This document shows positions 1 to 64,000 of a stretch of 64,000 nucleotides of DNA, one piece after another. Location: positions 15,028-79,027 of the forward strand of contig JAFQQT010000027.1 in assembly GCA_017410455.1 (NCBI GenBank), given 5' to 3'. Within the stretch, counting starts at the first letter, position 1. The number at the start of each line of letters is the position of its first letter. The notes under the pieces are model-generated. The model saw only the letters and a program-made list of their open reading frames with translations, ran no database searches and was not told the origin of the DNA. The translations under genes and the position numbers were made by a program. This DNA comes from Clostridia bacterium. Lineage in GTDB: Bacteria; Bacillota; Clostridia; Christensenellales; Aristaeellaceae.

Positions 1-524
1 AGGAGGCCGCCGAACCAGAGCACCTCGTCGTCCGGGTGGGTGGAGAAGAGCATCATATCGACCTTCTCCGGGGCGTCGCGCCAGATCTGGACATAATCCG
101 GGGCGTCGCCAGGGGTCAGAACGGTCACCTCGCACAGCTCAAGCTTGCCCTTCTGCGGGGTGATGCGCAGGGTCGATACAGGCTCGGGCAGCACGATGTA
201 CTGCGTGGCAAAGTGAGGGCCGTCCCGGAGGATCTCCACCCACTTGTCGTTCACCTGCGTCTTGAGGATCACGCCGGGCATGTCGATGGTGCGGAACTTC
301 AGCTCCACCGAGCCGATGAGGGCCCCCTCCGGCGCGGTGATGGTCAGCGCGCTGCCGGTGAAGTAGGTGACATAGTCGCCATCGCGGATATCATCCGGCG
401 CATGGCGGTTGTAGGTGCGGTTGTTGATGACGCACTGGGTCGTGATGTCTTCCGCCGTGTCCGCCAGGGCGGCGCAGGGCAGCAGCAGGGCCAGCAGCAG
501 GGCCAGCAGCAGCAGGCGTTTCAT
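1..524 (-). CDS. PIG-L/LmbE-family deacetylase, N-terminal part (gene runs off left edge)
   Basis: My own translation of the minus strand from the ATG at 524 (AAGGAGA RBS upstream) gives the signal peptide MKRLLLLALLLALLLPCAALA and later MMLFSTHPDDEVLWFGG, which carries the HPDDE motif of PIG-L enzymes. It is not in the ORF track because no stop falls inside the window. Confidence 0.6.
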   Translation of the reverse strand, partial: MKRLLLLALLLALLLPCAALADTAEDITTQCVINNRTYNRHAPDDIRDGDYVTYFTGSALTITAPEGALIGSVELKFRTIDMPGVILKTQVNDKWVEILRDGPHFATQYIVLPEPVSTLRITPQKGKLELCEVTVLTPGDAPDYVQIWRDAPEKVDMMLFSTHPDDEVLWFGGL

Positions 525-545
525 GATCGCATCTCCTTCAGGGAA

Positions 546-2780
546 TCAGTCGCTGCCCAGCAGCGCGGCAGCTGCGTGCAGCCGCTGGGTCAGGGAGGTG
601 TAGCGGCGCAGGATGTGGTCATTCTCCACCATCTGGCGCACCACTTCCTCCCGGCCCACCAGCACCACCATGCGGCGCGCGCGGGTCAGCGCGGTATAGA
701 ACAGGTTGCGGGTCAGCAGCATCCGGGGGCCGCCGGCCACGGGCATGAGCACCACCGGGAACTCGCTGCCCTGGCTCTTGTGGACGCTCAGGCAGTAGGC
801 CAGGTCGAGGTTCTCCAGGGCCTGCAGGGCGTAGACGGCCTCGCGCTCCTCATCGAAGGTGACCGTGAGGCAGTGTTCCTGGGCGTCCACCTCGGTGATG
901 AAGCCCACGTCGCCATTGAACACGCCCGCGCCATCCTCCCAGCCCGAGGGGGTGTGGCGGCGCCATTCCTGCTGATAATCGTTCTTCGTCTGCATCACCT
1001 TGTCGCCCAGGCGGAAGACGGTCTCACCCCAGGTGAGCTCCTGCTTTGCGGGGGCGGGCGGGTTGAGGGCGGCCTGGAGCATCTGGTTCAGGGCGATCAC
1101 GCCGCACTCCCCCTTGCGGGCCGGGGCAAGCACCTGGATCTGCCGCACCGCCTGCGCCAGCGCCTCCCTCTCCGGGAATTTCAGGAACTTCGGCAGCCGC
1201 TGGGTCATCAGCGCCACCAGTGCGGCGGCTGCGTCCCCGTAGCCATACTTGCGCTCGAAGAAGAAGTCCGTGCCCTTTTCGTTGAGCAGGGGCATCTCGC
1301 CCCGGTTGATGCGGTGGGCGTTGACGACGATGCGGCTGGTTTCCCCCTGGCGGAAGATGTCCGTCAGGCGGCAGGCGGGGATGATCCCGCTTTCGAGGAT
1401 GTCCCCCAGGACATTGCCCGCGCCCACCGAGGGCAGCTGATCGGCGTCGCCCACAAGGATCAGGCGCGTGCCGGGCTCGATGGCCCTGAGCAGGGCGCGC
1501 ATGAGCATCATGTCCACCATGGAGGTCTCGTCCACGATGATGCAGTCCGCCTCGATGGGGGTCTCCTGGTTGCGGGCGAAGAGGCCCTCCTCGCCGCCGG
1601 ACTCCAGCAGGCGGTGGATGGTCTTCGCCTCCGCCCCGCAGGCCTCGGCCATGCGCTTGGCCGCCCGGCCCGTGGGGGCGCACAGCGCCACCTCCCCCTC
1701 CCGGGAGAGCAGGCTGATGATGCAGTTGATGATGGTGGTCTTGCCCGTGCCGGGGCCGCCGGTGATGACCAGCACGCCCTGCTCGATGGCGGCGAGGATG
1801 GCCTCGCGCTGGCGCTGGCTGAAGGCGATGCCGTGGCGGTGCTCGAACAGGTCGATATCCCGCTCGGCGCCGGAGGCGTCCCCGTGGGGCACGGTGGCCA
1901 GCAGCTCTACCAGGCGGGTGGCCACTTCCTTCTCCGCGCTGTCAAAGGCGGGCAGGTACACCCGCTCCTCCTCGCCGGAGGTCATGAAGATCAGCTCCCG
2001 CTGCAGCGCCATGCGGCTGAGCTGGTGGTCGATGAGCTCCGCATCCACGCGCAGCAGCTGCGCGGCGCGGCCGGTCAGCTCCTCCCGGGGCAGGTATACA
2101 TGGCCCATGCCCACCGCCGCATCCTTGAGCACATACTTCAGCGCCGCCGCCACGCGGCCCTCGCTGTCGGGCGCAACGCCCAGGGACGCGCCGATGCGGT
2201 CCGCCGTCATGAAGCCCACGCCGTCGATGTCCTCGCACAGGCAGTAGGGGTTCCGGCGGATCACCTGCTCCGTCCGCTCGCCGTAGCGCTTGCTGATCCT
2301 GTCGGCCAGGCCCGAGGGGATGCCGTAGCTCTGCAGGAAGATCATCGCCTCCCACGAGCCGGCCTTCTCCCGCACGGCCTCGGCGATCTGCATCCAGCGC
2401 TTCTTGCCCATCTTGGGCACTTCCTGCAGGCGCTCAGGATCCTCCATGATGACGCGCAGCGTGTCCTCGCCGAAGTGCTCGACGATCTTCTTTGCCGTGC
2501 TGGGCCCCACGCCGCGGATCTTCCCCCCGCCCAGGTACCGCTCGATGCCCAGGCGCGTGGTGGGCATCTGCGGCACGCAGGTGGCGCACTTGAGCTGCCT
2601 GCCGTAGGTGGGGTGCTCCACCCATTCACCGGTAAACACCGCCTGATCCCCCGGGCTCATTTCCGGCATGATCCCCACGACGGTCAGCTCCCTGCGGCCC
2701 ACGCGGACGCTGAGCACCGTGTAGCCGGTATCCTCCTTGCGGTAGATCGTACCCTCCACGCTGGCTTCCACCCGCTCCAT
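546..2780 (-). CDS. recD2: SF1B RecD2-type ATP-dependent DNA helicase
   Basis: Track ORF 546..3068 trimmed to MERVEAS at 2780 (GGAGG RBS). Motifs seen: Walker A GGPGTGKTT, LILVGDADQLPSVG and SVHKSQGSEF. Confidence 0.9.
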   Translation of the reverse strand: MERVEASVEGTIYRKEDTGYTVLSVRVGRRELTVVGIMPEMSPGDQAVFTGEWVEHPTYGRQLKCATCVPQMPTTRLGIERYLGGGKIRGVGPSTAKKIVEHFGEDTLRVIMEDPERLQEVPKMGKKRWMQIAEAVREKAGSWEAMIFLQSYGIPSGLADRISKRYGERTEQVIRRNPYCLCEDIDGVGFMTADRIGASLGVAPDSEGRVAAALKYVLKDAAVGMGHVYLPREELTGRAAQLLRVDAELIDHQLSRMALQRELIFMTSGEEERVYLPAFDSAEKEVATRLVELLATVPHGDASGAERDIDLFEHRHGIAFSQRQREAILAAIEQGVLVITGGPGTGKTTIINCIISLLSREGEVALCAPTGRAAKRMAEACGAEAKTIHRLLESGGEEGLFARNQETPIEADCIIVDETSMVDMMLMRALLRAIEPGTRLILVGDADQLPSVGAGNVLGDILESGIIPACRLTDIFRQGETSRIVVNAHRINRGEMPLLNEKGTDFFFERKYGYGDAAAALVALMTQRLPKFLKFPEREALAQAVRQIQVLAPARKGECGVIALNQMLQAALNPPAPAKQELTWGETVFRLGDKVMQTKNDYQQEWRRHTPSGWEDGAGVFNGDVGFITEVDAQEHCLTVTFDEEREAVYALQALENLDLAYCLSVHKSQGSEFPVVLMPVAGGPRMLLTRNLFYTALTRARRMVVLVGREEVVRQMVENDHILRRYTSLTQRLHAAAALLGSD

Positions 2781-3073
2781 GCTCCCGCCTCCTTCGCGCT
2801 TCCCGCAGATGATATCCTGTCTATTATAGCACCAATGCAGCGAAAATGGAATCCCTGCAGCCAACTTTCCCATTCCGCCCGGCCGCGCCTCCGTACACGC
2901 CATTTCTGCCCGAAAAAACCTTCTTGCCATCCTGCCTGTTTGAACAAATCCGGCCGCTGTTTTCGCAGAGTATTGACCAATCCACACCAAAATTCTCGTT
3001 TGAAAATACTTGATTTTTCTGCCATCAGATGGTACAATGCAAGCGTACCAATAACACAGGAGGTGCATTCCCC

Positions 3074-3304
3074 ATGAAGAGCGTGAAGATCCAGCTGAAC
3101 CTGATGACCGACGGTCAGAAGTTCGTGCACATCGTTGGCGCTTACCCCTACGACATCGACCTGCGCAGCGGCCGCCATGTGGTTGACGCCAAGTCCATCC
3201 TGGGCATCTTCTCCCTGGACTGGTCCAAGCCCGTCACCATGGAGATCTACGCTGACGCCTGCGACGACCTGATGAGCGAGATCGCTCCCTTCGTCGTCGG
3301 CTGA
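3074..3304 (+). CDS. small HPr-like domain protein
   Basis: ATG at 3074 follows an AGGAGG RBS. VDAKSILGIFSLD..KPVTMEI resembles the HPr core, but I see no canonical GIHARP His15 motif. Confidence 0.5.
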   Translation: MKSVKIQLNLMTDGQKFVHIVGAYPYDIDLRSGRHVVDAKSILGIFSLDWSKPVTMEIYADACDDLMSEIAPFVVG

Positions 3305-3362
3305 GCCTGCCCAGCAGCGGCACGGGGCAACCCCGTTTCCGCGATTCCGACATGACATTTCA

Positions 3363-3394
3363 CCCTCCCCCGCCGCAAGGCCCGGGAGGGTTTT
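3363..3394 (+). terminator. rho-independent terminator after the HPr-like gene
   Basis: CCCTCCCC..GGGAGGG stem followed by TTTT. Confidence 0.5.
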
Positions 3395-3571
3395 CCTGTT
3401 TTCCGGGGAAGGGGGGGGTGCATCTTATGCTGATGTGTGCCGCATCTCGCAGTTATTCACCTTCGCCCCCCACACAAAACCTTCCCCGAAATCCCCCCCG
3501 CACAGCAGGAATCCGCCCCCCGACGTCAAACTATTCCATAGCAAAACCAACCCAACCAGGAGCCGACGATT

Positions 3572-4324
3572 ATGGAACGCAGACATATCCCCGAAACGGA
3601 GAACCGCCTCATCATCCTCTACACCCTGCGGCAGCTGGGTCCGGTGACGGCCATGCAGCTGCTGCAGGCCCTCACCGAGGCCGACCTGATGAACTACATC
3701 ACCATGCAGCTGGCCCTGTCGGACATGGAGCAGCAGGGGCAGATCGCCATGCGCGCCCACCCGCTGGGCAACCTCATCGAGATCACCGGCGAGGGGGATT
3801 ACATCCTGGACAGCTTCGTCCGGCGCATCCCCGCCAGCCGGCGCAGCCACATCGATCAGCATGCCCCTGTGTGGCGCGGCCGCTTCCTCAACGAGCAGAT
3901 GGCCCCGGCGGAGTCCTTCACCCTGCCCGATGGCCGCGTGTGCGTGCATCTGCGGCTGCTGGACAAGGCCGCCACCCTCATGGACCTGCTGCTCTACCTG
4001 CCCGCCGGACGGCACTTCACGCTCCTGCAGGAGCGGTGGCGCGCCTGTGTGAACGAGGTGTACGCGCTGGTGCTGGGGCGGCTGACAGAGGTCTACGACG
4101 CCGCCGCGCCCATGCCCCCCGCCCCCGAGAAGGAGACCGTGCGCCAGTGCGGCGTGAACGACTGGCTCCTCACCCTCACCGACGATCCAGCCAGCCCGGC
4201 CATCGACGTGCTCATGTCCCTCCCCGACGAGCATCTGGCCCGCTGCGCCGCCGCCCACTGGCCCGCCGTGTGCGGGGACGTGCGGGAGTATGTGATCCGC
4301 GCGCTGGAGAAGGCGCGCACCTGA
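3572..4324 (+). CDS. DUF4364-like putative regulator
   Basis: The N-terminus ENRLIILYTLRQLGPVTAMQLLQAL..MNYITMQLALSDMEQQG looks like the DUF4364 family as I remember it. AGGAG RBS present. Confidence 0.55.
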   Translation: MERRHIPETENRLIILYTLRQLGPVTAMQLLQALTEADLMNYITMQLALSDMEQQGQIAMRAHPLGNLIEITGEGDYILDSFVRRIPASRRSHIDQHAPVWRGRFLNEQMAPAESFTLPDGRVCVHLRLLDKAATLMDLLLYLPAGRHFTLLQERWRACVNEVYALVLGRLTEVYDAAAPMPPAPEKETVRQCGVNDWLLTLTDDPASPAIDVLMSLPDEHLARCAAAHWPAVCGDVREYVIRALEKART

Positions 4325-4463
4325 CCGCAGAAAGTGCCCTCCGCTCCGAACGAAAAAAAGACGAACATTTTTGCATTTTAGTACTTCCATCATTCGCAAC
4401 TATGTGTTATAATGTCCGGGATGCAATGACCGCACCCCACCGACACAAAGGAGCGTAACACCC

Positions 4464-5285
4464 GTGGATAAGATCCGCCGCAACGAGCGCATGAGCGCGA
4501 TGATGAAGATCCTCACCGCGTCGCCCAACAAGATTTTCACCCTGTCCTACTTCTGCGACCTGTTTGGCGCCGCCAAGTCCACCATGAGCGAGGATATCGA
4601 CATCCTGCGCGACGTGGTCAGCCGCTTCGGCCTGGGCGAGCTGGAAACAGTGACCGGCGCGGCCGGCGGCGTGCGCTACCGCACCAAGGTGCGCCGTCCC
4701 GCAGCCCGGCAGTTCATCAGCGGGCTGTGCCAGCAGCTCTCCGGCTCCCAGCGCGTGCTGCCCGGCGGGTTCCTGTACACCTCGGATGTGCTGGCCGATC
4801 CGGAGATCGTGGACCGCATGGGCGAGATCATCGCTACGGAGTACTTCGCCACACAGCCCGATTTCGTGCTGACGATGGAGACCAAGGGGATCCCTGTGGC
4901 CTTCTCCACCGCGCAGGCGCTGGGCGTGCCGCTGGTGATCGCCCGGCGCAAGTCGAAGGCCTATGAGGGGAGCGAGATCAACATCAACTACGTCTCCGGA
5001 TCGGGCACCATCGGTACCATGAGCCTCTCCCGCCGCGCGGTGAAGGAGGGCAGCCGGTGCCTGATCGTGGACGACTTCCTCAAGGGCGGCGGCACGGCCA
5101 AGGGCATGGTGGATCTGATGCGCGAATTCGGCGCGGAAGTGGTGGGCATGGCCTTCGTCATGTCCACGGCCAAGCCGCTGAAGAAGCGCATCAGCGGCGA
5201 AAAGAGCCTGATGGTGCTGGAGCTGGATGCGGACGCGGAGACCGCCGTGGTCAAGCCCGCCTTCTGGCTCAATGGCGACACCTGA
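4464..5285 (+). CDS. purR: pur operon repressor PurR (Bacillus type)
   Basis: GTG start after an AAGGAG RBS. N-terminal winged helix plus a PRT domain with the PRPP loop CLIVDDFLKGGGTAKG. Confidence 0.85.
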   Translation: MDKIRRNERMSAMMKILTASPNKIFTLSYFCDLFGAAKSTMSEDIDILRDVVSRFGLGELETVTGAAGGVRYRTKVRRPAARQFISGLCQQLSGSQRVLPGGFLYTSDVLADPEIVDRMGEIIATEYFATQPDFVLTMETKGIPVAFSTAQALGVPLVIARRKSKAYEGSEININYVSGSGTIGTMSLSRRAVKEGSRCLIVDDFLKGGGTAKGMVDLMREFGAEVVGMAFVMSTAKPLKKRISGEKSLMVLELDADAETAVVKPAFWLNGDT

Positions 5286-5447
5286 CGACATTTCAGGCAC
5301 TGATACGCATCATTTGGCGCAGCCCCCTTGCGCCGGGGCGCATAAAGTGCTATCATCTGTCACAGGCAGCGATGCACGAATCTGCCGGGGCATATCGTTA
5401 TTTATCCTGAACCCCCCGGCACACCTGAAGAAAGCGAGGTAACCCCC

Positions 5448-6257
5448 ATGTCCGAAGATAAGCAGACCCCCGACGCCTCCCCGACGGAATCCACCGAAAA
5501 GAAGCCCCTCTTCGGCTTCCTCAACCGCAAGCCCCTGCAGGACGCCAACGACGGCGACGAGGCCGGCGACGGCAAGAAGAAGAAAAAGAAGAAGACCTGG
5601 CAGCAGGAGCTGCTCGAGTGGGTCGTGACGGCCGTGGCCGCCCTGGCCATCGCCATCGTGGTGCGCTCCTTCATCTTCGAGCCTGTGTATGTGGATGGCA
5701 ACAGCATGTACCCCACGCTGCGCCACGGCGAAATCATGTACGTCTCCAAGACCAGCTACGGCGCGGGCTTCCTGGGCATCCCCTTCACCAACATCGGCAC
5801 ATACTTCAACGTCGGCGGCGACCCTGAGCGCTTCGACGTCGTGGTCTGCCACTACATGGAAAAGGGCTACAACGTGGTCAAGCGCGTCGTGGGCCTGCCC
5901 GGCGACACGGTGGAGATCATCGCCGGCGACCTCTATGTCACCGACAGCACCGGCTACAACGTGGGCGGCTACGACCGCTACGGCAACCCCCTGCCCGTGG
6001 ATGAGGACTTCGTCTACCACAAGGGCACCAGGAGCTACGGCCCCTACTACGTGCCCGCCAAAGGGGACACGCTCGCCGACGGCACCATCTGCGAGGAAGA
6101 CCACTACTTCCTCCTGGGCGACAACCGCACCAACTCCCTGGACAGCCGCGACAAGGGCCCGGTTCCGCGGAGCGAAATCACCGGCAAGGTCGAGGCCGTC
6201 CTCTGGCACACCATCCCCAACCGCCTGGATGACCAGTACGGCCTGGATACCAACTGA
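5448..6257 (+). CDS. lepB: signal peptidase I
   Basis: Ser box VDGNSMYPTL, Lys box VVKRVVGLPGD and LLGDNRTNSLDSR. The N-terminal tail contains a K7 run. Confidence 0.9.
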   Translation: MSEDKQTPDASPTESTEKKPLFGFLNRKPLQDANDGDEAGDGKKKKKKKTWQQELLEWVVTAVAALAIAIVVRSFIFEPVYVDGNSMYPTLRHGEIMYVSKTSYGAGFLGIPFTNIGTYFNVGGDPERFDVVVCHYMEKGYNVVKRVVGLPGDTVEIIAGDLYVTDSTGYNVGGYDRYGNPLPVDEDFVYHKGTRSYGPYYVPAKGDTLADGTICEEDHYFLLGDNRTNSLDSRDKGPVPRSEITGKVEAVLWHTIPNRLDDQYGLDTN

Positions 6258-6264
6258 TCCTCAT

Positions 6265-6294
6265 GCAGCATCCGCAGAACGGGTGCTGTTTTTT
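6265..6294 (+). terminator. rho-independent terminator after lepB
   Basis: GCAGCATCC-GCAGAAC-GGGTGCTG followed by TTTTTT. Confidence 0.6.
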
Positions 6295-6300
6295 CGTTTT

Positions 6301-6394
6301 TCCGGATTTCCGAATTTTCTTTCGCAAACCTCTTGACAACGCCCTCCTGTCATGCTATGATTGAATTACGGTTTTCCGGAATACCGAATTTTCT
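6301..6394 (+). promoter_or_regulatory. sigma-70-type promoter flanked by two 20-bp direct repeats (candidate operators)
   Basis: TTGACA (6333-6338), 17-nt spacer, TATGAT (6356-6361). TCCGGATTTCCGAATTTTCT at 6301-6320 and TCCGGAATACCGAATTTTCT at 6375-6394. Confidence 0.5.
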
Positions 6395-6409
6395 AAAAGG
6401 AGATCCACC

Positions 6410-7042
6410 ATGGAACGCAATTTTACCGAAGAGATCGACGCCCTGCAGCAGCAGCTGGCCGGGCTGCAGGAAGGCATGCAGCAGCTGATGAAGACCATCG
6501 CCCCCCACCTTCCGTCCTGCGCGATGGGCGGCCCCAACCCCACCATCGGCCATGTGGAGGTCATGGAGAACATGCATCCCAACCCCCATCTGGCCGCCGT
6601 CATGAACGACCTGCAGAGCTCCTGCGGTGAAAACGGCAGCACCGGCCGCATCACCTACCTGGGCGTGTTCGCCTCCGGCGGACGGCAGTCCAACTGGATC
6701 CGGCACGACCTGAACACCGACACCCTCCTGCCCCTGATCGAGAACCGCACGGCGGAGAAGGTGCTGGCCTGCGTGGGCAGCAATGACCGGCTGAACATGC
6801 TGCTGGCGATCCTCCGCAAGCCCCGCACCGTGGCCGAGCTGGTCAGCGACTGCGGCTACTCCTCCACCGGGCAGGTGTATCACCACCTCAAGCCCCTCAT
6901 CGCCGCCGACCTGGTGGCCGAGGATGAGCACCGCCGGGGCAGCTACGTCATCCGCCCCCACCGCGTGCAGGGCGTGATCATGCTGCTGGCGGGCATTGCC
7001 GACCTGGTGGACGGCACGTTCACGCAGGGCGCGGTGGACTGA
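6410..7042 (+). CDS. ArsR-like winged-helix transcriptional regulator with N-terminal coiled segment
   Basis: DRLNMLLAILRKPRTVAELVSDCGYSSTGQVYHHLKPLIAADLV is an ArsR-type HTH. AAAGGAG RBS. Confidence 0.55.
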   Translation: MERNFTEEIDALQQQLAGLQEGMQQLMKTIAPHLPSCAMGGPNPTIGHVEVMENMHPNPHLAAVMNDLQSSCGENGSTGRITYLGVFASGGRQSNWIRHDLNTDTLLPLIENRTAEKVLACVGSNDRLNMLLAILRKPRTVAELVSDCGYSSTGQVYHHLKPLIAADLVAEDEHRRGSYVIRPHRVQGVIMLLAGIADLVDGTFTQGAVD

Positions 7043-7152
7043 ACACGGCATACAACGTAGTGCAAAACGACTCCCTCCGGGGGGCCGTTTCTGTTTCGAT
7101 TGACTTCCCCCATGGTATCCCGTATAATATCCCCATCAGGGAGGTGACTGCC

Positions 7153-9150
7153 ATGCCCAGACGCGACTGGGGCGAAACGCTGGAAACCAAGATCGCCATG
7201 CTGCCCGAATCCCCCGGCTGCTATCTGATGAAGGACGCCGGGGGCACGATCATCTACGTCGGCAAGGCGGTGAATCTCAAGAACCGTGTCCGCAGCTATT
7301 TCCGCGACGCCGACCACACCCCGAAGGTCGCCGCGATGGTCGAAAACATCGCCGACTTCGACGTCCTGCTGTGCGACAGCAACCTGGAGGCCCTGTGCCT
7401 GGAATGCAACCTGATCAAGCGCCACCGCCCTCACTACAACATCCTCCTCAAGGACGACAAGCATTACCCCTACATCTGCGTCAACCTGCGCGAACCTTTC
7501 CCCCGGCTGGAGCTGGCGCGGCGCATGCCTGAAGGCGGCAAGAAGGACGGCATGAAGTACTTCGGCCCTTACATCGGCGCCACCGCCGTCCGCCAGGTGA
7601 TCGAGGCCGTGCGCGGCGTATTCCCCCTGCGCACCTGCCGCAAGGACCTGCCGCTGAAGAACCCCTGCCGCCCCTGCGTCAACTACGAGATCGGCAAATG
7701 CATGGCCCCCTGCGCCGGCAAGTGCACCGAGGAAGCCTACTGGGACATGATGGACGGCGTGCTGGCCTTCCTGGGCGGCGACTACGACCAGGTGCTGAAG
7801 GTGCTGCACAGGGAGATGATGGACTGTGCCGCGCAGATGAAATACGAGCGCGCCGCCGCCGTCCGCGACAAGATCCGCGACATCGAGGGCCTGATGGAGC
7901 GGCAGATCGCCATCCGCACCGAGCGGAGCGAACAGGACGTCATCGCCCTGGCCCAGGACGGGCTGGACGCGATGGTGCACATCTTCTACGTCCGCGGCGG
8001 CCGCATGATCGGCGGCGATCACTTCGCCCTGCCCCGCGAGGGCAGCGAGGCCCCCGGCGAGGTGCTGGCGGGCTTCCTCACCCAGTATTATGAGGATGGC
8101 AACCTCATCCCGCGAAATGTGCTGGTGCAGACCCTGACCGAGGGCGGACGCGAGCAGATGGAGCAATGGCTGCGCCAGCAGAAGGGCGCGGCGGTGACGC
8201 TGCTGACCCCCCAGCGTGGCGAGAAGCACGACCTGATCCTCCTGGCGGCCAAGAACGCCGCCGATGCGCTGGAGAAGCGCAACGCAAAGGCCTCCGTCCG
8301 CCAGGAGCGCACCACCGGCGCCTGCGCTGCCCTGGCCAGGGCTCTGGGCCTGGAAAAGCCGCCCCGGCGCATCGAGGGCTACGACATCTCCAACACCCAG
8401 GGCGTGCTGAGCGTGGCCAGCATGGTCGTTTTCATCGACGGCGTGGCGGCAAAGAAGGAGTACCGGCACTTCCGCATCAAGACGGTGGAGGGCGCAAATG
8501 ACTTCGCGTCCCTCAACGAGGTGCTGGGCCGCCGCTTTGCCCGGGGTCTGCAGGAGAAGGCCGAGCGCGAGGCAGCCGGCCTGCCCGCCATCGGCGGCAA
8601 GTTCAGCGACCTGCCCGACCTGGTGCTCATCGACGGCGGCCCCCAGCAGCTGCGCTTTGCAAGGCAGGCGCTGCTGGATATGGGGGTTCGTGTGAAGGTC
8701 GGGCTTCAGCCCGACGAGCATGTCGATTGCTCGCAATCGACGTGCGAAGCCTGCGACGCGCCGGAAGGCGTGGCGCAGGCCGAAGTAGCCATGTTCGGCC
8801 TGGCGAAGAAGCAGGAGGAGATCTTCCTGCCCGACCGGGAGGAGCCGATCCTGCTGGATCACCACACGCCGGAACTGCATCTGATCCAGCGCGTGCGCGA
8901 CGAGGCCCACCGCTTCTGCATCACTCACCACCGCGGTCTGCGCGGCAAGGCCAGCATCCACAGCCAGCTGGAGGACATCCCCGGCATCGGCCCCAAGCGC
9001 CGCAAGGCCCTGCTGACGAAGCTGGGTTCCATGAAGGCCATCTGCGAGGCCACAGAAGAGCAGCTCCTCGCCGTCCCCGGTATGACGAAGGCGGCTGCGG
9101 AGGCCGTCATGAAGTGGGCAGAGGCCACGGCGAAGAATCATTCCCAATAA
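7153..9150 (+). CDS. uvrC: excinuclease ABC subunit C
   Basis: Track ORF trimmed to MPRRDWG at 7153. GIY-YIG block PGCYLMKDAGGTIIYVGKAVNLKNRVRSYF and C-terminal HhH IPGIGPKRRKALL. Confidence 0.95.
   Translation: MPRRDWGETLETKIAMLPESPGCYLMKDAGGTIIYVGKAVNLKNRVRSYFRDADHTPKVAAMVENIADFDVLLCDSNLEALCLECNLIKRHRPHYNILLKDDKHYPYICVNLREPFPRLELARRMPEGGKKDGMKYFGPYIGATAVRQVIEAVRGVFPLRTCRKDLPLKNPCRPCVNYEIGKCMAPCAGKCTEEAYWDMMDGVLAFLGGDYDQVLKVLHREMMDCAAQMKYERAAAVRDKIRDIEGLMERQIAIRTERSEQDVIALAQDGLDAMVHIFYVRGGRMIGGDHFALPREGSEAPGEVLAGFLTQYYEDGNLIPRNVLVQTLTEGGREQMEQWLRQQKGAAVTLLTPQRGEKHDLILLAAKNAADALEKRNAKASVRQERTTGACAALARALGLEKPPRRIEGYDISNTQGVLSVASMVVFIDGVAAKKEYRHFRIKTVEGANDFASLNEVLGRRFARGLQEKAEREAAGLPAIGGKFSDLPDLVLIDGGPQQLRFARQALLDMGVRVKVGLQPDEHVDCSQSTCEACDAPEGVAQAEVAMFGLAKKQEEIFLPDREEPILLDHHTPELHLIQRVRDEAHRFCITHHRGLRGKASIHSQLEDIPGIGPKRRKALLTKLGSMKAICEATEEQLLAVPGMTKAAAEAVMKWAEATAKNHSQ
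8689..8784 (+). repeat. in-frame three-hairpin intragenic element, copy 1 (inside uvrC, sense)
   Basis: H1 GTCGGGC-TTCA-GCCCGAC at 8698-8715. H2 TCGATTGC-TC-GCAATCGA at 8723-8740. H3 interrupted 13-bp stem at 8749-8780. Encodes RVKVGLQPDEHVDCSQSTCEACDAPEGVAQAE between conserved UvrC blocks. Confidence 0.8.
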
Positions 9151-9176
9151 GGTCCTTTTCGGGAGTACACACAAAA

Positions 9177-9216
9177 CCCCGGCGCATGTGTTGCAGCATG
9201 CACCGGGGTAGTTTTT
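9177..9216. terminator. hairpin terminator between convergent uvrC and the methyltransferase gene
   Basis: CCCCGGCGCATG..CATGCACCGGGG stem, then TAGTTTTT on the plus strand and an A-run on the left. Confidence 0.5.
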
Positions 9217-9221
9217 GTGGG

Positions 9222-9974
9222 TCAGCTTTCCGCCAGGATGGTGAACTCCCCGGGCAGGGCCGGGTTCTCCCAGGCAGGGTGCTCATCCAGCCGCCGGAGG
9301 GTAAAGCCCGCGCCAATGATGGCATTGACGATCTCGCCCATGGTGTAGCGTCGCAGGCTGCAGCGGGGGAACTTCGCGCGCTCCTCCTCCGGGTAGAAGC
9401 GGGCATGGGCCATCTCCCCCTCCACCACCGAGGCGTCGAAGTAGTCCATCGTCTGCGTCTGCAGCCCCAGCGAATCCAGCACCTTCGTGAAGGGGTGGAA
9501 GTCGCTGCAGATCATCCGCCCGCCGGGGCGGAGCAACCGCCGCATCAGGGCCATGAAGGCGTCCAGGTCGTGGAAGTAATGCAGCACGCCGCCCTCCATG
9601 AACACCACATCGAAGGCGCCGCCGAAGCGCGCCGGGTCGATCTCCATTACGTCGCCCAGCTGGTAATCCAGCTGCACCCCGGCAGCATCGGCCAGTTCAA
9701 GGGCATAGCGCCGGTTGTCCCGGGAAAGATCGAACACCGTCACCTCCGCCCCCAGCAGCGCCAGGGGCACCGCCTTCTTGCCGCATGAGCCGCAGATGTT
9801 GGCCACCTTCAGCCCTCTGCATTCTCCAAAGTACCCGGCATAACGCTTCAGCCCCCGCATGGGGTCAGCCACGAGCTTCGCCGCCAGCTCCTGCGGTTCT
9901 CCGTTGTGCCGCAGCCAGAAGGCGTACGCGTCGTACTCCCAGGCTGCCCGGTTCTGCTGCACATGATCCGCCAT
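9222..9974 (-). CDS. class I SAM-dependent methyltransferase
   Basis: Trimmed to MADHVQQ at 9974 (AAGGAGG RBS). Gly-rich SAM loop ANICGSCGKKA and the acidic VTVFDLS. Confidence 0.75.
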   Translation of the reverse strand: MADHVQQNRAAWEYDAYAFWLRHNGEPQELAAKLVADPMRGLKRYAGYFGECRGLKVANICGSCGKKAVPLALLGAEVTVFDLSRDNRRYALELADAAGVQLDYQLGDVMEIDPARFGGAFDVVFMEGGVLHYFHDLDAFMALMRRLLRPGGRMICSDFHPFTKVLDSLGLQTQTMDYFDASVVEGEMAHARFYPEEERAKFPRCSLRRYTMGEIVNAIIGAGFTLRRLDEHPAWENPALPGEFTILAES

Positions 9975-10037
9975 CGCGATCCTCCTTTCGCCGATGAGAA
10001 CGCCCGCAGCCATCACAGGCCGCGGGCACGCCGGACG

Positions 10038-11171
10038 TCAGTCCGCCGGGTAGTATTCGCCGTAAATGAACTCGTGCAGGGCCTCGACGTTCTCCTGCAG
10101 GCGCTTGCTGGTGCGGAAGGCCACCACCGACGCGCCGGAGGAGGTCTCATCGTATTTCCAGGTGCCGTCCAGGGGGATGCGGTTCTGCTGCAGCAGGGGC
10201 TCGCCGGAACCCACGCGGTCCAGCAGGCCGCTGCCCAGCACAACCATGGCCAGGTTGCCCATGTCGGACAGGCTCATGTTGGTCTTGGCGTAGGGCAGGC
10301 AGGTCTCCAGCAGGCCGAAGAGCTTGTCGAAGTCCATGCCGCCCTCGGTCACCTTGCGGAACAGCAGCTCCAGCAGGTTGCGCTGGCGGGCGGAGCGGGC
10401 AAAGTCGTTGTCGATGGAGCGCAGGCGGGCGTACATGACGGCCTGGATGCCGTCCAGGTGTTGCACGCCGTCCACCTTCTCCAGCGGCACGCGCTCATAA
10501 TCGTCGCCCTGGTTGTCATAGGCCGGGGGATTCTTGCGGATGTAGGTGTTGATGGCGCCGGCTTCCTGGCGGGTCAGCTCGATGTCGATGCCGCCCAGGC
10601 TGTCGATGATGGAGGCCAGGCCGTAGAAGTTGATGACGATGTAGTGCTCGATGTTCATCTCGAAGTTGTGGTTGATGGTACGCATGGCCAGTTCACCGCC
10701 GCCGCGCTGATAGGCCACGTTGATGCGGTTCTTGCTGACGTAGCCGGGGATGGTCACGTACAGGTCGCGCAGGATGGAGGTCAGCTTGATCTCGCCCGTG
10801 TCCTTGTTGATGGACACGATGATCTGCACATCGCCATGCTGGTTGGAGCCGTCAATGTCCTCCGTGCGGCTGTCGATGCCGATGAGCAGGATGTTGACCA
10901 CATTGTCCGGCAGGTTCTCGTTGATCTCCAGGTTGCCCACGTCCACCGTGTCGTCGATCTCCGCATCCAGGATCTCCACGGTTTCCTTCAGGTCATCGGG
11001 GATCACGAAGCCCTCGATCTCCTCGCCGTCCTCGTTGATGGCCACGCCATCCACCACCACGATATCGCCTTCGTCCAGCTCATCCGGCAGCTCCATCTCG
11101 CCCAGGGCGGTCACGCCCAGCAGCAGGGTCAGCGCCAGCAGCAGCGCGGTCAGCTTCTTCATCATGTTCAT
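10038..11171 (-). CDS. LytR-CpsA-Psr (LCP) family cell-envelope phosphotransferase
   Basis: N-terminal signal/anchor and the NILLIGIDSR motif. Confidence 0.85.
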   Translation of the reverse strand: MNMMKKLTALLLALTLLLGVTALGEMELPDELDEGDIVVVDGVAINEDGEEIEGFVIPDDLKETVEILDAEIDDTVDVGNLEINENLPDNVVNILLIGIDSRTEDIDGSNQHGDVQIIVSINKDTGEIKLTSILRDLYVTIPGYVSKNRINVAYQRGGGELAMRTINHNFEMNIEHYIVINFYGLASIIDSLGGIDIELTRQEAGAINTYIRKNPPAYDNQGDDYERVPLEKVDGVQHLDGIQAVMYARLRSIDNDFARSARQRNLLELLFRKVTEGGMDFDKLFGLLETCLPYAKTNMSLSDMGNLAMVVLGSGLLDRVGSGEPLLQQNRIPLDGTWKYDETSSGASVVAFRTSKRLQENVEALHEFIYGEYYPAD

Positions 11172-11247
11172 TCCTGTATTGCCTCCTCGCGGAAAGGTTC
11201 TGTGTGCACTTCATTTATTATAGCGGAACATGCCGGAAAATGCAAGG

Positions 11248-12042
11248 TCAGCCGCCAGATTGTTGCGCCGCCGCCCGCAGGTTCTGCAGCGAAGCTGACA
11301 GCGCCGCCCCGTCCCGGGCGAGGTACTCATAAGGCTCCAGCACCACCGTGCCGTCAAAGCCCTGCAGGCGCAGCCGCCGCATCAGATCCGGCCAGTCGAT
11401 GACTCCCTCCGGCGGCAGGCAGAGCGTGCCATCCGCCGCCACGTCCAGCGCGTGAACGTGCCGCACGCGGTCGCCCATGGCGTCCAGCATCTCCTCCGGC
11501 GTGAAGCCCGCCCGGTGCGCCTGCTTCGTGTCCAGCACGAACTGCACCTCCGGCAGCAGGCGGATCATCGTGCGCACCTCCTGAGGGCCGCGCAGGGCGC
11601 ACCAGTGGACATTCTCCCACAGGACGGTCAGGCCTCGTTCATGGGCGATCTGCTGCATGCGGGCGAAGACCTCCGGCAGGCGGTGGATCCTCTCAGGCTT
11701 CAGCGGCGCATGCACCCCGAAGGGCCCGTGGAACACGTAGTACTGCGCACCCATCTCCCGCCCCGCGTCGCACACGCCGGTGAAGAGGCGGAAGGCGTCC
11801 TCCACCTGCCGGGCGGACCTGCCGAAGAGCTGCTGCTCGAACTGCGTGCCCAGCGGGTGGATGGACGAGCACGGCAGAGCGCCCAGCTTCTCCCGCACCA
11901 CGCGCCCGAAGGCCCCGCAGTACTCCGAGGGCGTCTGCACGAAGACCTCCGCCGCCTCCGCCGGGTAATCCCGCACGAGGGCCGCCGCGTCCTCCGTTTC
12001 GCACTGGCCATAGAAGGCCGCGCAGCTCAGGCCGATCCTCAC
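11248..12042 (-). CDS. sugar phosphate isomerase/epimerase (xylose-isomerase-like TIM barrel)
   Basis: Track ORF trimmed to the GTG at 12042, which overlaps the upstream stop (GTGA). VRIGLSCAAFYG...VLEPYEY is typical of the family. Confidence 0.65.
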   Translation of the reverse strand: MRIGLSCAAFYGQCETEDAAALVRDYPAEAAEVFVQTPSEYCGAFGRVVREKLGALPCSSIHPLGTQFEQQLFGRSARQVEDAFRLFTGVCDAGREMGAQYYVFHGPFGVHAPLKPERIHRLPEVFARMQQIAHERGLTVLWENVHWCALRGPQEVRTMIRLLPEVQFVLDTKQAHRAGFTPEEMLDAMGDRVRHVHALDVAADGTLCLPPEGVIDWPDLMRRLRLQGFDGTVVLEPYEYLARDGAALSASLQNLRAAAQQSGG

Positions 12043-12626
12043 TGCGCGCCGCCCCCGTTCAGTTCGTCCAGGGAAAGCTCGAAGGAGGGCAGGAACATGC
12101 GCAGGAAGTCCTGCACCTCCGGCAGGTCGATGGCCTCCAGGCTCTGCCGGATGGACTCCCCCGCCGCCTCGAACTCCCGGTTGCCGGCGCGCTTCTCCTC
12201 GATGCACTTCAGGTACGCGCTGATGGAGTCCGCCGCCTTGACCACCGCGCGATCGTAGCCTTCCGGTTCGGTCAGGTAGGGGCGGATGGCCGGCTGCAGG
12301 CTGCCGGGCAGCATCGACAGCAGGCGCTCGTTGGCCATGCGCTCCACATCCTTGTACGCGCCGCGCAGCTCCATGGAGTGGTACTTGACGGGCGTGGGCA
12401 TATCGCCGGTGATGACCTCGGACACGTCATGGTACACGCCCAGGGCAAGGATGTGCTCCGGATCGCAGGCCCGGCCATAGCTGTCCCGGCCGATGGCGGC
12501 GATGGCATGGGCGATCATCGCCACCTGCAGGGAGTGCTCCGCGTCGTTCTCCGGCATCACGGAGCGCATCAGGCCCCACCGGCGGATGTAGCGCAGGCGG
12601 GCCACATAGGCAAAGAAATGATGCAT
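12039..12626 (-). CDS. HD-domain 5'-deoxynucleotidase (YfbR-like)
   Basis: AEHSLQVAMIAH ... YHDVSEVITGD HD motifs. GGAGG RBS. Confidence 0.75.
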   Translation of the reverse strand: MHHFFAYVARLRYIRRWGLMRSVMPENDAEHSLQVAMIAHAIAAIGRDSYGRACDPEHILALGVYHDVSEVITGDMPTPVKYHSMELRGAYKDVERMANERLLSMLPGSLQPAIRPYLTEPEGYDRAVVKAADSISAYLKCIEEKRAGNREFEAAGESIRQSLEAIDLPEVQDFLRMFLPSFELSLDELNGGGAQ

Positions 12627-12788
12627 ATCAGCACCTCCACATCATATGAACGAACCTATTGTACCCCATAATCCCGCAAAATGCGATAGGCTGCGGAAAA
12701 TTTCGCTCCCAGGCTGCAAAAACCGTTTCACCCCGCCCGCCGGTGCGGTATAATGTGTGTACGAAACATCCCGAACGGAGGTCATCCC

Positions 12789-13490
12789 ATGATCCGCAAA
12801 ATCATCCGCATCGACGAAAGCAGGTGCAACGGCTGCGGCCTGTGCGCAAAGGCGTGCCACGAGGGCGCCATCGGCATGGTGGACGGCAAAGCGAAGCTGC
12901 TGCGCGAGGATTACTGCGACGGCCTGGGCGACTGCCTGCCCGCCTGCCCCGTGAACGCCATCTCCTTTGAGGAGCGCGAGGCCCCCGCCTACAATGAGGC
13001 CGCCGTGCTGGCCGCAAAGGCTGCCAGGGCCGCTGCTGAGAAGGCGCCCCTTCCCTGCGGCTGCCCCGGCTCGGCCTGCCAGAGCATCCGGCAGAAGCCC
13101 GCCGAAGCCGCTTCCTTCGAGGTTCCCAGCCGCCTGCGCAACTTCCCCGTGCAGCTGCAGCTGGCTCCAGTGACCGCCCCCTGGTTTGACGGCGCGGACC
13201 TGCTCATCGCCGCCGACTGCACCGCCTATGCCTGCGGCGACTTCCACCGGCAGTTCATCGATGGCCGCGTGACCCTCATCGCCTGCCCGAAGCTGGATGA
13301 GGCCGACTATGCCTCGAAGCTGGCCGAGATCCTCATCTGCAATGACGTGCGCTCCATCACCGTCACCCGCATGACCGTCCCCTGCTGCGGCAGCCTCACC
13401 TACGCCGTGCAGCAGGCCATCGCCATGTCCGGCAGGGACGTCCCCCTGCGCGTGGTCACCATCAGCCCCGACGGGACGATCCGGGCATAA
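12789..13490 (+). CDS. 4Fe-4S dicluster domain protein
   Basis: Trimmed to MIRKII at 12789 (GGAGG RBS). Motifs CNGCGLCAKAC and CDGLGDCLPACP. Confidence 0.6.
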   Translation: MIRKIIRIDESRCNGCGLCAKACHEGAIGMVDGKAKLLREDYCDGLGDCLPACPVNAISFEEREAPAYNEAAVLAAKAARAAAEKAPLPCGCPGSACQSIRQKPAEAASFEVPSRLRNFPVQLQLAPVTAPWFDGADLLIAADCTAYACGDFHRQFIDGRVTLIACPKLDEADYASKLAEILICNDVRSITVTRMTVPCCGSLTYAVQQAIAMSGRDVPLRVVTISPDGTIRA

Positions 13491-13506
13491 GTCCCGAACA
13501 AAATGG

Positions 13507-13534
13507 TTGACAATCCGCCGGAAAGTGCTATAAT
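13507..13534 (+). promoter_or_regulatory. promoter of the TPP riboswitch-thiT unit
   Basis: TTGACA, 16-nt spacer, TATAAT. Confidence 0.55.
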
Positions 13535-13555
13535 AGAACACGAAAATCGCATCCA

Positions 13556-13639
13556 CCGCTGGGGGTGCGGCACGGGAAACCGCCGCCGCTGAGATACACC
13601 CTTGGAACCTGTGTAGGTCATCCTACCGTAGGGAAGCGG
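13556..13639 (+). promoter_or_regulatory. TPP (THI-box) riboswitch
   Basis: CTGGGGGTGC...CTGAGATACACCC..GGAACCTG...GGTCATCCTACCGTAGGGAAGCGG matches the THI element. A GGCA-ATTCG-TGCC hairpin followed by GTTTT lies just downstream. Confidence 0.85.
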
Positions 13640-13792
13640 GGCAATTCGTGCCGTTTTCGTGTAGATCCGGACTACAGGAAAACCCCGAATGGCCATCCTG
13701 CTTTCCCGCGTACACACGCGGGTTTTTCATTTGCGTAAGAGTCGGGGAAACTCCGGCTTGACAGGATGCGTCGCAAAGGAGGATTTTCACCC

Positions 13793-14464
13793 ATGAACGA
13801 GTTTTTTGCCAACATGTTTGAAGACGTGGCCGAGATGTCCGTTGGCGGCTGGCTGCTGATGGCCGTGCTGCTTGCGGGCGGTATCGCCGCCTTCGTGTTT
13901 CTGCGCCGCAGGACCGGCAAGTCCTTCTGGACGGCCCGCACCATGTCCGTGGGCGCAATGTGCATGGCCCTGGCCTCGGTGCTCAGCCTCATCAAGCTCC
14001 TGCCCATGCCCATGGGTGGCTCGCTTACCCCTGCCAGCATGCTGCCTCTGCTGCTCTTCGCCTATGTGTACGGCACCGTCCCCGGTCTGACGCTGGGCGC
14101 GCTCTACGGCGTGATGCAGTTCATCCTCGATGGCGGCCAGTGGATCTGGACGGGTGCGATCCCGAACCTGCTGGACTACCCCATCGCATTCGGCCTGCTG
14201 GGTCTGGCCGGCCTGTTCAACCGCATGGAGAACGAGAAGAAAGGCCTTTCCCTCGGCTTCCTGCTGGGCTGCTTCGGCCGTTTCCTCGCCTCTTTCACCT
14301 CTGGCGTGGTCTTCTACGCCGAGTGGGCGCCCGAAGGCATGCACCCCGCCGTGTACTCTGCCGGGTATAATGCCGCCTACATGCTGCCGGAGTGCATCCT
14401 GTGCATCGCTATTGGCATCTTCATCGCGCCGCGCCTGGTGCGCGAGCTGCGCAAGGTCAGGTAA
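13793..14464 (+). CDS. thiT: ECF-type thiamine transporter S component (ThiT-like)
   Basis: Polytopic membrane protein containing PMGGSLTPASMLPLL. It sits directly behind the TPP riboswitch. Start taken at MNEFF after AAAGGAGG. Confidence 0.75.
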   Translation: MNEFFANMFEDVAEMSVGGWLLMAVLLAGGIAAFVFLRRRTGKSFWTARTMSVGAMCMALASVLSLIKLLPMPMGGSLTPASMLPLLLFAYVYGTVPGLTLGALYGVMQFILDGGQWIWTGAIPNLLDYPIAFGLLGLAGLFNRMENEKKGLSLGFLLGCFGRFLASFTSGVVFYAEWAPEGMHPAVYSAGYNAAYMLPECILCIAIGIFIAPRLVRELRKVR

Positions 14465-14476
14465 ACATGCTTCCCG

Positions 14477-14507
14477 GAGCCGCGTCCGCAAAAGGCGCGG
14501 CTCTTTT
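14477..14507 (+). terminator. rho-independent terminator after thiT
   Basis: GAGCCGCG..CGCGGCTC followed by TTTT. Confidence 0.6.
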
Positions 14508-14589
14508 CCTGTTTTTGCGCAGGATTTTCCCGCCCCCGCGGCGAAAGGTTATCCACATTCCATCCATCAACACGCAGGAGGACTCCCCC

Positions 14590-15510
14590 ATGCTTGACAT
14601 CTGCACCCTGGGCACCGGCGGCACCATGCCCCTGCCCGACCGCGCCCTGTCCGCGCTCTACGTCCGCGTGGGCGGGCGGAGCCTGCTCATCGACTGCGGC
14701 GAGGGCACGCAGGTGGGCGTACAGAAGCTCGGCTGGGGCATGCAGTGCATCGACGGCATCCTCATCAGCCACTACCACGCCGACCACGTTTCCGGCCTGC
14801 CGGGGATGCTGCTGGCGCTGACCAAGGCACAGCGCCAAGAGCCGCTGCACATATACGGCCCCGTGGGGCTGCCCTACATCGTGGGCGGGCTGCGGGTCAT
14901 CGCGCCGCAATTGTCCTTCCCCATCGTGCTGCACGAACTGAAGGAGGATCTGTCGCCCTTCCACATCATCGGGCTGGAGGTCACGCCCTTCCCGCTGGAT
15001 CACGGCATGCCCTGCCTGGGGTACCGGCTGCACCTGCCCCGCGCGGCGGTCTTTGACGCCGAAAAGGCGCGGGCGGCCGGCGTCCCCGTCCCCCTGTGGA
15101 AGCGCCTGCAAAAGGGCGAAACCGTCACCGAGAACGGCCGCACCTTCACCCCGGCGGACGTGATGGGCGCGCCCCGCCCCGGCATCACCGTCCTGTGCGC
15201 CACGGACACCCGCCCCGTGGACGCCATCCCCGACCTGGGCTTCCGCTGCGACATGATGATCCTGGAGGGCATGTACGGCGCGGAGGAGAAGTACCCCCTC
15301 GCCCTCAAGAACCACCACATGCTCTTCCGCGAGGCCGCCGCCCTGGCCCGGGACGCCGAAGCCGGTCAGCTGGTGCTGACCCACTTCAGCACCAGCATCG
15401 AAGCGCCGGAGGATTTCCTGCCCAACGCCACGGCCATCTTCCCGGACACCGTCTGCGCCACAGACGGGCAGACGTGGACGCTGCGCTACCCACAGGGCGA
15501 TAGTAATTAA
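14590..15510 (+). CDS. rnz: ribonuclease Z / MBL-fold hydrolase
   Basis: Trimmed to MLDICTLGTGG at 14590 (AGGAGG RBS). ISHYHADHVSG motif. Length 306 aa. Confidence 0.7.
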   Translation: MLDICTLGTGGTMPLPDRALSALYVRVGGRSLLIDCGEGTQVGVQKLGWGMQCIDGILISHYHADHVSGLPGMLLALTKAQRQEPLHIYGPVGLPYIVGGLRVIAPQLSFPIVLHELKEDLSPFHIIGLEVTPFPLDHGMPCLGYRLHLPRAAVFDAEKARAAGVPVPLWKRLQKGETVTENGRTFTPADVMGAPRPGITVLCATDTRPVDAIPDLGFRCDMMILEGMYGAEEKYPLALKNHHMLFREAAALARDAEAGQLVLTHFSTSIEAPEDFLPNATAIFPDTVCATDGQTWTLRYPQGDSN

Positions 15511-15621
15511 TCATGAATTATGAATTAGGAATGTATCCTGCGGCACGGCCTTTACAAGCCGGCACAACACTCCAAATTCATCATTCATAATTCATAATTC
15601 ATAATTCATAAGTCATAATTA
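15505..15621. repeat. AT-rich module pair forming a long inverted repeat
   Basis: AATTAATCATGAATTATGAATTAGGAATG at 15505-15533 faces CCAAATTCATCATTCATAATTCATAATTCATAATTCATAAGTCATAATT at 15572-15621. Confidence 0.8.
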
Positions 15622-15637
15622 ACCCAAGGGGGGTTCC

Positions 15638-16231
15638 ATGGAACAGTTCAACCACAAGCTCACCCAGTTCTTCTCCCACCTCTGGCCGGCGGAGGAGAAG
15701 GTGCTCGTCTTTGGCGAGGGCAACGCCGACCATCCGGCCATCATGCTCATCGGCGAAGCCCCCGGCGAGCAGGAGACGCTGCAGCGCCGCCCCTTCGTGG
15801 GCAAGGCCGGGAAGAACCTGGACGGCTTCCTGCAGGTCGTGGGGCTGCAGCGGGAGGCGCTGTACATCACCAACGTGGTCAAGATCCGCCCGACGAAGGT
15901 CAGCGAAAAGGGCCGCCTGTCGAACCGCCCGCCGAATAAGGAAGAGCTGGCACTGTTCACGCCCTTCCTGATGGAGGAGATATGGCGGGTGCAGCCCCGG
16001 CTCATCGTCACCCTGGGCAACACGCCGCTCAAGGCGCTCATGGGCGCGAAGGCCGTCATCGGCAGCCTCCACGGCAGCATGCAGACGGCCACTGTCGCCC
16101 ATGAAAAGCAGTCCGCCGACTTCCCCATCTTCCCCCTGTACCACCCGGCCAGCATCATCTATAACCGGGCGCTGCAGGCGGTGTACCAGGCGGATCTGCT
16201 GGCGCTGAAGGCCCTGCTGGCAGAGGGGTGA
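15638..16231 (+). CDS. uracil-DNA glycosylase, family 4
   Basis: MLIGEAPGEQE..RPFVGKAG and the C-terminal LYHPASII. Confidence 0.85.
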   Translation: MEQFNHKLTQFFSHLWPAEEKVLVFGEGNADHPAIMLIGEAPGEQETLQRRPFVGKAGKNLDGFLQVVGLQREALYITNVVKIRPTKVSEKGRLSNRPPNKEELALFTPFLMEEIWRVQPRLIVTLGNTPLKALMGAKAVIGSLHGSMQTATVAHEKQSADFPIFPLYHPASIIYNRALQAVYQADLLALKALLAEG

Positions 16232-16700
16232 CGAATACCAGCGCATCCGCAGGGGCGACTATCAGCCACCCGCATGCCGCATCACCCGATTGTCGCTAAG
16301 GGGCGCACAACGCCAGGCTGCTGCGCATCAGCGCTGCCCTCTGACGACCCACATCGCCGCAGGACACCTCATCACCGCCTGCGGGCGGAGTTTCCCCTCA
16401 AGGGGAAGCCGGGGAAGAATCCGTGCTGGGCAGCTGAAGGCTCTCCCTCAGGGAGAGCTGTCCCGAAGGCACCGAGAGGGGGCTCCCGGCAACGCGCAAC
16501 CATGCCACAGTCCCACGCGGGCGCAAGCATGACCGAAGGCACTCTACTCAATCGCGAGCCGGGTCCAGCGTCACGCTGGTGTCATTTCAGACGCGAAAAT
16601 GTATCTTTGGAGCAAAGCCTATGGCCAAACCCTGTGGCCTGTGCTATACTGCAAGCGTGGTAAGAACCCGGGAAACCCCCGGTAACCCTTGAAGGAAGGA
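16232..16700 (+). repeat. composite GC-rich intergenic repeat (contains the C module and the CTATCAG hairpin)
   Basis: GGCGACTATCAGCCACC hairpin near 16253. CACCTCATCACCGCCTGCGGGCGGAGTTTCCCCTCAAGGGGAAGCCGGGG at 16365-16414. Confidence 0.75.
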
Positions 16701-16711
16701 GGACAAATGCT

Positions 16712-17218
16712 ATGACTGAACTACTGAACTTCTGTGCGGAGAACCTGCCGATTCTGGTTTGCTTCTTCGCGGGCATCGGCTTCCTGATCCTGGAAGTGTT
16801 CATGCCGGGCTTCGGCATGCCGGGCATCACCGGCTGCGCGCTGGAAGTGATCGCACTGGTGCTGACCTGGTTCCATCACGGCGCCATGGCCACCCTGGGC
16901 ATGCTGCTGATCGTGCTGGCGGTGCTGGCCATCGCCATCTCGACGTCGCTGCGAAGCCTCTCCAGGGGCAAGATGAGCAAGAGCAAGCTGATCCTGCACG
17001 AAACGGAGAGCAACGAAGCCGGCTACCGCGCCACGGAGGACATGGAGGTCTTCATCGGCCGCGAAGGCACGACCAGCACGGTGCTGCGCCCCACGGGCAT
17101 CGCCGATTTCGACGGCGTGCGCATGAACGTGTCCAGCGAGGGCGGCTACATCCCCGCCGGATCGAAGATCCGCATCATCAGCGTCGAGGGCCAGAAGATC
17201 CTCGTGCGCGCCATCTGA
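16712..17218 (+). CDS. NfeD-family membrane protein
   Basis: N-terminal TM helices plus a C-terminal OB-like segment GREGTTSTVLRPTGIADFDGVRMNV. Confidence 0.8.
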   Translation: MTELLNFCAENLPILVCFFAGIGFLILEVFMPGFGMPGITGCALEVIALVLTWFHHGAMATLGMLLIVLAVLAIAISTSLRSLSRGKMSKSKLILHETESNEAGYRATEDMEVFIGREGTTSTVLRPTGIADFDGVRMNVSSEGGYIPAGSKIRIISVEGQKILVRAI

Positions 17219-17278
17219 TTCCCCGCTGCCAATGTCAACCCGCCGCGCTCTGCGGCAGAAAAATAGGGAGGTAACATC

Positions 17279-18274
17279 ATGGAACCCATGGCTTGGATCA
17301 TTCTCATCATCGCGCTGGTCTTCATTGGCCTGTGCATCTTCCTCAGCTTCGTGCCCCTGGGCCTGTGGATCAGCGCCCTGGCCAGCGGCGTACGCATCTC
17401 CATCGGCTCCCTGGTGGGCATGAAGATCCGCCGCGTGCAGCCCAAGCGCCTGGTCAGCCCGCTGATCAAGGCCCGCAAGGCCGGTCTGGATGTGACCATC
17501 AACCAGCTGGAAACCCATCTGCTGGCCGGCGGTAACGTCGATCGCGTCATCAACGCCCTCATCGCTGCCCAGCGCGCCAACATCGACCTGCCCTTCGAGA
17601 AGGCCTGCGCCATCGACCTGGCCGGCCGCGACGTGTTCCAGGCCGTGCAGATGAGCGTCACCCCCAAGGTCATCGAGACCCCCGTGGTCGCCGCCATCGC
17701 CAAGGACGGCATCGAGCTGCGCGCCAAGGCCCGCGTGACCGTGCGCACCGACATCAGCCGCCTGGTGGGCGGCGCGGGTGAAGAGACCGTCATCGCCCGC
17801 GTCGGCGAGGGTATCGTCACCACCGTCGGTTCCGCCGACAGCCACAAGGCCGTTCTGGAGAACCCCGACCTGATCAGCCGCACCGTGCTGGCCAAGGGCC
17901 TGGACGCCGGTACCGCCTATGAGATCCTCTCCATCGACATCGCGGACGTGGACGTGGGCCGCAACATCGGCGCACAGCTGATGATGGATCAGGCCGAGGC
18001 CGACCGCCGCATCGCCCAGGCGAAGGCCGAGGAGCGCCGCGCCATGGCTGTCGCCCATGAGCAGGAGATGAAGGCCGCCGTGCAGGAGATGCGCGCCAAG
18101 GTTGTCGAGGCCGAGGCCGAGGTGCCGCGCGCCATGGCCGCCGCCCTGCGCGAGGGCAAGCTGGGCGTGATGGACTACTACCAGATGCAGAACACCATCG
18201 CCGACACCACCATGCGCGATTCCATCGCCAAGGCCAGCCAGCCGCAGTCCACCGTCCTGCCCGAAAAGAAGTAA
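17279..18274 (+). CDS. floA: flotillin-like protein FloA (UPF0365/SPFH)
   Basis: [26 protein letters not shown]...[15 protein letters not shown] is a typical FloA sequence. Confidence 0.9.
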
Positions 18275-18312
18275 GGCCGGACGGCTGACACTTCAGGAAG
18301 GGAGGGACGCCT

Positions 18313-18768
18313 GTGGAAGAACTCGCTGGACTCATTCCGGTTTTCATCATCGCCATCATCAGCATCATCAGCAAGGCCAACGCCAAGAACAAAAAGGCGC
18401 AGCAGCACACGAACCAGTCGTTCATAGCCGCCCGCCCGCCGCAGGCCCAGCCGGCAGCAAAGCCGGCCATCACCCCGCCTGCGCCCGTGACAGCGCCGCC
18501 CGTGCCGCGCACCGCAGCGCAGCCCACCGTGCACACCCATTACCAGCCGGACTGCGAAACGCACGACGCGCCCGGCGGCAGCCTGAACGCACAGAGCACC
18601 GAGGGCAAGGACCCCTGCCACGAGCAGCAGCTGCCCCCGCGCCGCACCGCCGTGCAGGAAGCCCCCGCCGAGCGGCCCGGGCTGACGCTGGACTGGTCCG
18701 CCGACGCGATGGTCAGGGCCTTCGTGATGCAGGAGGTGCTCACCCGCCCCTGCCAGCGCCGCCGCTGA
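18313..18768 (+). CDS. hypothetical membrane-anchored Pro/Ala-rich protein
   Basis: GTG start after GGGAGGG. One N-terminal TM helix followed by a low-complexity PAxP region. Confidence 0.45.
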   Translation: MEELAGLIPVFIIAIISIISKANAKNKKAQQHTNQSFIAARPPQAQPAAKPAITPPAPVTAPPVPRTAAQPTVHTHYQPDCETHDAPGGSLNAQSTEGKDPCHEQQLPPRRTAVQEAPAERPGLTLDWSADAMVRAFVMQEVLTRPCQRRR

Positions 18769-18846
18769 CCCGATAACAGCACCCCCGGGGGAGTGGCCGC
18801 ACGCCGCGGCTGCTCCCCTTTCGCAACGCACCGAAGGAGACGCATT

Positions 18847-19602
18847 ATGGAGAAGATCAGGGTCGTCATCGCCGACGACAACGAAGCCATGCGCATGATC
18901 GAGCGCAAGATGATCGCCCGGGTGGAGGGCTTCGAGCTGGTGGGCGAGGCCTGTGACGGCCTGGAGTGCATCCGGCTGGTGGAGCAGCTGCACCCGCAGA
19001 TCGTCTTCCTGGACGTGGAAATGCCCGGAAAGACCGGCGTGGAGGCCGCCCGCGTCATCCAGGACCTGGACCCGGCCATCATCCTCATCTTCGCCACCGC
19101 CCACGACCAGTACATGGGCGACGCCTTCGAGGTCTATGCCTTCGATTACCTGATCAAGCCCTTCCGGGTGGAGCGGGTGCTGCAGACGCTGGAGCGCGCC
19201 CGCGACCGCCTGCGCCCCGACCGGGATGAGGAGGAAAAGCTCCCCCTCCCCGCCGCGCCCCGCAGGAAGGCCGCCGACCGCCTCATGCTCCACCACCGCG
19301 AGGGCGTGTCCTTCGTCAACACCGGGGACATCGTGCTCGTGCAGCGCGAGGACCGCGCCACCGTCATCTACACCCGGGACGGGGGCCGCTACGTCACCGG
19401 CGACAGCCTCGCCGAGACCGAGGCCCGCCTGGACCCCAGCGTTTTCTTCCGCTGCCACAAGAGCTACATCATCAACCTCAACTTCATCAGCAACATCACG
19501 CCCTACGGCCGCTGGACCTATATCGTGCGCCTGAAGGACATCTCCCAGGATGCGCTGATCACCCATGAGAAGTACGAGGAGCTGGAGAAGCTCTTCTCGT
19601 GA
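18847..19602 (+). CDS. LytTR-family response regulator
   Basis: Trimmed to MEKIRVVIADD. Receiver domain FLDVEMPGKTG and LytTR domain FFRCHKSYIINLNFI. Confidence 0.85.
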   Translation: MEKIRVVIADDNEAMRMIERKMIARVEGFELVGEACDGLECIRLVEQLHPQIVFLDVEMPGKTGVEAARVIQDLDPAIILIFATAHDQYMGDAFEVYAFDYLIKPFRVERVLQTLERARDRLRPDRDEEEKLPLPAAPRRKAADRLMLHHREGVSFVNTGDIVLVQREDRATVIYTRDGGRYVTGDSLAETEARLDPSVFFRCHKSYIINLNFISNITPYGRWTYIVRLKDISQDALITHEKYEELEKLFS

Positions 19603-19639
19603 CCCCCGCACAGGACGCAAAGAACACCGCCATGCAAAC

Positions 19640-19677
19640 GCCCCCTGATGCAGCACGTCATCGCCGCATCAGGGGGC
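19640..19677. terminator. hairpin between convergent genes
   Basis: GCCCCCTGATGC..GCATCAGGGGGC 12-bp stem. Confidence 0.5.
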
Positions 19678-19707
19678 ATTCTGTGTTGGGTGATAAGCCG
19701 AGGCAGA

Positions 19708-20277
19708 TCACAGCAGGCCGCTGGCCATGTCGCGGTGCAGGTCCTCCATCGTGCGCATGCTGCGCTCACGGGTGGCGTCGTAGGTCTGCCAGTGGACGGC
19801 GGCCTCATCGTACCAGCTGATGGGCTGGCGCTCCCAGGCGGGATAGCCGATCTCCAGGATGCACACGGGCCGCACGTCCTCCGGGATGCCGAAGGCCTCG
19901 CTCAGGCGCGCCGCGTCAAAGCCGCCGATGCACACCGACGCCAGCCCCAGCTCGACGCACTCCAGCATGATGTTCTCAGCGCAGGCGCCGATATCAAAGA
20001 GCCAGCCCTCGCCCTTCCAGGGGATGTGGCGGGCCGTGCCACAGACGATGATGGCCAGGGGCGCGTTGTACCGGCCCAGCTTCGCGCAGTCCCGCAGCGC
20101 AGCCAGCCGCTCCCCGTCATCCACGACGATGAAGGTCCACGGCTGCAGATTGCAGGCCGAAGGCGCGGCCATTCCCGCCTCCAGCAGCGTGCGGACGTCC
20201 TCGCGGGACACCTTCTGTTCGGCAAAGCTGCGGATGCTCCTCCTGGCAAGGATGGTGTTGTAAACTTCCCGGTTCAT
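19708..20277 (-). CDS. nitroreductase-family protein
   Basis: Trimmed to MNREVYNTILARRSIRSF. ACNLQPW motif. Confidence 0.85.
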   Translation of the reverse strand: MNREVYNTILARRSIRSFAEQKVSREDVRTLLEAGMAAPSACNLQPWTFIVVDDGERLAALRDCAKLGRYNAPLAIIVCGTARHIPWKGEGWLFDIGACAENIMLECVELGLASVCIGGFDAARLSEAFGIPEDVRPVCILEIGYPAWERQPISWYDEAAVHWQTYDATRERSMRTMEDLHRDMASGLL

Positions 20278-20323
20278 GGTTCTTCTCCCTTCTGTGTTCG
20301 CCTGTGGCGTTCCGGCCGCGCGG

Positions 20324-21478
20324 TCAGTACCGCATGCTCCTGAGATCCGCCACGATGGGCGGCAGACGCTCCAGCACCGCATCGATATCCGCGTCGGTGG
20401 TGTCGGTTCCCAGGGTCAGGCGGAGCGAGCCCTGGGCCTGGGCTTCGGTGAGGCCGAGAGCCATCAGCACATGGCTGGGATCCAGCGCCCCGGAGGTGCA
20501 TGCCGAACCCGAGGAGGCGGCGATCCCCGCCAGATCCAGCCGCAGCAGCAGCGCCTCCCCCTCCACGCCCGCGAAGGACAGGTTCACATTGCCCGGCAGG
20601 CGCTGCGTGGGGTGGCCGTTCAGGCGCACATCACGCACCCGCTCCTGCAGGCCCCGGATGAGCCGATCCCGCAGGCGGGTCATGCGCGCGGCGTTCTCCG
20701 CCTGATGCGCCGTAGCCAGCTCGATGGCCTTGCCCATCCCGACGATGCCCGGCAGGTTCTCCGTGCCTGCACGGAAGCCCCGCTCCTGAGCGCCACCGTG
20801 CAGGAGGCTGGCCAGTTTCACGCCCCGGCGGACGTAGAGCGCGCCCACGCCCTTGGGGCCGTGGAACTTGTGCGCCGAGAGGGTCAGCAGGTCGGCGTTC
20901 ATCGCCTCCGCATCCACCGCGATGGCGCCCAGGGCCTGCACCGCGTCGGTGTGGAAGAGCACGCCCCGTGCCCGGCAGATCGCGCCGATCTCCGCCACGG
21001 GCTGGATGGTTCCGACCTCGTTGTTCGCCGCCATGACGGATACGAGGATCGTGTCCGGCCGCAGCGCGCGCTCCACATCCGCCGGGCTGACCAGGCCATT
21101 TCCGTCCACGGGGAGGTATGTGACCTCAAAGCCCTGCGTTTCCAGCCACTGGCAGGCGTGGAGCACCGCGTGGTGCTCGATGGCCGTGGTGATGATGTGC
21201 CCCGCGCCCCGGGCCAGGGCCACGCCCTTGAGGGCCCAGTTGTCGCCCTCGGTGCCGCCGGAGGTGAAGAGGATCTCCTGCGGGTGCTTCGCGCCCAGGC
21301 CACGCATCACCTGGCGGCGGGCCTGCTCCAGAGCGCGCCTGGCCTCCCGACCGAAGGTATGCACGGAGGATGCGTTGCCGTACACCTGCGTGAAATACGG
21401 CAGCATCGCCTCCAGCACCTGGGGGGCACAGGCGGTGGTGGCGGCGTTGTCAAGGTAGATGCGGGACTGGGCGGGCAT
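20324..21478 (-). CDS. nifS: cysteine desulfurase (NifS/IscS type)
   Basis: PLP-lysine motif [10 protein letters not shown] and catalytic loop SSGSACTSG. Confidence 0.9.
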
Positions 21479-21615
21479 GGCGGTCGCTCCTTTGTGCGTT
21501 CGTTCAGCTTATTGTAGCCCGGATGGCGAAGGCTGTCAACGGGGAAGAAATTTTCTGCCGATGCAAAATCCGCCAGCCCTGCCCCGTCTATATGGGTGAA
21601 AGGAGGCAAAGCATC

Positions 21616-22125
21616 ATGCAAAGCGTTCCGGGCCCGGACAAAGCAACCTTCCCGCAGCTGGTGGAAACGTATCAGAAGCCGCTGCTCAACCTGTGCTACA
21701 TGATGCTGCGCGACCGCACGCAGGCGGAGGACGCGGTGCAGGAGGCCTTCCTGAAGGCATTCCGCGCGCTGCCGTCCTTCCGGGGCGAATGCAGCCACAA
21801 GACCTGGCTGACCCGCATTGCCATCAACGTCTGCCGCGACATGCAGCGCAGCAGCTGGTTCACGCGCATGAACCGGTTCGTCACCCCCGAGGATCTGCCC
21901 GACCGTGCGGCGGAGGAGAACCCCGAATCCGCCGAGCTGGCCGACGCCATCATGCGCCTGCCCGCAAAGTTCCGGGAGGTCATCCTCCTGTATTATGACC
22001 AGAACATGACCATGCCGGAGATTGCCGGGGCGCTGGGCATCCATGCGTCCTCGGTGTCCCGGCGGCTGAAGACCGCCTGCGAGAAGCTGCGCAACGCGCT
22101 GGGAGAGGAGGGGCAGCATGGATGA
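21616..22125 (+). CDS. ECF-type RNA polymerase sigma factor
   Basis: Trimmed to MQSVPG (AGGAGG RBS). Region 2 EDAVQEAFLKAF. Region 4 MTMPEIAGALGIHASSVSRRL. Confidence 0.85.
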   Translation: MQSVPGPDKATFPQLVETYQKPLLNLCYMMLRDRTQAEDAVQEAFLKAFRALPSFRGECSHKTWLTRIAINVCRDMQRSSWFTRMNRFVTPEDLPDRAAEENPESAELADAIMRLPAKFREVILLYYDQNMTMPEIAGALGIHASSVSRRLKTACEKLRNALGEEGQHG

Positions 22126-24301
22126 CAACCGCATGCGGGAGCTGGTGCAGCAGGCCGTAGCCCGGCGCTGCGAGCCTCTTGCCCCCGATCCCTTCCTGGC
22201 CGCCCGCGTGCAGCACGCGGCGGAGCAGAAAGGAGAACCAAGAATGAAGAAGAAACTGTCCGCAGGCCTGGTGGTCTGCATTGTGCTGATCGTGATGTCC
22301 CTGACGGCGCTGGCAGCCGTGCTGCTGACGGGCATGGAGATCATCGACCTGACGGCCATCCCCCTGGCACAGGGCAACGATGGCGCAGTGCGCGTCAACC
22401 GGGATTACACCCACGAGGAGCTGATGGCCGTGCTGAACGCCGCCGCCGAAAACGGCATCATCGTGGAGGATGCTTATATCCTGGAGGCCGTTGCCCTTGG
22501 AGAAGGCTATGATGAGGAGGAGACCATCATGGCCATCTGCCGCGTGGCCTTCGGCGGCCTCATCGATGAATGGACGGTGGAGGAGCGCTTCTGGTTCGGC
22601 GAGAAGATGGTGGAGATCGGCTTCGATGACGAGAACCCCTACCGCCTGCCCGGCGAGGGCCAGATCCAGCCGGAGGAGGCCCGTGCGCTGGCCGTGACGC
22701 TGCTGGAAAGCGAATTTGGTTCCCTGCCCCTCATGGACAGCGCCTGCTACCGCACCAAGGAGCGCTTCGATGAGGACGGCTGGAACACCGCGTATTACCC
22801 CCGTAACCTGACCGCCCCGATGTACCGCATCTTCATCTCCCATGACCGCAGCACGGTGGAATCCGCCTGCATCCCTCAAAGCTGGGAGACCTATACGGAA
22901 ACCCAGCTGATGAGCGGCATTGACAACACCTATGGCTACCGCACGGCCACCCAAGCCAGCTGGTCCCCGGAGGCCTGGTACACCTTCGGGCAGATGCTGC
23001 CCGGCGCCCTCCGCTCCGAAGCCTGGAACACCGAATACGACGGCTACCTGGCCAGCACCTACCTGCTGCCCGCCGAGGGCGACATCACCGAAAAGGAAGC
23101 CTGTGCCATCGCTGAGGCAGACGCAGCTCAGGCTGTGCGCCTCACCGCCCATGGCCTGCTGCTGGGCCGGGGAGAGGAGCGCATCTGGAAGGTGACGCTG
23201 CTGATGCTGGACGAAAACAGCGAACGGGTCACCCGCTCCTGGGAGATCGACGCCGCAACCGGCGAAATCCAGCACCGCATGCTGCATGATACCAGCACAC
23301 CGTACTGGGCGCGCTACATGCTGTGGGAGACCTTCGAGGCCGTGAACAGCACCATCTTCACCCGGGAGGCCGCGTTGGCCCTGGCCGTCCCCGTCCTGCA
23401 GGAATACCTGGACGACCCGACCCTCCCCTTTGACGATCCTGCCGTGTACGAGCCCTTCTTCCGCGGCAGTGCCGACGGCACCTACTACACCATCAACCTC
23501 AACCCCACCGCCGCTGCCGGCATGGAGTACGGCCGCTGCGCCGTTCAGGTGCGCAACACCGGCGAGGTGCGCATCCTGTATGCCGAAGGGCGTGGTCTCA
23601 CGCCAGACAACCTGCTCTCCCGCATGGACGATGCTTACGGCTCCTCCCTCCGCTGGGATCAATCCGTGTGGGTGGAGTTCGACCGGCTGATGGCAGGCCT
23701 CGGGGAGCCCGCGACCTTCGAGGGAAGGCTCCTGGCCGCCACCCGCCATCCCCAGGCCAGCGAGGTGAAGCTGTCCCTGGATGACGCGCTGGACGTGGTC
23801 GCCCTCGACCTGGGCACCCGTTCTGAGGATGCCGTCTCCTGGGTGCTCATCGACACGGAGCCCAACCCCGTCTGGAAGATCCGCATGGGCACCTACCCCG
23901 CCAACACCCTGTACGAGGTGGACGCCATGACCGGCGAGATCCTTGACCGGGAGCTGTACGTCTGCCAGAACCCCGACTTCGACCACGACATGAAGATGTT
24001 CACCCTGCGCAGCGTTTACATGCCCGCGGCCCTGGCGGAGTTCGGCCCGGTGCGCATCGCCATGGAGCTGACCGTCAAGAGCGATTTCGACGCCTTCTCC
24101 TACGACGAAACCGTGTTCATGAACGAGAACTGCTACCAGGTGACCGTAGACGGCATGACCGTGACCTTCACCTCCATCGACGAAAACCTGCCCTCCTACC
24201 GCACCACCATCCTGGATAACGGCATGGACGCGGAGATCGAGGTTTTCGACATCCCCGAACCCCGGCCTGAGAGCGAAGGCTCTCCCTACGGCAACGGCTG
24301 A
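22118..24301 (+). CDS. putative anti-sigma factor with a large extracytoplasmic domain (PepSY-like repeats)
   Basis: Overlaps the sigma gene stop. Single TM segment LVVCIVLIVMSLTALAAVLL. Repeated W.ID..TGEI / EVDAMTGEI motifs. Confidence 0.6.
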   Translation: MDDNRMRELVQQAVARRCEPLAPDPFLAARVQHAAEQKGEPRMKKKLSAGLVVCIVLIVMSLTALAAVLLTGMEIIDLTAIPLAQGNDGAVRVNRDYTHEELMAVLNAAAENGIIVEDAYILEAVALGEGYDEEETIMAICRVAFGGLIDEWTVEERFWFGEKMVEIGFDDENPYRLPGEGQIQPEEARALAVTLLESEFGSLPLMDSACYRTKERFDEDGWNTAYYPRNLTAPMYRIFISHDRSTVESACIPQSWETYTETQLMSGIDNTYGYRTATQASWSPEAWYTFGQMLPGALRSEAWNTEYDGYLASTYLLPAEGDITEKEACAIAEADAAQAVRLTAHGLLLGRGEERIWKVTLLMLDENSERVTRSWEIDAATGEIQHRMLHDTSTPYWARYMLWETFEAVNSTIFTREAALALAVPVLQEYLDDPTLPFDDPAVYEPFFRGSADGTYYTINLNPTAAAGMEYGRCAVQVRNTGEVRILYAEGRGLTPDNLLSRMDDAYGSSLRWDQSVWVEFDRLMAGLGEPATFEGRLLAATRHPQASEVKLSLDDALDVVALDLGTRSEDAVSWVLIDTEPNPVWKIRMGTYPANTLYEVDAMTGEILDRELYVCQNPDFDHDMKMFTLRSVYMPAALAEFGPVRIAMELTVKSDFDAFSYDETVFMNENCYQVTVDGMTVTFTSIDENLPSYRTTILDNGMDAEIEVFDIPEPRPESEGSPYGNG

Positions 24302-24424
24302 GAATCCCTGCGGAGCTGCCTCCGGGCGGCTCCGCCTTTTTCCATTTCCGGCAGGGATTGCGCCGCACCGCGTCGAATGGTGGAGGAAAACAGCAGGGGG
24401 GGCATCCCCCAAGGAGGCAAACCC

Positions 24425-25030
24425 ATGACCGATCTGATCACCACCACCGCCGAAGCCCTTCGGCAGCACGGCTTTCTCGTCCACTGCGCCCCGACCCGTG
24501 AGGAGGCCGTCCGCTGCGTCCTCAGCCTCATCGACGAAGGCGCAACTGTCGGCGTGGGCGGCAGCATGACCATCCGCGAGCTGGGGCTGGCTGAAGCCCT
24601 GCAGTCCGCCGGCCATGCCGTCCACTGGCACTGGCTCCCCGAAGGCCCCGCAGCCTTCGCCCCGGCGCGGGAGGCGGACGTCTACCTCGCCTCCGCCAAC
24701 GCCATCACCACCGAAGGCCTGATCGTCAACATCGACGGCACGGGCAACCGCGTTGCCGCCATGATCCACGGACCGAAGGCGGTCATCGCCATCGCGGGCG
24801 TGAACAAGCTGGTGGAGGGCGGCGTCGCTCAGGCCATCGCCCGCATCAAGCGCGAGGCCTGCCCCGCCAACGCAAAGCGCCTCGGCCTGACCACCCCCTG
24901 CGGCCTGACCGGCCGCTGCAACGCGCTGGAATGCGAGCGCGGCATGTGCAACGTCATCACCATCCAGGAGCACCCCACCGGCAAGCGCCCCTATCATGTG
25001 GTGCTGGTCAATGAGGCCCTGGGCTATTGA
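24425..25030 (+). CDS. LUD-domain (lactate-utilisation YkgG-like) protein
   Basis: Trimmed to MTDLITTTAE (AAGGAGG RBS). GVGGSMTIRELGL and a C-terminal Cys-rich part. Confidence 0.7.
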   Translation: MTDLITTTAEALRQHGFLVHCAPTREEAVRCVLSLIDEGATVGVGGSMTIRELGLAEALQSAGHAVHWHWLPEGPAAFAPAREADVYLASANAITTEGLIVNIDGTGNRVAAMIHGPKAVIAIAGVNKLVEGGVAQAIARIKREACPANAKRLGLTTPCGLTGRCNALECERGMCNVITIQEHPTGKRPYHVVLVNEALGY

Positions 25031-25042
25031 GGAGGGATCCCG

Positions 25043-25918
25043 ATGGGTGCATGGAGCGTTTCCATTACCGGCAATGACACAGCGCGTGACCTGCTCACCG
25101 AGTATTCCGCCGCCTTCAGCCGCTACGCCCCCGCAGAGGCCGTCGCCCTGCTGGACGCTTATGTCCGCCGGGATTTCCGCGCCGGCCCCGGCGACGAGGA
25201 CTGGGTGGACTACCGCTACTCGCTGGCGCAGTTCATGTGGAAGAAGGGCGTGCTGACCGATGCAGTCCGGGACGAGGTCATCGCCATGATCGACCGGGGC
25301 GAATGCCTCGACCTCTACGAGGACGCCGCCACCCTGCGCAAGCGGCAGAAGGTGCTGGCGGAGTTCCGGGCGCAGCTGCTCTCCCCGCAGCCGCCGCGCA
25401 AGCCCATCCGCGTCAGCCGCGCGCAGATGACCCTGCCCTACGAAGTGGGCGACGTGATCGCCATGCGCCTGCACACGGCCGCATGCCGCACCGAGTACCA
25501 CCGCCCCCGCCTGTCCGCAGAGGCCTTCCGCCAGCTGGACGGCCAGTGGTTCGTCTGGCAAATGGTGAAGGCGCATGTGTCCTGGCGTTCCGCCGTTGTG
25601 CCGGAAGTGTTCGACGTGTGGCCGTATTACCGGATGTACGCCGCCGTCTTCCCGGAGGTCCCCACCCTGGCGCAGCTGGCGGACGTGCCCTTCGTGCGCT
25701 ACAGCGACGTATGGCACCCCACCGTCCGCACGGCGCTGATCACCGGCAACAACACCCACACGGGCTACCGCAGGCGCGAGGCGCAGCTGATCGGGCGCGT
25801 CGATGTGACGCTGCCCCGGGGCGAGGCATACAACGAAACGATGATCCTCCCCGCCTGCCTGCCCCCGACCTTCGAGACCGACGCGGAGATCGCCTGCCTG
25901 CTCTACGGGCGGCAGTGA
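25043..25918 (+). CDS. hypothetical protein, DUF4259-like N-terminus
   Basis: MGAWSVSITGNDTARDLL resembles the MGAWG..FDND.A.D start of DUF4259 as I remember it. Confidence 0.45.
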   Translation: MGAWSVSITGNDTARDLLTEYSAAFSRYAPAEAVALLDAYVRRDFRAGPGDEDWVDYRYSLAQFMWKKGVLTDAVRDEVIAMIDRGECLDLYEDAATLRKRQKVLAEFRAQLLSPQPPRKPIRVSRAQMTLPYEVGDVIAMRLHTAACRTEYHRPRLSAEAFRQLDGQWFVWQMVKAHVSWRSAVVPEVFDVWPYYRMYAAVFPEVPTLAQLADVPFVRYSDVWHPTVRTALITGNNTHTGYRRREAQLIGRVDVTLPRGEAYNETMILPACLPPTFETDAEIACLLYGRQ

Positions 25919-25929
25919 ACGGCGGACAG

Positions 25930-26562
25930 GCCCGGAACGGTTGCAGGGGCGGATATCAGCCGCCCGCATCACCGCTGTTCCGGATGGCCGCAAAGGCTCG
26001 CGCCACATCGCACAATCCCTTCCCGCCACGCCCACCTCATCACCGCCTGCGGGCGGAGCTTCCCCTCAAGGGGAAGCCGGGGATGCCCGGGCGGGCGCGT
26101 TCCTTTGCGGGTTGCGCGTTGGTGCGGCATGCGGGAGAGGCAAACCCTCCCCTACGGCATGGGGGAGCGAAACAGAACGGAGCGTCCGTAGGGACGGCTA
26201 TCAGCCGCCCGCCTCGCGCCTGCCCCGGATTGCCGCAAGGGCGCATACCGCCTCACACCCCATGCGCCCGCTTGCCGCTGTTCCGGATGGCCGCAAAGAT
26301 ACGCACCGCCTCACGCACCGTCAGACCGCTGCAGCGCCCCGCCGCCGCATGACACCTCATCACCGCCTGCGGGCGGAGCTTCCCCTCAAGGGGAAGCCGG
26401 GGATGCTCGGGCGGGCGCGTTCCTTTGCGGGTTGCGCGTTGGTGCGGCATGCGGGAGAGGCAAGCCCCTCCCCTACGGCACAGGGGGACGGATCAAGCCG
26501 GACGCCCGCGCTCCCCATCAGCCCCCGCCATCCAAATTCATAATTCCTAATTCATAATTCCC
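25930..26562 (-). repeat. composite intergenic repeat, two tandem ~300-320 bp units ending in the AT-rich module
   Basis: C/D module at 26033-26140 and 26353-26460. CTGTTCCGGATGGCCGCAAAG appears twice. CTATCAG hairpins. AT module at 26532-26562. Confidence 0.85.
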
Positions 26563-26575
26563 GCTTCCTCCCACG

Positions 26576-26606
26576 CAAAAGGGCCTCTCCACCTTCGGAG
26601 AGACCC
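26576..26606 (-). terminator. rho-independent terminator of the 26612 gene
   Basis: Minus-sense GGGTCTCTCC-GAAGGT-GGAGAGGCCC followed by TTTT. Confidence 0.65.
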
Positions 26607-26611
26607 TTATT

Positions 26612-27151
26612 TCAGTCCGGCAGCGCCTCCAGCAGCTGCAGGCTGCGGATGTGCCATCGGCCATTTTCCTTGACCATCTGCACCTGATAGCGGGCGCTGA
26701 CCCACCCCGGGGGGTAGATCGCGTCGTCGCCATAGACGGCGATGTACTCCTCCGCCTTGGCGCCCTTGATGCGCCCGTCAATGCGGGGGATGCGCTCGAC
26801 GATGATGACCCTGGCCGTGGTGTCCCAGGGCCAGACCCAGGTGAAGCCCATTTCCAGCCGGTGGTCGATGCCGCGGACGTTGTAGTCCCGGTAGGGCGAG
26901 AGGCCGTTCAGGGTGTCCTGCACCGCCTGATCGCGGGAGAGGAAGCTCGCCTGGAAAAACTTGCTCAGCTCGCTCACGTCCTCCTGCATCATCACCACCT
27001 GCGCGCGGCGGGCCATGCCGTCCTTGAGCACGACGTACATGTTGGTCATGTTCATCGCGTAGTAGAAGCTGACGACCATCATGCCCAGCACGATCGTCGC
27101 AATCAGCAGCCGGGTCGCGATGTGCCAGATGAGCCGGCGGATGTATTTCAT
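26612..27151 (-). CDS. hypothetical membrane-anchored protein
   Basis: Start chosen at MKYIRRL, 9 nt after AAGGAGG. One TM helix. No recognised domain. Confidence 0.5.
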   Translation of the reverse strand: MKYIRRLIWHIATRLLIATIVLGMMVVSFYYAMNMTNMYVVLKDGMARRAQVVMMQEDVSELSKFFQASFLSRDQAVQDTLNGLSPYRDYNVRGIDHRLEMGFTWVWPWDTTARVIIVERIPRIDGRIKGAKAEEYIAVYGDDAIYPPGWVSARYQVQMVKENGRWHIRSLQLLEALPD

Positions 27152-27211
27152 GCCCATCGTCCTCCTTTCCCGCATTGTCGGTCAGAGATACAACGCCGCA
27201 GCGGGCGCTTT

Positions 27212-27808
27212 TCATGCATCGGCGGCGCAGTTTTCCAGTTCGGAAAGCATCCAGGCTTCCGTGGCTGCCATGGCGCGGATGGTCCTCTCCAGCAGCGTAT
27301 CGAGCTCCCATCCCAGCATCTCTGCGCCCTGGCGGATGGTGTCGCGGCTGCAGCCAGCGGCGAACTTCTTGTCCTTGAACTTCTTCTTGAGGGAGGACAG
27401 CTCCATGTCCGTGGTGGACTTCGAGGGCCGCATCCTTGCCGCCGCGCCGATGAGGCCGGTCAGCTCGTCCGCCGCGAAGAGCACCTTCTCCATCTCGTGC
27501 TCGGGCGCCACCTCGCTGCAGATGCCCCAGGCATGGCTGCACACCGCATGGATCAGCTCGGCGGACGCACCCAGCTGCTCCAGCAGGGGGATGCAGGCCG
27601 TGCAGTGCTCATCGGGCCACATCTCGAAGTCGATGTCGTGCAGCAGGCCCACGGTGGCCCAGAAGTCTGCGTCCGCGCCGTAGCCCAGTTCATTGGCGTA
27701 CCAGCGCATCACGCCCTCCACGGTCAGCGCGTGCTGGAGGTGGAAGGGCTCCCTGTTGTATTGCTTGAGGCCAGCCAGGGCGGCCTCGCGGGTGATGTTG
27801 GCGGTCAT
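27212..27808 (-). CDS. HD-domain phosphohydrolase
   Basis: TVGLLHDIDFEMWPDEH motif. Confidence 0.7.
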   Translation of the reverse strand: MTANITREAALAGLKQYNREPFHLQHALTVEGVMRWYANELGYGADADFWATVGLLHDIDFEMWPDEHCTACIPLLEQLGASAELIHAVCSHAWGICSEVAPEHEMEKVLFAADELTGLIGAAARMRPSKSTTDMELSSLKKKFKDKKFAAGCSRDTIRQGAEMLGWELDTLLERTIRAMAATEAWMLSELENCAADA

Positions 27809-27829
27809 GGTGATTCATCCTTTCGTGGT

Positions 27830-28407
27830 ATGTTGTCGTGCCCGCAGGCGGGAGCCTTTGGCATGTGGTGCCGGGGATTTCTCCGGAAATCCGGTTCAGT
27901 CCGGAGGGCGAAAAGCCGCCCTCTCCGGGGGAGGTTCGTTCCTTTGCGAGGTGTGCGTTGGTGCGGCATGGGGCGGAGCGAACCGGAACGGAGCGTCCGC
28001 AGGGGCGGCTATCAGCCGCCCGACACGCGTCTACCCCGGATTGCTGCAAAGGCGTACACCGCCTCACACCCCACGCGCCCGCTTGCCGGCTGTTCCGGAT
28101 GGGCACAGAGGCATGCACAGCCTCACACATTTCTCTTCCCCCGCAAGACACCTCATCACCGCCTGCGGGCGGAGCTTCCCCTCAAGGGGAAGCCGGGGGA
28201 GATGCCGGGGCGGGGGCGTTCCTTTGCAGGTTGTGCGTTGGTGCGGCATGGGGGCGGAGCGAACCGGAACGGAGCATCCGCAGGGGCAGCTATCAGCCGC
28301 CCGCCTCGCTGCTGCCCCGGATTGCTGCAAAGGCTTGCGCAGCGGGCTGCCCACCCCCGTCCCCACCAGCTAAATTCCGAATTCATAATTCATAATTCAT
28401 AATTCCC
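27830..28407 (-). repeat. composite intergenic repeat, two tandem ~282 bp units ending in the AT-rich module
   Basis: D module at 27937-27974 and C/D module at 28149-28254. GGCGGCTATCAGCCGCC hairpins near 28003 and 28285. AT module at 28371-28407 abuts the NYN gene stop. Confidence 0.85.
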
Positions 28408-29406
28408 TTATAGGAGCTTGATCAGCATCGTCCGCTGCTCGTCCATCTCGACCTCCACCAGGCCGTCCTTCTCCAGCTGCTTCATCACATCGGAGAAGCG
28501 CTTGAAGCCGATGGCGCGCTCGTTGAAGCCGGGGTAGGTGGTGAGGATGTCCGCCTTGAGGATGGAGGGGTTCACGCGCTCGAAGCCGCCCTCCTTGTAG
28601 GCCTGGAGCTGGGCGGCGAAGGCGTCGCGCCAGTTCTCCCGGGTCAGCTGGGACTGGGCCTCGGCAGCGTCACCGCTGTTCAGGCGCACCATCACGTTGA
28701 AGTTGTCGTTCGTCACGTGGATGTCTCCGAACCGGCTGGCCAGGCGCGTCAGGAGCTTGTAGAAGGACGCGCAGCCGTAGGTCTTCTCATTGAAGTCCGG
28801 GCGCAGGCGGGTCAGCACGCCCTTGAGCTCAGAGGCGTACATCTCGTCCATGCCGCTGGACTCGTCCACGATGGACACCACCAGCTTGTTCAGCTCGGCC
28901 TCGTCCGCGGCCTCCTCGCTCACGGCAGCGGCGGTGCGCTGCTTCTTTGCGCGGGCGGGAGCGGCGGCCTTGCGGCTCATGCCCTCCAGGAACTGGAACT
29001 CGTTGCACGCGTTGATGAACACATTGCTGGCGGCTTCCGAGCGGCTGATGCCCAGGACGAACTTGCCCATCGACTTCAGCTTGCCCACCAGGGGGACGTA
29101 GTCGCTGTCGCCGGACACGATGCAGAAGCTGTCGATCAGCGGGTTCGAATAAGCCACGGACAGCGCGTCGATGACCAGCTGGATGTCGGCATTGTTCTTC
29201 TGGGCGATGCCGTAGCGCAGGCTGGGCACAACGGTGAAGGTGTTGGAGAGCAGCGTCTCCTTCAGGGCGGAGAAGCGGTCGGTGTAGCCGTAGACCATGC
29301 CCAGGAGGATATCGCCGCGGATCTTGACCTTCTCCAGCACGCTTTGCAGGGTCTCCACCCGCGCGCCGCAGTTCTCCAGGTCGATAAACACAGCAAATTT
29401 TGCCAT
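28408..29406 (-). CDS. NYN-domain (PIN-like RNase) protein with C-terminal OST-HTH/LOTUS-like region
   Basis: Track ORF trimmed to MAKFAVFIDLEN at 29406. CIVSGDSDYVPLV motif. Confidence 0.8.
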   Translation of the reverse strand: MAKFAVFIDLENCGARVETLQSVLEKVKIRGDILLGMVYGYTDRFSALKETLLSNTFTVVPSLRYGIAQKNNADIQLVIDALSVAYSNPLIDSFCIVSGDSDYVPLVGKLKSMGKFVLGISRSEAASNVFINACNEFQFLEGMSRKAAAPARAKKQRTAAAVSEEAADEAELNKLVVSIVDESSGMDEMYASELKGVLTRLRPDFNEKTYGCASFYKLLTRLASRFGDIHVTNDNFNVMVRLNSGDAAEAQSQLTRENWRDAFAAQLQAYKEGGFERVNPSILKADILTTYPGFNERAIGFKRFSDVMKQLEKDGLVEVEMDEQRTMLIKLL

Positions 29407-29438
29407 TGTGATGATCCTTTCTTGTCGAATTCGCCGCC

Positions 29439-30155
29439 TCAGATGCGGAAGGTGAACCGGTCGCCCCGGATGACCTGGCAGGAGGTGTGCAGCGGCGAGC
29501 CATTCTGGTTGAAGATGATCTGGTTGAGCATCAGCAGCGCGTCGCCGGCGTTCACGCCCAGCAGACGGGCCTGGGCGGGGGTGGCGTAGCAGAGGCTGAT
29601 CTCGTGGATGCCCCGGGTGGGCAGCATCCCCCGTGCCTCCAGCAGGGTGTAGAGCGAGCCATCCAGGTCCGCGTCCAGCAGCCAGCTGCAGCCGGGGCCG
29701 AAGCAGTTCGTTTCCAGCATGACGGGTTCGCCATCTGCCGTGCGCAGGCGGGTGATCTCCACGCACTGCCCCTCCGGCGAAAGGCCCAGATCCGCGCGGA
29801 CCGTTGCATCCGGGGTGGTCATGCGGGCGGAAATCAGGCGCGTGCCCGGCGTGCGGCCCGTCAGGCGGCAGGCCTCATGGAAGCTGATGACGTCCCGCAG
29901 GCTCTGGCTGATGCGGGGTGCGCACACGAAGGTGCCCTTGCCCTGCATGCGGCGCAGCAGGCCCTCCCGCGTCAGCTCCGCCAGCGCCTTCCGCACCGTG
30001 ACCCGGCTGACCCGGTAGGTCTGGCAAAGCTCCGTTTCGGAGGGGATGCGGCTATGGGGCGGGTACACACCCCCGGCGATATCGTCGCGCAGGCGCTCCA
30101 TCAGCTGGCGATAAAGGGGACTGGCGCTCTCGTTGACGAGCATGTTTGCGTTCAT
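29439..30155 (-). CDS. GntR-family regulator with UTRA effector domain
   Basis: Trimmed to MNANMLV (AGGAGG RBS). HTH PSETELCQTYRVSRVTVRKALAEL. Confidence 0.85.
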   Translation of the reverse strand: MNANMLVNESASPLYRQLMERLRDDIAGGVYPPHSRIPSETELCQTYRVSRVTVRKALAELTREGLLRRMQGKGTFVCAPRISQSLRDVISFHEACRLTGRTPGTRLISARMTTPDATVRADLGLSPEGQCVEITRLRTADGEPVMLETNCFGPGCSWLLDADLDGSLYTLLEARGMLPTRGIHEISLCYATPAQARLLGVNAGDALLMLNQIIFNQNGSPLHTSCQVIRGDRFTFRI

Positions 30156-30459
30156 AACGGCCTCCTGTGCAACGTTGGTGGGGGGATATGTGGCCTGGTG
30201 ACCGGGGGGTGTGCGGTTCTTTGCTGCTCGCACGTCCGAACAGCCACAGCGGAACGTTCAGCCCTGCCCTCCGGCATCATCATCCACACCATTCGCCTCC
30301 GGCGAACTCCCGCCTGGCATGTAAACCACGCTCACATCCCAGTATATCATTTTTCCCGGGAAATTTCCACTCCTTTATAGACAAAACAGGCATTTCAGAG
30401 TACAATGATTGATGAGAACATCCCGAAACCGTTCAATCGCCACCCGGAGGAGAGCAGCC

Positions 30460-31230
30460 ATGTATACCGAACCGACCCTGTCCGCCTGCATCGTACTGTA
30501 CAATTCCGGCTCGCGGGCTGCGCAGGCCGTGAGATCCTTTCAGGAGAGCGACGTGCCGCTGCAGCTCTATGTGGTGGACAACGCACCCGGGGACAGCAAC
30601 ATGTACCGCCTCAGGTGGCAGTGCCCGGGGCTGATCTACAAAGCGCAGCCCAGAAACATCGGCTATGGCCGGGCGAACAACCAGGTCCTGCCCCACCTGA
30701 CGAGCAAGTACCACATCATCTGCAACCCGGACGTCACCTTCTCCAGCGACCTGCTGGGCAAGATGGTGCAGTACATGGAGCTGCACCGGGACTGCGCGGT
30801 GCTCAGCCCGCGCTTCTTCAACCCCGATGGCACCGAGCAGTTCCTGCCCAAGCGCGCGCCCACGGTGCGCTACCTGCTGGGCGGGCGGCTGGAGAAGCTT
30901 CCCGGCCCCTTCCGCGCCTGGCGCAGCCAGTACACCCTAAGGGACATGAACCTGGAAACGCCCACGAGCGTCTACTTCGCGCCGGGGTGCTTCCTGATGA
31001 TCCGCACGTCGGTGTTCCGCGCCGTGGGCGGCTTCGACCCCCGCTTCTTCCTCTACCATGAGGACAGCGACCTCTCCCGCAAGGTGCTCCACTACGGCAA
31101 CATCGTCTATCACCCGCAGTTCTTCGTCACCCACGACTGGCAGCGCGCCAGCGCCCACAGCCTCGTCCAGGCCGGCCACCACATCGCCAGCACGGTCAAG
31201 TACTTCGCCAAATGGGGGCTGGAATGGTAA
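30460..31230 (+). CDS. family-2 glycosyltransferase
   Basis: Trimmed to MYTEPTLSACIVLYN. VVDNAPGD and YHEDSDLS motifs. Confidence 0.8.
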   Translation: MYTEPTLSACIVLYNSGSRAAQAVRSFQESDVPLQLYVVDNAPGDSNMYRLRWQCPGLIYKAQPRNIGYGRANNQVLPHLTSKYHIICNPDVTFSSDLLGKMVQYMELHRDCAVLSPRFFNPDGTEQFLPKRAPTVRYLLGGRLEKLPGPFRAWRSQYTLRDMNLETPTSVYFAPGCFLMIRTSVFRAVGGFDPRFFLYHEDSDLSRKVLHYGNIVYHPQFFVTHDWQRASAHSLVQAGHHIASTVKYFAKWGLEW

Positions 31231-32144
31231 GCGTGCTGCTGGCGACCTTCGAGGGCATGGCGCACCTGCCGGAGCAGATCGCCACGCTCCGGGGGCAGAC
31301 GGCGGACTTCCGCGTCCTCTGGCAGGACGATGGCTCCACCGACGGCACGGCGGACTTCCTCGCCTCCCTGGCGGATGGCCGCTTCACCCCCGGCAATCAG
31401 CAGGGCCAGCACCTGGGCGCGACGGGCAACTTCCTCAGCCTCCTCCGCCAGGATGACGCGCCGTACACCGCCCTGTGCGATCAGGATGACCTGTGGCAGC
31501 CGGAGAAGCTTGCCCGGTGCCTGGCCGCCATGGTGCAGGCCGAAGCGGCGTACGGCCCGGAAACGCCCATTCTCATCCACCACGACTGCCGCGTGGTCAG
31601 CGCGGATGGCGCCGTCCTCCACGACAGTTTCTTCCGCCATCAGGGCTGGGATCCCCGGGCGAATACCCTCCCCCGCCTGCTGGTGCAGAACAACGTGACC
31701 GGCTGCACCTGCGTGATGAACGCCGCCCTGCGCCGCCTGGTGGCGGAGCACGCCCGGGCGGAGAGCCTCTTCATGCACGACTGGTTCATCGCCCTGACCG
31801 CCGCCGCCTTCGGGCATATCGTCTTCGTGGACGCACCCCTGGTGGACTACCGCCAGCACGGCAGCAACGTGCTGGGCGCCAGCCGCCACGGGCTGATCCG
31901 CCGGGGGATTGCCGCCCTGCGCACGCCCGAGCGCGCCCGGGATCGCATCCGCCTGACTTACCGGCAGGCCCGCGCCTTCCGCGACCTGTACGCCGGTGCG
32001 CTGCCGGAGACGGCCGCCGCCATTGTGGATGGCTACCTCGCTATCGGGGGGCTGCCCAAGAGCAAGCGCCTCGCCGCGCTGAAGGCGGGCGGGTACCTGA
32101 TGCAGAGCCCCCTGACCCGGCTGGGGCAGAGGATCTTCGGCTAA
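31224..32144 (+). CDS. family-2 glycosyltransferase (rhamnosyltransferase-like)
   Basis: ATG overlaps the upstream stop. WQDDGSTDGT and CDQDDLW motifs. Confidence 0.8.
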   Translation: MVSVLLATFEGMAHLPEQIATLRGQTADFRVLWQDDGSTDGTADFLASLADGRFTPGNQQGQHLGATGNFLSLLRQDDAPYTALCDQDDLWQPEKLARCLAAMVQAEAAYGPETPILIHHDCRVVSADGAVLHDSFFRHQGWDPRANTLPRLLVQNNVTGCTCVMNAALRRLVAEHARAESLFMHDWFIALTAAAFGHIVFVDAPLVDYRQHGSNVLGASRHGLIRRGIAALRTPERARDRIRLTYRQARAFRDLYAGALPETAAAIVDGYLAIGGLPKSKRLAALKAGGYLMQSPLTRLGQRIFG

Positions 32145-32214
32145 CGAATAAGCGCACACGCTGATGTGCGCTTTTTTTGATGCAGCTGTGCCGGTGCCCC
32201 GCGAACTCCCTCAG

Positions 32215-32575
32215 TCATCGGGGAGGGATCCTTGGGTGTGCGCTTGTGCGGCCGGGTGAATCAAGCAGCATGAGGCTGGTACGGGGCTGTTGTGGGGGGC
32301 GTATTTCCCGTTGACTGTGCGGGCATGCCGCATGCAGGCAACCAATGGTCGCCCCTACGGGGACACACGCCACCTCACGCCCCGACGGCGGCGTATTTCC
32401 GTTGACTGCGCAGTCATGCCGCATGCGGGCCGCTGACAGCCACCCCGACAAGGCTTCCGGCTCATCCGGCCTCTCCTGCGCCCCGCCCCCACCATCCAAA
32501 TTCATAATTCCTAATTCCTAATTCATAATTCCTGATCCTCCCCCGTCCCCACCATCCAGATTCCGAATTCAAAAC
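32215..32575 (-). repeat. composite intergenic repeat with one full and one partial AT-rich module
   Basis: Internal direct repeat GGCGTATTTCC(C)GTTGACTG..CATGCCGCATGC. AT modules at 32496-32538 and 32556-32575. Confidence 0.75.
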
Positions 32576-32612
32576 AGGACGCTCCCCACCCAGGAGGGAA
32601 CGTCCCGTTTTG
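32570..32612 (-). terminator. terminator of the hydrogenase operon
   Basis: ACAGGACG..CGTCCCGT stem with flanking A/T runs on both sides. Confidence 0.6.
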
Positions 32613-32623
32613 TATGTGTGCCC

Positions 32624-34063
32624 TTACTGCAGCATGGACACCGCGTCGCTGATGGTCTTCTCCACCGCCTCGCGGCCGTAGCGGTCCACCGCAGCGGCGT
32701 TCTTGTCGCCGTGGGTCAGGCAGCCCGCGCCGTTGATGCAGCCGCCCAGGCAGGCCATGCCCTCGATGAAGTTGCCGCCCAGGATCTTGGGGTTCTTCGA
32801 GAGCTTGAGCAGCGCCATGCGGCACTCCTCGATGCCGCTGCAGACCACGGGCCTTGCCTCGAAGTCGATGCCCTGCTCCTTGAGCGCCTGCGCCACGGCC
32901 TCCGACAGGCCGCCCACGCGGGCGAAGATGCGGCCGAAGTAGCTGGCGTTGTCCAGCACGTCCTCGGGCAGGTCGCTGATCTCGATGTCCCGGCTGTCAA
33001 AGAGCGCCTGCAGCTCCTCGAAGGTCATCACAGCGTCCACATAGTCCTTCACCGTGTCCAGCTGGCGCTCAGCCTTCTTGGCCGTGCAGGGGCCGATGAA
33101 GACGACCTTGGAGGTCGGGTCGGTGGACTTGATGTACTTCGCCAGGGCAGCCATGGGGCTGAGGTTGTGGGAGACGAAGTCCGCCAGCTCGGGGAAGGCG
33201 GTCCTGATGTAGCGCACGAAGGCGGGGCAGCAGGAGGAGGTCATGGCGCCCTTCTCGGCCACCTTCTCCACCAGCTCCTGGCTCTCGGTCATGGCCACCA
33301 GATCCGCGCCCAGGGCCGCCTCGATGACGGTGTGGAAGCCCAGCTGCTTCATGCCGGTGATGGCCTGGCCCACCTTGGCGTGGCTGAACTGGCTGGAGAA
33401 CGCCGGGGCCACGATGGCGTAGACCTTGTAGGCCGTGTTGCCCTGGGAGCCCACCAGCATGCTGATCACGTCCATGATGAAGCTCTTGTCCTGGATGGCG
33501 CCGAAGGGGCACTGGTACACGCACGCGCCGCACTGGATGCACTTCTCATCGTTGATGGCGGCGGCGCCGTCGGGGCTGATGTCGATGGCCTTGATCTTGC
33601 AGGCCAGCTGGCAGGGGCGCTTGCGGTTGACGATGGCGCCGAAGGGGCAGACCTTGGCGCACTGGCCGCACTCGACGCACTTGCTCTTGTCGATGTGCGC
33701 CACATGCTGGTGGTCAAAGGAGATGGCCTTGCGCTTGCACACGTCCTCGCAGCGGTTGGCAAGGCAGCCACGGCAGCTGCCCGTCACCTCGTAGCCCGCA
33801 GCAGGGCACTCATCGCAGGCGATGTCGATCACCTCGATGATGTTGGGGTTGGCGCGGTTGCCGCCCATGGCCAGCTTCACCCGCTCGCCCAGGATCGCCC
33901 GCTCCTTGTACACGCAGCAGCGCATGGTGGGCGTTTTGCCCGGCACGATCACCTTGGGAATCTCCAGCACCTCTTCCGGGGTCAGGCCGTCCCAGGCCCG
34001 GCGGGCCACCTCACGCAGCACCTTGTACTTGAGGTACTGGACTTTCGTATCAAACTTTCTCAT
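32624..34063 (-). CDS. [FeFe]-hydrogenase catalytic protein (short, group-B-like)
   Basis: H-cluster motifs TSSCCPAFV, GPCTAKKAE and EGMACLGGCINGAG. Ferredoxin motifs CVECGQCAKVCP and CIQCGACVYQCP. Confidence 0.85.
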   Translation of the reverse strand: MRKFDTKVQYLKYKVLREVARRAWDGLTPEEVLEIPKVIVPGKTPTMRCCVYKERAILGERVKLAMGGNRANPNIIEVIDIACDECPAAGYEVTGSCRGCLANRCEDVCKRKAISFDHQHVAHIDKSKCVECGQCAKVCPFGAIVNRKRPCQLACKIKAIDISPDGAAAINDEKCIQCGACVYQCPFGAIQDKSFIMDVISMLVGSQGNTAYKVYAIVAPAFSSQFSHAKVGQAITGMKQLGFHTVIEAALGADLVAMTESQELVEKVAEKGAMTSSCCPAFVRYIRTAFPELADFVSHNLSPMAALAKYIKSTDPTSKVVFIGPCTAKKAERQLDTVKDYVDAVMTFEELQALFDSRDIEISDLPEDVLDNASYFGRIFARVGGLSEAVAQALKEQGIDFEARPVVCSGIEECRMALLKLSKNPKILGGNFIEGMACLGGCINGAGCLTHGDKNAAAVDRYGREAVEKTISDAVSMLQ

Positions 34064-34075
34064 CGCACATTCTCC

Positions 34076-35245
34076 TTAGAAATAACTTACCTTCACGCGC
34101 TTGCCCATCTCGCGCAGGCACTTGGTCAGCTCCTCCACCAGGTTCATCTTGATGTTGAAGTTGATGGGCAGGTCGGGGTTCTGATGGGCGGGGTTGATGG
34201 CGCGCCCGACGTAGAAGCTGATGTCCGTCGCCTCCTCGAACAGCAGGCGGCTGATCTGGCTGGCGCCGTCGCGCTTGAGGCTCCAGTGCTCATAGTGCAG
34301 GTTGGGGCCCAGATAATCCCTGGCATACTCCACCACCTTGTTGATGGTGATGACGCCCTCGGTGACCAGATCCACGCCCTCGATGGTGGCCGTGGGGGGG
34401 AGGTCGGAGGAGAAGTCCAGGTTGGCGCGCAGGGGCTTGCCCAGGTAGCGGGCGGCGATGGTGGAGGTGGTGCCGCCGCAGACGATGTGCTTGCCCGCCT
34501 TGGAGAAGAAGAGCGACATCATCCGGTCCGCGTCGTCGCGGTTGAAGGGCGGGCCGAAGAGCAGGTTCATCGGCTCGCGCTTGCGGATTTTCACCACGCA
34601 GGCGGTGGTGTCATCGCCCGGCTCGTGGCCGTAGAGCTTGTCGCACTCGTCCACCAGCATGGTGGCCAGGGTCTTGGCCGTGTACCCCACCGGGGTCAGC
34701 ATGGTCATGAAGTCGATGATGTCCTCGCGCTTCCAGCCGAAGTTGTAGGCGATGCCGATGCCCGCATGGGGGCAGCCGTCCGACATCGCGACGAAGACGT
34801 CCCCCTCCTGCAGGCGCACGACGGACTTGTAGATCGTCTTGCCGCCCACGTGCATCTCCGTCCGGGGGTAGATGTAGTTCTTGTCCCCGCGGATGAGGAT
34901 GACCTGCGGGTTGTCATACTGGATGATCTCGGCCCGCTCGTTATCCCGGATGTGGATGATGGTGAAGGTGGAGTAGGCCACGCCGCGCACCGAGCACACC
35001 GGGAGGGTGGCCGCGATGGTGTTGACGCACTCCTCCAGCGGCAGGCCCTCGGCCAGCATGGTGGAGATGATCCGGGAGGTCAGCGTGGAGAGGATGGACG
35101 CCTTGACCCCGCTGCCCAGTCCGTCGGAGAGCACGATGACCATGGAGTTCTCATCCGGCTCGACGATATCGACATGGTCGCCGCAGAGCTGCTCGCCGAC
35201 GTGGTTGATGCTCTTGTAGCCAATATCGGCGCAAAGGTCATTCAT
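34076..35245 (-). CDS. SpoIIE/PP2C-family serine phosphatase
   Basis: GDHVDIV...VLSDGLGSGVKAS. The start overlaps the HydS stop (ATGAATGA). Confidence 0.85.
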   Translation of the reverse strand: MNDLCADIGYKSINHVGEQLCGDHVDIVEPDENSMVIVLSDGLGSGVKASILSTLTSRIISTMLAEGLPLEECVNTIAATLPVCSVRGVAYSTFTIIHIRDNERAEIIQYDNPQVILIRGDKNYIYPRTEMHVGGKTIYKSVVRLQEGDVFVAMSDGCPHAGIGIAYNFGWKREDIIDFMTMLTPVGYTAKTLATMLVDECDKLYGHEPGDDTTACVVKIRKREPMNLLFGPPFNRDDADRMMSLFFSKAGKHIVCGGTTSTIAARYLGKPLRANLDFSSDLPPTATIEGVDLVTEGVITINKVVEYARDYLGPNLHYEHWSLKRDGASQISRLLFEEATDISFYVGRAINPAHQNPDLPINFNIKMNLVEELTKCLREMGKRVKVSYF

Positions 35246-36911
35246 TCATGATCGACTCCTTCAGCTTCGTCAGCGCGATCTTCGTCTCCGCTGCGGTTTC
35301 GCCCAGAAGGGACGCGATTTCCTGCACGATGCGCATCTGCTTTTCCACCACGCGGTCCGCCACCTCGATGGTCTGCTGGCTGATGATCTCCTTGCGCTCG
35401 CGGGCGGAGGCCTCCTCCGTCACGTCGCGCATGATGCCGATGAGCAGGTGGGAATCCCGGTCGTACATCACCGTCATATCCACATACACGCGGTACTCCG
35501 CCAGATACATGCGGTGGCCAGTCACGTTGCGGCAGCTCTCCAGCACCTGGCGGAAGATGCCGGGCTCCAGGATCCGCACCACCTGCGCGCCCAGCACATC
35601 CGAAGCCGAGCGGATGTTGAACATGCGGCGGGCAGCGGAGTTGATCTGCTGCACCTCCAGCTTGTCGTTGAGGACGATCAGGCCGTTGGGGGTGTTTTCG
35701 ACGATGGTATCGGAGAAGGATTCGGCCTTGTCCTTCAGGTAGGGCAGGCACATCGAGATCTCCGCCTTGCCCTGGCAGACGGCGATGGCCTTCTCCCGGC
35801 AGGTGCTGTAGCCGCAGGAGCCGCAGTTGAGCTCCTGCTCGGGGCGGAACTTGCCCATCTGGCGCAGCACGGCGTTGATCTCCGCCTCCGTGGGCTGGGC
35901 CAGGTGCGGGGCGATGTAGCTGAAGCCCTTCTTCACGTCCAGGGGGTCGGGCTGCGTCACGGGGAAGTCGCCCTCACCGGCGTAGCCCGCCACGGCCAGA
36001 TAATCCTGCACGAGGGCCTTCGAATGCTTCTCCATCACCGGGCCGCCCACGCAGCTGCCCACGCAGGCGCTCATCTCGATGAAGCACTTGTGCACCTTGC
36101 CGGCAACGATCTCATTGAGCGCGGCGATGCAGTTCTCCACCCCGTCCAGAGCGATGAAGGTGTAGCCCGGCTGGGTCTGCGCCATGGTCTTGAGCACGCC
36201 GCCCGTCGTGGGGAAGAAGCGGGCGCGGCTGTTGGGCGCCTCGTCGATCTCCTTTTCCAGGGTGACGCCCTCGGCCTGCAGCCAGCGGGTCAGCTCCTCA
36301 AAGGTCAGCACCGCATCGACGATGCCCTCGTAGTGCTCCGCCTCGTCCTTCTTGGCCACGCAGGGGCCGATGAAGACCGTCTTCGCCTGAGGCATGCGCC
36401 GCTTGATGTCCAGGCAGTGGGCCTGCATGGGGCTAACCACATCCGCCAGGTACTCCAGCGCCGCGGGGAAGTACTTCTGGATCAGCAGGTTAATGGAGTG
36501 GCAGCAGGAGGTGATGATCACGTCCCGCGCCTCCTCGCGGAGCATGCGCTCGTACTCATTCTTGACGATGGTGGCGCCGATGGCGGTCTCCTCCACGTCG
36601 TGGAAGCCCAGCCGCTTCAGCGCGCGCCGCATGGCCTCAATGCCCACGCCCGGATAGTTGGCGATAAAGGAGGGCGCAAGGCTCACCACCACGGGGTCGC
36701 CGGACTGGAGCAGCACCTTGGCCTTCTCCGTGCCATCGACGATCTGCTTGGCATTCTGCGGGCACACCACGAAGCACTGGCCGCAGAGGATGCACTCGTT
36801 GCCCACGATGTGCGCCTGATTGCCGGAGAAGCGGATGGCCTTCACGGGACAATTGCGGATGCACTTGTAGCAGTTCTTGCAGTTGGACTGCTTCAGGGTG
36901 AGGCAATTCAC
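35238..36911 (-). CDS. hydS: putative sensory [FeFe]-hydrogenase (HydS-like, C-terminal PAS)
   Basis: GTG start. Ferredoxin motifs CKNCYKCIRNCP and CILCGQCFVVCP. H-cluster-like TSCCHSI, GPCVAKKDE and EMSACVGSCVGGP. An extra cluster CGSCGYSTCREKAIAVCQG, then a PAS-like ~110 aa region. Confidence 0.8.
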   Translation of the reverse strand: MNCLTLKQSNCKNCYKCIRNCPVKAIRFSGNQAHIVGNECILCGQCFVVCPQNAKQIVDGTEKAKVLLQSGDPVVVSLAPSFIANYPGVGIEAMRRALKRLGFHDVEETAIGATIVKNEYERMLREEARDVIITSCCHSINLLIQKYFPAALEYLADVVSPMQAHCLDIKRRMPQAKTVFIGPCVAKKDEAEHYEGIVDAVLTFEELTRWLQAEGVTLEKEIDEAPNSRARFFPTTGGVLKTMAQTQPGYTFIALDGVENCIAALNEIVAGKVHKCFIEMSACVGSCVGGPVMEKHSKALVQDYLAVAGYAGEGDFPVTQPDPLDVKKGFSYIAPHLAQPTEAEINAVLRQMGKFRPEQELNCGSCGYSTCREKAIAVCQGKAEISMCLPYLKDKAESFSDTIVENTPNGLIVLNDKLEVQQINSAARRMFNIRSASDVLGAQVVRILEPGIFRQVLESCRNVTGHRMYLAEYRVYVDMTVMYDRDSHLLIGIMRDVTEEASARERKEIISQQTIEVADRVVEKQMRIVQEIASLLGETAAETKIALTKLKESIMNE

Positions 36912-36944
36912 TGCCCGTCACTTCCTCTCAATGTTGTTGTGATG

Positions 36945-37193
36945 TCAGCGGAGCCTGGCGAGCACCTGCTGCTCAAAGAACTCCTGGAAGCCTGCGGGCG
37001 TCACGCCCGCATGGACCTCCTCATCCACCTGCACGGTCACGCCCACGCGGTTGCACTTGCCGATGCAGAAACTGCCCGCCAGGGTCACTTCGCTCTCCAG
37101 CCCGTGATCCGCCACGGCCTGCTGCAGGAGCTCCACGATCTCCGCCGAGCCCTTGATGTGGCAGGAGCTGCCAACGCAAATCTGAATCACCAT
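36945..37193 (-). CDS. thioredoxin-like [2Fe-2S] ferredoxin (NuoE/HndA-like)
   Basis: VGSSCHIKGS ... CIGKCN Cys pattern. Confidence 0.7.
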   Translation of the reverse strand: MVIQICVGSSCHIKGSAEIVELLQQAVADHGLESEVTLAGSFCIGKCNRVGVTVQVDEEVHAGVTPAGFQEFFEQQVLARLR

Positions 37194-37196
37194 CGC

Positions 37197-37436
37197 TTAC
37201 GCCTTGCCTTTCACATGGTCGTTGAAGAACGCTTCGACCGTCTCGGGGGTGACGGAGTGGACCACGTCATCCACCATGACGCACACGCCCTTCTGGCACT
37301 GGCCCATGCAGAAGGCGCCGCCCAGGTCGACCCGATCGGCCAGGCCGTTGTCCTCGATCAGCTTCTTCAGCCCCGTCACCACCTGACGGGAGCCCTTGAT
37401 GTGGCAGGAGCTGCCGATACAAACCGAAATCCTCAT
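37197..37436 (-). CDS. thioredoxin-like [2Fe-2S] ferredoxin, paralogue
   Basis: IGSSCHIKGS ... CMGQCQ Cys pattern. Paralogue of the downstream gene. Confidence 0.7.
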   Translation of the reverse strand: MRISVCIGSSCHIKGSRQVVTGLKKLIEDNGLADRVDLGGAFCMGQCQKGVCVMVDDVVHSVTPETVEAFFNDHVKGKA

Positions 37437-37528
37437 GTGTGATCCTCCTCGTTATCCTGACGCGCCGGGGATGCCTCCCCTGCGCCTGATTTTTCTCCCG
37501 CCCGCCGTTCGCACAGCGAGCCTGTTCT

Positions 37529-37557
37529 ATTATGCCACAAAACGACGGGTTTGGCAA
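37529..37557 (-). promoter_or_regulatory. candidate promoter of the ferredoxin-HydS-PP2C-hydrogenase operon
   Basis: Minus-sense TTGCCA, 17-nt spacer, CATAAT. Confidence 0.45.
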
Positions 37558-37827
37558 TAGTTTAACAATCTTCCGCGGAAATAATTGGGGAGGCAGGGGC
37601 TTGTTGTCTGTGCCGGTGTGGGGTGCCCCAGCGGCAACCCGCACACAGGACAAGCCGCAAAGGATGCACACAACCCCTTCCGCCCTGGCGAAGGCCGCTT
37701 CCTGCACGAACATTCATTCGCACAATACCATCATACCACACCTCCCCTGAAAACGCAAGCTAATCTTTGCTACTTCGTGATAGTCGGTTATGGAAACATA
37801 AACGCGAACAAATTTTCGCAAAAGGGC

Positions 37828-37856
37828 TTGCATTTTCCATCGGGATGTGCTATGAT
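37828..37856 (+). promoter_or_regulatory. candidate plus-strand promoter reading into the tandem repeat array
   Basis: TTGCAT (37828-37833), 17-nt spacer, TATGAT (37851-37856). No RBS or ORF follows. Confidence 0.4.
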
Positions 37857-37895
37857 GATCCTGGGTACAGCGAACGCCCGTTCGTTCACCCAACA

Positions 37896-38355
37896 CCTGA
37901 CAGGCCGATCCCTCCGGGGGTGATACCTGATCAGCCCCGATCGTGGGGGGTAAGGGGGGCAGGACAGAGCGCAGCGATGGCCTGACCGATCCCACCGGAG
38001 GTGATAAGGCACAGGCCGAGCGCAGCGACAGCCTGATCAGGCCTCCCCCATCAAAGGGGAAAGGGCACAGGCTGAGCGCAGCGATGGCCTGATCAGGCCT
38101 CCCCAATCAAAGGGGAACAGGCGCAGGCCAAGCGCAGCGATGGCCTGATCAGGTCTCCCCAATCAAAGGGGGAAAGGGCACAGGCCGAGCGCAGCGATGG
38201 CCCGATCAGGCCTCCCCAATCAAAGGGGAAAGGGCGCAGGCCAAGCGCAGCGATGGCCCACCCCCACCAACGGTGGCAAGGCAAGCCCATCGCAGCGCCC
38301 CCATCCCATCCCCACCCGATCGGTGGAAAGGGGTACCAGCCGAGCTCCGCAATGG
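37896..38355. repeat. tandem array of about 9 units of ~56 bp
   Basis: Units start at 37896, 37926, 37981, 38032, 38088, 38143, 38201, 38257 and ~38300. Core unit: CCTGATCAGGCCTCCCCAATCAAAGGGGAAAGGGCACAGGCCGAGCGCAGCGATGG. Confidence 0.85.
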
Positions 38356-38369
38356 CCCCGTCCCACAAA

Positions 38370-38404
38370 CCAAATTCCTGATCCATAATTCCTAATTCAT
38401 AATT
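38370..38404 (-). repeat. AT-rich module copy
   Basis: Minus-sense AATTATGAATTAGGAATTATGGATCAGGAATTTGG, directly after the pepM terminator. Confidence 0.8.
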
Positions 38405-38433
38405 AAAACGGGCTTGCCCCGTTGGACAAGCCC
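38405..38433 (-). terminator. rho-independent terminator of the phosphonate operon
   Basis: Minus-sense GGGCTTG-TCCAACGGGG-CAAGCCC followed by GTTTTAATT. Confidence 0.6.
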
Positions 38434-38443
38434 GACCTCCCCC

Positions 38444-39736
38444 TCACTGATTGGGCAGCAGCGTCAGGATCTCTTTAATGGACATGCACAGCTGATCAGC
38501 CTCGCGGCTGCGGCCGTTCTCCAGGATCGACCGGGCCGTGGCCTGCATGGCCGGGAAGGCGCTGCGGATCAGGTGGTTGGCGTGGATGACGACGTTCACC
38601 CCGTGGGCGGCCAGCTCGGCCTCGGTGGCGCCGTTGTAGGTCGTGGGCACGACGATGATGGGCGTCTTCGGGTCCACCCGGCGGAAGGCGTCGCAGAAGG
38701 TGTACACCTCGTCCGGGGTCTTCGACTTGGAGTGGATCATGATGCCGTCGGCCCCGGCCTTCACATAGGCGTGGCAGCGGGTCAGGGCGTCCTCCATCCC
38801 CTGCTCCAGGATCAGGCTCTCGCAGCGGGCGATGATCATGAAGTCGCGGGTCTTCCGGGCGGCCTTGCCGGCGGCGATCTTGTGGCAGAAGTCCTCGATG
38901 CTGTCCTGCACCTGCCCCACGCCCGCGCCAAAGAGGCTGTTCTTTTTCAGGCCCTTCTTGTCCTCGATGATGATGGCGGAGATGCCCATGCGCTCCAGGG
39001 TCTGCACGTTGTATACGAAGTGCTCCACCAGGCCGCCGGTGTCCCCGTCGAGGATAATGGGCTTGGTGGTGACCTCCATGATCTCCTCCAGCGTGCGCAG
39101 GCGGCTGGTCATGTCCACCAGCTCGATGTCAGGCTTGCCCTTGGCGGTGGAGTCGCACAGGCTGCTGACCCACATGGCGTCAAACTGGCGGCGGCCTGCG
39201 GGGGTCTCCACGGCGGTCTTTTCCACGATCAGGCCGGTGATGCCGTTGTGGGCCTCGCACACGCTCAGGCAGGGCTTGCAGCTCAGCAGGCGGCGCAGGC
39301 GGCTCCGGCGGGTCTCCGGCAGGGACAGCAGCGCGTCCAGCGCGGAGAGGGTCTCCTCCGTGGGCGTGTGCGTGTAGGGGAACTCGACGAGCTGTCCGCC
39401 CCACCGGGCCAGCACCTCGATCACCCTCTGGCGGATGTTGGCCTGGTAGCCCACGAGCCAGTCATCCCCGTGGACGACGACGTCCGGCTTCAGCCGGATG
39501 AGGATATCGGTGTAGTCGAGGGTCTCCTGCACCACCACGCGGCTGACGTATTTCAGGCTCTCGAACATCGCCACGCGCTCCTCCAGCGGCAGCAGCGGGT
39601 AATGCTTGTAGCTGGCCACAACCTCGTCCGTCAGGATGCCGACGGTCACTTCGCCCAGCGCCGCGGCCTTCTTGAGGATGGAGAGGTGGCCGTTGTGGAT
39701 GATGTCGGTGGAAAAGCAAATGTAGACCTGCTTCAT
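38444..39736 (-). CDS. aepX: cytidylyltransferase-PEP mutase fusion protein
   Basis: N-terminal HxGH nucleotidyltransferase motif STDIIHNGH. C-terminal PEP mutase motifs ILDGDTGG and IIIEDKKGLKKNS. Confidence 0.85.
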   Translation of the reverse strand: MKQVYICFSTDIIHNGHLSILKKAAALGEVTVGILTDEVVASYKHYPLLPLEERVAMFESLKYVSRVVVQETLDYTDILIRLKPDVVVHGDDWLVGYQANIRQRVIEVLARWGGQLVEFPYTHTPTEETLSALDALLSLPETRRSRLRRLLSCKPCLSVCEAHNGITGLIVEKTAVETPAGRRQFDAMWVSSLCDSTAKGKPDIELVDMTSRLRTLEEIMEVTTKPIILDGDTGGLVEHFVYNVQTLERMGISAIIIEDKKGLKKNSLFGAGVGQVQDSIEDFCHKIAAGKAARKTRDFMIIARCESLILEQGMEDALTRCHAYVKAGADGIMIHSKSKTPDEVYTFCDAFRRVDPKTPIIVVPTTYNGATEAELAAHGVNVVIHANHLIRSAFPAMQATARSILENGRSREADQLCMSIKEILTLLPNQ

Positions 39737-40548
39737 GCCAGTACCTCCTTGGCAAAGCGGCGGCTGACGGCTTCCTTGTCAGCCTGGTTGTCGATCTCGG
39801 CGCAGAGGAGCCCCGCCACATCCAGCGGGCGGATGGGGATCTCCCGCCACGCGGCGTTGAAGGCGTTCTCGGCGTAGACGCGGTCGTTCCCGGCGGATTC
39901 GAAGGCGGCGATCTCCTGCAGCCAGCGGTCCACCTGAGCAGCCCTGAGCAGATAGGCGGGCTGCAATTCGACGCAGTCCGGGCCGAAGACGTTCACGCCC
40001 ACCTCGCAGACGAGGCCATCGGCAATGCGCCCCTTGAAGTCCTTTTCGGGCAGGGGTAGCGTGCTGTCGACGGTCACGGCGGATACGGGGGACGCGGCCA
40101 GGCGGCGCATCACCTCCGGGTGCATCACCAGGTCGCCGTGCAGGCTGATGACATCCTGACCAGCAAGGAGTTCGCGCGCCAGGTGAACGGAGTGGATGTA
40201 ATTGGTCTCCCAGAAGCGCGGATTGTGCACGAAGCGGAAGCGGATGGGCGTGTCCAGCGAGCGGAGGTAGCCTTCCAGCATGTCGCTCAGGTGCCCGGTG
40301 GTGACCACGGCCTCGGTGACGCCGACGGCTTCCAGGCACTTCAGCTGCCAGGAGATGATGGTCTCCGGGAGTGGCCCAAGGTCGGACGCATGTCCGACTG
40401 GCGACAGCGATTCCTTGGAATCGCCGAGCGTAGCCAGCGGCGGAGCTTGCCTCCGGTGATGGCCGAGTACCGTCATGCATTTGGGGTGTTCGCGGGTCTC
40501 GTCCCCCATGCGGGAGCCGAGGCCGGAATTGAGAAGCAGTGCGATCAT
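39733..40548 (-). CDS. LicC-like nucleotidyl(cytidylyl)transferase
   Basis: Start chosen at MIALLLNSGLGSRMG (GGAGAA RBS). The stop overlaps the pepM-fusion start (ATGA). Confidence 0.7.
   Translation of the reverse strand: MIALLLNSGLGSRMGDETREHPKCMTVLGHHRRQAPPLATLGDSKESLSPVGHASDLGPLPETIISWQLKCLEAVGVTEAVVTTGHLSDMLEGYLRSLDTPIRFRFVHNPRFWETNYIHSVHLARELLAGQDVISLHGDLVMHPEVMRRLAASPVSAVTVDSTLPLPEKDFKGRIADGLVCEVGVNVFGPDCVELQPAYLLRAAQVDRWLQEIAAFESAGNDRVYAENAFNAAWREIPIRPLDVAGLLCAEIDNQADKEAVSRRFAKEVLA
40381..40455 (+). repeat. three-hairpin intragenic element, copy 4 (inside the LicC-like gene, antisense to it)
   Basis: H1 GTCGGAC-GCAT-GTCCGAC at 40381-40398. H2 GCGATTCC-TT-GGAATCGC at 40407-40424. H3 CGGAG-CTTGC-CTCCG at 40441-40455. 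Confidence 0.75.
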
Positions 40549-40599
40549 AGCGTTCTCCATCAGGGTATATATTGGGATTAAGGTATATTTCAGGATCGT

Positions 40600-40881
40600 C
40601 TCCAGTGCTGCCGCAGGGGCGGGTGTCAGCCCCCTTCGCCGCTGGTTCACGCCGCCGCAGGACACCTCATCACCGCCTGCGGGCGGAGCTTCCCCTCAAG
40701 GGGAAGCCGGGGAGGCGCCGGGCAGGGCGTTCCATTGCGGGTTTGCGTTGGTGCGGCATGCGGGAGGACTGCAGCATAGCAGACCAGCCCAAGCCTCCCT
40801 CCCCGAGGGAGGTAGATTCCTTCGCGGCTTGAAAAGCCGGGTAGGAAGACGGAAGGGGGCCTCCTGCAGGCCTCGCCGGGC
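40600..40881 (+). repeat. composite GC-rich intergenic repeat inside the phosphonate operon
   Basis: C/D module at 40663-40767, then the CCTCCCTCCCCGAGGGAGG hairpin and others. Confidence 0.75.
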
Positions 40882-42099
40882 TCACTGCTGCAGGAAGGCC
40901 ATCAGCGCGTCGCGGTTCTGCTGCGGGGTGGTGGTGGGGCGGCCGAGGTCAGCCCGCGCACCCACGGCGCACATCACCTCGATGAAGGCCAGCTCCCCGG
41001 CGGACAGGGCCGCATCGATGGCATTGAGCAGGGTTTCGGGGCTGTTCGCGCGGCAGACGCTGCGGTAGCCCGCGGCCATGGCCAGGGCGCACAGGTCGAG
41101 GCCGCCCTCGCACACGGGCATGCCGCCGACGGTCTCATGGGCGCCATTGTTGATCACGACATGCACAAGGTTGCGGGGCTGCCGCTGGCCGATGACCGCC
41201 ATCGCGCCCAGGTGCATCAGGGCTGCGCCGTCGCCATCCAGGCACCAGATGCGGCGCTCGGGCTGCTCCATGGCAATGCCCAGGGCGATCATGGAGGCGT
41301 GGCCCATGCTGCCCACGGTGAGGAAGTCGCGCTCGTGGCCCTGATGTGCCGCCTCCCGCAGCTCGAACAGCTCGCGGCTGAGCTTGCCTGTGGTAGACAC
41401 GAAGGCGTCGCGGCTCCCCGCCAGCCGGGCGATGATCCCCACGGCCTCCTCGCGGGTCATGGCGTGGGCGTTGCCGTAGACGGGCTTGGCGGAGCAGGTG
41501 AGCGCGCCCTTCTTCACCACGATGGCCGCGGTGCGGTTGGCAGCCAGGTGGGCGCGGATGCCCGCGAAGGCCGCGTCGAAGTCGGCCTCGGTCATGGCCT
41601 TGTCCAGCACCATGTACGGCACATCCAGCAGCTCCAGCTGGCTGAGGGTCACCTGCCCCTGCTTGACATGCTGCGGCTCGTCATCAGTCGCCCTCGTCAC
41701 GCTTTGCGCGCCGGGGGTACAGGCCATCAAATCCGAGGATTTGACAGCCTTAGTCAGCGGTGAACCGCTGACCTCCGTCACGGGTTCGCCGCGCCAGCCG
41801 ACGACCAGCAGGCAGGGCATGGCGTAGACCTGAGCATCCATCAGCGAGGCCAGGGGGTTGACGGCGTTGCCCAGGCCGGAATTCTGCATGTAGCACAGCG
41901 CGGGCCGCCCGGTGGCCAGGAAATGCCCGGCGCACAGGCCGATGGCGTTGCCCTCGTTGGCGGCGACGATGTGCTTCTCCTTCACGCCCAGGGTGGCATA
42001 GAGCGTATCGCACAGCCCCTTGAGCTGCGAGTCCGGCACGCCGGTGAAGAAGTCGATGCCCGCATCACGGCAGGCGGCAAGCAGGTGCTGTGCGTCCAT
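40882..42099 (-). CDS. aepY: phosphonopyruvate decarboxylase (ThDP enzyme)
   Basis: ThDP motif GDGAALMHLGAMA..NNGAHETVGG. VVGWRGEP...DDEPQHVKQG block. Confidence 0.85.
   Translation of the reverse strand: MDAQHLLAACRDAGIDFFTGVPDSQLKGLCDTLYATLGVKEKHIVAANEGNAIGLCAGHFLATGRPALCYMQNSGLGNAVNPLASLMDAQVYAMPCLLVVGWRGEPVTEVSGSPLTKAVKSSDLMACTPGAQSVTRATDDEPQHVKQGQVTLSQLELLDVPYMVLDKAMTEADFDAAFAGIRAHLAANRTAAIVVKKGALTCSAKPVYGNAHAMTREEAVGIIARLAGSRDAFVSTTGKLSRELFELREAAHQGHERDFLTVGSMGHASMIALGIAMEQPERRIWCLDGDGAALMHLGAMAVIGQRQPRNLVHVVINNGAHETVGGMPVCEGGLDLCALAMAAGYRSVCRANSPETLLNAIDAALSAGELAFIEVMCAVGARADLGRPTTTPQQNRDALMAFLQQ
41689..41784 (-). repeat. in-frame three-hairpin intragenic element, copy 3 (inside aepY, sense)
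   Basis: Sense H1 GTCAGCGG-TTCA-CCGCTGAC (41772-41753). Sense H2 TCAAATCC-TC-GGATTTGA (41744-41727). Encodes VTEVSGSPLTKAVKSSDLMACTPGAQSVTRAT. Confidence 0.75.
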
Positions 42100-42261
42100 G
42101 TGTCATCACTCCATTGGTTGGTATTCATATCATTATAGCATATCCGGCAGGGTTTGGCTACAGGAGATTTCAGCAGGCAGCAAAAAAGGCCGCCGCACCG
42201 AAGCGCAGCGACCAAACCAGGGTACATTCCAGGACTCCCGAAAACCACCCCAGTCCACAAA

Positions 42262-42294
42262 CCCAATTCATAATTCCTGATTCCTAATTCCTGC
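42262..42294 (-). repeat. AT-rich module copy abutting the capA stop
   Basis: Minus-sense GCAGGAATTAGGAATCAGGAATTATGAATTGGG, starting 1 nt after the TGA. Confidence 0.8.
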
Positions 42295-42295
42295 T

Positions 42296-43471
42296 TCACT
42301 TCTCCTCTCCCCATTCCAGCGGATACTCCGCCACCGCATAGGTCAGGTTCTTGCCGTTCCTGAGGAGGGTGTTGACGACGGCCTCCTTGGAAGAGGCGCT
42401 GTCGTAGGGCGTGGGGGTGAAGTCGTTGCGGTTGGTGCGGGAGGAGATGCGGATGGGGATGATGCGGAAGCCCTCGTTGGCGATGACCTGGCCCTCCTCG
42501 CCCTCGGTGATGCGGAAGCGGGTCTGGAAGAGGAAGGACGTCATGTCATCGGGGTTGTTGTGGCCAGCGAAACAGAAGTTGCCCAGGCTGTAGCAGATGT
42601 ACACGCCCTTGTACTGCTCGATGGGCTGGATGCGGTGGCTGTGGTGGCCGATGACCAGATCCGCGCCGGAATCCACGGCCAGGCGGCCCATCTTGACCTG
42701 ATTGTTCGTGGGGACGTACTCCTTCTCGTTCCCCCAGTGGAAGCTGACGATCACGATGGGGTACTGCGCCTTGGCGGCGGCGATGTCTGCAGGCACCACG
42801 TCCCAGAGCTTCGAATAGCGGTCGATGCACAGGTAGGAGAGCATGGCGATCTTGACGCCCTTGACCTCGTAGACGCCCAGTTCGCCATCGCCGGACCAGA
42901 CCACGCCCGCATCCGTCAGGTGCTGCTTGGTTTCGTCCCACACGGCCTGGCCGTGATCGAGCACGTGGTTGTTCTCCAGCGACACGGCCTCGATGGAGTT
43001 GTCCGTCAGCATCCTGGTGTAGGAGGGCGGCGCGCTGAAGAGGAACTGGTTCTCCCGCTTCTCCGGGGGTACATAGGTGCTCTCGGTCAGCGTGCCCTCG
43101 AAGTTCACGATGGTCAGGTCGTCCTTTTCGAGGATGGACCTGATGTTGCGCAGAGCAAAGTTGGGGTCGCCGCCCTGGCGCTCCAGCTCATCCTCCCAGA
43201 TACTGCCCCGGTCGCGGCTGTCCCCGCCGACGGTGAAATCGCCCGTGGCGGTGATGGTGATGAGGATGGAGCCGTCCTCCTCGTAGAAGCTGGTGAGGGT
43301 CGCTTCCACCTCGATGGCCTGATCCTCCACTTCCTCAGGGATGACGATAAAGGTGTCGAACACCACGTCCGGGTCGGCGTTTTCCATCAGGTCCGCCATG
43401 GACAGCTCCTCCTCCGCAAGGGCCGCGGGGATGAGCAGCAGGCACAGCAGCAGCACGATCAGTTTGCGCAT
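42296..43471 (-). CDS. CapA-family (poly-gamma-glutamate/metallophosphatase-like) secreted protein
   Basis: Signal peptide. GHHSHRIQPIE and YSLGNFCF motifs. Confidence 0.8.
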   Translation of the reverse strand: MRKLIVLLLCLLLIPAALAEEELSMADLMENADPDVVFDTFIVIPEEVEDQAIEVEATLTSFYEEDGSILITITATGDFTVGGDSRDRGSIWEDELERQGGDPNFALRNIRSILEKDDLTIVNFEGTLTESTYVPPEKRENQFLFSAPPSYTRMLTDNSIEAVSLENNHVLDHGQAVWDETKQHLTDAGVVWSGDGELGVYEVKGVKIAMLSYLCIDRYSKLWDVVPADIAAAKAQYPIVIVSFHWGNEKEYVPTNNQVKMGRLAVDSGADLVIGHHSHRIQPIEQYKGVYICYSLGNFCFAGHNNPDDMTSFLFQTRFRITEGEEGQVIANEGFRIIPIRISSRTNRNDFTPTPYDSASSKEAVVNTLLRNGKNLTYAVAEYPLEWGEEK

Positions 43472-43493
43472 GGGTACCTCCAGTATGTTCGTA

Positions 43494-44678
43494 TTAGCCG
43501 CGCACCTGGCGGACGAAAGCCTCCATGCGCTCCAGGGCGATGTTCAGCTTGTCGATGCCCGTGGCGTAGGAGCAGCGGATGTGGCCCTCGCCGCAGGCGC
43601 CGAAGGCCGTGCCGGGCACGCAGGCCACCTTGTGCTCCAGCAGCAGGCGGTTGCAGAAGTCCTCGCTGGTCAGGCCCGTGGGCTGGATGCCGGGGAAGAC
43701 GTAGAACGCGCCCCTGGGCTCAAAGCACTCCAGGCCCATGGCCCGGAAGCCCTCCACCATCAGGCGGCGGCGGCGGTCGTAGCTCTCGCGCATCTTCCGC
43801 ACGTCCTCATAATCGGTCAGGCGGCCGCTGCGCAGGGCCTCCAGCGCGGCCACCTGGCCCATGCGCGGAGCACACATGATGCCGTACTGGTGGATCTTGA
43901 GCATCACAGAGATGATCTCCCGCGGGCCGCAGGCATAGCCCACGCGCCAGCCGGTCATGGCAAAGGCCTTCGAGAAGCCGTTCAGGGTAATGGTGCGCTG
44001 CCACATGCCGGGCAGCGCCGCGAAGGACACATGCTGATGGTCGCCGTAGGACAGCTCGGCGTAGATCTCGTCGGAGATGACCAGCAGGTCATGCTTCTCC
44101 ACCACTGCGGCGATCTTCAGCAGATCCTCCCGGCCCATCACGCCGCCGGTGGGGTTGTTGGGATACGGCAGGATCAGGAACTTCGTCCGGGGGGTGATGG
44201 CCGCTTCGATGGCCTCGGGGGTGAGGCGGAACTCAGTCTCCGCCGTGGTCACCACGCCCACGGGGGTGCCAGTGGCGAAGATGACGCTGGGGCTGTAGCT
44301 GACGTAGCTGGGTTCGGGCACCAGCACCTCGTCGCCGGGGGAAACCAGGGCGCGCAGGGCCACGTCGATGGCCTCCGAGGCGCCCACGGTCACCATGATC
44401 TCCGTGGCCGGGTCGTACTTCGTCTGGTAGCGGTGCTCCAGATACCAGCTGATCTCCTCCAGGAGCTCAGGCATGCCACGGTTGCCGGTGTACTGCGTTT
44501 CGCCGTCCAGCAGGCTGTTGATGGCGGCGTTGCGGATGTGATAGGGGGTCACGAAATCCGGCTCGCCCACGCCCAGGGAAATGGCGTCCTTCATCGTGGC
44601 GGCAATGTCAAAGAAACGGCGGATGCCGCTGGGGGGCACGGCCGCGATGGCGGGGTTGATAAACTTCTCGTACGTCAC
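43494..44678 (-). CDS. class I/II PLP-dependent aminotransferase
   Basis: GVGEPDF and the PLP-lysine motif GFSKAFAMTGWRVGY. Confidence 0.85.
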   Translation of the reverse strand: MTYEKFINPAIAAVPPSGIRRFFDIAATMKDAISLGVGEPDFVTPYHIRNAAINSLLDGETQYTGNRGMPELLEEISWYLEHRYQTKYDPATEIMVTVGASEAIDVALRALVSPGDEVLVPEPSYVSYSPSVIFATGTPVGVVTTAETEFRLTPEAIEAAITPRTKFLILPYPNNPTGGVMGREDLLKIAAVVEKHDLLVISDEIYAELSYGDHQHVSFAALPGMWQRTITLNGFSKAFAMTGWRVGYACGPREIISVMLKIHQYGIMCAPRMGQVAALEALRSGRLTDYEDVRKMRESYDRRRRLMVEGFRAMGLECFEPRGAFYVFPGIQPTGLTSEDFCNRLLLEHKVACVPGTAFGACGEGHIRCSYATGIDKLNIALERMEAFVRQVRG

Positions 44679-45166
44679 GGGGTGATCACCAGCCTGTTGT
44701 CAGTTTTGCCTTCCTCAAAGACCACGCCCTCTTCCTTGTAGCGCTTGAGGATGAAGGAGGTGGCCGTACCGGTCACCATTTCCAGCGTGGAGAGCTTCGA
44801 GGACACGAACAGCGCGCACTCCTTCAGCGTCCTGCCCTCCACCAGCACCAGCAGGTCATAGCCGCCGCTCATCAGATAAACGGACTTGACCTCCTCAAAC
44901 CGGTAGATGCGCTTGGCCACCTCGTCAAAGCCCGCGTCCCGCTGGGGCGTCACGGACACCTGGATCATCGCCTCCACTCGCTCGCGGTCGGTCTTGTCCC
45001 AGTTGATGGTGGGCGCATAGCGCAGGATGACGCGCTGCTTCTCCAGGCTGTCGATGGTCTCCGCCACCTCGGCAGTCGTGGCGCCCAGCATCACCGCCAG
45101 CTTCTCCAGCGGCAGGCGGCAATCCTCCTGCAGCAGATCCAGCAGCTGCATTTCAAGCTTTTTCAT
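44675..45166 (-). CDS. Lrp/AsnC-family transcriptional regulator
   Basis: HTH plus an RAM-like domain. The stop overlaps the aminotransferase start. Confidence 0.85.
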   Translation of the reverse strand: MKKLEMQLLDLLQEDCRLPLEKLAVMLGATTAEVAETIDSLEKQRVILRYAPTINWDKTDRERVEAMIQVSVTPQRDAGFDEVAKRIYRFEEVKSVYLMSGGYDLLVLVEGRTLKECALFVSSKLSTLEMVTGTATSFILKRYKEEGVVFEEGKTDNRLVITP

Positions 45167-45270
45167 CGGGATATCCCCCTTTCATGCGAATAATACTGAA
45201 ACAGTATACAACAAACGTACCGTATACGCAAGTATTTTCTGCGTATGCTGCCGTTCTTCCCCCTGCGCCG

Positions 45271-46401
45271 TCACTCGATGAACATGGCGTCGCCGAAGGA
45301 GAAGAAGCGGTAGCGCTCCTCCACCGCCTCGCGGTAGACGTCCAGGGCCGTTTCCCGGCCCATGAAGGCGCTCACCAGCATCAGGAGCGTGCTCTGCGGC
45401 AGGTGGAAGTTGGTAATCAGCGCATCCACGGCCTTGATCTTCTTGCCGGGGTAGATGAAGATGGCCGTGTCCCCCGCGCCGGGGTGGATGACGCCGTCCT
45501 CGGTGGCGACGGTCTCCAGCGTCCGCACAGAGGTGGTGCCCACGCAGATGATGCGCCCGCCCGCCGCGCGGATGGCGTTGAGCGTGTCCGCCGCCTCCTG
45601 GCTGACGTGGTAGTACTCCGAGTGCATCACATGGGTGTCCACATCCTCCACGGTGACGGGGCGGAAGGTGCCCAGCCCCACATGCAGGGTCACGGGCACG
45701 ATGGTCACGCCCTTCTGCTTCACCTTCTCCAGCAGCTCCGGGGTGAAGTGCAGACCGGCGGTGGGCGCAGCGGCAGAGCCCTCGTTCTTCGCATAGACGG
45801 TCTGGTAGCGGCTGCGGTCCTCCAGCTTCTCGTGGATGTAGGGCGGCAGGGGCATCTCGCCCAGCCTGTCCAGGATCTCCTCGAAAACGCATCCGGCCAT
45901 CCCCGGGACAAGCCCGGTGCTGGCTTCACCCGGCGATTGCGAGCAATCGCTCGGGCTCGTCGGGCTTTGCCCGACCTGATCCCACATGAAGCGCACGATG
46001 CGCCCGCCGATCTCCGGCACGGAGGACAGCACCTCGCACCGGAGCAGGCCATCGCCGAAGACGCACACCGCGCCGGGCTTGAGCCTGCGGCCCGGCTTGA
46101 CCAGCGCCTCCCAGTCCGTGGCGTTGATGCGCCTGAGCAGCAGCACCTCCACCGGGACGCTGTGGCCCTGGCTGTCGACGCCCTCCTTCACGCCCAGCAG
46201 ACGCGCCGGGATCACCTTCGTCTCGTTGATGACCAGCGCATCACCGGCGTTCAGGTAGTCGAGGATATCGTGGAAATGGCGATGCTCCCGGCTGCCGTCG
46301 CTCCGGTGGACGACCAGCATGCGGGAGTGGTCACGGGGCTCCACGGGGGTCTGGGCAATCAGCTCCTCGGGGAGGTTGTAGTCAAAATCAGCGGTTCTCA
46401 T
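45271..46401 (-). CDS. queA: S-adenosylmethionine:tRNA ribosyltransferase-isomerase
   Basis: [19 protein letters not shown] and [10 protein letters not shown] motifs. Confidence 0.95.
45900..45981 (-). repeat. in-frame three-hairpin intragenic element, copy 2 (inside queA, sense)
   Basis: Sense H1 GTCGGGC-AAA-GCCCGAC (45975-45959). Sense H2 GCGATTGC-TC-GCAATCGC (45950-45933). Sense H3 CCGGG-CTTGT-CCCGG (45917-45903). Encodes [28 protein letters not shown]. Confidence 0.8.
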
Positions 46402-46410
46402 GGGGATTCC

Positions 46411-46956
46411 TCACAGTCTTTTTATCATCAGGTATTCGTCCATCACGCGGCCGTCGGGGAAGCGCACCGCGCCGGGGTGCACCATGGCGATGCGGCAGCC
46501 CTCACGCTCGTAGAGGCGGATAGCGCGGGTGTTGTGCGCCATGACCTCCAATTCCATCTGAAGGCAGCCCATTTCCCGGGCGACCCGCTCGGCGGTGTGC
46601 AGCATGGCCGTGGCCAGGCGCTGTCCCCAGTATGCCCGCAGGACGCACAGCCCCAGGCGGAAACGGTGGCACACCTTGCGCCGGGGCTTGATGAAGCCGT
46701 GCAGGCGGCCCACCACCTCGCCATCCGCCACGCAGACGAGCAGCAGCGCATACGGGTCGTCCCGCACATCCTCCAATGCGGCGGCATGGCGGGGCGCATC
46801 CCCGGATACCTCCTCCGGGCTGAGCAGCAGGAACTCCGTTTCGGCGGCGGCCTGCTGCATGCAGCGCAGGTCAGCGGCGGCGTCCTCCGGCTCCGCACTG
46901 CGCAGGATGACCCTCCGGCCATCCTGCAGGCGCAGCTTCATCGGGCTGATCTGCAT
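46411..46956 (-). CDS. GNAT-family N-acetyltransferase
   Basis: Start chosen at MQISPMKLRLQDG by collinearity with the upstream paralogue. Start uncertain by up to 12 nt. Confidence 0.7.
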   Translation of the reverse strand: MQISPMKLRLQDGRRVILRSAEPEDAAADLRCMQQAAAETEFLLLSPEEVSGDAPRHAAALEDVRDDPYALLLVCVADGEVVGRLHGFIKPRRKVCHRFRLGLCVLRAYWGQRLATAMLHTAERVAREMGCLQMELEVMAHNTRAIRLYEREGCRIAMVHPGAVRFPDGRVMDEYLMIKRL

Positions 46957-46964
46957 GCCCCACC

Positions 46965-47516
46965 TCACACCGGACGCTGCATCAGGTACAGCGCCAGCAT
47001 CGTGCCATCCTCCTGCCGGATGGCGTCGGGGTGCATGCCCGTGATGCGGAAGCCCATCTTCTCGTACAGGCCCCGGGCGCGGGCGTTGCCCTCGATGAAT
47101 TCCAGCTCCATCACCATCACATCCTCGCGTGCTTCGGCCAGGCGGATCATCTCGGCAAACATGGCCGTGCCGATGCCCAGGCCCCAGTAGGCCTTTCGCA
47201 GCGCGATGGCGACCTCGCAGCGGTGGCGCACCTTCTTCTTGCCCATGAAGCTCAGGTGGCAGTTGCCGGCGATGCAGCCATCCACCTCGCAGAGGATCAT
47301 GCAGTCGCTTTCGCTGTCAACCACGGCCTCCAGGAAGCGCTCCTCCCCCTCCACGGTCATGGTGATCTCATCGGGCGTGCGCAGCACAAAGGGCGTGTCC
47401 GCGGCGGTGTCGTGGAGGTACTGCACCAGGTCGGCCGCGTCCTGCACAGGGTCAGGGCTGCGCAGGATGGCCGTGGAGCCGTCCTTCAGGGGGATGGACT
47501 TGGGCGCAAAGTACAT
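46965..47516 (-). CDS. GNAT-family N-acetyltransferase (tandem paralogue)
   Basis: AIALRKAYWGLGIGTAM acetyl-CoA loop. Confidence 0.8.
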   Translation of the reverse strand: MYFAPKSIPLKDGSTAILRSPDPVQDAADLVQYLHDTAADTPFVLRTPDEITMTVEGEERFLEAVVDSESDCMILCEVDGCIAGNCHLSFMGKKKVRHRCEVAIALRKAYWGLGIGTAMFAEMIRLAEAREDVMVMELEFIEGNARARGLYEKMGFRITGMHPDAIRQEDGTMLALYLMQRPV

Positions 47517-47598
47517 GCAGGCGTCCTCCTTTGGGGTATATTGCGGGATTTCAGGGTATGTTTCAGGATTGCATGTTCAGGGTATGTTTCGGGCGGAA

Positions 47599-48831
47599 TC
47601 AGTGCTCCACCAGCGGCATCAGCTGCGTCAGATCCTCCCGGAACTGCTTCCAGGCCGGCGTGTTGCGCCAGTAGCGGGTCAGCTCCGTGCCATCGCGGAA
47701 GGGCTGGCGGTAGGTCGCCTTGGAGCGGATGAACAGCAGCGCCACATCCGCCCCGCCCAGGTCACGGCTGATGGACACGGGCTCGCCGAAGCGGAAGCCG
47801 TCCGCCGTGGACTCGATGCTGCTGCTGGTCACCTGGCTCAGGCGGGTGAACCAGCGGCCATACTCGCTCTTCAGCTCAATGCCGCTGCGGCTGATGACCT
47901 CGCAGGTCACCACGACCTCGTCGCCCCACACGTCCACATAGCATTCGCCGATGAACCGCGCGTTGCTGATGACGAGGAAGTAAGTCTGCCGGCCCTGGCG
48001 CGTGAGGTCCACCGGAATCACGTTGTACCACTTGTCAGGCAGGCGGGAGTCCGCCTCCTGCAGGCTCAGGCCGGCCAGGGTGATGGTGTTGTTGGGGTAC
48101 CACACCACCTCGGGCGTGGGCGAGGGCTCCGCGATGATCAGCAGCGGGCTGACGCGGGTGGGGTCGAGATCCAGCCGGACGGGGATGTTCCCCGCGGGCG
48201 CCTCGATGAACCAGCCCTCCCCCGGCTCCCAGGTCAGGGCGTAGGAGCCATCGGAGTAGGTCGCCCAGCAGACATTGCCCGCCAGGTCGAACCACACGCG
48301 CATGCCCTGCGCCTCGTAGGAGTACACGGTGGCGTTGCCCGAGGCGTCAAAGCGCGTCCACACGCCGCTCTTTTCGTCGCGGAACTCGGTGAACACGCCG
48401 TCCGCCCCGTAGACGAACTCATTGTAGCTGCCATCGAAGCGGGTGAGCTGCATCAGGCCGCCGCCCATGTTGAAGCGGGCGGTTGCGTTGACGCCGCCCT
48501 CCACCCAGGCCAGCTCGATCCGCAGCCACTGCCCGCCGGAGGGCAGGCTCTCCGCGGTGAATTCGCGGCCCACCTGGGCATAGCGCACGGAGACCTCGCG
48601 CCCCTCGCCATCCAGGGCGACGAAGGACAGCAGCATCTCCCGGGGCAGATCGCGGTCAAAGGTGACGGCCACCTCCGCGCCGGAATGCACCGCCCGCACG
48701 ACCTGCGGAGCCTGCGGCGCAGCGGGAATGGCGGGGATTTCCCCCGTGGACAGGGGGACGACGGTGGCGGCATGCGCGGGGAGGGCGAGGAACAGGGTCA
48801 GCAGGAGCAGAATGAGGGGGATACGCTTCAT
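47599..48831 (-). CDS. secreted hypothetical protein
   Basis: Signal peptide MKRIPLILLLLTLFLALPAHA. AAGGAGG RBS. No recognised domain. Confidence 0.6.
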   Translation of the reverse strand: MKRIPLILLLLTLFLALPAHAATVVPLSTGEIPAIPAAPQAPQVVRAVHSGAEVAVTFDRDLPREMLLSFVALDGEGREVSVRYAQVGREFTAESLPSGGQWLRIELAWVEGGVNATARFNMGGGLMQLTRFDGSYNEFVYGADGVFTEFRDEKSGVWTRFDASGNATVYSYEAQGMRVWFDLAGNVCWATYSDGSYALTWEPGEGWFIEAPAGNIPVRLDLDPTRVSPLLIIAEPSPTPEVVWYPNNTITLAGLSLQEADSRLPDKWYNVIPVDLTRQGRQTYFLVISNARFIGECYVDVWGDEVVVTCEVISRSGIELKSEYGRWFTRLSQVTSSSIESTADGFRFGEPVSISRDLGGADVALLFIRSKATYRQPFRDGTELTRYWRNTPAWKQFREDLTQLMPLVEH

Positions 48832-48948
48832 GAGGGGCGCCTCCTTTCAGGTCGGTCAGGTTGGGTTGCATTTCCTCTGCACCATACCTAACGGATCATG
48901 CGGGGGGATTGCTGCAGGGGGGAGGCGGATTCACCGCGCAGGCGCAGG

Positions 48949-51489
48949 TTATGCCTTGTTTACCTTGCAGAGTTTGCGGTAGCTGATGTATATGTTGATC
49001 AGGATGACGACAATAGGGAGGACATAGGCGACGATGGGGTAGGCAGCGTACTCCGCTTGCATTTTCGCGTTCGTTTTCGTTGGGTCTGTCGTAATTACCT
49101 GCACAATACCGACCTGACAATTAAAGACCACATGCCATATATGCGGGGCGATGGCGTACATGTTCCGGAAAAAGAAGATACACACAAGGCTGCCTATCAT
49201 CGCAAGACTGACCAAAGCATAGAGCCTATCATCCTCGATGAGTGACCTACCGAAGAGCACTGCTGCCAGCGCAAGCAGCGTTACGCCTTCGCTATACAGC
49301 TTCGATCGCAGAGAACCCTGAGGAAACAACTGGCTACATAAGAATGCGACAGTTCCAATAAACACCGGATATTTCAGCGAGCTCACCGGGTCTGAATACG
49401 CGAAAACAATGCCGTACAGTGCTGCTGCGGTAAGCAACGGACAGAGCCACATATCGCGTTTTGCGTTGGTTTTCCACCGTGCTATAACCTCCTGCTGCAG
49501 GATCTGCAGCTCATGGCATCGTTGTGCACTGACTTCCGTCAGCATCTTCTTCCACCAGTCTTCGCCGAACCAATCCGCTGGCACCTTCGCCAGGTCAGAG
49601 ATATGGGCTTCTGCCATGTGCTTGAGGAGTTCGCGCTCAGGGTGGGATTCAAGCTCATTACACGCTTGAAGTGCGTCTTTCCACTTTCTCCTTGCAAGCA
49701 AGGCGTTGATGTCGTCGCGTTGTCTCTGCAGGACGCGCTCTTTTTCCAGCTGTGCCCGACGGGCTGCTTCTGCAGCCTGCTTCTGACGGATTCTCTCAGC
49801 TTCAGCTGCCCGTTCCTCCGCCTTCTTCCGGCGCAGTTCCTGCGAAGCCTTCAGCCACCTGTCCATCTCCTCCTGCCGCGACAGGTTCGCATACCAGTAA
49901 GCATTCTGCCAGTGTTTACTGTTCTCAAATGGGACTTCAAGCTGCATCAGTTCTTCCAGAGAACGCAGTTCAAACTCAGCAAGGAGGCGCAGCAGATGAC
50001 CCTGGAACTCCCGCGAGAATTCGCGAATCATCTCATCCGCCCTGCTTTTCGCTTCAACCCAATTCATTTCACGGAGCGCAGCTTCCGTTTCACGCTTCAT
50101 GCTTTGCAGCTTTTGCTCGCGCATCTCCCGTTCCTGACGCTCCCGCTCAAGGCGTTCGGCCTCACGCCTGCGCTGCTCTTCCGCTTCCCGGCGCTTGCGT
50201 TCTTCTTCCCGCCTGCGACGCTCCGCTTCCTGACGGCGACGCTCCTCTTCCTGCCTGCGACGCTCTTCCGCTTCCCGCCGCTTGCGTTCCTCCTCCTGCC
50301 TGCGTGCCTCCAGCGAAGCATCGAGGATTCCCTGCCATCCAGCCCGCTCAACCTCGCTGGCGTTCTCCATGGCACGCTTCCACTCTCTCGTGCTCTCAAA
50401 GGGTTCCATGCATCCGCGCAGCTCGTCCGGCGTTCGCAGGTGCTTCATCGCCAGCAGCTTGTACAGGTGCGCCGCAGCGCAGGAGGGGTACACGTCGATC
50501 AGGCCGTCCGCCAGATTACGGGCAGCATCCCAGTTGGCGTCATCCAGCCGGTACAGCACGCCCTTGAGCCGCTCCTGCACATCCGGGTTGACCTTCGGCT
50601 GGTCAGCTTTCGTTTCCCTGATTTCCCGCTCCAGCACCTTCAGGAGCGGGCTGAACCAGTCGTCTCCCTTACGCACGCGAGCACTCTGCTTCCCGCTCAG
50701 TTCGCCGGGCATGGCGTAAGGATTTTCCAGGCACTGGTCATACAGCACGGGGATCAGCAGCGCGTCCCTGCGCTGGGCAAAGCGCGACCATTCGCTATGC
50801 ACCCAGGGGGTGGTCAGGTTCTCCGGATCGCCGCAGACCACCAGCATCACCCGGGCGGAATAGATGGCATGGAAGATCTGCGCCTCGTAACTCGCACCCA
50901 GCTTGTCGTTCAGCGTGACGTCGGCAAAGAACACCCGATAGTTCTTTTGCAGCAGCAGGGTGTACAGCTTCTGCGCGTAGGTATATTCGGCGGCGTATGT
51001 TCCCTTTTCCTTGCCGCTCTGCTTGTAGCACAGGAAGATGTCCCAGGGCTCCGTCCGGATCTTCCGGACCTCCTCCTGGATCTCGTGCAGGTACTGCCCC
51101 TGCGCCTCGTAGTGCTTCCGGGTGTCCTCGTCCGCCAGTTCACGGGCGCGCTGGTAGTCCGGGTCTTCCAGCACATCCTCCTCACGGTAGAAGTGGATGG
51201 TCAGCTTGCCCTTCACCACCTCCACGCCGTATTTGCACAGCACCAGACCCCACAGGGCCGTGTGCTCCTCCGGGTTCCGGTGCAGGATCTCCCGGTAGTC
51301 CGCCGCCGCGTTGACAAAGTCACATTTGACGCGCCGGGCATTGGCCAGTTCCAGCAGTTCAAGGGTCTCCCCCTCCACCTTCGGCCTGCCATGGATACGG
51401 CCGCAGCCAATGCAGGGGAACGTCGTCCGCTCCAGCGGGTAGTCGAACCGGTAGCCACATTTATCGCATCTGTATGCCTGAGTTCGCAT
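48949..51489 (-). CDS. Zn-ribbon / TIR-domain / long Glu-Arg coiled-coil / multi-pass membrane protein
   Basis: CDKCG..CIGCG zinc ribbon. TIR block WDIFLCYKQ...VMLVVCG...TPWVHSEWSRF. ERKRREAEERRRQEEERRRQ coiled-coil. About 5 C-terminal TM helices. GAAGGAGG RBS 36 nt after the argH stop. Confidence 0.8.
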   Translation of the reverse strand: MRTQAYRCDKCGYRFDYPLERTTFPCIGCGRIHGRPKVEGETLELLELANARRVKCDFVNAAADYREILHRNPEEHTALWGLVLCKYGVEVVKGKLTIHFYREEDVLEDPDYQRARELADEDTRKHYEAQGQYLHEIQEEVRKIRTEPWDIFLCYKQSGKEKGTYAAEYTYAQKLYTLLLQKNYRVFFADVTLNDKLGASYEAQIFHAIYSARVMLVVCGDPENLTTPWVHSEWSRFAQRRDALLIPVLYDQCLENPYAMPGELSGKQSARVRKGDDWFSPLLKVLEREIRETKADQPKVNPDVQERLKGVLYRLDDANWDAARNLADGLIDVYPSCAAAHLYKLLAMKHLRTPDELRGCMEPFESTREWKRAMENASEVERAGWQGILDASLEARRQEEERKRREAEERRRQEEERRRQEAERRRREEERKRREAEEQRRREAERLERERQEREMREQKLQSMKRETEAALREMNWVEAKSRADEMIREFSREFQGHLLRLLAEFELRSLEELMQLEVPFENSKHWQNAYWYANLSRQEEMDRWLKASQELRRKKAEERAAEAERIRQKQAAEAARRAQLEKERVLQRQRDDINALLARRKWKDALQACNELESHPERELLKHMAEAHISDLAKVPADWFGEDWWKKMLTEVSAQRCHELQILQQEVIARWKTNAKRDMWLCPLLTAAALYGIVFAYSDPVSSLKYPVFIGTVAFLCSQLFPQGSLRSKLYSEGVTLLALAAVLFGRSLIEDDRLYALVSLAMIGSLVCIFFFRNMYAIAPHIWHVVFNCQVGIVQVITTDPTKTNAKMQAEYAAYPIVAYVLPIVVILINIYISYRKLCKVNKA

Positions 51490-51524
51490 GGACTTCCTCC
51501 TTCACGTTTGTACAGGGGGTGCAG

Positions 51525-52898
<1,374 letters not shown>

Positions 52899-52943
52899 AA
52901 GTGTTGCCTCCTTAAAATATGTGAGCATTCTTATCCACGATAT

Positions 52944-52972
52944 AGTATAACAGATGCAGGGGCTTTGTTCAA
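52944..52972 (-). promoter_or_regulatory. argH promoter (inside the repeat)
   Basis: Minus-sense TTGAAC, 17-nt spacer, TATACT. Confidence 0.55.
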
Positions 52973-53001
52973 TCTCTCAAAACAATTTGCGCAATAAAAT
53001 A

Positions 53002-53047
53002 CGATTGAGTGTTGAGCACACAGAGCAACACCCAATCGTTTTCCATA
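53002..53047 (-). terminator. rho-independent terminator of the 233-aa cassette ORF
   Basis: Minus-sense CGATTGGGTGTTGC..GCTCAACACTCAATCG followed by TATTTTATT. Confidence 0.7.
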
Positions 53048-53054
53048 TGGACAT

Positions 53055-53756
53055 TTACTGCAACTGCTTGTAGAGTTCTTCAAGTGTCGCAGTCTCTACT
53101 GGGGCGGGCTTGTTCGCTTGTGCTGCACGCTCTCGCTCCAAAACTTTTGCAATATGTCTGAGATGCGCGGCCGCCTCATCATTATCACAGGGGCTCAAAC
53201 GTGTACCAACATATGTCGACTGCCCTACGTATGATCGGCTGAACTCCTCTCGCCTCATACCGAATCGCCCCTTCGTTACCGTGCGTTTCCACAGTACAGT
53301 CAACAAGTATGGCATGATGCACGTCTCATATCTATCATAGTCGTGCATGCTATTTGGAATTGTGAATAGATAGTCCCCTTTCGTCAGTCTGCAGAAATCA
53401 AACTGCTGATGGGTCGCCACATTCTCGATTATCAGCCGTGGAAACCGCCAGCCGTTACTGTTTTTCACTGCTTTGGCCACATCAAGCACTTTACACAAGC
53501 AAGTAATTGGCTCACGGAACATGCCAACGTTGCCGTCCGCATAGTACCCCTTATCCCAGAATACCGCGCGGAATTCACCTATTCCCCATCCGTCACCGGC
53601 TCTATAGGCTTCTGATTCATGCATCACATCATGTTCACCATCAGCACGTAAAACCCAGTATTGGCCCACGCAGAAGCGTTCCAATGTACGGTTAGCCTCC
53701 ACCATCAAATTGTCCAGATCCACATCCCATGTGTTGATTCTTCTTCTCATGCTCAT
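53055..53756 (-). CDS. hypothetical protein (233 aa) on a low-G+C cassette
   Basis: GGGGAGG RBS. Composition is clearly more AT-rich than the flanks. No domain recognised. Confidence 0.6.
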   Translation of the reverse strand: MSMRRRINTWDVDLDNLMVEANRTLERFCVGQYWVLRADGEHDVMHESEAYRAGDGWGIGEFRAVFWDKGYYADGNVGMFREPITCLCKVLDVAKAVKNSNGWRFPRLIIENVATHQQFDFCRLTKGDYLFTIPNSMHDYDRYETCIMPYLLTVLWKRTVTKGRFGMRREEFSRSYVGQSTYVGTRLSPCDNDEAAAHLRHIAKVLERERAAQANKPAPVETATLEELYKQLQ

Positions 53757-53789
53757 AATGCAGCCTCCCCATATTGATGAAGTGGTTTA

Positions 53790-53921
53790 TCATGACAGAT
53801 CGATTCCCCGAACGACGAACATGTCCTCCTCGGCCATGCGCTGGTCGAAGGAAATGGAAGAATGGAAATCGTCCATCAGGTGATCGGTGGATTTGGCAAA
53901 ACGGCCGCCCCAGAGTTTCAT
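53790..53921 (-). pseudogene. argH 5' remnant (34 argH codons fused to 9 foreign codons)
   Basis: MKLWGGRFAKSTDHLMDDFHSSISFDQRMAEEDMFVVRGIDLS. It carries its own copy of the promoter and RBS. Confidence 0.85.
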
Positions 53922-53997
53922 AAGTGTTGCCTCCTTAAAATATGTGAGCATTCTTATCCATGATATAGTATAACAGATGCAGGGGCTTTGTTCAATC
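53821..53997 (-). repeat. 177-bp direct repeat, distal copy
   Basis: See 52798-52974. Confidence 0.95.
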
Positions 53998-54023
53998 GGG
54001 TGTGCAAAAAAGATGCAGGGCTC

Positions 54024-54052
54024 TTGCGCTTTCCTGCGCGCGGCGATATAAT
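54024..54052 (+). promoter_or_regulatory. candidate promoter of the phd/doc pair
   Basis: TTGCGC, 17-nt spacer, TATAAT. Confidence 0.5.
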
Positions 54053-54072
54053 CAATGCAGGAGGTGATCCCC

Positions 54073-54246
54073 ATGACCCTGGTTGAACGCATTGCCCGGG
54101 AGGTCAGCGCCCTGCCCGCCCCCGCGCAGCAGCAGGTGCTCGATTTCGCGCAGTTGCTCAGGCAGCAGGAGCAGCAGCGTCTGGAGGAGGACATGGAAGC
54201 CATCATCATGGAAAACCTGCCCGCCTGGAAGGAGCTGGCCAAATGA
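54073..54246 (+). CDS. Phd-position antitoxin (DUF2281-like)
   Basis: Trimmed to MTLVERIAREVSALP (AGGAGG RBS). Small and acidic. Overlaps the doc start. Confidence 0.6.
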   Translation: MTLVERIAREVSALPAPAQQQVLDFAQLLRQQEQQRLEEDMEAIIMENLPAWKELAK

Positions 54247-54632
54247 TGTACTGGCTTCCCGATCCGGACACGGTGCTGCGGCTGCACAGCATGATGATCC
54301 TTCATTCCGGCGGATCCGATGGCGCGCGGGACATCGGGCTCGTTCACAGCGCCATCGCCCGGGCCAGCGCCGCCTTCGGGGGCGTGGAAGCCTATCCGGC
54401 TCTGGTCGAAAAGGCAGCCGCCATGGGCTGCGGCCTGGCGCAGAATCACGGCTTCATCGACGGCAACAAGCGCATCGGCATGGCCGTGATGCTGCTGATC
54501 CTGCGGCGCAACAGCGTCGCCCTGCATTACTCGCAGGAGGAGCTGGTTGCCCTGGGCCTCGCCGTCGCCCGCGGAGACGCCGATGTTCAGGACGTACTGA
54601 ACTGGATCAAGTCACATATCGCAACAGAATAA
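54243..54632 (+). CDS. doc: Doc (death-on-curing) Fic-fold toxin
   Basis: HGFIDGNKRIG Fic/Doc motif. Confidence 0.85.
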   Translation: MMYWLPDPDTVLRLHSMMILHSGGSDGARDIGLVHSAIARASAAFGGVEAYPALVEKAAAMGCGLAQNHGFIDGNKRIGMAVMLLILRRNSVALHYSQEELVALGLAVARGDADVQDVLNWIKSHIATE

Positions 54633-54659
54633 CGCGGCCTGCACCACGCAGACCGCGTT

Positions 54660-54890
54660 TTACTTATCCGTTTCATCCTCCACCAGGCGGAACAGTTCGC
54701 TCAGGGGCATGTCCAGTGCGTCGGCAATCTTCCAGAGCGTTTCGGCATTTGCGCTGTGCTGCCCCGTTTCAATCTTCGCAAGATGCGTCCGGTCCATCCC
54801 CGCAAGGCCGCTGAGCACATCCTGTGATTTCCGCTTCTGCTTGAGGACTCTGCGGATGACCTCTCCCATCCGATGATGATCGTACTGCAT
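54660..54890 (-). CDS. XRE-family HTH regulator
   Basis: SQDVLSGLAGMDRTHLAKIETGQ HTH. GGAGG RBS. Confidence 0.85.
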   Translation of the reverse strand: MQYDHHRMGEVIRRVLKQKRKSQDVLSGLAGMDRTHLAKIETGQHSANAETLWKIADALDMPLSELFRLVEDETDK

Positions 54891-55036
54891 GAAGACACCT
54901 CCGTGCAGCTAAGATATCCTCTGCACCAATAAAAAACTTGGCAAGCATTACACACTTTGCAAATATTGTGTATACTATTGCACATCGCGGAGGATCGATA
55001 TGAAAATTTCTATTGCACACCAGGGAGGCAAAAGAC

Positions 55037-55342
55037 ATGAAATGCCCGCAGTGCCTGCAGGATACACTGAGCCCCACCTATGATGGACTGACGGTTTCCT
55101 TCGCCCTCGGCCAGCCCATCCCCCGTCAAAGCAGCCTCCGCCTGACGACGCTGATCTGCACCCGCTGCGCCGCCTGCTGGTACACCCTTCCCCATGAAAC
55201 CGCAGCCTCCGCCTATATCCGGATATGCAACGAGGAGCCACACCCATCAGTGCAGCCCCTCGTTTGGCTATGTTACTCGTTCTCCTCGTCAAACGCGCTG
55301 AGCATGGGCTTGACGTCCTTGCCCTTCTGGCGGTCGAGGTAA
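55037..55342 (+). CDS. possible small Zn-ribbon protein (weak call)
   Basis: GGGAGG RBS. MKCPQC...CTRCAAC. The 3' end overlaps the convergent symporter gene by ~70 nt. Confidence 0.3.
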   Translation: MKCPQCLQDTLSPTYDGLTVSFALGQPIPRQSSLRLTTLICTRCAACWYTLPHETAASAYIRICNEEPHPSVQPLVWLCYSFSSSNALSMGLTSLPFWRSR

Positions 55343-56781
55343 TTCTTCGTGATCTTCATCACCAGGCCGGAGAGGGCGATGACGCCGATCAGGTTGGGGA
55401 TCATCATCAGGCCGTTGAAGGTGTCGGAGATGTCCCAGGCCAGGGAGGAGGTCAGCAGCGCACCCAGCAGCGCCATGACCAGGTGGATGACCTTGTAGAC
55501 CTTGTTGGACTTCACCCCGAAGAGGTATTCCCAGGCCTTGGTACCGTAGTGGTTCCAGCCCAGAACGGTGGTGAAGGCGAAGAGCAGGATGGCGACGGCG
55601 ATGAACTTGGCGCCGATATCACCCCAGGAGAAGACGGAGTTGAAGGCGCTCGCCACCAGGGTCGCGTCGGTCACGCCCTCGGCCAGCACGCCGGTCTCCA
55701 GGTTGTACAGGCCGCTGGTCAGCACCACCAGGGCCGTCATCGTGCAGACGATCATCGTGTCCGCGAAGACCTCAAAGATGCCCCACATGCCCTGCTTGAC
55801 GGGCTCCTTGACGTTGGAGTTGGAATGCACCATGACGGAGGAGCCCAGGCCGGCCTCGTTGGAGAAGACGCCGCGCTTGAAGCCCTGCACCATCACCGTG
55901 CGGATGGCCGCGCCCGTCACGCCGCCGGCAGCGGCAATGGGATTGAAGGCGGTGACGAAAATGGCCTTGAAAGCAGGCAGGATGCTCTGCCAGTTCACCG
56001 CGATGATGACCAGGCTGCCCGCCATGAACAGCACCACCATGAAGGGCACGATCTTCTCTGCAAAGGCCGCCACGCGCTTGAGGCCGCCCAGGGTGATGGC
56101 CGCCGCCAGCGCCACCAGCACCAGGCCGATGAGGAGGGCGTACAGGCTCACGCCGTCATAGAGCTCCACGCCGCTGAGGGCGGGGATATCGAAGGCGGAC
56201 TCGATGTTCACGACGATCTTGTTGACCTGGCCCATGCCGCCGATGCCAAAGGCCGCCAGCAGCGTCACGATGCAGAAGATGACCGCCAGGGCCTTGCCGA
56301 TGGCCTTGCAGCCCTTCATGCCGCCCAGGCCGTCCTGCAGGTAGTACATCGCGCCGCCGGACCATTCGCCGTTCTCGTTGCGGCGGCGGAAGAAGATGCC
56401 CAGCACGTTCTCGGAGTAGTTGGTCATCATGCCCAGGAAGGCCGCCACCCACATCCAGAACACCGCGCCGGGGCCGCCGATTGCGATGGCCGCCGCCACG
56501 CCGGCGATGTTGCCCACGCCGATGGTGGCCGCCAGGGCCGTACACAGGGCCTGGAAGGGAGAGATGGCCTTGCCGGTCTGGTCATGCTTGATGACGTCCT
56601 TGCTGAACAGGCTGCCGATGGTGTTCTTCCACCACAGGCCAATGTGGGTCACCTGGAACACCTTGGTGATGATGGTGGTCAGCAGGCCCGTGGCCAGCAG
56701 GAGCACCAGGCCCAGGGTCGTCCAGATGAAGGTGTTGACGACGTCATTGCCCTTTGCCAGGGCGTCGAGGAATTCAGCCAT
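55273..56781 (-). CDS. alanine/glycine:cation symporter (AGCS family)
   Basis: TIGVGNIAGVA motif and multiple TM segments. Confidence 0.9.
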   Translation of the reverse strand: MAEFLDALAKGNDVVNTFIWTTLGLVLLLATGLLTTIITKVFQVTHIGLWWKNTIGSLFSKDVIKHDQTGKAISPFQALCTALAATIGVGNIAGVAAAIAIGGPGAVFWMWVAAFLGMMTNYSENVLGIFFRRRNENGEWSGGAMYYLQDGLGGMKGCKAIGKALAVIFCIVTLLAAFGIGGMGQVNKIVVNIESAFDIPALSGVELYDGVSLYALLIGLVLVALAAAITLGGLKRVAAFAEKIVPFMVVLFMAGSLVIIAVNWQSILPAFKAIFVTAFNPIAAAGGVTGAAIRTVMVQGFKRGVFSNEAGLGSSVMVHSNSNVKEPVKQGMWGIFEVFADTMIVCTMTALVVLTSGLYNLETGVLAEGVTDATLVASAFNSVFSWGDIGAKFIAVAILLFAFTTVLGWNHYGTKAWEYLFGVKSNKVYKVIHLVMALLGALLTSSLAWDISDTFNGLMMIPNLIGVIALSGLVMKITKNYLDRQKGKDVKPMLSAFDEENE

Positions 56782-56877
56782 GTGTGTTGTCCCCTTTCAA
56801 ACGAAAAATGGCCGCCCGTTTTTCAACAGACAGCTCCGGGGAACGACGCAGACACTGATACCCGATGGTACATATCG

Positions 56878-56971
56878 CCTGCTCCGTCCTTTTGCCTGAG
56901 AGATTCCACCGATGCAGCCGCACCGGCTTTGCACCTTCGGCACTCACCTGTGTGAGGTTCTCCGGAGTTCC
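56878..56971 (-). promoter_or_regulatory. glycine riboswitch, single aptamer
   Basis: Minus-sense CCGGAGAACC...GTGCCGAAGGTGCAAAGCC...GAATCTCTCAGGCAAAAGGACGGAG. Confidence 0.8.
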
Positions 56972-57023
56972 CTCCCCCCGCGGGCTGTGTTGGTTCCTGC
57001 GGATATCGTCGGGAATGGTCATT

Positions 57024-57052
57024 ATTTTACCGTATGCAACCAATACTGTCAA
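57024..57052 (-). promoter_or_regulatory. promoter of the riboswitch-symporter unit
   Basis: Minus-sense TTGACA, 17-nt spacer, TAAAAT. Confidence 0.6.
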
Positions 57053-57113
57053 GGTAATGCAAACGTTATCATTGCACTTCCTGTGTATTTCCGGCAATGC
57101 GGGACATGCAAAT

Positions 57114-57142
57114 CCCCGGCCCTCCGCGCAGGAGGACCGGGG
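57114..57142 (-). terminator. hairpin terminator after argG
   Basis: Minus-sense CCCCGGTCCTCC-TGCGC-GGAGGGCCGGGG followed by ATTT (weak U-tract). Confidence 0.5.
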
Positions 57143-57170
57143 ATGAAATGCACCTCGGGGAAATGGCAGC

Positions 57171-58379
57171 TTACTTGCTGCGCTGATCAACGATGGCCTT
57201 GACCTTCAGCGGCAGGCCCAGGAGGTTGATGAAGCCCTCGCTGTCGCGGTGGCTGTACATTTCGCCCGAATCGCCGAAGGTGGCGATCTCCTCCAGGTAC
57301 AGGCTGCAGGGGGACTTGACGCCCGCGTTGATGCAGTTGCCCTTGTAGAGCTTGATGCGCACGGTGCCGGTGACGTTCTGCTGGGTGGAATCCACGAAGG
57401 CGGACAGGGCCTCGCGCAGGGGGGTGTACCACATGCCGTCGTAGACCAGCTCGGCGAACTTGGAGGCGATCAGCTCCTTATAGTGGCTGGTGGCGCGATC
57501 CAGGGTGATGGACTCCAGGATGGAGTGGGCGGTGTAGAGCAGGGTGCCGCCGGGGGTCTCATACACGCCGCGGCTCTTCATGCCCACCAGGCGGTTCTCC
57601 ACCAGGTCAGCGCAGCCCACGCCGTTGCGGCCGGCGATCTCGTTGGCGCGGGTCAGCAGGTCGATGGCCTCCAGCTTCTCGCCGTTGATGGCGACCGGCA
57701 CGCCCTGCTCGAAGTCGATGGTGACATACTCGGGGGTATCGGGCGCCATTTCGGGGGTGACCATGGTCAGCAGCAGGTCCTTCGGCGGCTCATTCCAGGG
57801 ATCTTCCAGGTCCGCGCCCTCGTGGCTGATGTGCCAGATGTTGCGGTCCATGGAGTAGGGACGATCCTTCTTCACAGGCACGGGGATATTGCGCGCCTCG
57901 GCGTACTCGATCTCCTCCTCGCGGGTCTTGATGTCCCAGATGCGCCAGGGGGCGATGATCTTCATGTCGGGGTCGAAGGCCTTGATGGTCAGTTCAAAGC
58001 GGACCTGGTCATTGCCCTTGCCGGTGCAGCCATGGCAGATGGCGGTGCAGTTCTCCTCGTGGGCGATCTCCACCAGGCGCTTGGCGATCAGGGGACGGGC
58101 GAAGGAGGTACCCAGCAGGTACTTGCCCTCGTACACCGCGCCGGCCTTGAGGGTCGGCCAGATGAAGTCCTCCACGAACTCCTTGCGCAGGTCAGCGATG
58201 TAGAGCTTCTCCGCGCCGCAGCGGGCAGCCTTCTCGTGCAGGGGCTCCAGCTCTTCGCCCTGGCCCACGTCACCGGCCACGCACACCACGTCACAGTCGT
58301 AGTTCTCCTTCAGCCACGGCACGATAATGGACGTATCCAGACCACCGGAGTACGCCAGCAGAACACGCATCTTCGCCAT
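57171..58379 (-). CDS. argG: argininosuccinate synthase
   Basis: Start at [17 protein letters not shown] (AAGGAG RBS). A TTG 9 nt upstream is an alternative start. Confidence 0.95.
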
Positions 58380-58431
58380 ATCAGTCAATCTCCTTTGGAT
58401 GTTGTGATTTCCTTAACAGGGAACAACGGAG

Positions 58432-58460
58432 ATTATACGCCCGATAGCATAAAAATGCAA
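58432..58460 (-). promoter_or_regulatory. argG promoter with an overlapping ARG-box-like palindrome
   Basis: Minus-sense TTGCAT, 17-nt spacer, TATAAT. TGCATTTTTATGCT resembles an ArgR/AhrC half-site pair. Confidence 0.4.
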
Positions 58461-58508
58461 GGGGGATTCCGATTAAAGACAGCATTAGTACAATCGGCAG
58501 AGCCCGCG

Positions 58509-59885
58509 TCACTTCGTGTCGATCACGTACACCAGGATCTCCGGGGTAACGCCCTCGGGAATGCCGTTGATCTCCACATCCCGGTACACATACCACGAGC
58601 CGGTCACAGTGGGGCCGGCCAGCTTGTGGCTCACCGTGCCGCAGGAGATCATGCTCATGTCCTCCGGGTTGCGGGCGTACCAGAGCAGGCCCGCAACAGG
58701 GGCCTCGAGGAAATTCAGCGTCTCCCCGCACAGCTCCTCGGGAATCGTCACATCCAGATACACCTTCCCGTCCTCCACGCGGACGGCATAGTGCTCCTGC
58801 GGCAGCACCACCAGGCTGTAGGGGGATTCCTCGTGGATGGCCTTGCCGGAGACCGTGACCGTTTCAGGCACGAAGTCCTCCGGCACGCCGCCGAAGGTGT
58901 ACTGCATGGCCGTGAGGCCGAAGGCTTCCAGCTCCCACAGCGCGCAGTCAAACGCGACGGAGGAATAGTACCCCTTCTCCCCTGCTGCGTCGAAAATGTT
59001 CACGTCGTGGCCGTTGAAGTCGATGGGTTCGCAGGAGCCATTCTGCAGCAGGCAGTACGCGCGCCACACGCCGGGCTCCAGGTGCTCGAGGGTAGATGCC
59101 AGCACCACCAGGGGGCTCTTGGTGCGGTAGGTCGCCACGGCGCCGCTGGCGGGGATGTCGTCCTTCAGCAGGCCCGTCAGGGGTCTGTCGGCGAAGAAGT
59201 AGTAGTTCGACCTCGGGTTGAACTCGATGCCATAATACGCGATCACATCCTCCGTCAGACCGGTGAGCTCGCACAGCTTCGCCATCGCCTGCGAACCGGG
59301 AACCTCGCAGTCCGCATCCTCCCAGGAGAAGCTCTCAAAGCCCAGGTACGCATCATCCACATCATAGACGTGCAGCACCATCATGTAGCCCGCGTGGCGC
59401 ATCTCCGTCCTGGGCTCCTCCAGCCAGCAGGTGGCCGCGGGGCCGCCGCCGGCATGCATGAGGATGTAGCCCGCGTCGATCTCCATGGGCTCAGCAGCGG
59501 GCTCATCGAAGCTCTCGCCGGGGATGCCGAGGATCTGGTACGACGCGGCCACCGCGCCCTCCGGGAGCGTGTAGACCATCGTCACCGGGAAGAACTGATC
59601 CCCGGCGGGCACGGGGTTGATCGGCGCGATCATCTCCGTGGTCAGCGGCACGATCTCGTTGCCCTCCGCGTCCAGCAGCACGACCTTCACTTCATCCAGG
59701 CAGTACTGGATGCCGCCCGCCTTCATCAGGCGCAGATGCAGCATGCACACACCGTCCTCCGCCATCACCAGGCGGCGCTCATATAGATAGAATCCGTAGG
59801 GGTCTTCGCTCGCCTCTTCCTCCGCGAGGCAGACCAGGGGCAGCAGCAGGCTCAACGCCAGCAGCAGACTCAGCAGTTTCTTCAT
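58509..59885 (-). CDS. secreted hypothetical protein
   Basis: Signal peptide MKKLLSLLLALSLLLPLVCLA. AAAGGAG RBS. No recognised domain. Confidence 0.6.
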   Translation of the reverse strand: MKKLLSLLLALSLLLPLVCLAEEEASEDPYGFYLYERRLVMAEDGVCMLHLRLMKAGGIQYCLDEVKVVLLDAEGNEIVPLTTEMIAPINPVPAGDQFFPVTMVYTLPEGAVAASYQILGIPGESFDEPAAEPMEIDAGYILMHAGGGPAATCWLEEPRTEMRHAGYMMVLHVYDVDDAYLGFESFSWEDADCEVPGSQAMAKLCELTGLTEDVIAYYGIEFNPRSNYYFFADRPLTGLLKDDIPASGAVATYRTKSPLVVLASTLEHLEPGVWRAYCLLQNGSCEPIDFNGHDVNIFDAAGEKGYYSSVAFDCALWELEAFGLTAMQYTFGGVPEDFVPETVTVSGKAIHEESPYSLVVLPQEHYAVRVEDGKVYLDVTIPEELCGETLNFLEAPVAGLLWYARNPEDMSMISCGTVSHKLAGPTVTGSWYVYRDVEINGIPEGVTPEILVYVIDTK

Positions 59886-60072
59886 TATTCAACGCTCCTT
59901 TGCAGATTGTCTATGCCCATTGTAGCCCAGGCTTCCTCCTGTGTCAACGCAGGAGAGGGCACGATTTCACCTGTTTTTCCGTCATCGGGCGGAAAAATCC
60001 GTGTTCGCGTTGACAACCTCCGCCCATCGCGGTATCATGAGAGGGTACGAACATACGAACGGGAGAATCATC

Positions 60073-60567
60073 ATGATCGTTCTTGGCATCGACCCCGGCT
60101 ACGCGCTGATGGGCTGGGGCGTGGTGGAATCCAACGGCAGCCATATGAAGCTGCTGGGCTATGGCTGCATCGAAACGAAAGCCGGAACCCCCATGCAGCA
60201 CCGCCTGCGCACCCTCCAATTAGGCGTGCGCGACCTGACCCTCATGTACCGCCCGGACGAGGTGGCCTTCGAGGAACTGTTCTTCGCGCAGAACGTCACC
60301 ACCGCCCTCATGGTCGGCGCGGCCCGCGGAGCCGCCATCATCGCCGCCGCCGAATACACCGAGAACCTCTACGAATACACCCCCATGCAGATCAAGCAGG
60401 CCATCACCGGCTACGGCAAGGCCGACAAGAAGCAGATCCAGCAGATGGTCAGAATGCTCCTGAACATGGACTCCCTCCCCAAACCCGACGACGCCGCCGA
60501 CGCCATCGCCTGCGCCATCACCCACTGCCAGGCCGGTCGGCTCAAGGAGCAGTTCCGCATGAAGTGA
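60073..60567 (+). CDS. ruvC: crossover junction endodeoxyribonuclease RuvC
   Basis: Trimmed to MIVLGIDPGYALMGWG (GGGAGA RBS). Confidence 0.9.
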   Translation: MIVLGIDPGYALMGWGVVESNGSHMKLLGYGCIETKAGTPMQHRLRTLQLGVRDLTLMYRPDEVAFEELFFAQNVTTALMVGAARGAAIIAAAEYTENLYEYTPMQIKQAITGYGKADKKQIQQMVRMLLNMDSLPKPDDAADAIACAITHCQAGRLKEQFRMK

Positions 60568-61046
60568 CCAGGGGCCTCCGGCGGGCAGGGGCGCTGCCCC
60601 TGCACCCTGCGAAGGGACTTCGTCCCTTTCGAAACCCATTCTCGCGATTTTGTTTTGGGTTCTCCTGGAGCTGGACTCGCGTGGGAGTTGGGCGGGGGTG
60701 CGCGTCGCACGTGGCACGGAGGGTGCCACGCGCGGGCACGGCTCGCAGAGGGCGAGCCGCGCTGGTGTTGCGCTTTGCCAAGGCTCCAGGGGCCATTAAC
60801 ATTCCTCGTCGCTTTCGCCTTCGGCGAACTCCCCACTGGGGAGCCGCTCCCGCGGAATGCCCCTTTGACTCCAGCAGGGGGACTTCGTCCCCCTGCACCC
60901 CCTCGCGGCTGCGCCGCGTGCCCACCCGCCCACCCCGGGGGCTATCGCCCCCGACCCCCATGGACGCTGCTCGCTTCGCTGCGCTGCTGCTTTCCCGTGC
61001 CCACACAATCAATTCCGAATTCCGCATTCCGAATTCGTATTCCGGA
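60568..61046. repeat. GC-rich hairpin train plus an AT-rich-like module between ruvC and ruvA
   Basis: Hairpins CAGGGG-CGCT-GCCCCTG, AAGGGAC-TTC-GTCCCTT, GTGGCAC-GGAGG-GTGCCAC, CGGCTCG..CGAGCCG, GGGGGAC-TTC-GTCCCCC and GGGGG-CTATC-GCCCCC. AATTCCGAATTCCGCATTCCGAATTC at 61010-61035. Confidence 0.75.
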
Positions 61047-61055
61047 GGAATACCA

Positions 61056-61661
61056 ATGTACGCATTCATCGAAGGTCAGGTCTGCGAAAAGACCAACAAC
61101 CAGCTCGTGCTGCTGGCCGGCGGCGTAGGGTATCTGCTGAGCTGCTCCATGGCGACGCTGAACGCCGCGCCGGTCACCGGCGAAACGATGCGCTGCCATA
61201 CCTGGCTGTCTGTGCGCGAGGACGCCATGGAGCTCTTCGGGTTCGCCACGAAGGAGGAGAAGCAGCTCTTCCTCATGCTCACCGGCGTCACCGGCGTGGG
61301 GCCCAAGATGGCCCTGGCGCTGCTGTCCACGCTGAGCGTGCAGGATCTGCGCCTGGCCATCATCATGGAGGACGAGAAGACCATCGCCCGTGCCCCCGGC
61401 GTTGGCAAGAAGATCGCCCAGCGCATCGCCCTGGAGCTCAAGGACAAGCTGGGGCAGTTCAGCGTGTCCTCCGGCGCAGCGGCCAGCCCGGTGGCGGCCG
61501 TCCCTGCAGCGGCGGACAACTTCGCCCAGGCCATCGCCGGCCTGACCGCCCTGGGCTACACCCCCGGTGAGGCCCGCGACGCACTCAGCAAGGTCGAGAA
61601 CAAATCCGCCCCCGTGGACGAGCTCCTGCGCCTGGCGCTGCGCTCCATGGCGGGAATGTAA
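61056..61661 (+). CDS. ruvA: Holliday junction DNA helicase RuvA
   Basis: My own start call at MYAFIEGQV, inside the spurious 584-aa track ORF. GVTGVGPKMALALL HhH. Confidence 0.95.
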   Translation: MYAFIEGQVCEKTNNQLVLLAGGVGYLLSCSMATLNAAPVTGETMRCHTWLSVREDAMELFGFATKEEKQLFLMLTGVTGVGPKMALALLSTLSVQDLRLAIIMEDEKTIARAPGVGKKIAQRIALELKDKLGQFSVSSGAAASPVAAVPAAADNFAQAIAGLTALGYTPGEARDALSKVENKSAPVDELLRLALRSMAGM

Positions 61662-61662
61662 A

Positions 61663-61693
61663 GGGAATTATGAATTAGGAATTATGAATTGGG
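61663..61693 (+). repeat. AT-rich module copy 2 nt after the ruvA stop
   Basis: GGGAATTATGAATTAGGAATTATGAATTGGG. Confidence 0.85.
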
Positions 61694-61738
61694 TTTGTGA
61701 CGCGAACGACGGATCACAGGAGGAGAACGAGTTTCATT

Positions 61739-62770
61739 ATGTTTGAAGATCGCTTCATGGATGCAGGCTATCACCCCGAGGACGCCGCTGAGCAGTCCCT
61801 CCGCCCGAAAACGCTGCGGGACTACATCGGGCAGAATGCCGTCAAGGACAGCCTGAGTATCTACATCCAGGCCGCCCTTTCCCGCCGGGACGCGCTGGAT
61901 CACATCCTGCTCTACGGCCCGCCCGGCCTGGGCAAGACCACCCTGGCCAACATCGTGGCGGCGGAAATGGGCAGCAACATCCGCATCACCTCCGGCCCGG
62001 CCATCGAGCGGCCCGGTGATCTGCTGTCCATCATCACCAACCTGAACCAGGGCGACGTGCTCTTCATCGACGAGATCCACCGACTCTCCCGCACGGCGGA
62101 GGAGGTGCTTTACAGCGCCATGGAGGATTTCGCGGTGGACATCGTCACCGGCAAGGGCCCCATGGCCAACTCCATCCACATGACCGTGCCGCGCTTCACC
62201 CTGATCGGCGCAACGACCCGCGCAGGTCAGCTTTCCGCGCCCCTGCGCGACCGCTTCGGCATCCTGTTCCGGCTGGAGATGTACTCGCCCCAGGAGCTGG
62301 CGAAGATCGTCGGGCGCAGCGCGTCGATCCTGAATGTGGAGGCTGCGCCGGAGGGCATCCTCGAGATCGCCCGCCGCAGCCGCGGCACGCCCCGCATCGC
62401 CAACCGCATGCTCAAGCGCGTGCGCGACTACGCGCAGGTGAAGGGCGGCGGCGTCATCACCCTCGACATCGCCCGGGAGGCCATTGCCATGCAGGGCGTG
62501 GACGAGCTGGGCCTGGACAAGACCGACCGCACCATGCTGACCACCATGATGGACAAGTTCGGCGGCGGCCCGGTGGGCCTGGACACCCTGGCCGCCACCA
62601 CGGGCGAGGACGCCATCACCATCGAGGACGTGTACGAGCCGTACCTGATGCAGCTGGGCTTCCTGATGCGCACGCCGCGCGGCCGCATCTGCACCCCGGC
62701 GGCCTGGCAGCACATGGGGCGGACGCAGCCGGGTGCAGCGGCGGACGGGCAGGTCAGGATGGAATTATGA
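61739..62770 (+). CDS. ruvB: Holliday junction DNA helicase RuvB
   Basis: Trimmed to MFEDRF. Walker [15 protein letters not shown] and Walker [10 protein letters not shown]. Confidence 0.95.
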
Positions 62771-62794
62771 ATTGAGTTTGTGTACAGCTTTTTG

Positions 62795-62822
62795 TGGCGC
62801 ACCTTGCGGGGGCGCCATTTTT
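62795..62822 (+). terminator. rho-independent terminator after ruvB
   Basis: TGGCGC-ACCTTGCGGGG-GCGCCA followed by TTTTT. Confidence 0.65.
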
Positions 62823-62870
62823 GCCGCCATATTTTCGGCACTTTCGTATCGTTTTCGGACCGGATTGGCC

Positions 62871-62899
62871 TTGACGATTTGGAATTAATACCCTATAAT
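62871..62899 (+). promoter_or_regulatory. promoter of the downstream secreted-protein gene
   Basis: TTGACG, 17-nt spacer, TATAAT. Confidence 0.6.
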
Positions 62900-62968
62900 G
62901 GAAACAAGTCTTATTGCGGTGCATACGTTCCGCATTAATGCTATCGTTCTATATGAGGAGGAATTACC

Positions 62969-64000
62969 ATGAAGAAGCTCCTGTCCATGCTGCTGGCGGT
63001 CATGATGCTGGCCACCGTGGTGCTGAGCGTCGTTCCTGCGTCCGCCGAGGACGAGGCGACCACCGCCACCGCCTGGCTGCTGTATTTCGCGTCCAACCAC
63101 GAGAAGGACTCCGCCAACTTCCCCTGGTGGCCTCAGCATCAGCGCATCGATCAGCCCGCCAGCGAGACCGGCGTTGAGTACACCAACGCCACCATCACCG
63201 GCCCGGGCAACTACACCGTGGGCCTGAAGTTCAACTGGCAGAAGGCCGAAGGCGCCATCCAGTTCAACCTGATCATCAACGACGCCGAGCGGCTCTTCCC
63301 CGGCTACTACGTTGACATCACCGACATCCGCGTCAACGGCGTGTCCATCCCCATGAACGAGAACTACTACGGCACCTACCATGACGACACCAACGCCGGC
63401 ATGGTGCCGCTGTACAACAGCTACTGGGATCCCTTCTTCACCCCCGACGCGCAGGGCCCCCAGGGCTACCGCGCCTTCGACGGCACCCCCGAGGACGCCA
63501 CCCACATGGTCATCAACCCCGATGACATCGTCGCGGGCGATACCATCGAGGTGGACTTCATCTTCGCCAAGGAAGCCGGCGCGGCTCCCGAGGAGCTGGG
63601 CGAGCAGCCCAAGGCCGGCGTGGAGCTGGTCGCTCCCGCTGCGGAGGACATCCCCCCGTCTGCCACTGCCAAGATGCACTACGTCTCCGGCGGCTGGTGG
63701 CCCACCACTGACGGCACGCTGGGCGTCTCCAGCACCGTTGACATCACCGGCGAGGGCAACTACACCCTGACCGCCACCATGCTGGATCAGGGCGGCTGGA
63801 CGCCCCAGGGCAACGGCGTGAACAAGCTGATGATCATCGTTGCCGACGGCAACACCGCCGATTCCGTGATGGACGGCATGTACCTGGGCATCAGCGACAT
63901 CCGCATCAACGGCACCTCCATCAGCGTGGGCAACGTGGCTTACGGCCCCACCGGTTATGACGAGGGCAGCGGCCTTTTCGACGCGGATGACGAGTACGCC
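62969..64000 (+). CDS. secreted repeat-domain protein, N-terminal 344 aa (runs off right edge)
   Basis: My own translation: GAGGAGG RBS, then MKKLLSMLLAVMMLATVVLSVVPASA. Two homologous modules, ITGPGNYTV..ITDIRVNGVSI and ITGEGNYTL..ISDIRINGTSI. No stop before the window end. Confidence 0.6.
   Translation, partial: MKKLLSMLLAVMMLATVVLSVVPASAEDEATTATAWLLYFASNHEKDSANFPWWPQHQRIDQPASETGVEYTNATITGPGNYTVGLKFNWQKAEGAIQFNLIINDAERLFPGYYVDITDIRVNGVSIPMNENYYGTYHDDTNAGMVPLYNSYWDPFFTPDAQGPQGYRAFDGTPEDATHMVINPDDIVAGDTIEVDFIFAKEAGAAPEELGEQPKAGVELVAPAAEDIPPSATAKMHYVSGGWWPTTDGTLGVSSTVDITGEGNYTLTATMLDQGGWTPQGNGVNKLMIIVADGNTADSVMDGMYLGISDIRINGTSISVGNVAYGPTGYDEGSGLFDADDEYA

Follow-up and report, generated by a model that had tools for sequence, protein, structure and literature searches.

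The queA and uvrC genes in this stretch of DNA, referred to here as the window at its full length of 64,000 nucleotides, raise the question of how two genes come to carry near-identical segments in the same orientation and reading frame, as had been claimed in a sequence-only reading. Pairwise alignment confirmed that such copies exist, with the same three hairpins (H1, H2 and H3) and an identical 16-mer at the core of H2. The copy in queA (45271..46401, minus strand; 376 aa) occupies 45892..45978 on the minus strand, slightly off from the position given previously (45900-45981), whereas the copy in uvrC (7153..9150, plus strand; 665 aa, identical to the public protein P0121) occupies 8698..8784 on the plus strand. 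Both are read in the sense direction and in frame with their host genes. Aligned over uvrC 8695-8760 (plus strand) and queA 45978-45912 (minus strand), they have the blocks AGGTCGGGC, GCCCGACGAGC, CGATTGCTCGCAATCG and GAAGCC in common. As had been noted from the letters, the loop of H1 is one nucleotide shorter in queA (3 nt versus 4 nt in uvrC) and the spacer between H1 and H2 one nucleotide longer (9 nt, GAGCCCGAG, versus 8 nt, GAGCATGT). The two differences offset each other so that H2 is read as GAT TGC TCG CAA TCG (DCSQS) in both genes, and the translations agree. While the offsetting lengths were thus described accurately, the suggestion that compensating 1-nt indels hold the frame has to be qualified, as loop and spacer lengths vary freely across the family. 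The H2 core 16-mer was found at two sites against 0.08 expected and the H1 hairpin pattern at two sites against 0.01 expected, and chance is excluded as the source of this likeness. What the two unrelated genes share is an inserted nucleotide element and not protein homology, as had been argued; the element is present in dozens of intergenic sites and in other genes, in both orientations. We regard it as highly probable, and as the best explanation, that Christensenellales (Clostridia) harbour a small dispersed repeat, non-autonomous in nature, and that the segments in queA and uvrC are two of its copies.

The repeat unit is about 87 nt long (80-90 nt) with a GC content of 60-69% and consists of three different consecutive hairpins. 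The family consensus reads (G)AG^GTCGGGC-loop-GCCCGAC-TAG...ATTGCTTGCAAT...GTAG-GCCAGCGC(variable hairpin)GTGATGGCCGAA. H1 is formed by GTCGGGC-loop-GCCCGAC with a loop of 2-6 nt, H2 is a long imperfect stem around ATTGC-TT-GCAAT, and H3 consists of GCCAGCGC-variable tip-GTGATGGC with GTAG before it and CGAA after it, the last G of GTAG being the first base of the stem. Among 64 aligned copies, the 5' side of the foot of H3 is GTAG in 48, GAAG in eight, GCAG in six and GTAC in two. The element is nearly always preceded by AG, usually GAG (AG before GTCGG in 62 of the 64 copies). Part of the invariance seen in the alignment at GTCGG, CCGAC and ATTGCT.GCAAT stems from the search pattern.

An exact-pattern scan of 185,579 species genomes yielded 77 loci, about 57 of which belong to gut or rumen MAGs of Clostridia/Christensenellales with many copies per MAG; the other approximately 20 are scattered single matches in unrelated high-GC taxa without the rest of the element. 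With a covariance model, 91 copies were recovered from 414 kb of the Clostridia/Christensenellales gut MAG loci. Over 24 pairs, 98.2% of the cells were paired, compared with 83% after shuffling and 24-44% with slid partners, and 13 pairs and 215 cells were changed on both sides. G-U was counted 34 times and A-C seven times in the pair table, which indicates that the sense strand is the folded one. The hairpins are still fully paired in old intragenic copies. Canonical copies gave no match in Rfam 15 at E <= 10, and at the gathering threshold the window matched only a TPP and a glycine riboswitch, located elsewhere in the window. A search of a 5.8-billion-protein collection with the sense and antisense consensus peptides returned five candidates and two matches, numbers that are no measure of breadth.

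In queA, the hairpins are located at 45959-45975 (H1), 45934-45949 (H2 core) and 45896-45924 (H3) in plus-strand coordinates, and the RNA fold contains all three (z = -3.4). The copy scores 87.9 bits with the covariance model, in whose training alignment it was included. It contributes QueA residues ~142-170, to which nothing corresponds in B. subtilis QueA (1yy3), where residue 141 runs straight on, in agreement with the sequence-only reading. Orthologues without the insert have 342-347 aa, compared with 376 aa in the window. The insert is absent from the closest orthologue (P0004, 95% amino acid identity outside the insert) and present in P0002 and P0003 (91%). The nearest gene lacks the insert, and the flank adjoining the insert is locally nearer to the other filled allele. 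The insert was originally 90 nt long and has become 87 nt in the window through a 3-nt loss. It is preceded by CAG, and because this CAG is missing from the empty alleles, the rule of insertion 3' of a host AG fails at queA. Two lineages that share 84.7% identity in the gene share 95.4% in the insert, which evolves more slowly than its gene. An AlphaFold model of QueA (15-sequence alignment) was poor with a mean pLDDT of 52.5 and showed the insert as coil with pLDDT 27-31; no weight was placed on it.

The uvrC copy has its hairpins at 8698-8715 (H1), 8718-8745 (H2; core 8724-8739) and 8749-8780 (H3), with a covariance-model score of 76.2 bits and an RNA fold z of -6.8. Comparison of UvrC with 3c65 places the inserted segment between '..LLDMG' and 'AEVAMFGLAKK'. 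The site is empty in 77 of the 115 orthologue clusters scored, and orthologues of both genes are polymorphic for the presence of the insert. The empty site reads ATG GGA GCG GAG^GTT GCG. Relative to the empty alleles the net insertion in the window is 93 nt (8686-8778, left-aligned), including a 6-nt duplication (GTTCGT/GTGAAG) immediately 5' of the element, and the shortest filled alleles gain 87 nt exactly 3' of ..GAG with no duplication. One allele contains three tandem 93-nt copies, an in-frame expansion, and in eroded remnants the element's first and last codons are still present. The inserts of the window and of a second uvrC locus (L027) differ by six non-synonymous and one synonymous codon changes in a codon comparison, with 30 nt of the insert that do not vary from species to species.

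A total of four copies were found in the window with the covariance model, all of them intragenic, two on the plus and two on the minus strand. The sequence-only reading did not mention the copies at 40377-40467 and 41687-41776. The third copy (40377..40467, plus strand) is of the canonical type and lies antisense and in frame in a LicC-like nucleotidyltransferase gene (39733..40548, minus strand), contributing about 31 aa (VLGHHRRQAPPLATLGDSKESLSPVGHASDLGPLP). It keeps GTAG, its H2 core ATTCC-TT-GGAAT is a compensated variant, and it scores 86.6 bits, having been outside the training set. The host protein has a weak PDB match (1jyk, E = 0.007) and no Pfam match at 1e-5; query residues 28-62 align to chain residues 53-56, which marks the insertion. 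The fourth copy (41687..41776, minus strand) is diverged, with a score of 38.4 bits (E = 6e-6) and a fold z of -5.6, and is read sense and in frame in the gene of a phosphonopyruvate-decarboxylase-like TPP enzyme (40882..42099, minus strand), where it contributes about 32 aa (VTEVSGSPLTKAVKSSDLMACTPGAQSVTRAT). According to the PDB and Pfam comparisons, residues 107-139 of this protein align to chain residues 123-124 of 9iz3_A, again an insertion, and the TPP_enzyme_N match stops at residue 106. Replication-strand polarity was considered as a cause of orientation bias and rejected, as the copies in the window are two plus and two minus while the GC skew is monotonic.

Most copies of the family are intergenic and often occupy operon spacers, with a minority in frame within real genes. 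These contexts were called with explicit Shine-Dalgarno (SD) and start tests, stop tests and Pfam checks, and the coding or intergenic status of many copies depends on our ORF heuristics. In 16-17 of 65 copies, an SD, an ATG and a long ORF of the same strand begin within ~25 nt downstream, compared with 4-6 in the mirrored antisense test. A same-strand stop codon was found 4-40 nt before the element in ten copies, and in one more the stop lies within the element's own TAA. Head-to-tail arrays with variable linkers of 5-8 nt occur at five loci (L017, L018, L071, L079 and L058), further copies lie between tRNA genes, and one is located between a TPP riboswitch and its ribosome-binding site. The intragenic hosts include a beta-lactamase family protein, a shikimate dehydrogenase, an MGH1-like glycoside hydrolase, a B12-binding radical-SAM protein (three copies), a response regulator and an Mrp antiporter subunit.

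Ten of the eleven sense intragenic copies read H2 as DC(S/L)QS, and all four antisense copies read ..LATLGDCKQSL.LVG..PDL. Canonical copies have their two other sense frames closed by the TAG/TAA after H1 and the GTAG before H3; the H2 frame they have in common is the one that selection has left. The queA and uvrC copies of the window belong to a subfamily lacking either conserved TAG (TAG to GAG, GTAG to GAAG), which leaves the three sense frames largely without stops; in the uvrC copy none of the three is closed. The frame common to the two genes is therefore not enforced by stop codons today and may be inherited or a matter of chance (1 in 3). Ten of the sixteen members of this stop-free subfamily are intragenic, compared with about eight of 72 canonical copies, and one member is read in another frame. 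The idea that the ORF demanded the loss of both TAGs was rejected for queA, as the frame in use contains neither of them and is read through in canonical copies as well. The subfamily (GACGAG...GCGAAGCC) might have adapted to life inside genes, persisting in or colonizing ORFs across several species thanks to its near lack of stops in the sense frames, and perhaps also through loss of GTAG as a cleavage site for a transposase, with its hairpins under nucleotide-level selection. We consider this adaptation rather unlikely; if true, the subfamily would be a coding-competent selfish element or an intragenic structural module of RNA or DNA and not an insertion accident. A self-splicing intron or an intein was also considered, and the sequences speak against both, as intragenic copies are always stop-free in the host frame with net lengths in multiples of three (87, 90, 93 and 3x93), and the inserts of 29-31 aa are far below intein size.

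In one alternative, the element is primarily a functional structured RNA, for example a module for processing or stability between cistrons or a translation control just upstream of ribosome-binding sites, whose hairpins are kept by selection even in ORFs and whose dispersal is secondary. The strong covariation, the excess of G-U over A-C on the sense strand, the sense bias beside downstream starts (16-17 versus 4-6), the necessary co-transcription of the operon-spacer copies and the copy next to the TPP riboswitch are in line with such a role, as are the low fold z-scores of intact hairpins in old intragenic copies and the better conservation of the queA insert than of queA itself. However, the neighbours of the copies are unrelated, and copies occur between tRNA genes, in tandem arrays and in ORFs in both orientations. 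The H3 tip and the H2 stem vary freely in sequence, as is typical of palindromic repeats and not of ligand- or protein-binding RNAs. Orthologues of uvrC shed hairpins piecemeal while the gene stays, orthologous sites are polymorphic for presence, and Rfam has no match. On balance we find a primary RNA function improbable.

Far less probable still is a protein module, a short Cys-containing and possibly metal-binding loop shuffled between proteins and selected as a peptide. Most sense copies do share one frame, and C-x4-C-x2-C is kept in most full-length orthologues of the uvrC lineage, but more than 50 intergenic copies carry the same nucleotides with stops in the frames, the antisense in-frame copies give an unrelated peptide, and many orthologues have lost the insert or keep it in eroded form. 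The 30 nt encoding the Cys residues show no synonymous change between the uvrC genes of the window and L027, which points to constraint on the nucleotides and not on the peptide. The shortness of the element, its many copies and the polymorphism of its sites would also suit a classical MITE, a deletion derivative of an IS that a DDE transposase mobilizes by its terminal inverted repeats, duplicating the target site, as would the duplication-like flanks at L078 and L013 and a borderline permutation test (p = 0.067). Yet the termini have only TCGG in common when the consensus 5' end GGTCGGGC is compared with the reverse complement of the 3' end, TTCGGCCATC, and the actual ends, (G)AGGTCGGGC and GATGGCCGAA, are not terminal inverted repeats. 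No consistent target duplication was seen, the shortest uvrC alleles gain their 87 nt without one, and head-to-tail arrays have variable 5-8-nt linkers, all of which make a MITE of this kind very doubtful.

As a dispersed repeat, the element would gain new copies by duplication to new sites, mostly short intergenic operon spacers, with local head-to-tail amplification as a second source. An intragenic copy would survive only if its length is a multiple of three, its frame free of stops and the receiving loop tolerant, and would then be translated as an insert of about 30 residues. Such a copy could persist for long periods because it would be removable only by in-frame deletions; it would pass between related lineages by homologous recombination, and it expands, as in the uvrC allele with three tandem copies, or erodes stepwise. 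The spread was most likely driven in trans by a strand-specific, hairpin-recognizing HUH/Y1 transposase (RAYT- or IS200/IS605-like), which would insert the element 3' of (G)AG without target duplication. RAYTs are usually single-copy. An HUH-Y motif search of the 651 kb of window and loci found no transposase, and tblastn with sequences of IS200, IS608 and RAYT as queries gave no match in the same 651 kb. Among 52 independent copies, target duplication was not significant, with an own-flank match averaging 4.58 versus 4.41 for cross-paired flanks (borderline permutation p = 0.067). Duplication-like flanks were seen at a few sites (L078, AAAGGAG on both sides; L013, TTGGAG/CGGGAG), and a short target duplication may occur. 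The intragenic copies probably have no function of their own, although the intact old hairpins, the slow queA insert and the identical 30 nt of the uvrC insert could reflect nucleotide-level function and not neutrality.

The repeat accounts for puzzling inserts of ~30 residues and for length heterogeneity in core genes (uvrC, queA, aroE-like genes, response regulators and others) of an abundant, uncultured gut and rumen group. The covariance model and the consensus provide an annotation marker for a repeat that is missed by gene callers and by Rfam. The uvrC series of empty, full, triple and eroded alleles is a clean natural record of how an insert is gained, amplified and worn down in an essential-type gene, and with the stop-free subfamily it can be tested how life within coding sequence shapes a repeat. 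In-frame colonization by palindromic repeats, known before from Rickettsia, Coxiella and some REP-rich Proteobacteria, is hereby extended to Clostridia; in the literature searched, no such elements were reported from the host phylum.

Several known systems resemble the repeat in part. Like the PATE-type elements derived from IS200/IS605, it lacks terminal inverted repeats and regular target duplication, carries hairpins at both ends and has a short conserved sequence directly 5' of the left end, but no TnpA or end-matched parent IS was identified and the orientation in the window is mixed (two plus, two minus). With respect to an IS200/IS605-type target, AG precedes 62 of 64 copies and the empty uvrC site reads GCG GAG^GTT, while the queA site has no host AG. 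The MIRUs of mycobacteria are likewise operon-spacer units with flanking-gene polarity and variable tandem copy number, although they differ in sequence and are not three-hairpin palindromes. The QMITE of Coxiella also creates in-frame fusions (PMC5896051), with different sequences. The Rickettsia palindromic elements (RPE; Ogata et al. 2000), of ~100-150 bp in AT-rich obligate intracellular alphaproteobacteria, are short dispersed palindromes found both between genes and in frame in many unrelated housekeeping genes, readable in either orientation and adding a conserved peptide that the host protein tolerates (PMC10969869). By contrast, our repeat is 87 nt long with 60-69% GC, lives in free-living gut Clostridia and forms head-to-tail arrays; since the hosts are Clostridia and the base composition is opposite, the likeness would be a functional analogy only, presumably with no kinship in sequence. 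GTAG-type REPs, not reported from Firmicutes in a REP/RAYT survey, share with the repeat a GC-rich stem-loop after an unpaired GTAG (here at H3 in 48 of 64 copies), G-T pairs marking one folded strand, subfamilies with compensated stems, and a location in operon spacers, in clusters and occasionally in frame in repair genes, intragenic REPs being known in uvrA, uvrB, recB and similar genes (PMC3733652; PMC5581495). REPs are single palindromes of 20-40 nt, mostly arranged as inverted dimers, (PMC3733652; PMC5581495), whereas in our repeat three hairpins make up a constant unit of 87 nt, and the units stand head to tail. The repeat is a new family of a known, REP/RPE-like kind of element.

Reading and aligning both regions confirmed that queA and uvrC carry near-identical copies of one segment in the same orientation and reading frame, with offsetting 1-nt differences, as the sequence-only reading had proposed. 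The plus strand of uvrC (8698-8784) reads AAG GTCGGGC-TTCA-GCCCGAC GAGCATGT CGATTGCTCGCAATCG ACGTGCGAAGCC... and the sense (minus) strand of queA reads CAG GTCGGGC-AAA-GCCCGAC GAGCCCGAG CGATTGCTCGCAATCG CCGGGTGAAGCC... The loop of the first hairpin (H1) is one base shorter and the following spacer one base longer in queA, and since these differences offset each other the second hairpin (H2) is read as GAT TGC TCG CAA TCG (DCSQS) in both genes. A 16-mer was found at two sites in the window against 0.08 expected, and the H1 hairpin pattern at two sites against 0.01 expected. The queA segment had been placed at 45900-45981; the location holds, with the span corrected to the 87 inserted bases at 45892-45978. 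Compared with homologues of solved structure, each segment is an insertion. The B. subtilis QueA structure (1yy3) continues directly past residue 141, in agreement with the contiguity that had been proposed for it, and the uvrC insert falls between 'LLDMG' and 'VAMFGLAKK', where UvrC of the G. stearothermophilus type (3c65) has no counterpart. Orthologues of both proteins are polymorphic for the insert, and the same element forms a dispersed family found between genes and in other genes. The earlier finding is real, and its reading as a nucleotide element inserted into two unrelated genes is supported.

An exact-pattern scan (GTCGG N6-12 CCGAC N8-14 ATTGCTNGCAAT) over 185,579 species genomes returned 77 loci, about 57 of them in MAGs of Clostridia/Christensenellales from the guts of humans, ruminants and deer, frequently with many in one MAG; the other 20 or so were isolated matches in unrelated high-GC phyla, with the rest of the element missing. 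A covariance model built from the alignment (R1) found 91 copies in 414 kb of Clostridia loci; about 24 of them, roughly one per 17 kb, lay beyond the seeds. The gut MAG SIG357 holds about 25 or more, including model-detected copies in flanking DNA. No Rfam family matched, not even when an array of five copies was searched at E <= 10. Three full-scoring copies (89-100 bits with R1) lie on IMG/VR contigs classed as viral (L081, L082 and L083); these may represent prophage regions or host DNA that was wrongly classified. Copies at three loci from different MAGs (L023, L029 and L080) have the same 3' flank (..CGCAGATCACCCCGGAGTGAGACGGCCTGAA..), pointing either to a composite repeat of larger size or to orthology of the loci.

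The consensus is (T/G)GAG GTCGGGC-loop-GCCCGAC TA(G/A)CG..AG..ATTGCTTGCAAT..C..AG(C/T)GTAG CCAGCGC-[variable stem-loop]-GTGATGGCCGAA, with a length of 80-90 nt, mostly 84-87, from GTCGG to two bases past GGCCG. Three consecutive hairpins were predicted by RNAalifold. Standard pairs occupy 98.2% of the pair cells in 64 copies, compared with 83% after shuffling and 24-44% when partners were slid, and 13 of the 24 pairs show changes on both sides (215 cells). A hand count of the pair table gave 34 G-U against 7 A-C pairs, and the strand shown is therefore the folding strand. GTCGG, CCGAC and the H2 core look invariant partly because the search pattern required them; compensated alternative H2 cores (ATTCC/GGAAT, CCAATGC/GCATTGG and GATCAC/GTGATC) were found later by the model.

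Four copies were found in the window by R1 at E < 0.01, all of them intragenic, the scores of the queA and uvrC copies being inflated by their presence in the training alignment. The uvrC and queA copies are both sense in their host genes. Of the two new copies, one (40377-40467, plus strand, 86.6 bits) lies antisense in a LicC-like nucleotidyltransferase gene, where it accounts for about 31 extra residues relative to 1jyk, and the other (41687-41776, minus strand, 38.4 bits) is sense in the neighbouring phosphonopyruvate-decarboxylase-like gene, whose product has about 32 inserted residues when compared with 9iz3_A. The three-hairpin fold has z-scores of -6.8 in uvrC, -3.4 in queA, -2.4 at 40377-40467 and -5.6 at 41687-41776.

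The window also contains repeats of other kinds. An unrelated composite GC-rich intergenic family (core CACCTCATCACCGCCTGCGGGCGGAGCTTCCCCTCAAGGGGAAGCCGGGGA with neighbouring modules) has four to six copies, at 16243-16415, 25916-26480, 27925-28370 and 40607-40782; within this genome that family fills intergenic spacers, whereas the studied element was seen only inside genes. Short A/T-rich AATTC(A/C)T-type runs (e.g. CCAAATTCATAATTCCTAATTCATAATTC) occur in both orientations at no fewer than eight sites in otherwise 65% GC sequence (15488-15634, 26518-26566, 28356-28409, 32482-32587, 38356-38404, 42229-42296, 60994-61039 and 61661-61699). There are also a tandem array of ~56-nt units (37997-38258), a 99% identical 177-nt duplicate with partners 1 kb apart (52798-52974 and 53821-53997), and two riboswitches above the Rfam gathering score, for TPP (13551-13651, plus strand) and glycine (56874-56975, minus strand).

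The UvrC orthologues, scored over 115 clusters, form an insertion series. The site is empty in 77 clusters (DMG|AEVAMFGLAKK; ATG GGA GCG GAG GTT GCG ATG in the DNA of locus L086), filled by a full insert of 29-31 residues in 11, and occupied by inserts of intermediate length in about 21; several of the latter keep the first (V.VGP..) and last (..QAE) codons of the element and are therefore internally deleted remnants. One cluster has three tandem in-frame 93-nt units. Three such head-to-tail copies are seen in uvrC of the gut MAG RGIG4686 (L027:6449-6725) and in protein cluster P0122, at the site where the window gene has one. The shortest full alleles (DMG-VK-VGPW...GQAE-ISMF) gain exactly 87 nt, placed directly 3' of host G(C/T)G (G/A)AG, and the window allele has an additional 6-nt duplication there (GTTCGT GTGAAG; GTGAAA GTGAAG in the RGIG4686 orthologue). 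Most full-length inserts of this lineage encode C-x4-C-x2-C (DC[SL]QS.CE[AV]CD; window 8724-8760, orthologues P0122-P0132), a motif that arose when two AGC triplets of the canonical element became TGC. This 30-nt stretch also forms the third hairpin (H3), and the window and RGIG4686 genes are identical there, with zero synonymous changes.

Among QueA proteins, the insert is present in that of the window, which is 376 aa long, and in two 377-aa clusters with 91% identity. The closest relative, P0004, whose identity is 95% when the insert is left aside, lacks it, as do all other orthologues; these proteins are 342-347 aa long. The empty allele reads TTC ATG TAC GAC|GGG GTG TTC and the filled alleles TTC ATG TGG GAT CAG GTCGGGC...GGCCGG(TCA)T GGC GTG. 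Comparison of the two filled lineages gave 95.4% identity (83/87) for the insert but 84.7% for the genes. Taken whole, the window gene is nearer the empty allele (89.8%); the 60-90 nt adjoining the insert are nearer the other filled allele. The simplest reading is a single insertion that was moved between lineages by homologous recombination or kept as an old polymorphism, and constraint at the nucleotide level may add to the pattern. In a third QueA (P0103, locus L003) a related insert whose stems show compensated changes occupies another site, for which reason a family was suspected.

Canonical copies have TAG or TAA directly after H1 (50/64) and GTAG before H3 (48/64), and these stops block all but one of the sense frames in the H2 region. 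Accordingly, H2 is read as D-C-(S/L)-Q-S in 10 of 11 sense intragenic copies; in the eleventh (L003) a different frame is open and is used. The four antisense copies share one frame (..LA(T)LGDCKQSL.LVG..PDL). The H1 loop (2-6 nt) and the spacer vary freely in length across the family, and the offsetting differences between uvrC and queA are ordinary family variation filtered by the open frame. Both window copies belong to a subfamily that lacks both TAGs (GAC GAG CG ... GCG AAG CC), with at least 16 members in several species; ten are intragenic, compared with about 8 of 72 canonical copies. Loss of TAG forced by the reading frame was ruled out for queA, as its frame would contain neither TAG and the T to G change leaves the amino acid unaltered. 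All three sense frames are open in the uvrC copy, and another member (L042:6423-6516) uses a different frame. A largely stop-free subfamily may simply have the best chance of surviving inside genes; alternatively, copies that lose GTAG, which RAYT transposases cut in REPs (PMC3733652), may become immobile and persist for that reason. In stop-free copies with GAC GAG (e.g. window 8709-8722) the opposite strand reads C-GTC-GGGC..., placing CGTC beside the H1 stem. RPE-type repeats have a CGTC tag as well (PMC3733652), a likeness that may be trivial, as GTC is here part of the stem.

Most copies are intergenic. A Shine-Dalgarno sequence, start codon and same-strand ORF of at least 100 codons follow within ~25 nt in 16-17 of 65 copies, against 4-6 in the mirrored other-strand test. 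Ten copies begin 4-40 nt after the end of an upstream gene on the same strand, and one further gene of this kind ends in the element's own TAA; many copies, flanked by same-strand genes, therefore fill co-directional spacers and must be in polycistronic transcripts. Head-to-tail arrays occur at five loci (L017, with six copies at a 106-nt period, L018, L071, L079 and L058). One array lies between two tRNA genes, and a single copy separates a TPP riboswitch from its RBS. The minority of intragenic copies are in frame in genes verified by Pfam, encoding a beta-lactamase-family protein, shikimate dehydrogenase, an MGH1-like glycoside hydrolase (two MAGs have a copy at the same site), a response regulator, an Mrp antiporter subunit and a B12-binding radical-SAM/DUF4080 protein of SIG357 (L042:5622-7586). 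Three copies lie in frame in this last gene. The one at aa 204-232 is antisense; of the two sense copies, that at about aa 268-298 uses a second frame and that at aa 506-535 the usual one.

REPs are single short palindromes, typically in inverted dimers, an arrangement that this element lacks; it is neither a REP nor, as inverted termini and regular duplication are absent, a MITE. No terminal inverted repeats were found in the consensus, and target duplication was not significant in 52 independent copies (4.58 matches between own flanks, 4.41 when cross-paired, p = 0.067). AG directly precedes 62 of 64 copies, and at the empty uvrC site insertion occurred exactly 3' of GAG with no duplication. 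Together with the hairpins at both ends, GTAG and the one-strand folding bias, these features fit a hairpin-recognising HUH/Y1 transposase, RAYT- or IS200/IS605-like, which probably spreads the element in trans. Group 1 RAYTs have been reported from Clostridia (PMC5581495); a search with approximate query sequences found no RAYT or IS200/IS605-like gene in 651 kb of the window and loci. Against such a transposase, the queA junction has no host AG, and L078, L013 and a few other sites look duplicated.

Repeats inside genes are known from several systems. Rickettsia palindromic elements (RPEs) lie in frame in many genes (Ogata 2000, as relayed in PMC10969869), GTAG and CGTC REPs occur within genes, notably uvrA, uvrB, recB and polymerase genes (PMC3733652), and Coxiella QMITEs form in-frame fusions (PMC5896051). 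A survey of GTAG repeats reported none in Firmicutes (PMC3733652), and we found no literature on repeats in Christensenellales. The element behaves like in-frame RPEs, intragenic REPs and QMITEs, the likeness to RPEs being claimed only as an analogy, and the phenomenon is already established. What is described here is a well-documented new family in a new lineage rather than a new principle, to which are added the series of insertion, amplification and erosion in uvrC, the in-frame use of both orientations and a stop-free subfamily enriched in genes.
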